Assembly: GCA_000025185.1 (NCBI GenBank)
Contig: CP001848.1
Span: 1,080,001-1,112,000, forward strand
Length of the DNA: 32,000 nucleotides
Direction of reading: 5' to 3'
Source of the DNA: Pirellula staleyi DSM 6068
GTDB taxonomy: Bacteria > Planctomycetota > Planctomycetia > Pirellulales > Pirellulaceae
Of the stretch, positions 1 to 32,000 are shown piece by piece. The notes below the pieces were generated by a model. The model searched no databases. It was not told the DNA's origin and saw only the letters and a program-made list of their open reading frames with translations. How positions within the stretch are numbered: the first letter of the stretch is position 1; every line of letters starts with the position of its first letter. A program made the translations under genes and the position numbers.

Positions 1-973
1 CCACGGCGCCGGGACCGGGACCACTCACCAGCAGCACACGTGAGCCAAAGATTTGCGGCGTGACGGCATTGAACGTGTCGACCGCGCGGCTGTGAAACGG
101 ATACTCGTGCAGCACCTGGCCATCGTCGCGCGCGAGCGTCACCAGCCCCTCTTCCGTGAGCACGAGCACGAGCTGTCGGCCTTGCACATCGAGTCGCCGA
201 GGAGTGGTGTAGGCCGCTCGATGATCGGTCGCGCTCCAGCGCGTCGCGCCGGTATCGCGATCGAGCGCAATCACTCCACTCCCCTCCCCGCCACAGCCGA
301 GAATCAGCAGATCCTCGTCGACGAGCATCCCACTTCCAAAACCAAACAGCGACGGCTCGAGCTGATAGTCGTGCGCCAGATCGCGACTCCAAACGATCTG
401 TCCGGTGCGGCGCTCGACGCAAAACAGCCGCGCTTGGGCGCTGACGGCATAGACCCACTCTCCGGCGATCACCGGCGTGCTGTAAGGGCCGTCGCTATAC
501 TCGTACTTGCAACGATAAGTTGTCGGCCACGACGTGCGCCACTGCTCCTCGCCAGTCGCCAGATCGAGCGCGCGCAGAACTTCCTCGTCCCCTTCCCGCG
601 CGAGCAGCACCACGTCGCAGCTTCCCTCCCCTGGGCTCGCCACCACCGGCGCGCTATAGCCTCGCCCCACCTTCACGCGCCAGCGCACCGGCGGACCATC
701 TACGCCCCACGCGACATCGAGTCCCCGCGTCGGCGAGGTGCTGTCGAGCTGCGGCCCTAGCAGCTGCGGCCAGGCGTCGGGGATCGGCTCGGCGGGGGCT
801 TCGTCCAGAGAAACTGTCGGCGCAGGCTCCTCGCTCGGCGGACCGACCGGGGCACACCCTGCCGTAACAAACCACCACGTGGCGACCAACAGTAGACAGC
901 CGACCCTGGCAAGGCCAGGCGGCCACCAAGGAGCTAGATCGGCACAGAGGTGGCGGGTGAGATGCGGGGACAT
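1..973 (-). CDS. PQQ-like beta-propeller repeat lipoprotein (BamB-like), 3' end runs off the window
   Basis: Not in the ORF track because it is edge-truncated. I translated the minus strand from ATG at 973..971: MSPHLTRHLCADLAPWWPPGLARVGCLLLVATWWFVTAGCAP..., with a lipobox-like TAGC. Propeller-blade motifs recur: ALDLATGEEQW, CVERRTGQIVW, ALDRDTGATRW, LARDDGQVL. The frame stays open to position 1. Confidence 0.7.
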   Translation of the reverse strand, partial: MSPHLTRHLCADLAPWWPPGLARVGCLLLVATWWFVTAGCAPVGPPSEEPAPTVSLDEAPAEPIPDAWPQLLGPQLDSTSPTRGLDVAWGVDGPPVRWRVKVGRGYSAPVVASPGEGSCDVVLLAREGDEEVLRALDLATGEEQWRTSWPTTYRCKYEYSDGPYSTPVIAGEWVYAVSAQARLFCVERRTGQIVWSRDLAHDYQLEPSLFGFGSGMLVDEDLLILGCGGEGSGVIALDRDTGATRWSATDHRAAYTTPRRLDVQGRQLVLVLTEEGLVTLARDDGQVLHEYPFHSRAVDTFNAVTPQIFGSRVLLVSGPGPGAV

Positions 974-1300
974 AGGGAAATCCTGACACACGCAGGTGAA
1001 GCCCTGATGAAGCCCCGCTTGACCAGCGCCGAATACTTATAGAGTTATCCAGCCACCGGCAGCCGACCTGCGGCGAGAAAACGTAGCAATCGACTTGCCG
1101 GCGCGATACATTAGTGCGTGCTGATTGGTCGCCCGCGATCAGTTTCACTCCCGCCCCACGTTCTAATTTCACAACCGTCCCGCAGCCCCATCCTAGGGAA
1201 CTCGCAGTCGATGTTCCCCAGGCTGATTACCGTTTGATTACCGTCTGAGCTGTCGCTCAGCCACCACTTGTTTCAGCCCACACTCTCGCAGGAATTCGTC

Positions 1301-1882
1301 ATGAATCGATTGAGCACCCTTCTGTTGACCGGTATTGTCGCCGCTTGCATTTCAGCAAGTTTCGCCGACGCCGAGGAGAAAAACGTGAGCGATAACGGAG
1401 CCCTCGGCTTCACCGTGAAGAGCATTGCCGGCAAAGAGGTCGACCTCGCCAAGTACAAAGGCAAAGTACTGGTGGTGGTGAATGTCGCCAGCGCTTGCGG
1501 TTTGACACCGCAGTACGAAGAACTCCAAGCCCTCCACACCAAGTATGCCGACAAAGGTCTGGCAGTCCTCGGTTTCCCTTGCAATCAATTCGGTAAGCAA
1601 GAGCCCGGCAGCGATGCCGAGATCGCCGAATTCTGCAAATCGGAATACAACGTCTCGTTCGACATGTTCTCGAAGATCGATGTGAATGGCGAAACTGCCA
1701 ATCCCCTCTACAAGTACCTGACGAGCGCCGATTCGGCCCCTGCTGCCAAGGGAAAGATCAGCTGGAACTTCGAAAAGTTCATCATCGGCAAGGATGGCAA
1801 AGTTGCCGCCCGCTTCTCCCCCCGCACCGCCCCCGATGACGCCGAGTTCATCAAGGCCATCGAAGCCGAACTCGCAAAGTAG
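1301..1882 (+). CDS. Glutathione peroxidase family protein (Cys type), with signal peptide
   Basis: Classic GPx motifs VVVNVASACGLTPQYEELQALHTKY and LGFPCNQFGKQEPG plus WNFEKF. The ATG at 1301 gives signal peptide MNRLSTLLLTGIVAACISASFADAEE, and I prefer it over the TTG at 1268. The catalytic residue is TGC (Cys), not TGA. Confidence 0.9.
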   Translation: MNRLSTLLLTGIVAACISASFADAEEKNVSDNGALGFTVKSIAGKEVDLAKYKGKVLVVVNVASACGLTPQYEELQALHTKYADKGLAVLGFPCNQFGKQEPGSDAEIAEFCKSEYNVSFDMFSKIDVNGETANPLYKYLTSADSAPAAKGKISWNFEKFIIGKDGKVAARFSPRTAPDDAEFIKAIEAELAK

Positions 1883-1917
1883 TCGACTCGCCGTAATTCA
1901 CCAGCGCTGAAAAATCG

Positions 1918-1963
1918 ATGGCCGGCGACGTATCCAAACTACGTCGACCGGCCATTGCTGTTT
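1918..1963 (+). terminator. Putative intrinsic terminator after the GPx gene
   Basis: ATGGCCGGCGACGTA (1918-1932) pairs with TACGTCGACCGGCCAT (1940-1955) with a one-base bulge and a 7-nt loop, followed by TGCTGTTT. It lies inside the N-terminal extension of track ORF 1918..2817, which argues for the later start at 2014. Confidence 0.5.
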
Positions 1964-2013
1964 GGGGCGATTCTAAAACACTCACTAACCAGTCTCTCTG
2001 CGGAGCCTTCGCG

Positions 2014-2817
2014 ATGCCTTTTCTTAGCTCTTCTCACTGGCTGGCATTCCTCGCGATTCTCCTGACGCTGCTGACCAGCTCTGGCAGCACGGTAGCCGAT
2101 GAAAAATCGAGCGATCTGCTCCGTAGCGACAAGTTCAAAGCGCTACAGGGGCTCGTGGGAGACTGGAAAGGGGTCGCACAGCCGCAGCGCGGCAGCACCA
2201 AAGGGTCGTGGATCGAAAAGGCGTCGTGGGCTTGGAAGTTTGGCGAGAAATCAGCCTCGCTCGATCTGGCCATCGATGGGGGGAAGCTGTTCAAAACCGC
2301 GAAGCTGACCGCCGAGCCGGGGAAAGAGCCGACCGCCACCCCCACTCTTACCCTCCAGGTCACCACCGACGACGCCAAGTCGCTCGTCTACACCGGCGCT
2401 CTCGACGACGAAGGAAAACTGGTCCTTGAAACGAGCGAAGCCCCCGAGGGACTTCCCAAGCGGATCAGCATCCGCATGGTGGCTGGTGGCGATCGTCTGC
2501 TGGTCTTGTACGAGCGGAAAAGTGGCCTCGGCACCAATCTCGTCCGGCTCGCCGAAGTGGGCTACACCCGCACCGGAAGTCAGTTCGGTAAAGGGGCCGT
2601 CCAGCCCGAATGTGTCGTCACCGGCGGCTATGGCTCGATCCAAGTGACCCACAACGGCAAAATGTACTGGGTCTGCTGCACCGGCTGCCAAGACTATTTC
2701 AACGAGAACCCCGAACAGGTCCTCGCCGACTACGCCGAGCGCAAAGCTGCCGAAAAGAAAGAAGCCGCCGAGAAAGAAGCCCAGCAGAAGGCGGCTGCCG
2801 ACGCAGCCAAGCCGTAG
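2014..2817 (+). CDS. Secreted protein with C-terminal YHS/TRASH-like Cys motif and Lys/Glu/Ala-rich tail
   Basis: The ATG at 2014 gives signal peptide MPFLSSSHWLAFLAILLTLLTSSGSTVADE. The C-terminal ECVVTGGYGSIQVTHNGKMYWVCCTGCQDYFNENPEQVLADY matches the YHS-domain pattern as I remember it (C..G......G..Y.FC...C...F...P..Y). The N-terminal ~190 aa are unassigned. Confidence 0.6.
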   Translation: MPFLSSSHWLAFLAILLTLLTSSGSTVADEKSSDLLRSDKFKALQGLVGDWKGVAQPQRGSTKGSWIEKASWAWKFGEKSASLDLAIDGGKLFKTAKLTAEPGKEPTATPTLTLQVTTDDAKSLVYTGALDDEGKLVLETSEAPEGLPKRISIRMVAGGDRLLVLYERKSGLGTNLVRLAEVGYTRTGSQFGKGAVQPECVVTGGYGSIQVTHNGKMYWVCCTGCQDYFNENPEQVLADYAERKAAEKKEAAEKEAQQKAAADAAKP

Positions 2818-2937
2818 CCACCCCAAAGCTATGCAGTAGTGAGGCAAAGCCTGAATCTTTCTGCTCGCTCCGGCATCAAAGTTATTGCGGCGAAGGCGAG
2901 ACCGCTCAGCCTCACTCACCTTGGCGAGAGGTTCCTC

Positions 2938-3642
2938 ATGGCTCCAGCATCCGAGAATCCCGAACCCGGCGCGCCGGACCACCCTCGCCGGCAGTTTCTA
3001 TCGACCGCGATGGCAGTTAGCGCAGTGCTGACCGCAGCCACCTCGCTGCCAGGGACTGAGCCGATGCCTAGCACCCCCGCGAACCAGAATCCACGCCTCT
3101 TCAGCTTCGTCGGGAGCGACGTGGGGACTTGGAAAGTCACCTCGCAGCGAACGATCGTGGGCGAGGCTCTGCCGAGTGTTGCTCGGGTGGAAGTGGTCGC
3201 TGGCGACGTCGCCGCGGCTGAATCGGGCTGGGTGCTGCGAGGCGCCACCAGTCACGAGCGGTATGTCACCCGGAGCGAGAAAAACGAGCTGCTGCGTAAG
3301 CAGGTTGCGCTTGGTCGCGCCGAAGCCACCAGCGGCGCGATCCTGCCGATTCGGAAAAACGACAAGTGGTGGGCTCTTACGCAGGAAGAGCGGAGGGCGA
3401 TCTTCGAGGAAACATCGCACCACATCGCCATCGGGATGAAGTACCTTCCAGCCGTCGCTCGCCGACTGCATCATTGCCGCGACTTATCGCGAGTCGAACC
3501 GTTCGACTTCATCACGCTGTTTGATTTCGCCCCGGCCGACTCTAGCGCCTTCGACGACATGCTCACTTCCCTCCGCGCCACCGAGGAGTGGAAATACATC
3601 GACCGCGAAATCGACATCCGCCTCGAGCGCCAGCAGAGCTAG
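2938..3642 (+). CDS. cld: Chlorite dismutase, short lineage-II type, with twin-arginine signal
   Basis: The ATG at 2938 gives a Tat-like signal HPRRQFLSTAMAVSAVLTAATSL. The core WWALTQEERRAIFEETSHHIAIGMKYLPAVARRLHHCRDL...EPFDFITLFDFAP...LRATEEWKYIDREIDIRL closely resembles short dimeric Clds such as the Nitrobacter winogradskyi enzyme, as recalled from memory. His162 (codon 3421-3423) and Arg175 (3460-3462) are 13 residues apart, the same spacing as the proximal His and distal Arg of characterised Clds. Confidence 0.75.
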   Translation: MAPASENPEPGAPDHPRRQFLSTAMAVSAVLTAATSLPGTEPMPSTPANQNPRLFSFVGSDVGTWKVTSQRTIVGEALPSVARVEVVAGDVAAAESGWVLRGATSHERYVTRSEKNELLRKQVALGRAEATSGAILPIRKNDKWWALTQEERRAIFEETSHHIAIGMKYLPAVARRLHHCRDLSRVEPFDFITLFDFAPADSSAFDDMLTSLRATEEWKYIDREIDIRLERQQS

Positions 3643-3831
3643 CAGCTCCATCACGAGTGGCAATTTGTGCCGATTGTAGCGATTTTCTCGATTCAGCAGA
3701 CCTTGCGGGCCGATACCTAGGCAGCGATTGCTATCTACCAAGCGCAGGGCGGGACTCGATTTTCCATCGGGCCCTTGCACTTTGCTCCGGTCGATCGCAG
3801 ACGTGGATTCCCCCTGGATTCTCGCTGCAGG

Positions 3832-4611
3832 ATGCTACCTATGGTTGCCCGCCTTGCCCTTGTGGCTGTTGCCACTGTGCTACTCCTTCAAACCGGTTGC
3901 TGCTGTGATCGCGTTTACAAATGTGGCGACCCCTGCGGAAGTTGCTTCGGACCACGCGTTTACAACGGCTGTGCGGGAGGCAACTGCGGCACCACCTGCG
4001 GACCAACCGGAGGCTGTGCCTACGGCGCATCGGCACCGGTGAAATGCCAAACCGGCGATGTCGGCCCCTGCGGACAATCGTGCTGCTTCACCGTGCGAGG
4101 CTGGCTCGCCAATCAAATCACCTGTGGTCGCGGCTGTGGCGAAGTCTACTGGGGCGAATGGATCAGCGATCCACCCGATCGCTGCGATCCGTGCGACGAC
4201 TGCTATGGCCAGTTCGTTGGCCCTCGCGGCTGTTGCCCACCCGGCTTCTTCGGACGCCTAGCACACGGCTTCAGCTGCCTGCGACCTTGCCTGCCAAAGT
4301 GTGGCCCGTCGTGCGGTCCTTCCTGCTCCACCTGCGGTGGCGGCGGCGAGGCCTACTACGATGATGCCCCAGCCTACGGCGCAACCTCCTACAACCCTGG
4401 CTGCAAAACCTGCGGCAGCAGCTCGCACAGCTCGGCCATGCATGGGGGCACGCTGCACGGCGGCACCATCCACGGTCCCTCGGTGCAAGGTCAGCCGTAC
4501 TTTGAGAGCGATAGCGTCCTCGAGCAAAACTGGGACCGCACTCCTCCCCAGCCAATTCCCGGCAAGCCGATCCATAAAGCCCAAGCTCCCTACGGTGCCC
4601 GCGCTCGCTAG
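3832..4611 (+). CDS. Cys/Gly-rich low-complexity lipoprotein
   Basis: The ATG at 3832 gives MLPMVARLALVAVATVLLLQTGC (lipobox). By my count there are about 29 Cys in the next ~190 residues (GCCCDRVYKCGDPCGSCFG..., CGEVYWGEWISDPPDRCDPCDDC, CLPKCGPSCGPSCSTCGGGG). I recognise no enzymatic motif. Confidence 0.7.
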   Translation: MLPMVARLALVAVATVLLLQTGCCCDRVYKCGDPCGSCFGPRVYNGCAGGNCGTTCGPTGGCAYGASAPVKCQTGDVGPCGQSCCFTVRGWLANQITCGRGCGEVYWGEWISDPPDRCDPCDDCYGQFVGPRGCCPPGFFGRLAHGFSCLRPCLPKCGPSCGPSCSTCGGGGEAYYDDAPAYGATSYNPGCKTCGSSSHSSAMHGGTLHGGTIHGPSVQGQPYFESDSVLEQNWDRTPPQPIPGKPIHKAQAPYGARAR

Positions 4612-4756
4612 AGCGCATCTCACTTTTGTGTAGTGGTTGTTTCGTCAGTTTCCGCTAGAGATTTCAAACGCCACGCACGCTAATCGTCCATGCGACACGC
4701 ACTAGAGCGTGTCGCCGCTGCTGATCGCACGTTCGATTCGCACGCATCAAGAAACC

Positions 4757-4817
4757 AAAACAACCGGCCGAGAACTTGGGTCCTATGCAGGACTTGGGTT
4801 CCCGGCCGGTTTTGTTC
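4757..4817. terminator. Long hairpin between convergent genes, likely a bidirectional terminator
   Basis: AACCGGCCG (4762-4770) pairs with CGGCCGGTT (4803-4811). The stem continues inward through GAAC/GTTC, four G-U pairs and GTCC/GGAC to a 6-nt loop TATGCA (4784-4789). An A-run (CCAAAACAA) sits upstream and TTTTGTT downstream. Confidence 0.55.
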
Positions 4818-4889
4818 GTCACCTGCAGAGCTTGGAGTCTCGGCAGATGACCTGAGTGGATGTTGCGAAGTCCTGCGACTTCAGACTAG

Positions 4890-5858
4890 TTACTGCGAGA
4901 TCGTTTGCAGCGAGGTGGTGCTCGCAGCGGTCGTGGCCTGAGGGGCCACAGGTTGGGCAGGGATCAGCATCACAGCCATCGTGCTGGCGACTTGGCCGTC
5001 GGCGTTCATCAGCCACAGCTTGGCTTCCTTCGGCTGAGCGATTCCCATGAAGGGAACCTTCACCGTCGCTTTACCAGCGGTCCAGTCGAGCACATCGGTG
5101 GCCAAGGTCACATCTCCCACTTCAACCAGCACCTGACCAGCAGCAGCGGCAAGGCTCGCTTCGGTCAAGGCAATCGTCGAACCGACGATCACTTCGGGCA
5201 ACTTCACCGTCGCCACTTCCGTCGTGCTGCTCACTTGCACCACAGGGACCGATGTCGTCACCACGTTGGGGAGACAAACAGGGTCACAGATCGGCGAAGG
5301 GTAGCAAATCGGTGTGGGGTAGCAGTGTCCGGGGAGTGGCCAGCAAGGACCACTCGGAGGGCAGTGACCAATCGGTGGGAAGGGAACGGGGCAGATCGGT
5401 GGGAGTGGTTTCGGAGGAAAGGGTTTTGGTGGGAAAGGCTTAGGAGGAAACGGTGGGAGCGGGTTCACCACAATCGGTGGGAAAGGCTTAACCGGTGGCT
5501 TAACGATCGGTGGGAAAGGTTTCACAGGTGGGAAGGGTTGAACCACGATCGGAGGGAACGGTTTCACTGGTGGTTTGACGACGATCGGTGGAAAGGGCTT
5601 TATCGGTGTCTGAAACACGGGGGGTGTCAGGTTTGGCTTCTTGATCGGTTTCACCACACCACCAAAGTTGTGGCCACCGAGCTGCTGCTGCAGCACTATC
5701 GGTTTCTTAGTCACTTGCAGCTGACGCGTGACATTGCTCCGCTGAAAGTTGCTGTGATTGTTGTTTCCACCCTTTTCGCCGGCCATGGCCGAGCTCACCA
5801 TCATTCCGGCCACGAGCGACAAAGCGATGGCCACCAGAGTTTTCCATGTGCGTTTCAT
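4890..5858 (-). CDS. Secreted proline-rich tandem-repeat protein with Cys-Pro segment and C-terminal beta domain
   Basis: The ATG at 5858 gives signal peptide MKRTWKTLVAIALSLVAGMMVSSAMAGE. This is followed by KPFPPIVV-type repeats, then ICPVPFPPIGHCPPSGPCWPLPGHCYPTPICYPSPICDPVC, then an Ig-like-looking C-terminal ~120 aa. Confidence 0.75.
   Translation of the reverse strand: MKRTWKTLVAIALSLVAGMMVSSAMAGEKGGNNNHSNFQRSNVTRQLQVTKKPIVLQQQLGGHNFGGVVKPIKKPNLTPPVFQTPIKPFPPIVVKPPVKPFPPIVVQPFPPVKPFPPIVKPPVKPFPPIVVNPLPPFPPKPFPPKPFPPKPLPPICPVPFPPIGHCPPSGPCWPLPGHCYPTPICYPSPICDPVCLPNVVTTSVPVVQVSSTTEVATVKLPEVIVGSTIALTEASLAAAAGQVLVEVGDVTLATDVLDWTAGKATVKVPFMGIAQPKEAKLWLMNADGQVASTMAVMLIPAQPVAPQATTAASTTSLQTISQ
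5265..5651 (-). repeat. In-frame degenerate tandem repeats encoding (K)PFPP(IVV)/PPVK units
   Basis: Protein: PIKPFPPIVVKPPVKPFPPIVVQPFPPVKPFPPIVKPPVKPFPPIVVNPLPPFPPKPFPPKPFPPKPLPP. The plus strand shows recurring ggtgggaaagg(c/t)tt units. Confidence 0.8.
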
Positions 5859-6113
5859 GATCCAGTCTCCTAGCAAAAGTGAAGTTGTGTTTTGGATTGG
5901 CGGGGGGAACCTGACGAGCGAGTGTTCGTCGTCAACCGTCATCCCTCTGCAGTTGCTAGGCGTGGGACCCCGAAGGTTGTTACAACACTTTTTTGGAAAA
6001 AGGGGCGTGAACCCGATTAACGCTCGCTTTTGCCGGGATTTCCGCAGTCGATGCGAACGAAATGGTTGCGACCCGCGCGTAAAATCAGGCGCCAGCCGCG
6101 ATCCGAGCGGCTC

Positions 6114-7565
6114 TTAAGAACGGACGTGAAGCAGTGTCCGGGCGAGCCAGTTTTTCGGCAAATCGGGGCGCAGCAGCGACAAAACACTCCCCCGCGAACG
6201 TTCGATCGCTTCGGCGGCGAGATAGCCGCTTCGCACAGCCCCTTCGAGGGTCGCAGGCCACTCGGTGCGGGTCCAGTCGCCAGCTAAGAAGAGCCCCGGG
6301 ACACGCGTCAGCTGCGTGGGACGTTTGGCGGCCAAGCCGGGGAGCACACTAAACACCGCATCCTGCTCGCTGACGAGTTGCCAGCGCAACAGCTTTGCCG
6401 CGCGCGACCTGGGAAAGACAGCCGCCAGATCGGCGCGGACTTCTTCGATCACCGCTTCGCGGGCTCGTCCCACCAAAGAGCGCGAGGCGCTAATCACTAC
6501 TTGATAGTAGTGCTCGTCGGCTGGAGGTGGCTCCGGCATCACGCTGGCGAAGTTCGGCGCGAAGAGCCACTGCGAGAGCCGACCGACCAGCACCGCGTGA
6601 CGCAGCGGCGTGATCGGCTGATCGAACCACAAATGCACGCCACTGATCGCCGACGACGGCACGCTGGCCATCTCCACCACTTGCGGAAGGAGCTGCTGGA
6701 GCGGCTGGCAGAGCAGGCTCGCCGCCAGATGCCACGGCGCTGCAAGGACGACGTTCGTCGCGCTGCAATCGATCGCGTGCAACTGGCCCGACTGGCCGCG
6801 CTCGACAATCACGCGCTCGACCCCAGCGCTACTCCCTTCGATCGAGCGAACCGTCGTGCCGCGCTCGAACGTGACCCCTTTGGAAGCGAGCTCGATCGGC
6901 GCGCGCACATCAAACAGAAAGCGGAGCGGCACTTTCGGAATCAGCACATCTCCGGCGCGCGGATGCCCCAGAAGTCCATCGACGAACACTTTTCGGGCCG
7001 ACGCCAACGACGAACGCTCGAGCGATTCCCCCAGCGCGCTCACCAGCACCACTTGCCAAAAACGTTCGATCGCCAGCGGGCTTTGCTGCTTAGCGCGGAG
7101 CCACGCCCCCATCGATTGGTTGTCGGCATCGTCACGTACACCATCACGGGCCAGATCGAGCACCGCGCGTGCAACAGCGATCCGATCGGACCACGACAAG
7201 TACTTAAGCCCGAGAAAACTGGTCGCCAAATGAAGCGGCGCTGGGACCAGCGGCGTCGCAGCGAAATCGGATCGAATCCCCTCGGGGGACAGGAAGTGGA
7301 GCCGCTCTTCGCGCGAGAATTCCCGGGCGATTTGCACCCGCTCGGCAAAATCGAGGAAGTTCGTGCAGCACCCCATCACCACGTGCTGGCAATGATCGAG
7401 CTCTTGACCACTCGTGCGATCGGTCCACGACGCAGCGCGGCCCCCCAGTTTTTTGCGCGCTTCGAGCAGTGTCACTTTGCGACCCAAATCGGCGCAGGCC
7501 AAGGCCGTTGCGAGTCCCGCGACACCGCCACCGAGGATCAGCACGTCGGTGCGTCGCGCGTTCAC
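6114..7565 (-). CDS. hpnE: Hydroxysqualene dehydroxylase (FAD-dependent amine-oxidase/desaturase family)
   Basis: N-terminal Rossmann motif DVLILGGGVAGLATALACADLGRKVTLLEARKKLGGRA. It is 483 aa and sits directly after two SQS/PSY-family genes. The GTG start at 7565 overlaps the upstream TGA (GTGA). Confidence 0.85.
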   Translation of the reverse strand: MNARRTDVLILGGGVAGLATALACADLGRKVTLLEARKKLGGRAASWTDRTSGQELDHCQHVVMGCCTNFLDFAERVQIAREFSREERLHFLSPEGIRSDFAATPLVPAPLHLATSFLGLKYLSWSDRIAVARAVLDLARDGVRDDADNQSMGAWLRAKQQSPLAIERFWQVVLVSALGESLERSSLASARKVFVDGLLGHPRAGDVLIPKVPLRFLFDVRAPIELASKGVTFERGTTVRSIEGSSAGVERVIVERGQSGQLHAIDCSATNVVLAAPWHLAASLLCQPLQQLLPQVVEMASVPSSAISGVHLWFDQPITPLRHAVLVGRLSQWLFAPNFASVMPEPPPADEHYYQVVISASRSLVGRAREAVIEEVRADLAAVFPRSRAAKLLRWQLVSEQDAVFSVLPGLAAKRPTQLTRVPGLFLAGDWTRTEWPATLEGAVRSGYLAAEAIERSRGSVLSLLRPDLPKNWLARTLLHVRS

Positions 7566-8452
7566 TGGAGCTCTCGCTTCTCAGGCTGAAATCCGAAAAA
7601 GGTTTCGCGCAGCACGCTCAGTCGATCGAGGTTCGTCAGTCGCACACGCTTCTCGAGCACTTGTCGGGGATCGACTGCAATGCGCTCGAGCAAATGCCTG
7701 TAGTACGCATGCATCGCGCGAAACACTCCTTGCGAGTGACGTGGCAACAGATCGTGAAACGCTTTCGACGAGGCATAGTAGCGCCGCGCGCGAGCGATTT
7801 GAAAGGCAATCAAGTCGCGCAGCTGTGGGGTGAATTGTCGCGCGCCAATCATCGCCTCGGTCACCTCGAATCGGCGCAGCTCTTCGCGGGGCAAGTAGAG
7901 TCGGCCGAGCTTCTGATCTTCAACCAGATCGCGGACGATGTTGGTTAGCTGCATGGCGAGTCCGCAATCGGCCGCAGGTCCTTCCGGGTCGACATGCTGA
8001 GCACGCCAGATATGGCCGCAGCAGAGGCCCACCGCCGAGGCAACATTCCAGCAATAGCTGCGCAAATCATCGAACGTTTCGTAACCATCGTGCTGCAGGT
8101 CTTGCTCGCAGCCATCGACGATGGCCAGTAGATACGCGCGCGGCACGGCGAAACGCTGCTGCATATCGGCCACCGAAGCCAAGATCGGATGCGCGCTGGT
8201 GCCCTGATCGAGCGCTGCAGAAACTTCGTTTTTCCAAGCGGAAATCGCCTGTTTTCGCTCGTCGAGGGTCGCGCTGCTGTCGGCCAGATCATCGGTATGA
8301 CGAGCCAGAGCATACAGCGACTGCAGCGCCTCACGCTCGTCGCGCCGCACGAGCCAAAACGCCCACACAAAACTCGAGCCCGAAGCGCGCGCAAGTTGGC
8401 CGCAGTGCTGGTAGCTGGCATCGACCTCGGAACTTCGCGCGCGACGACTCAC
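7562..8452 (-). CDS. hpnD: Presqualene diphosphate synthase (SQS/PSY family)
   Basis: Asp-rich motifs LARHTDDLADS and TNIVRDLVEDQKLGRLYLP. I place the start at GTG 8452, which overlaps the hpnC TGA (8451..8449) as GTGA and is in frame (codon 44 of the track ORF). I do not use the track start at 8581, which would give a 133-nt overlap. Confidence 0.8.
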   Translation of the reverse strand: MSRRARSSEVDASYQHCGQLARASGSSFVWAFWLVRRDEREALQSLYALARHTDDLADSSATLDERKQAISAWKNEVSAALDQGTSAHPILASVADMQQRFAVPRAYLLAIVDGCEQDLQHDGYETFDDLRSYCWNVASAVGLCCGHIWRAQHVDPEGPAADCGLAMQLTNIVRDLVEDQKLGRLYLPREELRRFEVTEAMIGARQFTPQLRDLIAFQIARARRYYASSKAFHDLLPRHSQGVFRAMHAYYRHLLERIAVDPRQVLEKRVRLTNLDRLSVLRETFFGFQPEKRELQ

Positions 8453-9378
8453 GTCAGCACCCCTTTCGGAATCGTTCGAAAGGGCCAAAACGTGATCGCC
8501 AGCAAACTCAGTTTCTTCCACTTCGAAAGGACCGGACGACGAACGAGCGGCTGATAGTTGGCATCGCGCACCGCATCGCAAATGGCAAGTCCGCCACGAA
8601 TGAATAGCTCGATGCTCCGGCGAAATTCGCGCGGCACGCGCGGCAGCAAATCCCAGCCTCGGCGAATGCTTTGACGCGCGTCGACCACTGCAGCTTCGAG
8701 GACCATTTGCAAATCGCTGTCGGTTTGATAATCGAGCAGTCGCTCGCGATCGATCTCGGTGCCGCCGAGCGCTTCAGCCGGCAGGTAGATTCGTCCGCGC
8801 TCGAAGTCCCGCCGCAGATCTTGCCAAAAATTAATCAGCTGTAGTCCCGTGCAAACGAAGTCCGAAAGTGCCATCGATACATCATCGCGCACATCGGCTA
8901 GCTCGAGGACCAAACGCCCCACAGGATTGGCGCTGCGGCGGCAATAGTCGTCGAGCTCACGCCAAGTGGCATAACGCGTCGTCTGCTGATCTTGTCGAAA
9001 CGCGCTCAGCAGATCGTGAAGCGGCGCGAAGGAGAGTTGCTTCGCTTGCACTGTGGCGGCAAGCGCAACAAACACCGGATGCGTCGCGTTTTGCCCCTGC
9101 TCCAGCGCGTCGAGCTGCTGCTGCCACCAGCCGAGCAAATGGGTCGCTTCTTCCGGCGTTTTGGCTTCGTCGGCCAGATCGTCGGCCCAGCGGCAATAGG
9201 CATAGAGGCTGGCGAAATGGTCGCGCAAGTGATGCGGCAGAAAGAGGTGCACGACCTGAAAATTCTCGTAATGCTCGCGCGCCAGCTGACGGCAATAGGC
9301 TTGCGATTCGGCCAGCGTCGGCACGCCCCGAGTGGGTGCCTCGGGACCATAGCGGAGAAGTTCTGCTGCCAAATCCAT
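8449..9378 (-). CDS. hpnC: Hydroxysqualene synthase (SQS/PSY family)
   Basis: Motifs YCRWADDLADEA and INFWQDLRRDFERGRIYLP. It is the first gene of the C-D-E order. I prefer the ATG at 9378 (MDLAAELLRYG...) over the TTG at 9408. The C versus D assignment rests on gene order and on motif flavour recalled from memory. Confidence 0.8.
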   Translation of the reverse strand: MDLAAELLRYGPEAPTRGVPTLAESQAYCRQLAREHYENFQVVHLFLPHHLRDHFASLYAYCRWADDLADEAKTPEEATHLLGWWQQQLDALEQGQNATHPVFVALAATVQAKQLSFAPLHDLLSAFRQDQQTTRYATWRELDDYCRRSANPVGRLVLELADVRDDVSMALSDFVCTGLQLINFWQDLRRDFERGRIYLPAEALGGTEIDRERLLDYQTDSDLQMVLEAAVVDARQSIRRGWDLLPRVPREFRRSIELFIRGGLAICDAVRDANYQPLVRRPVLSKWKKLSLLAITFWPFRTIPKGVLT

Positions 9379-9450
9379 GGCCCGTGTGACTCTTTCTGCG
9401 ACTCGCAACTTGCTGCAACGATCGATCTGGCGCGTGATGCCCTTGCCAGA

Positions 9451-10803
9451 TTAACGAGAGACGTGGCAGCCTGGAAGCTCACGACGCAGTCGCTCGGCTC
9501 CATCGGCAGAAACTTCAGAGCCATGCAAATAGACCGTTTGCAGCGAGCGGATTTTCGACAGCGACTCGATCGCCCCGTCGGTCACCGCCGTCTTCGACAG
9601 CCACAAGGTCTTCAGACGTGTCATCCCCACCAGTTGCTCGATCTGTTTGTCGGTGACATTCGTGTGATCGAGTCCCAGGATCTCGATGTTCTCAAGCCCC
9701 ACCAGATGCTGGAGCGCTACGTCGTCGAGCTGCACCCCTTTGAGCGAAAGATAGCGCAGCGACGCCAGCTTCATCAGATGCGAGAAGCCAGGTCCCTTCA
9801 CTTGCGTGGCCGGCATGAAGAGCGAGCGGAGCGTGGAAATCTTGGCCACCTCGAGCATCCCTTCGTCGGTCACGCGCGTGGCATCGAGCCACAGAGTGTC
9901 GAGCATCGCAAACTTGGGGAGCTTCGTAAGACCCGCGTCGGTGACTTCGGTGAAGTCGAGTCCAAGCGACATCAGCTTCGGAAATTCAGGAAGCTCTTGC
10001 AAATCGCGATCGTCGATCGGCAGCTGTTTGAGCGACAGGTACTCGAGATCGACCAGTGGCGCGAGGGTCGCTAGTCCACCGCCACTGAGCTTCGTGCTAC
10101 CGAGGAAAAGACGCTTAATTTCAGGGATTTTTGCCAGTTTTGGCAGCACAGCGTCGGTGACATCCGAGCCTTCGAGCGACAGCCACTGAATGTTGCCGAG
10201 TTGCACGACATGGTCGACCCCTTCGTCGCCACCGAGCCAACCTTGACGAATCTGAATCGAGTAGGGACCCCGTCCATGATCTTGCGCGTTCACCGTTCCG
10301 CCGAGTCGACGAATCTCTTCGATGGCGCGATCTTCCCGCGCCACTTGCAAGCGGCGCAGGGCCGACGCGGCGTTGCGGCTGGTGACCCCCATCGATTGCT
10401 CGGCGAGTTGCGCGAGGGCTTGCTCGGCAAGGTGCGTCGGATCACGCGGCGAAAGACCAAGGTCGCACAGCAGCTCGAGCGCTCGATGGCGCACTTCCGC
10501 GTCGCTGCTCGAGGCAGCGCCGGTCAAATGGTCCACCGCTTCGATCCCCGCTTCTCGCAGCGTCAAAAAGCCCCGCTGTCGCTCGCTGAACTCGCTGCTG
10601 GCGAGCAGCAGCACAGCCTCGTCGAGATCGGCGCTACTGCTCCGCTCGATCGTGCTCGTGACTGGCTCCTCAGCCTGCACTGTGTGCGTGACAAGCACTA
10701 GCCAGAGCGCGGCGATCAGCGTGGTGGCAAGCCCCGCGCGCAGCGCCAGCCGCTGCGGCGAAAGAGATTCCGAGATTCGATGTGTAAGGGGCATGCTTTC
10801 CAT
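9451..10803 (-). CDS. Secreted leucine-rich repeat (RNI-like LRR) protein with N-terminal helical-repeat region
   Basis: Signal/TM segment LATTLIAALWLVLVTHTVQAEE. There are about 10 repeats of L..L.L..T.VTD.GL..L (LDFTEVTDAGLTKL, LDATRVTDEGMLEV, LDHTNVTDKQIEQL, LSKTAVTDGAIESL). Confidence 0.8.
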   Translation of the reverse strand: MESMPLTHRISESLSPQRLALRAGLATTLIAALWLVLVTHTVQAEEPVTSTIERSSSADLDEAVLLLASSEFSERQRGFLTLREAGIEAVDHLTGAASSSDAEVRHRALELLCDLGLSPRDPTHLAEQALAQLAEQSMGVTSRNAASALRRLQVAREDRAIEEIRRLGGTVNAQDHGRGPYSIQIRQGWLGGDEGVDHVVQLGNIQWLSLEGSDVTDAVLPKLAKIPEIKRLFLGSTKLSGGGLATLAPLVDLEYLSLKQLPIDDRDLQELPEFPKLMSLGLDFTEVTDAGLTKLPKFAMLDTLWLDATRVTDEGMLEVAKISTLRSLFMPATQVKGPGFSHLMKLASLRYLSLKGVQLDDVALQHLVGLENIEILGLDHTNVTDKQIEQLVGMTRLKTLWLSKTAVTDGAIESLSKIRSLQTVYLHGSEVSADGAERLRRELPGCHVSR

Positions 10804-10901
10804 CGTCTACCGGCGGTGTGGCGCGGTCAAGTTTTGCCGCCAAGTTTTCCTGCGTGAAACGAGAAAAACTGGCGTCCCCGTCGCTTCTGTGACAGCAGCC
10901 G

Positions 10902-12302
10902 CTACTCGAGCACCACCTGCTGGCAATACTCGGGCACCAGCACGTTAAACCCTTTTTCAGCCGCGATTTCCTTGGCCATTTGCAGCGCCACCTTTTCTTC
11001 GCCATGCGTCAAAAAGACCTGCTTGGGGGGCTTTTCGAACGCGCCGAGCCAGTGATGCAGATCGTCGCGGTCGCCATGTCCCGAGAACCCAAAAATCTGG
11101 GCAATGTCGGCCCGCACCCGGAAGTTTTGGCCATGGATCCGAACTTCCCGCTGACGATCGAGAATCTGCCGTCCGAGTGTCCCTTCCGATTGATGACCGA
11201 CGAACAAAATCGTCGATTCAGGGCGCTCGATATTCTGCCGCAAGTGATGCTTAATTCGCCCGGCGTTGCACATCCCGCTACTCGCCATGATGACGCAGGG
11301 GCCGGTGTAGTTGTTGATCGCCTTGCTTTGCTCCGCCGTCCGGACCATCGAGAGCCCGGGGAATTTGAGGGGCGAACCATGCGTTTGCATCGACGACCAC
11401 ATCGCTTCGTCGAAACAGTCGCTGAACTTGTGAAAGACTTCGGTGACATCGACCGCCATCGGGCTATCGAGAAACACCTTCACTGCCGGAATCTTTTGCT
11501 GATGAACGAGCCTGCCGATGTGATACATCAGCTCTTGTGCGCGCTCGACAGCAAAGGTCGGGATCACTACATTGCCGCCGCGCGTGTGCGTTTCATTAAT
11601 CACGCGCGCCATCTGATCTTCGACATCGCCCCCCTCTTTATGCAGGCGATCGCCGTAGGTCGATTCCATGATCACATAGTCGGCTGATTTCAGCAGCGTC
11701 GGGTCGCGAATGATCGGTTTGTTCCACTGTCCGATATCGCCCGAGAAGACGATGGTGCGCGTCAACCCTTCTTCGGTCACGCGCAGCTCGATCATCGCCG
11801 AGCCGAGAATGTGTCCCGCTTCAAAAAAAGTGGCCTGAAAGCCGGGAATGACATCGATCCGCTTTCCGTACATCACCCCTTCGCACAGCGGCAGCGTCTG
11901 ATCGACATCGTCGACGGTATAGAGCGGTCGCTCTTCGAACTTTCCTTTGCGCCCTTCGCGCTCGTGACGCTTCTTTTTATAGGCCGCATCTTCCTGCTGA
12001 ATCTCGGCTGAATCGCGGAGCATGATATCGAGCAGGCCAATCGTGGGGCGTGTGCCGATGATCGGTCCGCTGAATCCTTCGCGCACCAGTTTGGGAACGA
12101 GTCCCACGTGATCGATGTGCACATGCGTGAGCAGCAGCGCGTCGATCGTGTGGGCATCGACGGGGGTTGGATTCCAGTTGCGATCTTGGAACTGACGTTC
12201 CTGAAACAGACCGCAGTCGATCATCACGCGCCGGCCCCCAGCTTCCACGCAGTAGCGCGAGCCGGTGACCTGACGATTTGCGCCGAGAAAATAGAGCTTC
12301 AT
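10902..12302 (-). CDS. MBL-fold beta-CASP ribonuclease (RNA-metabolising metallo-beta-lactamase)
   Basis: HxHxDH motif LLLTHVHIDHVG, N-terminal MKLYFLGANRQVTGSRYCVEAGG..MIDCG, beta-CASP-type ESTYGDR, and C-terminal GFSGHGD...L..W. Length is 466 aa. Confidence 0.85.
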   Translation of the reverse strand: MKLYFLGANRQVTGSRYCVEAGGRRVMIDCGLFQERQFQDRNWNPTPVDAHTIDALLLTHVHIDHVGLVPKLVREGFSGPIIGTRPTIGLLDIMLRDSAEIQQEDAAYKKKRHEREGRKGKFEERPLYTVDDVDQTLPLCEGVMYGKRIDVIPGFQATFFEAGHILGSAMIELRVTEEGLTRTIVFSGDIGQWNKPIIRDPTLLKSADYVIMESTYGDRLHKEGGDVEDQMARVINETHTRGGNVVIPTFAVERAQELMYHIGRLVHQQKIPAVKVFLDSPMAVDVTEVFHKFSDCFDEAMWSSMQTHGSPLKFPGLSMVRTAEQSKAINNYTGPCVIMASSGMCNAGRIKHHLRQNIERPESTILFVGHQSEGTLGRQILDRQREVRIHGQNFRVRADIAQIFGFSGHGDRDDLHHWLGAFEKPPKQVFLTHGEEKVALQMAKEIAAEKGFNVLVPEYCQQVVLE

Positions 12303-12835
12303 GATCTTACCGAGTTGTTACAAAGTGATTTAGCAATTTCGAAAGAGTTATGGCACACTTACGTATCGTCTGCTGGGAAATCTGCCAGCAGCAAGCGCGC
12401 TGCCGCGACGAGTGTCGCGGTGGAAAAAGCCGGGAAATTTCGGCTCGCGCGACGCTCCCTCACCATCACGACCGCCAGCCGACCTGGGTGAAACGTGTGC
12501 AACCTGACGAGGAGATCGATTGTAGCGGATCGGCTGTCGCCGTGCTGCAGAGCAGACGCTCGGGGGCGAGTTTCGATCCGCTGCGGAAAGCTAGTGTTAC
12601 AGAGTCGTTACGGCGCAGCGACCAATTGGAGAACCAAGTTTCGGGCTCGATCGTCTAAACTGCGCGAAGTGAATTGCAAGACTTATCGATCGAACTCCTC
12701 TACACGATCCCACGGAGCAACTGCTGAAGCGTTGCCTCCGACCCACATAACAGCAGACGCTGGCTCTGCCAGCGCCACGAACCATTACCGAACTTTAGCT
12801 TGGCCAAGATTGCCACTGTCGTAAGGACCCTCTCC

Positions 12836-15800
12836 ATGAAGCCGACCTCGTTACTTTTTGAGAGAAGTGCCGCGCGTTGGTGCGCGCCGCTGATCGTCGG
12901 GCTGGTGATGCTCGCTGCAGTCACTGCCAGCATCGCGCAGGAATCTCCCATTCCACCTCCTGGTGCAGGGCTCGGTGGTCCTGACGTGACACTCCCCGGG
13001 ACACTCGGCGATCTGGCCAATCCCGACACCGCCAAAAATTTGCAGGACGAAAGCGAGCCGGTCGACGACAACTCGATTCGCGAGCGCACGATTTACATTC
13101 CCTATCAGCGGCTCAAATCGCTCTTCGAAAAACAGGGACGAGGGGTCTTCCTGCCGTACGAAAAATTCGAAGAGCTGTGGCGTGCTGCTCGCATGGCCAC
13201 CGCCCGCCCCGAAGATCCCAAACCACCGGTCAGCGCGCTCATCACCTCGATCGATAGCAAAGCCACGGTCGAGCAAGATGTGATGCGTGTGAACGCTACG
13301 ATTCAAATCGAGCTCCTCTCCAAAGGTTGGCACTCGATTCCACTCCGCCTCTCGGAGGCTGCGATTCGCTCGGCGATGATCGGTGGCAAACCGGCCCGCG
13401 TCATCGCGACCCCAACCGGCTATCAGCTGCTGCTGAAACACAACGACAAAGAGCCAGCTCAGCTGACACTCGAACTCGACTACTCCCGCGCCTATGCCAA
13501 AGAGCCAGGCAATAATCGAGTCAATTTCGATGCGCCACAGGCCCCAGTGAATCGCTGGGAAATTCGGATTCCGCAGCCCGGTGTGCAGGTGCAAGTTCGT
13601 CCGCAGCTGTCGACCACCGAGAGCCCTATGGGGATGATGGAAGCTGCTCCCGAGAACAAAGAAACGGTTGTGCAAGCGCTCGTCGGAGCGGCTGAGCAGG
13701 TGGAAATCTCCTGGACTGCAAAATCGGAAGGGGCCGCTGGTCTCACGGCGCTGGTCACTTCGCAAGTGCGCCAGGAAGTGACGATCGACGAAGGGGTGAT
13801 TCGGACCCGGGCCACCATTCAGTACGACATCACGCGCGCCGATCTCAAAGAACTGCGCGTGGAAGTTCCCGCTGAGCATGACGTCGTGAACGTGTTCGAT
13901 CCCAACGTACAGAAGTGGGAAAAAACCGTCGCCGATGGAGTGCAAACGATTGTCGTGCAGTTGTTTCAAGGAGCACGCGGCACGCAAAATCTGACGATCG
14001 AACTCGAGCGTTTTCTCGGCGATAAAGAGATGCCGCAAGAGATGCAGCGGCAAGAGATTTTGGCGCCAGTGATTCGCGCGGTCGGTGTGATTCGTCAGCA
14101 AGGGCTCGTGCTGGTGCGTCTTGCTCCATCGCTCCGCGCGGAAGTGACAGCCCGCACCAACTTGTTCCAGATCGATGCCTCGGAACTTCCTGAAGCGGTC
14201 GCCGGACAGCAGTTCGCTTTTTCGTTCCGCTATGCGACCCTTCCGTTTCAGCTCGCCATGATCGTCGAGAAGGTACAGCCGCTCGTCGAGGTCGATCAAC
14301 TCGTGGAGGTGTATGTCGAACCTCAGCAGACGCACATCAGCTTGCTGGCGATCTACAACATTCAGCGCGCGGGGGTGTTTCAGCTACAGCTCGATGTCCC
14401 CGAAGGGTACGACGTTCGGCAGGTGCAAGGTCGCGCTGCCGCTGGCGCTGAAGCGCTGCTGGTCGACTCGTTTCACGTCGATGATGTGATGGTCGATGGG
14501 AAGCCACAAAAAACGAAACTGATCGTCAACCTCGCACGGAAAGCGATGGGGCTCCTCGGCCTGCAGGTCGAACTCGATCGTCGTCAGGAAGATCAGAACC
14601 TGCTACTTCCTACGGGAAAATCGTCGGTTTTGTCGATTCCTGTCCCACGCGTAGCGAGTCTCGGCGTCCATCGCGCGGCGGGCAAACTCATCCTTTATGC
14701 TCCAGAAAGTTTGCGCATCTCGCCGACCGAACAAAAAGGTTTGCGAGCGATCTCTCCTGCCGAAGCACTGGTTGGGACGCAAAGCATTCGCGATGGCCGG
14801 TTCGGCGCAACGCGCGAACTTCTGGCCTATGCCTTCACGCAAGATCCAGTCAGTTTGGTGATCGATGCCGAACGACGTCAGCCGCAAATTACCTCGCGGC
14901 AATGGCTTGCTGTGAATGTCGAGCCAGGGGTGGTGAAGTATCGTTCGACCTTCTTCACGGAAGTCCGCTACAGTGGCGTGAAGAAATTGCGGATCGATAT
15001 GCCCAAGGCGCTTTACCCAGCGCAGATTCGCAATCAAACCGGCGCGATTCGCGATGCAGTAATGGCCCCTCAGCCCGACGATGTGGCGGAAGGTATGGTC
15101 GCCGTCGAGCTCTCGGCCGAAGGAGAATTCCTCGGCGCGAGTGAAGTGGTGTTTGCCTGGGAACAGAAGCTGGCGTCGCTCGAAGTGGGCAAGCCGCTGA
15201 AGATCACCCCGCCAAGTCTCGTCCCCAAGGGGGTCGATCGTCATCATGGACAAATCACGATTTCCAAGGAAGAAACGATCGATATTGGGATCGACAAACA
15301 GTCGTCGTCCCTTCGTCCGATCGATCCCCAGCGCGACTTGATGCAAGGTGTCGCGGCGAGCGATGCAGCTCGCGCACTCGAGTATCACGACGACTGGGAG
15401 CTCACGATCTTGGCGACTCGCTACCAGCTGGAAGAGGTGAAACGGACCAGCATCGAGCTGGCCCTCATTCGGATGGTGGTGACCCGCTCGAATCAAGTGA
15501 GTGTGCAAGCGCTCTACCGACTCCGCAGCGCGCGGCAACGTCTGCCGATGAAGTTGCCCGCGAGTGTGAATACCGAAACAGCGTTCGACACGCAGCCGCT
15601 GCAAATCAACGGGATGCCGGCGCAGCTCGAGAAAGATGCCACGCAGCTGTACATTCCGCTGGCGGGACAAAAAACGGATGCTCCGGTGCTGGTTGAACTG
15701 CGCTATACCTACGACGGTTCAGCGTCGGATCTCGCCCTTCCAGAGTTCTCGGAAGAGCCAGCGATTCAGCAGGTGTATGTCGCGGTCTACTTGCCCGAAG

Positions 15801-16522
15801 AGCAATCGATTCTCGGCGTGAGTGGACCTTGGAACGATCTCGAGCAGCCGAGCTTTCCACGTAACAAATCGTATGTCCGGGTCCCGACCGATGCCGATTT
15901 GCTCGGTCAACTTCGTGCGGGTATTTCAGGCTGCGAGATTGCGGGACAAAGTTTTCCGATCGATGGCCAGCGGCGCTTGCTCTCGGCGATTCGTCCGACA
16001 GCAGGTGAACCAGGCGCGATTCATATCACGTCGATGCACGAGCGAACCCTTTCGATTCTCGTCTTCCTGGCACTTGCGATTGCAGGTGTCGCCCTGACGG
16101 TGCGGCCACTGGTCGAGCGAGTTTGGGTGCTCGCCGCGGTGCTTGTCGCGCTGGTGCTGCTGGCGGTGATTGCTCCGACTCTCTCGGCCGCGCTGATGAA
16201 CACACCACTGGCCGCCGCGCTGCTGGTGGTCTTGGCGGCGTGGATCATTCGGGCCGCACTCTGGTGGGGTCCTCAATGCCTGGCAACTTGTCAGGCGGCG
16301 ACCCATCAGTGGCTTGCCGCGCGTGGCACACCGGTCGCCACCGCCACTTCCGCAGGTGCTGCCAGCGCCAGTCCGTTTGCTAGTGCCCCGGCTAGTAGCA
16401 CGACCGAATCGAGCTCCTCCGCAACTAGTCCAACACCACCGACTTCGCCTCCCACCGACTCCAGCAGCGCACCGGCTGACGACAGCTCGAGCCACACGAA
16501 AGGAGACGAGCACCATGGTTAA
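12836..16522 (+). CDS. Giant module A: signal peptide, ~1100-aa beta-rich ectodomain, C-terminal multi-TM anchor, Ser/Thr/Pro tail; unknown family
   Basis: The ATG at 12836 has AAGGA about 10 nt upstream. Signal peptide: MKPTSLLFERSAARWCAPLIVGLVMLAAVTASIAQE. TM cluster: LSILVFLALAIAGVALTV..VWVLAAVLVALVLLAVIAP..LAAALLVVLAAWII. Tail: SSTTESSSSATSPTPPTSPPTDSSS. It is paralogous to both halves of the next ORF. Confidence 0.85.
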   Translation: MKPTSLLFERSAARWCAPLIVGLVMLAAVTASIAQESPIPPPGAGLGGPDVTLPGTLGDLANPDTAKNLQDESEPVDDNSIRERTIYIPYQRLKSLFEKQGRGVFLPYEKFEELWRAARMATARPEDPKPPVSALITSIDSKATVEQDVMRVNATIQIELLSKGWHSIPLRLSEAAIRSAMIGGKPARVIATPTGYQLLLKHNDKEPAQLTLELDYSRAYAKEPGNNRVNFDAPQAPVNRWEIRIPQPGVQVQVRPQLSTTESPMGMMEAAPENKETVVQALVGAAEQVEISWTAKSEGAAGLTALVTSQVRQEVTIDEGVIRTRATIQYDITRADLKELRVEVPAEHDVVNVFDPNVQKWEKTVADGVQTIVVQLFQGARGTQNLTIELERFLGDKEMPQEMQRQEILAPVIRAVGVIRQQGLVLVRLAPSLRAEVTARTNLFQIDASELPEAVAGQQFAFSFRYATLPFQLAMIVEKVQPLVEVDQLVEVYVEPQQTHISLLAIYNIQRAGVFQLQLDVPEGYDVRQVQGRAAAGAEALLVDSFHVDDVMVDGKPQKTKLIVNLARKAMGLLGLQVELDRRQEDQNLLLPTGKSSVLSIPVPRVASLGVHRAAGKLILYAPESLRISPTEQKGLRAISPAEALVGTQSIRDGRFGATRELLAYAFTQDPVSLVIDAERRQPQITSRQWLAVNVEPGVVKYRSTFFTEVRYSGVKKLRIDMPKALYPAQIRNQTGAIRDAVMAPQPDDVAEGMVAVELSAEGEFLGASEVVFAWEQKLASLEVGKPLKITPPSLVPKGVDRHHGQITISKEETIDIGIDKQSSSLRPIDPQRDLMQGVAASDAARALEYHDDWELTILATRYQLEEVKRTSIELALIRMVVTRSNQVSVQALYRLRSARQRLPMKLPASVNTETAFDTQPLQINGMPAQLEKDATQLYIPLAGQKTDAPVLVELRYTYDGSASDLALPEFSEEPAIQQVYVAVYLPEEQSILGVSGPWNDLEQPSFPRNKSYVRVPTDADLLGQLRAGISGCEIAGQSFPIDGQRRLLSAIRPTAGEPGAIHITSMHERTLSILVFLALAIAGVALTVRPLVERVWVLAAVLVALVLLAVIAPTLSAALMNTPLAAALLVVLAAWIIRAALWWGPQCLATCQAATHQWLAARGTPVATATSAGAASASPFASAPASSTTESSSSATSPTPPTSPPTDSSSAPADDSSSHTKGDEHHG

Positions 16523-19500
16523 GTCGTCACTCTCCAGAATGCTTCTTCTGGCCGTTTTTAGCTTGTTTTTCGCGAGTTTTGTGGTCACCTCGGCAGAGGA
16601 ACCACCACTCGATCCGCCCGGTAATCCGCTGGCGGGTCAGCCGCTGGTGCGCGAGCTATTCGTGCCGCTCTCGGAGCTGAGCACGATCCTCGAAGCAGAT
16701 AAAGAGCGCGTCTTTTTGCCGCGCGAGCAGTACGAAAAAATGATTCGCGACGCGCGACAAAAAATGGGGGATAAACCACCGCAAGCGGCGCTGCTGCTCG
16801 CGGCGACCTACGAAGCTGCCCTCGAAACCGAGCGCGCGGTGATCAAGGGGACGCTCACCTTCGAAGTGCTCGACGACGGGCTGCATCAACTGCCGCTCGA
16901 TGTTGGTCGCGCAGGGATTCGGGTCGCTTCGCTCGATGGAAAACCGGCCATGCTGGCCCGCGATGTTTCGGGGAGCCTGTTTCTGCTCTCCGACGTCAAA
17001 GGGGTCCATCAGCTCGAACTGATTTTCACGACACCTTTGGTCACTTCTGCCGCGCAGCAAACACTGCCGATCACACTCCCTCAAACCGCTGCGACGAAAC
17101 TCACGCTCAGCGTTCCCGGGAATGTGGAAGTGAAAGGTGGCGCGCCGGTTTTGTCGCGCGTTTTCGACGAAGCGAGCAACGTCACGCGGCTCGAAGTGAA
17201 GCCGACTGCGGGCGAGTCGTCGGTAGTCATGTCGCTCAACAATAAACAGCTCCGTCAGCAGTCGCTGGTGATTGCGCGGGGGGTTCTCGTCGATGAAGTG
17301 ACCCTCGGTTATGAGCGTCTGCATGCCACCATGGCGATGCGCGTGCTGCATGGGGGGACCGATCGTTTTCGCTTCGAACTGCCTGCCGGTTTTGAAGTCA
17401 CCAAGGTCGATTCGGCGATGCTCGCGCGGTGGGAAGTCACCCCCGGTAAAGCGCCGGGTGAAGGGGCGATTCTCGAAGCCATCATGAGCGAAGCGATCAC
17501 CGATACGGTGGTGATCGACATCGCTGCAAACCGAAGCGTGAAACTAGCCGACGAGTGGCTCGCCGCACTCAAAACGTGGAAATTTCCGCAGCTGCGTCCC
17601 CTCGATGTGGCGGGGCAAGTCTTCGTCGTTGGTCTCCTCTCGGAAGATCGTTTGCAGCCCTACGGCATCACGACCACCGATCTCGTGCCGATCGATGCGG
17701 CGGTCCTTGCCACTGCTATTCCGGCGAGTGTGCTGAGCGCCGAAACTGGCGCGCCGACCGTTCGTCAGGTCGCCAGTTTCTATGCGCCGAGCAGTAGTTT
17801 TTCGCTCGCCGCCTCGTTTGATAAACCAGCAGCGGGACTCTTCTCGCGCAGCAACGTGCTCCTGACAATCAGCGAGCAAGAGCTGAGTGTGATTGGTGGT
17901 TTTGCGATCACTCCCGATAGCGAAAAATTGTTTGAAGTTCGTTTCACCGCCCCTCCGCTGTGGCAAGTGAGCGAGGTGACTCTCGCCGATGGTTCGCCGC
18001 TGCCGATCGAGCGTTATGGCACCGTCGATGGGGGCTCGCGGATCATCGTGCGCCTGCCGGTAGCTACGCCCAAGGGAGAGGCTGCGACGATCAACTACAA
18101 GGCTCGCTTCACCCCTCCTGGCTGGCTCGGAAAATGGACGACGCAAAAGATTAGCCTGCCGCAATTCGTGCTCGAAGGAGCGACGCGCGACAACGGCGCG
18201 GTGGCAATCGAACTGCTCGACGATTTGCAGGCGAGTCCCGATAAATTCGAGGGACTTTCGCCCCTTTTGGACAACGAAAAAGCGGCCTTTGGCCTGGCGA
18301 GCGTGGCGACTAGTTTGTCGTACCGATTCGATGCGCGGCCCTACGCGATGGAGCTGACGGTCAGCCGAACCGAACCTTCGCTCACCGCCGATGTGGTGTC
18401 GTTTTTTCAGCTCGAGCCCGATCTCGTCCGTGCGCATTACGAACTGCAGTACTCGGTCCGCGAAGCCTCGACGCGCATCTTGTCGTTCTCGCTTCCAGTG
18501 ACCACACCGGCTGAAATTGCGGTGACCGGCATGTATGGAGCGGTGGCTAAAGAGTATCGCGCCACGATCGATGGCGATCGCCGTGTCTGGACCGTCGAAC
18601 TCGATCGGCGTTACAGCGGCGATGTGTCGCTCGCCGTCGATTTTGTGAAGCGTGTCGCCGATAAAGAGCGCCGCGATCTGCTGCTGCCACTTATTACCGC
18701 CGAAGGGGTCGAGTATCAGTCGTCGCTCGCGGCGGTCGAAGGTTCGGCCGAGCTCGATGTGCAAGTGAAAGCAAGTCCGCGCAAAGTCGACGTCGGTGAG
18801 CTGGCTAACGCCGAGTATCAAGTGGGTAAACGGATCATCGGCGCTTATGGCTACGTCGGTGCCGATGCCAAACTGACAATCGATATGCTCGAGCGCGATG
18901 CCTATCCACTCCCGCCAGCGATTGTGCAGCGGGCTCAGCTCATCTCGAAGGTGAGCATGCAAGGGATCGCTCAATCGGTCGCCCGGTATGCCATCATTAC
19001 CAAGGCCGATACGCTCGAAATTTCGCTCCCAACTGGCTCGACACTCTGGACAATTCTGCTCGACGGTGCACCGACCAAACCGCAGCGGACCGGCGATTCG
19101 CTCCTCCTGAGCTTGCCGAGCCAACAGGCCCCCACGCTGCGCGAGATTCGTTTGGTCTACGAGACGAAACTCTCGTCGCTTGGACTCACCGGCATGATCG
19201 ATCTGGCACCACCACGGTTGATGCTCATTGCGGGTGAATCGCGCGATGTTCCGCAGGCCGATCTCGATTGGAAACTCACACTTCCTGCGGGCTACGAACT
19301 CTCGAGCAGCTCGTCGCAGTTCACCACCACCGATCTGCCGAAGCGCGTCCATCCGGCCGTGAAAGTGGCGGCGGTGCTGTACGAACTCGCCGGAGGCTTC
19401 GATCCGTTTTATGGCAGCACGAAGTGGCGGAGCGATGTCGGTGGAACGTCTTATTACTACAATGAAGCCCCCACGACCCAGAAAAGTGCGGCCGATAGTT

Positions 19501-22500
19501 TTCGCTTTGGAATCCCCACTCCCAGTGCTGTTTCGAGCGCGCCGATGGGAGCTCCCGCTACCGATCCGATGTCGACTGTCGATAGGCCGATGGCCGAAGC
19601 GCTCGAAGAGATGCCCGCAGCTGATGCGACTCCACCACCTCCTAGTATGGAGCCCCCAGCACCAGCCGCTCCAGCGCCACCGGTGCTCGCTCCCGCCGAG
19701 CCAATGGTGCCTCAAAGTGCTCCCACTGGGGAGATGAAACCGAGCGATCAATCGAAATCGGAGCCACCGGGTGAACAGCGCGGCGAACTCGAAGAGCGGC
19801 TGAAGGAACAAACCCAGCTTGCTCGTGAAACGCTCGACGCGCGCTTCTGGGCGCTCGAAGGGGTCAGCAGCCTCGCCATCGACATCACTCCGCAGGAGAA
19901 CGAACCGACCGTATCATTCGCCTCACTCGGCGGAACACAGCCGATCGAAGTTGCAGTGATCGATAGCCGCCGGATGTCGTCGCTCGCTTGGGGTGTGTCG
20001 CTGCTGGTGCTGATCGTCGGCCTGGCGCTGACACGACAAAACCTCGCGCAGCAGCTCGGCTATGTCGCTGTGCTGCTCCTCGTCAGTGGCCTGGTGCCGC
20101 TGCTGGGAGAGACCTTCTCGCAAGTCACCAGCGCCATGGAAGGGATCTTCTTTGCCGCCGTGCTGCTGGTCCCCTACTACCTGCTGGTGGCCATTGCCAA
20201 ACCGACGTATCGCAAACTCGTCGAGCTCGCCGCTTGCTGCCGCACAACGAACTTGCAGCAGATCGCCTCGGTGATGGTGATGGCGCTGGTTCTCGCGACC
20301 GCATCGACGCTGTCGGCACAAGAACCGGCACCAACGAACGTCATCGATCTCGAGAAGCTGATCCCGCTCCTCACCGATCAAGGGCCTCCAGTCACAGTTC
20401 CGCCCGATGCCGTGATCGTGCCGTTTGATCCCGAACTTCCCGATGGGGAAGAGAAGGCGACGAAGGTGCTGATTCCTTATGCCAAGTATGTCGAGCTGTG
20501 GAATCTGGCTCATCCCGAAAAGAAGATCGACGACGGCGCACTGCCGCGCGAATTTGCTCTCGCCAGGGCCAGCTATAGCGCGTCGCTCGTCGATGGCAAC
20601 GAACTGGTGATTCAAGGGGAACTCACCATCGATGTCCTCACCAACAAGGGAGTTGCGATTCCGTTGGCGCTGCGCGGCGCGATGCTGCAGCGGGCACTGG
20701 TCGATGGTAAACCGGCCCGATTGTCGCTCGCCACCCTCGCCGAGATCCCTCAGCCGCAGCTGCAAATGCCTCCGGAAATGCCGGGCTCGATCACGATATT
20801 GCATCTTCCGAAAAAGGGACGCGTTACTGTGTCGCTCGTCATCCATACAGGACTCGTCCGACGTGGTGGCTGGCGCGCTGTCGACGCGATATTGCCCGTG
20901 GCAGCTGCCAACGAAGTGCAGCTGAAGGTGCCGCTCGCCAAGACGGAAATCCGTCTCGCCGACGTTCCCGATCAAGGGCGCTGGGAAACCAAAGCCGACG
21001 CCGAAACGATCGTCACCACGCTCGCCACCAGTGGCGCGCTGAACTTACAGTGGCGTCCCCAAGTGGCCGAAGCGGTGATCGATCAAGGACTCACTGCGCG
21101 CTCGACTGGTGTGCTCGATGTCCGCGAAGATGCCGTCCGCATGGCCTGGACCACGATGCTCGAATTCGGGCGTGGCTCGCGCGATCGCTTCACCTTCCTA
21201 GTCCCACTCGATTACACCATCGAGCAGGTGCAAGGGGTCAACATTCGTGGCTGGGAAGCGAAAGTCGATGGCGATCAGCAAACGCTCGACGTCACGCTGC
21301 TGCGCACCGCTGTCGGCAGCGAAACAATCACCGTGCAGCTGTCGCGACGAGGCCTGCCCCCCAAAGACGAACTCCTCGGTGGTTCGCTAATCGCTGCCCC
21401 TCAGGTGCAAGTGGTTGGCGCAGCGCTGCAGCAAGGCGAAGTCGCCGTACGACGCGGCAATCGACTCACGCTCCGCACCACGCAAAGCACCGGCCTGTCG
21501 CGCGCCGATCTCTCGGCGGAAGCGGCTGCTGTCGCCCAGTCGGCCGAAGCGCTCGATGCTCCGGTACTTCCGCTCTCGAACTATCAATCCTACCGCTATG
21601 TCTCGCTCCCTTACGTCCTCCGTTTGGTGGCGACCGAGCAGGCTGCGAACGTCACGGCGACCCTGCAAACAGCGGTCCGCATTGCGAGTCGCGATACCAC
21701 GATCGATGCAGCGATTCAGCTCCGCAGCGTCGGGCAGCCTCTCTATCATGTCGATGTTTCGCTACCGAAGAATTTTCGGCTCGACAGGCTTCTACCTGCA
21801 GGACTCGAATGGTCCCTCACCCCGGCCGACGATCATCAGCGGCTGAGCGTGCAACTGCAAACTGGTCAGGCCGAGTCGTTCACTCTCACGCTGCAAGGGC
21901 TCCTGGTGCGTGATTCCAAAGAGAAGACGCTCGACATTCCGCGCCTCAGCGTGCTGTCGGCTACGAGTCAAACCGGCGAGATTGTTTTTCTGGCCGATCC
22001 CGATACCGATGTCAGTCTCTCGGATCTGAAAAACTGCATCCTGGCGAGTGGCGTGGGGTGGCTTGCGCAAGAGCAGCGCAGCCTCGCGCGCATCGCTATC
22101 AACTACCGCGTCGGTGACTACAGTGGCAAGGCAACTACTCGCACACGTCAGCCGGTTATCTCCGGGCGCTCGATCACGAACGTGAAAGTGACGCGTCGCG
22201 CGATCGAAGAAACGGTCCTCGTCACCTACAACGTGCAGCGGGCCGGAATCCACGAGATTTCGCTCCTTTTGCCCGACTATTTGCGCCGCGCTCGGGTCCG
22301 CACACCGCTGCTCAAGCGCAAGTTCATCGAGACCGCCAAGGATGCCGAAGGAAAAGAGATCCCCGGCTTTGTGCGCCTCGTCATCGAACTGCAAGACGAT
22401 GTGATCGGTCCGTTGTCGTTCGTGCTCGAACACGATCGTCTCCTCGCCTCGACGAAGCAAAGTGTCATCACGCCGCAGCTCACGCAGGTACAAAATCCCG

Positions 22501-24557
22501 AGCGTTTGATGGCGGTGGAAAATGCCGGTGTCGACGAAGTGCTGATCGATGGCAAATCGGCCGGGCTCGAAGAAGTGCCGCGCGCTCAGCAGCTCTATCG
22601 CGAAGTCTCAGCGATCCTCGGCGATCAGCTCACGCAGCTGTTCCGCGTTCCCGCTTCGATCAGCCGCGGCGAACTGCAGTTCCAAACCAATTCGCGCGAG
22701 GAAGTCGAACGTCCCCGAGCCCGTATCGAACTGGCGACGAGTGTGCTTGTGGTCGATGCCGCTGGCACCTACCGAGGTCAGCAAGACTATCGCCTTAGCA
22801 ACGACACCGAGCAGTTCCTGGAAGTGAAACTCCCGAGCGGAAGTTCGCTCTGGACGGCCATTGTCGCTGGTGAACCGGTGAAGCCTGTGCAGCTCGATCC
22901 CCCTGTCGCCGGAAGTGTCCGCATCCCGCTCGTGAAAACGGCCGAAGGTGAAGGAGACTATCTCGTGCAGCTGAAGTACGGCGGTCAAATGCCACCGCTG
23001 GCGAGTCTCTCGGAAATTAGTTTTCCCCTCATTTTAGCCCTGAATATCAAGGCCGAAGAGAGCCAAACCACCCTCTACTTGCCGAAGAATTTTGTTTGGC
23101 AATCGTTCGGCGGCACGATGCGTCATGTCGACGATCGTGGGGAACTGGAGCTCGGTTTTCAGTCGTACTTAAACCGCCGGATCACAAGCGCCACGCAGCT
23201 CCTCTCGAGCAGCAATCCGTTTACGAAATTGCGGGCGCAGGCCAACCTGAAGATGGCCGAGGCGATGCTCAGTAATGGCAACGCCATGAACACCACGCGC
23301 AGCAGCGAGCAAGGTCAGTACAACTATCAGCTGCTGAGCAAAGCGCGCGAACTTTCCGTCACCGAGCTCAACGAGTCGGCGGGCGCGGTGATCGTCGACA
23401 ATCGCGCGCGGCTGAACGAGTTCAATGGCGAACAGCAGCTGCGCCGCAGCAAGAACGTCGTCTCGAATTTTGGGAGCAACTTCGATGGCCGTGCTTCGGG
23501 CATTGCCGATCCGAACGCTCCACCGCTGGCCAACGGCAACTTCAATAACGCCTGGTTCGATCAGAACAAACTCAACAGCGCAGCGCCCAACCAGGCGGGG
23601 GATAAGGCTGAACAACTCGCAGGCAAACCCTACGCGAGTGGTTCGCGCGTCCAGTCGCGAGCCCGGTTCGACGATCAGCGACAGGAACAAAGCGTTCCCA
23701 AATTGCGACTCGAAGAAGCGCAGCAAAAGATGCAGGAAGCCAAGAAGTCGAAAGCCGACACGAGTGAAGGACTCGCTTACGGCTCGAAAGATCGGCGCGG
23801 CCTCGAACGCTATCAGAAACAGCTCGACGACGAAGTGACCCGCGATCAGCTGCAACAGCAACTCGGCAACTCCGTTCCCCAAGTCGCCCAGTCCTACAGT
23901 GGCGAAGAAAGTGGCGGCGGCAACCAAGGTGGCCCGGGAGCTGTTACTGGTGGTCAGCCGATGCCAGGAGTACCTGGCGGCTCAGGTCCAATGGGCGGCG
24001 GCTTCGGAGGTGGCGAACGAAACTTCTATGCCAATCCCGATAGGGTAGAAACGTACAACGGGCCTGCAGTGGCGATGGACGTGGACGCAGCGGCGCAACA
24101 TGTTGAACTCGATGCATTGGGGGCACTAGCGACCAACAGCGCCACCTGGAATGTGCAACTCGCAAACGGGCAAACCGGCTACACCAGCCTCGATGTCGAC
24201 CTGACGGCGGTGGGAGATGCCTATCTCTTCACCACCCCTCGCGGCGAGGTGTCGATCACCGCTCGTCCGGTTGCCAGGTCGCTCGTCGAGCAGTCGTTCT
24301 CGCTCGGCATCGCCCTGGTGGTGATCCTCATTGCCGTGGCGATCATCCGCTTCAAAGTCGCCCAGCGGATCTTCGCCGGTGTGCAATCCACCATCGGCTG
24401 CATCCTGGCCTGCGTCTTTGGGTTTGCCATGATGGTTTGCGGCGTCTTCCCGGTGCTTGGCATGCTGCTGTTCGTCACCACCCTGGTGCTGATCGTCAGC
24501 CGCGCCATCCGCACCCGCCTCGCCACCTGGAACTCCGCCCCCCGCCCCGGCCTCTAA
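16515..24557 (+). CDS. Giant modules B+C fused in one 2680-codon ORF: two complete copies of the module-A architecture separated by a TM cluster and an internal signal-peptide-like segment; unknown family
   Basis: The ATG at 16515 is codon 68 of the track ORF and is preceded by AGGAG at 16501-16505. It overlaps the module A stop as ATGGTTAA. Signal peptide: MVKSSLSRMLLLAVFSLFFASFVVTSAEE. The frame is uninterrupted to 24557. TM clusters lie at about 19974-20215 and 24290-24510. Confidence 0.85.
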   Translation: MVKSSLSRMLLLAVFSLFFASFVVTSAEEPPLDPPGNPLAGQPLVRELFVPLSELSTILEADKERVFLPREQYEKMIRDARQKMGDKPPQAALLLAATYEAALETERAVIKGTLTFEVLDDGLHQLPLDVGRAGIRVASLDGKPAMLARDVSGSLFLLSDVKGVHQLELIFTTPLVTSAAQQTLPITLPQTAATKLTLSVPGNVEVKGGAPVLSRVFDEASNVTRLEVKPTAGESSVVMSLNNKQLRQQSLVIARGVLVDEVTLGYERLHATMAMRVLHGGTDRFRFELPAGFEVTKVDSAMLARWEVTPGKAPGEGAILEAIMSEAITDTVVIDIAANRSVKLADEWLAALKTWKFPQLRPLDVAGQVFVVGLLSEDRLQPYGITTTDLVPIDAAVLATAIPASVLSAETGAPTVRQVASFYAPSSSFSLAASFDKPAAGLFSRSNVLLTISEQELSVIGGFAITPDSEKLFEVRFTAPPLWQVSEVTLADGSPLPIERYGTVDGGSRIIVRLPVATPKGEAATINYKARFTPPGWLGKWTTQKISLPQFVLEGATRDNGAVAIELLDDLQASPDKFEGLSPLLDNEKAAFGLASVATSLSYRFDARPYAMELTVSRTEPSLTADVVSFFQLEPDLVRAHYELQYSVREASTRILSFSLPVTTPAEIAVTGMYGAVAKEYRATIDGDRRVWTVELDRRYSGDVSLAVDFVKRVADKERRDLLLPLITAEGVEYQSSLAAVEGSAELDVQVKASPRKVDVGELANAEYQVGKRIIGAYGYVGADAKLTIDMLERDAYPLPPAIVQRAQLISKVSMQGIAQSVARYAIITKADTLEISLPTGSTLWTILLDGAPTKPQRTGDSLLLSLPSQQAPTLREIRLVYETKLSSLGLTGMIDLAPPRLMLIAGESRDVPQADLDWKLTLPAGYELSSSSSQFTTTDLPKRVHPAVKVAAVLYELAGGFDPFYGSTKWRSDVGGTSYYYNEAPTTQKSAADSFRFGIPTPSAVSSAPMGAPATDPMSTVDRPMAEALEEMPAADATPPPPSMEPPAPAAPAPPVLAPAEPMVPQSAPTGEMKPSDQSKSEPPGEQRGELEERLKEQTQLARETLDARFWALEGVSSLAIDITPQENEPTVSFASLGGTQPIEVAVIDSRRMSSLAWGVSLLVLIVGLALTRQNLAQQLGYVAVLLLVSGLVPLLGETFSQVTSAMEGIFFAAVLLVPYYLLVAIAKPTYRKLVELAACCRTTNLQQIASVMVMALVLATASTLSAQEPAPTNVIDLEKLIPLLTDQGPPVTVPPDAVIVPFDPELPDGEEKATKVLIPYAKYVELWNLAHPEKKIDDGALPREFALARASYSASLVDGNELVIQGELTIDVLTNKGVAIPLALRGAMLQRALVDGKPARLSLATLAEIPQPQLQMPPEMPGSITILHLPKKGRVTVSLVIHTGLVRRGGWRAVDAILPVAAANEVQLKVPLAKTEIRLADVPDQGRWETKADAETIVTTLATSGALNLQWRPQVAEAVIDQGLTARSTGVLDVREDAVRMAWTTMLEFGRGSRDRFTFLVPLDYTIEQVQGVNIRGWEAKVDGDQQTLDVTLLRTAVGSETITVQLSRRGLPPKDELLGGSLIAAPQVQVVGAALQQGEVAVRRGNRLTLRTTQSTGLSRADLSAEAAAVAQSAEALDAPVLPLSNYQSYRYVSLPYVLRLVATEQAANVTATLQTAVRIASRDTTIDAAIQLRSVGQPLYHVDVSLPKNFRLDRLLPAGLEWSLTPADDHQRLSVQLQTGQAESFTLTLQGLLVRDSKEKTLDIPRLSVLSATSQTGEIVFLADPDTDVSLSDLKNCILASGVGWLAQEQRSLARIAINYRVGDYSGKATTRTRQPVISGRSITNVKVTRRAIEETVLVTYNVQRAGIHEISLLLPDYLRRARVRTPLLKRKFIETAKDAEGKEIPGFVRLVIELQDDVIGPLSFVLEHDRLLASTKQSVITPQLTQVQNPERLMAVENAGVDEVLIDGKSAGLEEVPRAQQLYREVSAILGDQLTQLFRVPASISRGELQFQTNSREEVERPRARIELATSVLVVDAAGTYRGQQDYRLSNDTEQFLEVKLPSGSSLWTAIVAGEPVKPVQLDPPVAGSVRIPLVKTAEGEGDYLVQLKYGGQMPPLASLSEISFPLILALNIKAEESQTTLYLPKNFVWQSFGGTMRHVDDRGELELGFQSYLNRRITSATQLLSSSNPFTKLRAQANLKMAEAMLSNGNAMNTTRSSEQGQYNYQLLSKARELSVTELNESAGAVIVDNRARLNEFNGEQQLRRSKNVVSNFGSNFDGRASGIADPNAPPLANGNFNNAWFDQNKLNSAAPNQAGDKAEQLAGKPYASGSRVQSRARFDDQRQEQSVPKLRLEEAQQKMQEAKKSKADTSEGLAYGSKDRRGLERYQKQLDDEVTRDQLQQQLGNSVPQVAQSYSGEESGGGNQGGPGAVTGGQPMPGVPGGSGPMGGGFGGGERNFYANPDRVETYNGPAVAMDVDAAAQHVELDALGALATNSATWNVQLANGQTGYTSLDVDLTAVGDAYLFTTPRGEVSITARPVARSLVEQSFSLGIALVVILIAVAIIRFKVAQRIFAGVQSTIGCILACVFGFAMMVCGVFPVLGMLLFVTTLVLIVSRAIRTRLATWNSAPRPGL

Positions 24558-24595
24558 TCCACGTCGCTCCGTCTAGTAGGTCCGACCCGTAGTAG

Positions 24596-24700
24596 TCCGT
24601 CTAGCAATCAATGGCATGTGTCTTTGGGTGGCTACTAGCTGGCTTGTCCAGCAGTGTGAATCGCAGCTGAGGATGACATTAACCAATAGACGAAGTAGTA
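24596..24700 (+). repeat. Intergenic repeat family 1, copy A (~105 bp)
   Basis: tccgtctagcaatcaatggcatgtgtctttgggtggctactagctggcttgtccagcagtgtgaatcgcagctgaggatgacatt... aligns with 29673..29777 in the same orientation. By eye roughly four fifths of positions are identical, with one 2-nt indel. Confidence 0.7.
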
Positions 24701-24701
24701 G

Positions 24702-24727
24702 GTCAGGTCCCCTCTCAGGGACCTGAC
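24702..24727. other. Perfect 10-bp hairpin
   Basis: GTCAGGTCCC (24702-24711), loop CTCTCA, GGGACCTGAC (24718-24727). It is flanked by GTAGTA (24694-24699) and TACTAC (24740-24745), which could extend the stem. No T-run follows. Confidence 0.5.
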
Positions 24728-24841
24728 TGGAGCAGGCGTTACTACACTTTGGCTTGCGATGGTTTCATTCGATTTCGTAAGGATTTTCAGCGTCACTCAC
24801 TAACTGTCGCTGGGCGACCTTGTTCCTTCACGGGATAAAGC

Positions 24842-25558
24842 ATGAGCGTTAGCACCTACAATTCGATCACGGCGGTTCTGGGGCTGGGGGTCGTGATTGC
24901 CTTGGTGGTGATGGTGGTCTCGCTGATCGCCATGATCGTGCGCTGGAGATCCCCGAAGCGGCGCACGCATGTGGTGCGCCTGCTAGGTTCGCTGGCGGCA
25001 ATTGTCGGCCTGATTGGAACGCAGCAAGCGCTCCTTTGGCTGGTTTTCATTCCGTCGCTCGGTCGCGAGCAAATGGCAAAGTTCCAAGCGGCCCGCGAGG
25101 CAAGTCTGGCAGAGAGTTCGCTGGTGCGCGTCGGTGATGCTGCGCCGTCCTTCACGCTGACGACAGACGAGGGGCGTCCGTTTTCGCTCCCCGACGACAA
25201 GCGCGTCACACTAATCAATTTCTTTGCGACCTGGTGTGGACCGTGCCAGCTCGAACTGCCACATCTCGAGCGCATTTGGAAAGCGAACCAAAGCCAGGCG
25301 CACTTTCAAATGCTGATCATCGGCCGCGAAGAGACCACGGAAACGGTGCAGACCTACCGCGCAAAGTATGGCTACACTTTCCCGATGGCAGCCGATCCTG
25401 ATCGGAGCGTGTTTGCCCGTTTCGCCCGAGAATCGATCCCCCGGACTTTGGTCGTGTCGCCCGACGGGCAGATCGTCTACTCCCAAGCCGGCTTCAACGA
25501 GGCTGACCTCGAAGAGCTCGAAAAGGTGCTTCGCGAGCAGTTAGCGCAGCTCCCCTGA
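24842..25558 (+). CDS. Membrane-anchored TlpA/ResA-like thiol:disulfide oxidoreductase (thioredoxin fold)
   Basis: WCGPC active site in LINFFATWCGPCQLELPHLERIW. Two N-terminal hydrophobic helices. Redoxin-like C-terminal FPMAADPDRSVFARF...IPRTLVVSPDGQIVY. Confidence 0.85.
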   Translation: MSVSTYNSITAVLGLGVVIALVVMVVSLIAMIVRWRSPKRRTHVVRLLGSLAAIVGLIGTQQALLWLVFIPSLGREQMAKFQAAREASLAESSLVRVGDAAPSFTLTTDEGRPFSLPDDKRVTLINFFATWCGPCQLELPHLERIWKANQSQAHFQMLIIGREETTETVQTYRAKYGYTFPMAADPDRSVFARFARESIPRTLVVSPDGQIVYSQAGFNEADLEELEKVLREQLAQLP

Positions 25559-25579
25559 GACTGGCGAGCAAGGCCTACC

Positions 25580-25610
25580 TTCCCATCGCATGATCGATGG
25601 GAATATCTTT
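25580..25610 (+). terminator. Putative terminator after the thioredoxin gene
   Basis: TTCCCATCG (25580-25588) pairs with CGATGGGAA (25595-25603) around the loop CATGAT, followed by TATCTTTCC. Confidence 0.5.
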
Positions 25611-25933
25611 CCGAGCCAAGCAGGTTCTTGCCTTAAGGTTTGATAGACATCGGCGACGCATTGTATTTTTCACACGTATTTCTCACGTTCGGCCGGCCTG
25701 ATGACTCCTTAGCGTTCATCCGTAGTACGCGGGAGTGAGAATTCAAAGTCAGCTTTCTGACCCGATCGCTCTTGGTTTACCATTGTGCAGCGGGGGCGTA
25801 CTGCTCCCCTATCTTCGTCAGGCATAACCGACCAACAATTGATGCAACTGGAGTCGCTGGCCGCGCGGCTACTTCTATGAATCTCGGTTGACTGCGGCCC
25901 GGTTAACCATGGCATTCGACCCTTGAGGAATCG

Positions 25934-26479
25934 ATGGAAAGTACTGAAAGTACGCCTAAAAAACTCGAAGACAATCCCAAGGATGCTTTGGAAGCATACC
26001 TCCGGTACATGTGGAAGGGCTACTACAAGTGGTATGAGAAAGCCGTGAAACAGAATCAGCAACTCTGGCTGGCGCTGCAATTGGTCTCCATCATCTCTGC
26101 TATCGCCACAGCGGTGTTGGCAGGGTTGTCCGGGGAAAAGTGGTTTAGGGACTACGAGTCTTTGCGGATCGCCATGATTGTCATACCGCTGATCGGAACA
26201 TTCGCGAGCAGCATTGCGGCCAATACCAAAGTAGCTTCACTCTGGGCGCTTCGTGAGCAAGGACGCCAGGCTGTCCAAGCTTTAGTCGATAGCGGAAGAC
26301 AGCGATTTGCAGCTGCAACGTCAGCTGCCGACTATGTAGCGATTCATCAATTCTTGGTAAAGGCGATCGAGAAGGTCGAAGCCTCTCAGGCCGAGGGATG
26401 CTTTCCGCTCTTGCCCGAAATTCCTGGTTCGCCAGCACAAACTCAGCTCCCTTTACCGTCGAAGACAGTCGGTTCGTAA
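25934..26479 (+). CDS. DUF4231/SLATT-like two-TM protein (tentative)
   Basis: GAGGAA lies 3 nt upstream of the ATG. KWYEKAVKQNQQLWLALQLVSIISAIATAVLAGL (helix plus TM1), LRIAMIVIPLIGTFASSIAA (TM2), then LWALREQGRQAV match my recollection of the DUF4231 pattern (WY.k.A...k....lq.....a, second TM, W..R..). Local GC is visibly lower than the surroundings. Confidence 0.5.
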   Translation: MESTESTPKKLEDNPKDALEAYLRYMWKGYYKWYEKAVKQNQQLWLALQLVSIISAIATAVLAGLSGEKWFRDYESLRIAMIVIPLIGTFASSIAANTKVASLWALREQGRQAVQALVDSGRQRFAAATSAADYVAIHQFLVKAIEKVEASQAEGCFPLLPEIPGSPAQTQLPLPSKTVGS

Positions 26480-26877
26480 TTGGGCCCTTGGGATACTGCT
26501 GCGTCCATTTGTGAGGTTCGCACTGGCAAAGCCAGTGGCACCCAGTCCGTGCAACGGACTGGCGTAGCTAGCGGTGAATAGTTTCCCTTTAGGCTGCTTG
26601 GGGCGTGGGCGCACGATACCGATGCGGAAAGCAGATCGCGAGTCAAGGGAATTTTCTCGGCCATCAACCTGGGCTCTATGGTTGACAGTCTGCAGATCAG
26701 GCTTCTACACTTCGTAGCGTCGAGCCAACTGGAAGGCTCGATCACGGGACTTATGGCATCAGGCGTCGGCCTGCCCCAAGGAAGATCACACGTCCCGCGA
26801 AGGCTGTCACCCGTCTCGCAAAGGCTCGCGCCTGTCGGCTGGTCGGCTCGCTGAGCAACCCCTGAGGACTCTCTGCC

Positions 26878-29466
26878 ATGCACCTCGCTCGGAATGCTTC
26901 TTTGGCTCGTCTCGCGTCGCTGGCAACCATCGCCTCCGCCCCACTGCTGCTCGTCGCGTTTCCGGCGACGCTGCTGGCGCAAGAGCCCGCTGCTGCACAA
27001 GCCGCCGGCAGTTTTGGAGTGATGGAATACGTCTGGTGGACCCTCTGCCTCGTCGCGTCGATCGCCGCCCTGGTGCAAGCCTGGGTCTTCTATAAGGCGA
27101 TGATGGCGTCGGACGAAGGAACCCCCAAGATGGTCGAAATCGCCGGCTATGTGCGGACCGGCGCGGCCGCTTATTTGAATCAGCAGTACAAAGTGGTGGC
27201 GATCTTTTTTGTCGTCATCGGCGCGCTTCTGGCCGTACAAGCGTTTTACTTGAAGGTGCAAAGCGAGTTTGTTCCGTTCGCGTTCATCACCGGAGGTCTG
27301 TTCAGCGGACTGGCTGGCTACTTCGGCATGAAAACCGCCACTTGGGCCAGCAGCCGCACCGCCGCCGCGGCTCAGAAGTCGCTCAACCAGGGTCTGCAAG
27401 TCGCCTTTCGCAGCGGCGCGGTGATGGGACTCGTGGTGGTGGGCCTCGGTCTGCTCGACATCACCCTGTGGTATGCCCTGCTCCGCTGGGTGTTTGGCCA
27501 GAACCTGCAAGAGACCACCGTGGCGATGCTCTGCTTCGGCATGGGTGCTTCGAGCCAGGCGCTGTTTGCCCGCGTCGGCGGTGGCATCTTCACGAAAGCG
27601 GCCGACGTCGGTGCCGACCTGGTTGGTAAAGTCGAACAAGGGATTCCGGAAGATGATCCGCGCAACCCCGCCACCATCGCCGACAACGTGGGTGATAACG
27701 TCGGCGACGTCGCTGGCATGGGCGCCGATCTCTATGAATCGTACTGCGGCAGTATCCTCGCCACCGCAGCGCTCGGCGTGGCAGCGTTTCTCGACAGCGG
27801 CGACATGCAGCTGCGAGCGATGTTCCTGCCACTGGCGATCGCCGGGGTCGGCATTTTTCTTTCGATCATCGGGATGTACCTGATTCGGACCGGCGAAGAT
27901 GCTACGCAAAAACACCTCCTGGCCGCTTTGGCCAATGGCATCAACGCCGCCACGCTGCTGAGCGCCGCCGCTTCGATCGCCCTCACCTGGCTGATCATGC
28001 CCGGCTATCTCGGCATCGCCGGAAGCGTGATCGTGGGACTCGTCGCCGGCTGGATGATCGGCAAATGGACCGAATACTCCACGAGCGACGAGTATCAGCC
28101 GACCAAAGAACTCGCGGCCCAATCCCTCACCGGACCTGCCACCGTCATCATCGGCGGCATTGCCGAAGGGATGATCAGCACCTGGTTTCCGGTGGTGGTT
28201 GTCGCCGTCGGCACACTGCTCGCCTTCGGCTTCTCGACGAGCTGGAATTTCGCCGACGTGCAGCTCTTCTCGCTCGGGCTCTACGGTGTTGGCATCGCGG
28301 CTGTCGGCATGCTCAGCACCCTGGGCATCACACTCGCTACTGACGCCTATGGACCAATCGCCGACAACGCCGGTGGCAACGCCGAAATGGCCCACCTCGG
28401 CCCTGAAGTTCGTAAACGGACCGACGCCCTCGACAGCCTCGGCAACACCACCGCCGCGACTGGCAAAGGCTTTGCCATTGGCTCAGCCGCTCTCACAGCA
28501 CTGGCCCTTTTGGCCGCCTATGTCGAAGAGGTTCGCATCGGCTTCGATCGCTGGGGCAAAAGCCCCGAGATCATCACCGAGACTGCCGACGACGGCTACT
28601 ACAAAATCAACGACCGCTTCGTCGTCCATAAAGAAGGGAGCGATCGTAAAGCGTGGGAAATGTACCTCGTGATGCCCGACGATGCCCGCATGACCGGCTG
28701 GAAAAAGGGGACCGATCAGGAGCTCGCCACACCGGCCGGAATCGCCTCGAAATTGAGCATCGACGAGGCCAATATCACCGGCGATAAAACGGCGATGTTC
28801 CTCACGATCGCGGGGCTTCCTCAGCCGATCAAGCTGGTCAACTTGCACCGCGCTACGCTCCCCGATTTCGCCGCCTACTACGACGCCACGCTCATCAACC
28901 CCAAATCGCTGGTCGGCATGTTCCTCGGGGCAATGTCGGTCTTCGTTTTCTGCGCCATGACGATGAAAGCGGTCGGCCGCGCCGCCAAGGGCATGGTCGA
29001 AGAAGTCCGCCGCCAGTTCAAAGAAAAACCGGGCATCATGAAAGGGACCGAGCTTCCCGACTACGCTGCCCCAGTCGCCATCAGCACCAAAGCAGCCCAG
29101 CGCGAAATGATCCTCCCCAGCTTGCTCGGACTTCTCACCCCCGTAGCGGTCGGCATGGTCCTCGGCGTCGGCGGTGTCCTCGGTCTCCTCGTCGGCTGTC
29201 TCTCCACCGGCTTCTGCGTCGCCATCTTCATGGCCAACTCGGGTGGCTCGTGGGACAACGCTAAAAAGCATATCGAGGCGGGCAATTTTGGCGGAAAAGG
29301 GACCGACGCCCACAAGGCGGCTGTCGTCGGCGACACCGTCGGCGACCCCTTCAAAGACACCAGCGGCCCGAGCCTCAACATCCTCATCAAACTGATGAGC
29401 ATGGTCAGCGTCGTCGTCGCCGGCCTCGTCGTCCGCTACAGCCTCGAAGCCCTCGGAATCTTCTAA
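26878..29466 (+). CDS. hppA: Membrane-bound (K+-dependent type) ion-translocating pyrophosphatase
   Basis: Diagnostic motifs GGIFTKAADVGADLVGKVE, DDPRNPATIADNVGDNVGDVAGMGADLYESY, DAYGPIADNAGG, GNTTAATGKGFAIGSAAL, SGGSWDNAKK and VGDTVGDPFKDTSGPSLNILIKLM. The 862-aa length includes an N-terminal signal-like helix and a loop insertion. Confidence 0.95.
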   Translation: MHLARNASLARLASLATIASAPLLLVAFPATLLAQEPAAAQAAGSFGVMEYVWWTLCLVASIAALVQAWVFYKAMMASDEGTPKMVEIAGYVRTGAAAYLNQQYKVVAIFFVVIGALLAVQAFYLKVQSEFVPFAFITGGLFSGLAGYFGMKTATWASSRTAAAAQKSLNQGLQVAFRSGAVMGLVVVGLGLLDITLWYALLRWVFGQNLQETTVAMLCFGMGASSQALFARVGGGIFTKAADVGADLVGKVEQGIPEDDPRNPATIADNVGDNVGDVAGMGADLYESYCGSILATAALGVAAFLDSGDMQLRAMFLPLAIAGVGIFLSIIGMYLIRTGEDATQKHLLAALANGINAATLLSAAASIALTWLIMPGYLGIAGSVIVGLVAGWMIGKWTEYSTSDEYQPTKELAAQSLTGPATVIIGGIAEGMISTWFPVVVVAVGTLLAFGFSTSWNFADVQLFSLGLYGVGIAAVGMLSTLGITLATDAYGPIADNAGGNAEMAHLGPEVRKRTDALDSLGNTTAATGKGFAIGSAALTALALLAAYVEEVRIGFDRWGKSPEIITETADDGYYKINDRFVVHKEGSDRKAWEMYLVMPDDARMTGWKKGTDQELATPAGIASKLSIDEANITGDKTAMFLTIAGLPQPIKLVNLHRATLPDFAAYYDATLINPKSLVGMFLGAMSVFVFCAMTMKAVGRAAKGMVEEVRRQFKEKPGIMKGTELPDYAAPVAISTKAAQREMILPSLLGLLTPVAVGMVLGVGGVLGLLVGCLSTGFCVAIFMANSGGSWDNAKKHIEAGNFGGKGTDAHKAAVVGDTVGDPFKDTSGPSLNILIKLMSMVSVVVAGLVVRYSLEALGIF

Positions 29467-29481
29467 CAGGGGGCAGGGATC

Positions 29482-29502
29482 AGAGGCTAGAGGCTAGAGG
29501 CG
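29482..29502. repeat. Three tandem copies of the heptamer AGAGGC(T/G)
   Basis: agaggct agaggct agaggcg sits 16 nt after the hppA stop codon. Confidence 0.6.
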
Positions 29503-29586
29503 GGAGAGAAGCAACACCTCTTAGATGCCTGTGTTGTGCGTAGCTCAACACAGCTCGTGCGTAGGCCCACCTCCACCGGCCACTCT

Positions 29587-29665
29587 GTAGGGCAGGCTCC
29601 CGCCTGCCGATACTGCTCAGTTGGCTTTGCAAGACTCTATGAGATCTTGGCCGGTGGAACCGGCC
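29587..29665 (+). repeat. Intergenic repeat family 2, copy 1 (GTAGGGCAGGCTCCCGCCTGCCGA...)
   Basis: gtagggcaggctcccgcctgccgatactgctcagttggct is near-identical to 30233..30272 (one mismatch). It contains hairpin GGCAGGC-tccc-GCCTGCC (29591-29608). The distal ggccggtggaaccggcc resembles ggcgggtggagccgg in copy 2. Confidence 0.65.
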
Positions 29666-29672
29666 CTACTAC

Positions 29673-29777
29673 GCCGTCTATCGATCAATGTCAGGTGTCT
29701 TTGGGTGGCACTGCTGGCTTGTTCAGCAGTGTGAATCGCAGCTGAGAATGACATTTATTGAAAGACGATATACTACT
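29673..29777 (+). repeat. Intergenic repeat family 1, copy B (~105 bp)
   Basis: gccgtctatcgatcaatgtcaggtgtctttgggtggcactgctggcttgttcagcagtgtgaatcgcagctgagaatgacatt... aligns with 24596..24700. Internal pairings: AATGTCA (29687-29693) with TGACATT (29749-29755), and CACTGCTG (29709-29716) with CAGCAGTG (29724-29731). Confidence 0.7.
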
Positions 29778-29806
29778 TACTGCAAGCCCAAGGAAATGCA
29801 CGCAAC

Positions 29807-30229
29807 GTGCTCACCAACGGTCGCTTCAAGCTCCAGCATCTCCTACTACTCACTGCCCTAGTGGCGGTTCAACTGACGAGTCGACACCTCGTCTTTAGCA
29901 GCAAGAGCCTCGAAGTTGCCTGCTACTTTCCTCCTCTTCAAGCTGTCGCACTTGCGATCTACTTTCAGCTGACATCTAGCGAGTCGCGACTTCTCTCGCG
30001 AGCCAAGCTCGGATTCCTCGCCGGAGGGATCCTCACGGCAATCTCAGCCACCATTCTCGGAATCGAAGTGCTCGAAACCTTTCGCCGCTCGTATCCAGAA
30101 TACTGGCAGTGGTCGCGCGACTGGCTCTCTTTGGCCTGGATCATTGCTACCGAGCTCGCCACGGGTGGCTTCCTCGGCGCCCTTCTCTTCACTCCTCCCC
30201 TCGCTCACTGGTGTACTGACAAACGATAG
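29807..30229 (+). CDS. Small hydrophobic hypothetical protein (about 4 predicted helices)
   Basis: GTG start with AAGGAA about 10 nt upstream. Hydrophobic stretches include LLLLTALVAVQL, LQAVALAIYFQL, LAGGILTAISATILGI and LAWIIATELATGGFLGALLF. No homology recognised. The ORF is bracketed by the two family 2 repeats. Confidence 0.4.
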   Translation: MLTNGRFKLQHLLLLTALVAVQLTSRHLVFSSKSLEVACYFPPLQAVALAIYFQLTSSESRLLSRAKLGFLAGGILTAISATILGIEVLETFRRSYPEYWQWSRDWLSLAWIIATELATGGFLGALLFTPPLAHWCTDKR

Positions 30230-30232
30230 TGC

Positions 30233-30309
30233 GTAGGGCAGGCTCCCGCCTGCCGATGCTGCTCAGTTGGCTGGGGTGGGGTCTGTCAAATGGGGGCGGG
30301 TGGAGCCGG
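30233..30309 (+). repeat. Intergenic repeat family 2, copy 2
   Basis: gtagggcaggctcccgcctgccgatgctgctcagttggct starts 4 nt after the stop of ORF 29807..30229. Hairpin GGCAGGC-tccc-GCCTGCC lies at 30237-30254. Confidence 0.65.
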
Positions 30310-30470
30310 AACTTGGGTTCACGGCAGCTGTGGGCTTGTGAATACCGAAGCATCTCATCCGGTCGTCGATAGATTTTGTTCGGCGACTGTTTTAACAGCT
30401 TTTATTCCAGGTAGCACGAGTGAAAGATTACCTAGAAATCATCTACTAAAACCCGGGGCATCACTCTGAA

Positions 30471-30857
30471 CTATGGATTTCGAGGACGAATACCAAATGA
30501 CGGCTGCCAATCAAGACTAGGCTTGGGCTTCTTAAATGAATAGTGACCAGATATTACAGCACTCTCGCCAAGATCCTTTGGGACTTTAAGGTCTAAATTA
30601 AGTGCTTGACCCGACTCGCGAGCGGCAAAAGCAAAAACTGAAATATTCTTCTCGTCACCGCCAGGATGAATCTTAAGCACAGTGGAAAAAAGATTATGGT
30701 CGGGCATGCAGCCTGCTGGAATGCGAATAGAAATTACGCCTTCAGTAACTTTAGTAAGGTCGAGATCGATTTTTTTTGCTTCGTCGTCCTCCTTTCGTTC
30801 TCTAAAAGAAATATTAGCACTGAACGGATTCCCAGGGATGGCCTGAGAATCGAGCAA
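30471..30857 (-). CDS. Hypothetical protein in low-GC segment
   Basis: 128-codon ORF with a TTG start at 30857. Its composition (K/D/E/N/S/I-rich) differs clearly from the GC-rich shadow ORFs. No motif recognised. The start lies 29 bp from the IS left end. Confidence 0.4.
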   Translation of the reverse strand: MLDSQAIPGNPFSANISFRERKEDDEAKKIDLDLTKVTEGVISIRIPAGCMPDHNLFSTVLKIHPGGDEKNISVFAFAARESGQALNLDLKVPKDLGESAVISGHYSFKKPKPSLDWQPSFGIRPRNP

Positions 30858-30885
30858 AAATGGCCAACATGCCTTTCCGTACTTA

Positions 30886-31805
30886 GAGCCTATCCGATAA
30901 CCCGAAATTGGTATTGAAAAAGAGGTGAGTCCTTTTGTTAAAGGAGAGTTACCACACTCGCACCCTTACAAAAGGACCCACCATGGACGGTGCTGTTAGC
31001 TTTGATGCCTATCGAATGCCCGACGAATTGTGGCAGCAAATGCAATTCCTGTTGCCTCCCTACATTCCCTCCCCCTTGGGCGGACGGCCCAGAGCCGTAC
31101 TACGCGACGTAGCAGATGCCATCTTTTACCGAATTCGCACAGGCTGTCAATGGAAAGCAATACCACGCTGCCTCGCTGCGGGAAGCACCGCCCACAGCTA
31201 CTTTCAGCAATGGGTAGAGCAAGGCGTATTCGACGATCTGTGGCAGCTAGCGCTCGAACTGTTTGACGACCTCGTGGGACTCGACTGGCGCTGGCAAGCG
31301 GTCGATGGAGCGATGACCAAAGCGCCCCTAGGCGGCGAAGCGACCGGCAAAAACCCCACCGATCGGGCCAAGCTGGGAACCAAACGCTCGCTCATGACCG
31401 ATGCTCGTGGCATCCCCGTTGGGCTCGCCGTCTCTGGAGCCAATACCCACGATTCACGTCTTCTTCAAGCAACCTTGGAGAACCGTCTTTTAAGATTCCC
31501 AAGAGATCCTAACTCCCGTTGTGAACGTCTTCTATTAGATAAAGCTTATGACTCCCAAGCTATTCGCACGCTGGTGGAAGAGCAGCTGTCGTTTCGAGCT
31601 CACATTCGCTCACGCCATCAAGAGATTCGGGAAAAGGAGCGTGCTCGACCCAGGCGGTGGGTCGTCGAGCGTACTCACAGCTGGCTCAACCGCTTTCGCG
31701 GCGTACTGCTCCGATGGGAGAAGAAAGTCGACAATCACATCGCGATCCTGCAACTGGCCTGCGCCTTCTATACCCTCAAACAAGCTCAGGTTCTCGGATA
31801 GGCTC
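30886..31805 (+). mobile_element. Intact IS5-family insertion sequence (IS427/IS1031-like), 920 bp
   Basis: Terminal inverted repeats are GAGCCTATCCGATAACCCGA (30886-30905) and the reverse complement of 31786-31805, GAGCCTATCCGAGAACCTGA. The first 12 positions are perfect and 18 of 20 match. Flanking TA dinucleotides (30884-30885 and 31806-31807) look like a target duplication. A single transposase ORF lies inside. Confidence 0.85.
30983..31801 (+). CDS. IS5-family DDE transposase
   Basis: N-terminal HTH-like GRPRAVLRDVADAIFYRIRTGCQWKAIP; DDE region WQAVDGAMTKAP..., GIPVGLAVSGANTHDSRLL, LLLDKAYDS, RWVVERTHSWLNRFRGVLLRWEKK. I prefer the ATG at 30983 over the TTG at 30935. The stop codon lies inside the right IR. 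Confidence 0.9.
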   Translation: MDGAVSFDAYRMPDELWQQMQFLLPPYIPSPLGGRPRAVLRDVADAIFYRIRTGCQWKAIPRCLAAGSTAHSYFQQWVEQGVFDDLWQLALELFDDLVGLDWRWQAVDGAMTKAPLGGEATGKNPTDRAKLGTKRSLMTDARGIPVGLAVSGANTHDSRLLQATLENRLLRFPRDPNSRCERLLLDKAYDSQAIRTLVEEQLSFRAHIRSRHQEIREKERARPRRWVVERTHSWLNRFRGVLLRWEKKVDNHIAILQLACAFYTLKQAQVLG

Positions 31806-31819
31806 TAAAGGTTGTTGAT

Positions 31820-32000
31820 CTAGACGTAGCCCTCGCCGGACCGGTCAGCAAGAAATCTAACTTGTTGAAAGGTTGAGGCTATCTTGTTCTCAGACACCTT
31901 GTCGACCGCCTGGACAAAAAGGAACGTCGCGTCCTGAAGCCCAAAAGAAACAGTTTTATTGGCGCAGTGAAGTTCGTCAAGAAACTGTACCGGACTTGTG
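31820..32000 (-). CDS. Possible 3' end of a minus-strand gene entering from beyond the window
   Basis: Manual translation of the minus strand gives 60 open codons ending at TAG (31822..31820): ...TSPVQFLDELHCANKTVSFGLQDATFLFVQAVDKVSENKIASTFQQVRFLADRSGEGYV*. GC is low, like the segment left of the IS. There is no homology and it is not in the track because it is edge-truncated. Confidence 0.3.
   Translation of the reverse strand, partial: TSPVQFLDELHCANKTVSFGLQDATFLFVQAVDKVSENKIASTFQQVRFLADRSGEGYV

Follow-up and report, generated by a model that had tools for sequence, protein, structure and literature searches.

A conserved two-gene cassette of Pirellula staleyi encodes three paralogous, predicted membrane-anchored β-domain modules and is a candidate for a new cell-envelope structure

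In the 32,000-nucleotide stretch of Pirellula staleyi DSM 6068 DNA that was analyzed (from CP001848.1; hereafter the window), ORF analysis identified a cassette of two genes, A and BC, encoding three modules. All features described here lie on the plus strand and are numbered from the first letter of the window. Gene A, which corresponds to module A, extends from 12836 to 16522 and starts with ATG; its ORF and translation gave 1228 aa, exactly as in the initial annotation, and an identical protein of 1228 aa is present in public data (P0001). Gene BC (16515..24557) is a single uninterrupted ORF of 2680 aa that carries modules B and C. The initial annotation had described three consecutive modules of about 1200 aa; the three modules are real, but they are encoded by two genes, with B and C in a fixed fusion. 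The putative start of C at about 20274 is a Met within the fourth transmembrane (TM) helix of BC, with neither a stop codon between B and C nor an obvious ribosome-binding site before this Met. The ATG of BC at 16515 overlaps the TAA stop codon of A (16520-16522) by 8 bp and is preceded by AAGGAG about 9 nt upstream, and the two genes are probably translationally coupled through this overlap. An Rfam scan and a promoter and terminator scan of the window gave nothing above background.

The fused form of BC is the usual one, as 118 of the 120 best BC homologs were 2400-3000 aa long, and fused BC directly followed A in about 45 of the approximately 49 loci with enough flank. Separate B and C genes were considered for four loci and rejected, as these showed frame breaks in or near the B linker and no clean gene boundaries.

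The three modules share a common order. A signal-peptide-like segment and a conserved double V-x-I-P-Y motif come first, then five β domains that include three internal repeats, and, after a variable linker, two juxtamembrane strands and three TM helices. Module A begins with a predicted signal peptide (aa 1-34, 12836..12937) recognized by hydropathy, with putative cleavage at ASIA/QE; a small-x-small/Q pattern followed the hydrophobic region in 79 of 120 A orthologs, compared with a background of 14%. The most conserved stretch of A, common to B and C, is the double motif IYIPYxxL..F / VFLPYEKFxxLW (aa 83-120, 13082..13195), identified from invariant columns E83-A118 and from the B and C consensus sequences and modeled by AF2 in the A monomer as two low-confidence helices. 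It is followed by the β domain D0 (aa 131-300, 13226..13735), assigned from AF2 secondary structure and pLDDT and aligning with B and C. Three repeats of about 190 aa come next, D1 (304-480), D2 (481-682) and D3 (683-870), together spanning 13745..15445 and each containing two strands of about 25 residues. The repeats were detected by hhalign with probabilities of 93-97% and E-values of 4e-7 to 3e-11 (D1-D2 3.5e-10, D2-D3 2.8e-11, D1-D3 4.4e-7), which accounts for the recurring units noted in the initial annotation. Domain D4 (aa 871-1000, 15446..15835), placed by AF2 and aligned to B and C, corresponds to the distal block of that annotation. The juxtamembrane strands and three TM helices (aa 1040-1146, 15953..16273) were located by hydropathy and AF2, the model showing strands at 1045-1051 and 1062-1068 and then helices over 1069-1162; this region matched that of B by profile with an E-value of 2e-5. 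Invariant or nearly invariant columns of the A TM helices contained no charged residues, and a juxtamembrane Cys of A was present in only 11 of 57 members. The S/A/T/P-rich C-terminal tail (16274..16519; S 22, A 21, T 15 and P 11%) is not conserved in sequence and, from the TM count, is predicted to be cytoplasmic.

Module B starts with a predicted signal peptide ending in TSA/EE (aa 1-27, 16515..16595; hydropathy and motif statistics). Its N-terminal motif and β array (aa ~44-940, 16644..19334) were defined by the conservation profile and by profile alignment to A 80-963 and to C. A variable P/A-rich linker follows (aa ~950-1100, 19362..19814; conservation 0.17-0.28, P 17% and A 15%), and hydropathy then placed the juxtamembrane strands and TM1-TM3 at aa ~1110-1228 (19842..20198), with the consensus waLeGv.SL.Idl...tF.SLG. 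In module C, the N-terminal motif and β array (aa 1269-~2200, 20319..23114) were aligned by profile to A 84-998 and B 46-938 and by BLASTP. They lead into a long variable linker rich in Q/N/G/A by composition (aa ~2201-2550, 23115..24164; conservation 0.10-0.39), and linker lengths are about 40, 150 and 350 residues in A, B and C. The remainder of C (24165..24557) comprises the juxtamembrane strands (GYTSLDVDL...YLFTTPRGEVSITAR; consensus GLASLDv.lP.rG..y.FTTPrG..eItAr), TM5-TM7 assigned by hydropathy, and a short basic tail.

The junction between B and C consists of a loop and a fourth hydrophobic segment. The loop (aa 1229-1249, 20199..20261) is rich in K/R and Cys, with CC at 1241-1242, and is predicted to be cytoplasmic. 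Over 119 sequences it contained 420 K+R against 94 D+E and 4.6% Cys compared with 0.22% overall, and CC was found in 37 of them. The following segment, TM4 (aa 1250-1268, 20262..20318), recognized by hydropathy, resembles an internal signal peptide with putative cleavage at TLSA/QE. The pattern [AGSTVC]x[AGS]Q was present after the TM4 hydrophobic region in 77 of 119 orthologs, a frequency of 65% that compares with 66% and 45% for the N-terminal signal peptides and 14% for background. The basic loop, hydrophobic core and AxA/Q seen there recall the tripartite n-h-c region of Sec/signal peptidase I substrates, with its small residues at -3 and -1, although P. staleyi itself has Leu at -3 (TLSA/Q) and therefore a weaker signal-peptidase site than most orthologs. 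The length of the apolar run, compared between TM4 and TM1-3, did not discriminate a signal peptide from a TM helix. From these features, B TM1-3, the basic, Cys-rich loop and TM4 are predicted to bring the chain back outside. With TM counts of 3+1 and 3 in BC and a strongly basic loop at the junction, all three β arrays would lie on the same side of the membrane, and each module probably has its anchor in the inner membrane. The membrane-tethered, outward-facing topology proposed earlier is consistent with hydropathy and the positive-inside rule. Two of its details changed: the signal-peptide-like start seen in each module holds for A and B by hydropathy, but that of C is the internal segment TM4; and the conserved strand before three to four hydrophobic helices is an element of two short strands before three TM helices per module, to which B adds TM4.

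The paralogy of the modules, which had been judged by eye, was upheld by alignment. BLASTP matched A to C (3e-19 over ~900 aa), B to C (4e-13 over ~860 aa) and A to B (2e-18), and profile-profile comparison gave E-values of 1.4e-41 for A-B, 2.2e-43 for A-C and 2.1e-44 for B-C over 812-854 columns. Both the N-terminal block (BLASTP and consensus sequences) and the distal block (BLASTP and profile-profile alignment) proposed as shared elements align among the modules. True paralogy of A, B and C, far beyond chance, is therefore well supported at the sequence level.

Homologs are abundant, and conservation in relatives is borne out. Among the candidates scored, 589 homologs of A and 294 of BC reached E<=1e-3, and the family extends to 4944 cluster representatives and 300 species genomes. 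Carriers of the cassette belong to the Planctomycetota, mainly Pirellulales, and include the cultured Anatilimnocola aggregata (ETAA8_67280/67290). Identity of A is 45-55% across an order over the whole ectodomain, and gene order, overlap and B-C fusion are retained at identities as low as 24-29%, without copy-number drift among A + fused-BC loci. A metagenome-assembled genome labeled 'Verrucomicrobia' contained a two-module gene with no A adjoining, which speaks against an obligatory three-module assembly. Tandem duplication is the simplest origin of such an array, and the modules could be functionally independent paralogs, for example adhesins or other binding proteins, in which case the fusion of B to C would be uncut and meaningless. 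We consider this improbable, given that the layout of A followed by fused BC, including the start/stop overlap, is kept at such low identity and that A, B and C each make up a separate, conserved group of orthologs. In addition, an A-B fusion exists in another lineage (P0319), which provides Rosetta-stone-type support for a joint function.

The cassette also appears to be self-contained, because no other conserved neighbor was identified. In a comparison of 84 sequences (the window and related loci), the widely shared clusters beyond A and BC were overlapping shadow ORFs, and the next real neighbor gene occurred in only 8 loci. The neighbors in P. staleyi include squalene-synthesis, LRR, β-CASP, redoxin and H+-PPase genes, none of which is conserved.

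Searches for a known family agreed with the initial annotation, which could name none. None of the three modules matched a model in Pfam, NCBIfam or PADLOC, Pfam gave no recurrent weak match on 29 divergent family members, and PDB searches by sequence and by profile returned only chance TM-helix matches at E~1. Motif and Pfam scans concurred with the earlier reading that catalytic, nucleotide-binding, VWA, cadherin and RHS motifs are absent, and thioester motifs were likewise missing; the ectodomains are almost free of Cys. Pfam and NCBIfam models of repeat adhesins (cadherin, Big, RHS/YD, RTX, PATR, VWA) did not match A, B or C, and A and BC contained no RTX, YD, RGD or LPxTG motifs. A marginal PATR match was seen in two distant orthologs only, and matches to DUF1559 and SQHop_cyclase_C in orthologs were short or marginal. 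A relation to BatD and the aerotolerance (Bat, MoxR-VWA) proteins was rejected, with no PF13584 match and no MoxR ATPase, DUF58 or VWA neighbors. A literature search, partly ill-aimed, found no described planctomycete envelope complex of such kind.

The AF2 model of A showed an all-β ectodomain with a pLDDT of 83; its pTM of 0.46 leaves the relative orientation of the domains uncertain. Modeled singly, the D2 repeat reached a pLDDT of 92 and a pTM of 0.84. In these models the ectodomain is a tandem array of ordinary β-sandwich-type domains, so that the earlier statement that no Ig-repeat motif is present holds for the sequence models but not for the predicted fold. Foldseek identified only generic, non-catalytic β-sandwich 'leg' or 'saddle' domains as fold relatives, and a viral library likewise gave generic matches only. 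The family and its architecture are new, whereas the individual domain folds are ordinary.

Taken together, the pair is well supported as a conserved two-gene cassette of membrane-anchored paralogous modules that display β domains outside the cytoplasmic membrane. In this anatomy, the signal-like N-terminal segment is predicted to export each module, about 900 residues of tandem β domains (D0, the three repeats and D4) to face outward, and the C-terminal three-TM bundle to hold the module in place. In the assembly that we propose, TM4 would act as an internal signal peptide that re-exports the chain; signal peptidase I would probably cut it at AxA/Q, making BC a polyprotein that gives equimolar B and C. 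The modules A, B and C may join 1:1:1 into a pseudo-threefold complex projecting into the enlarged planctomycetal periplasm, with the N-terminal double 'PY' motifs, which are strictly conserved, as a membrane-distal contact between the three chains or to a partner and the variable linkers as tethers. Such a complex would act as a structural strut or scaffold, neither enzyme nor transporter. A 1:1:1 periplasmic scaffold anchored in the inner membrane, in which signal peptidase may cleave BC, is our tentative preference, to which we give somewhat less than an even chance; conservation over the whole ectodomain exceeds what a spacer would seem to need and argues against a passive strut. The initial annotation had suggested a scaffold, adhesin or barrier. 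This role stays an inference. Because each module has three TM helices, its anchor most likely lies in the inner membrane, and a periplasmic scaffold is accordingly more plausible than an adhesin at the surface.

A more machine-like assembly was also considered, in which the modules would serve a trans-envelope machine as its platform in the inner membrane, for example as the base of a crateriform-structure, fiber or pilus apparatus or of a conduit for secretion or uptake. They would stack as pseudo-threefold rings enclosing a channel or filament, an arrangement that would suit three chains with three tandem repeats each, and in planctomycetes both crateriform fibers and macromolecule uptake are without assigned genes (PMC12673574). 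In one lineage (L084), the C linker contains two Secretin_N domains beside the membrane (PF03958, 73.8 bits), ring-building domains that hint at a machine-like assembly, and several orthologs show a 24-residue match after D4 to the DUF1559 pseudopilin-like N-terminal helix. However, Secretin_N is confined to the L084 lineage, Pfam found neither Secretin_N nor the secretin C-domain in A, B or C, and the DUF1559 match covers a short motif only. No ATPase, secretin, pilin or transporter gene is conserved as a neighbor, and no polar network is evident in the TM helices. We therefore regard a trans-envelope machine as unlikely.

The extended periplasm, inner-membrane invaginations and crateriform structures of planctomycetes have no molecular players assigned (2025 review, PMC12673574). 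The cassette comprises about 3,900 residues in three paralogs, predicted to be seated in the inner membrane and to occupy periplasmic space, and has no described relatives; being conserved and self-contained as well, it represents a concrete, testable candidate player in the planctomycete envelope. Although unproven, it makes a good candidate for a new structure of the cell envelope. The more specific proposal that a Planctomycetota-specific heterotrimer, made by an internal-signal polyprotein route, sets or supports the enlarged periplasm, the inner-membrane invaginations or the crateriform base is unlikely. If cleaved, BC would be a rare bacterial multi-spanning polyprotein in which an internal signal-peptidase site fixes stoichiometry. 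If the cassette only encodes a passive, dispensable envelope protein, its value would be smaller, that of a new domain family, several thousand sequences in size, that merits a database entry.

Comparison with known systems places the modules near several proteins built from β-sandwich chains. Integrin α legs (thigh, calf-1, calf-2), a comparable chain of β-sandwich domains that projects from a membrane anchor and has a tail in the cytoplasm, gave the best whole-chain Foldseek E-value (~4e-9), yet with TM-scores of 0.13-0.16 and identities of 8-10%. Integrin α has a single C-terminal TM helix and an N-terminal, seven-bladed β-propeller with FG-GAP repeats, whereas the P. staleyi modules have three TM helices and β-sandwich-type domains only, with no Pfam match at E<=1, and the cassette is bacterial, made up of three paralogs and without a β subunit. 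An integrin-like receptor, whose ectodomains sense a ligand in the envelope or outside the cell and whose tails and loops relay the signal, would draw on this fold match and on the TM segments, the predicted cytoplasmic tails and the predicted Cys-rich cytoplasmic loop. The low TM-scores, the missing propeller, the low-complexity, unconserved tails and the lack of a kinase or regulator among the conserved neighbors make such a signal transducer quite improbable.

Ribophorin I / Ost1 also carries tandem (luminal) β-sandwich domains followed by a TM anchor, and matched with an E-value of ~6e-9 over 420-460 columns and a target TM-score of 0.23-0.32. The module is about three times larger and contains internal repeats; Ribophorin_I (PF04597) was not matched in A, B, C or the 29 divergent members, and STT3 or other OST genes were found neither in the window nor among conserved neighbors. 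For D2, the best fold match was the N-terminal β 'saddle' of M1 aminopeptidase/LTA4H (E ~1.5e-7, 230-240 columns), with a TM-score of only ~0.4, an rmsd of 8-10 Å and 8-12% identity. The zinc-binding catalytic domain of those enzymes has no counterpart in A or BC, in which neither HExxH nor a Peptidase_M1 Pfam match was found.

The α2-macroglobulin / MG-domain thioester proteins are also large, all-β and multi-domain, and weak Foldseek matches to α2-macroglobulin, complement and TEP, together with similar size and build, could suggest a protease trap or periplasmic defensive barrier. This reading is largely refuted by the lack of a thioester, of MG/TED models and of a strong fold score, and we consider it very improbable: Foldseek probability was 0.3-0.4 and TM 0.07, no MG, A2M or TED Pfam match, CxEQ (C[GL]EQ) motif or PADLOC match was found, and a multi-TM anchor stands in place of a lipoprotein signal.

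Archaeal S-layer glycoproteins have tandem Ig-like domains, a C-terminal TM tether and a pseudo-periplasmic space. In place of discrete struts, the modules could build a comparable membrane-anchored lattice or coat in two dimensions, which would give shape or stiffness to the cytoplasmic membrane and to the invaginations it forms. This would fit the tandem β-sandwich arrays on a C-terminal membrane anchor; the three paralogs could provide lattice contacts, and their surface is conserved throughout. Long disordered linkers are ill-suited to a tight lattice, however, and we judge this arrangement to be improbable. No sequence relation to the S-layer glycoproteins was found, and the modules differ in having three TM helices each and in lying under an outer membrane.

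For the periplasmic scaffold that we tentatively prefer, GldM/PorM of the T9SS, the MCE proteins LetB/PqiB and TamB/AsmA provide the working analogy. These are inner-membrane-anchored, periplasm-spanning and oligomeric, with repeated domains, and the P. staleyi modules likewise combine repeated domains with a probable inner-membrane anchor. Models for GldM/PorM, MCE and AsmA/TamB (DUF490) gave no Pfam match and these proteins were absent from the top 50 fold matches. Their anchors are N-terminal and their folds are Ig-like plus helical, MCE and β-taco, respectively, whereas a C-terminal bundle of three helices anchors each P. staleyi module, and the three paralogs would oligomerize as a heterotrimer.

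Two same-strand genes were found where the initial annotation had listed three consecutive modules. Gene A (module A, 12836-16522, +) encodes a protein of 1228 aa by ORF and translation, and an ORF scan of the window identified a second frame without a stop codon from 16314 to 24557. Because this frame is open throughout, it joins what had been delimited as module B (to ~20270) and module C (from ~20274) into a single protein, BC (+, 2680 aa), of which the two modules are the halves, with a likely ATG start at 16515 and its end at 24557. The start proposed for C at ~20274 is a Met within a hydrophobic segment; neither a stop codon nor an obvious ribosome-binding site precedes it. ATG 16515 and the TAA of A (16520-16522) form an 8-bp overlap, with AAGGAG ~9 nt before the ATG, a layout typical of translational coupling. 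A and BC also contain long antisense ORFs, the largest of 755 aa (17544-19811, 12851-14335, 14603-15670 and 19923-20975, all −). The first three were rejected as conserved genes, their apparent conservation being a shadow of A/BC, and the long antisense ORFs are artefacts of G+C-rich coding sequence. In the 533-bp non-coding stretch upstream of A (12303-12835), promoter and Rfam scans matched neither a sigma-70-like promoter nor an Rfam family, and the small ORFs 12350-12658 and 12495-12824 showed neither a Pfam match nor a conservation signal.

By sequence comparison, A, B and C are distant yet unambiguous paralogs. BLASTP aligned A with C (3e-19, ~900 aa, 22% identity), B with C (4e-13, ~860 aa) and A with B (2e-18), and comparison of ortholog-built profiles gave 1.4e-41 for A-B, 2.2e-43 for A-C and 2.1e-44 for B-C over 812-854 columns, with a weaker match for the juxtamembrane and TM part (E 2e-5). 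All three modules are built in the same order. A hydrophobic, signal-like start is followed by a short motif in two copies and by D0, the first beta domain; then come three internal repeats (D1-D3), D4 as the final beta domain, a linker, a conserved two-strand element and three TM helices. The duplicated motif reads IYIPY..L / VFLPYEKF..LW in A, with consensus REIFVPFEDL / RVFL.R.EY in B and DAVI.PYDP / k.LvPY.kyvELW in C. Off-diagonal profile matches and domain-versus-domain comparison identified the repeats as three homologous units of ~190 aa per module, at residues 304-480, 481-682 and 683-870 in A (hhalign probability 93-97%). These repeats account for the recurring 'IQYDITRA...VEVP'-type units noted initially, and the 'distal block' described as common to the modules corresponds to D4 in each. 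The linker is poorly conserved: that of A is short, that of B is P/A-rich with ~150 aa, and that of C is Q/N/G-rich with ~350 aa. We consider this module anatomy of A and BC very probably correct.

By hydropathy, A begins with a signal-like segment and has three TM helices on its C-terminal side. BC likewise begins with a signal-like segment, followed by the B array and three TM segments; a short loop then leads to a fourth hydrophobic segment (TM4), after which come the C array and three further TM segments. The junction loop contains 420 K+R vs 94 D+E across 119 sequences and is therefore assigned to the cytoplasm by the positive-inside rule. We infer that the B and C arrays both lie on the outer side of the cytoplasmic membrane, via 3+1 passes. 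The junction loop and TM4 are variable in sequence, yet a conserved small-x-Ala|Gln closes TM4. The strict form, [AGSTVC]x[AGS]Q, follows the TM4 hydrophobic core in 77/119 orthologs and the N-terminal signal peptides in 79/120 A and 54/119 BC sequences, against a background of 14% of random ectodomain windows. TM4 of the window BC ends in TLSA|QE, a weaker predicted signal-peptidase site with Leu at -3. TM4 is a candidate re-export signal, probably cut by signal peptidase I, and such cleavage would make BC a polyprotein. Gln follows the predicted signal-peptidase site (AxA|Q) in most orthologs; in the window this residue is Gln in A (12935-12943) and C (20316-20324) and Glu in B (16593-16601). 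Bacteroidetes substrates of signal peptidase I are described as following a '+1 Gln / pyroglutamate rule', in a study without mention of Planctomycetes (PMC5837995). The ectodomains of A and BC are nearly cysteine-free. Cys is ~20-fold enriched in the loop before TM4 (20199-20261, BC aa 1229-1249; 4.6% vs 0.22%), where 37/119 orthologs carry a CC pair in motifs such as PADCCQP and KCCSRCC. A has a C-x3-C right behind its last TM helix, a position with Cys in only 11/57 A orthologs. Such cysteines might serve as a metal site, in acylation or in a disulfide.

Among the candidates scored, 589 A homologs and 294 BC homologs were found at E<=1e-3. The best 120 A homologs are all 1100-1290 aa with 44-75% identity, apart from one identical copy (P0001), and are unnamed or 'hypothetical' without Pfam domains; of the best 120 BC homologs, 118 are 2400-3000 aa. 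A profile search with A retrieved 4944 cluster representatives at E<=1e-3, of which 1374 remained at E<=1e-30. Relatives occur in 300 species genomes labeled mostly Pirellulaceae, Pirellulales or Thermoguttaceae, including Anatilimnocola isolates. A fused BC follows A in ~45 of ~49 related loci with enough flank, and the four split-BC exceptions are frame breaks in or near the low-complexity linker of B. The pairing is kept down to 24-29% identity in three divergent loci (L084, L085 and L087); in two of these the genes overlap by 4 bp or 8 bp. A 2372-aa protein from a Thermoguttaceae MAG (P0319) places A and B in one ORF with the TM cluster of A mid-protein; this would reflect a genuine alternative fusion or else a 1-nt error where A and BC briefly overlap. 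A 1.35-Mb contig of a 'Verrucomicrobia bacterium' MAG encodes a divergent two-module protein of 2476 aa with an internal TM cluster (L086:10001-17431) and no adjacent A-type gene; the family may not be confined to Planctomycetota, or the MAG may be mislabeled. About one-tenth of the BC orthologs listed match Pfam DUF1559 (SBP_bac_10) over ~24 residues at the start of the model only, right after D4 of B or C (P0123 aa 2262-2285, P0132 aa 1028-1054, P0175 aa 2249-2270, P0402 aa 992-1018). The start of this Pfam model is the helix after the prepilin-type anchor; the NCBI name 'DUF1559 domain-containing' on one ortholog rests on this ~24-residue match.

No syntenic gene besides A/BC was found in related loci, other widely common ORF clusters being shadow ORFs inside the pair, and the window neighbors are not conserved beside it. 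Upstream of A on the other strand are squalene-synthesis genes, an LRR protein and a beta-CASP nuclease, and downstream of BC a redoxin and an H+-pyrophosphatase (26878-29466), all unrelated to the pair. A flavin amine-oxidase-type gene (6114-7565, −) and two squalene/phytoene-synthase-family genes (7562-8581 and 8449-9408, −) resemble an HpnE/HpnD/HpnC-type three-step squalene synthesis cluster, and this trio is likewise not conserved next to A/BC. Redox/oxidative-stress-type genes lie around the cassette (1268-3642 and 24842-25558, both +), namely a glutathione peroxidase, a YHS/TRASH metal-binding-domain protein, a chlorite-dismutase-family protein and a membrane-anchored redoxin. An IS4/IS5-family transposase (DUF4096 + DDE_Tnp_1; 30935-31801, +) adjoins the lowest-G+C kilobase of the window (30001-31000, 0.50 vs ~0.60). 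A/BC is a self-contained cassette.

The three paralogous modules are co-inherited, their sequence predicts a membrane anchor, and enzyme-like features are absent from A/BC. The start/stop overlap, the B-C fusion and the alternative A-B fusion should tie the stoichiometry of A, B and C. We tentatively propose a scaffold heterotrimer, a mechanism to which we assign somewhat less than even probability, in which the invariant N-terminal motifs would make a distal contact and BC would be processed at TM4. The main rival, a platform for a trans-envelope machine, is prompted by one lineage, in which a BC ortholog (L084:3733-12531) carries two genuine ring-building Secretin_N domains (PF03958, E 1.3e-20, 73.8 bits) at aa ~2615-2767, inserted in the C linker directly before the juxtamembrane strands and TM helices. 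We regard it as unlikely, since the insertion is unique to that lineage, with no Secretin_N found in other homologs of this protein, and machine genes do not co-occur with A/BC in related loci. Readings as a lattice, a receptor, a protease trap or independent paralogs are less supported.

AlphaFold2, run with 57 homologs, gave a confident model of A (residues 1-1167). The fold is all-beta: every repeat has pairs of strands of ~25 residues, and two juxtamembrane strands come next, ahead of a helical bundle. Mean pLDDT is 83, exceeding 90 for most of residues 300-1000, and domain packing is uncertain given a pTM of 0.46. pLDDT falls below 50 in the linker behind the signal peptide (residues 32-89) and is ~50-60 for the helix pair at residues 90-120 that belongs to the N-terminal double motif, as would be expected if this region folds only in complex. 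The modules matched no Pfam, NCBIfam or PADLOC model, divergent members gave no recurrent weak Pfam match, and sequence and profile searches found no PDB relatives of A/BC, in line with the initial view that no family could be named. A motif search of A and BC found no HExxH, thioester, Walker A, RTX, YD, RGD or LPxTG motifs. A Foldseek search of the PDB matched the A model to integrin alpha legs, ribophorin I/Ost1, alpha2-macroglobulin-type proteins and the LTA4H N-domain at E ~1e-9 to 1e-5, but with TM-scores of 0.07-0.32 and 7-12% identity. Integrin, ribophorin, M1 peptidase, alpha2-macroglobulin, BatD, secretin, AsmA/MCE and repeat-adhesin assignments each fail at least one defining feature. 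Literature searches found no description of the family, and according to a 2025 review the envelope features of planctomycetes have no known molecular players (PMC12673574). The cassette offers planctomycete cell biology a strong and clearly bounded target; its domain folds are ordinary, and at the level of family and architecture it appears undescribed.
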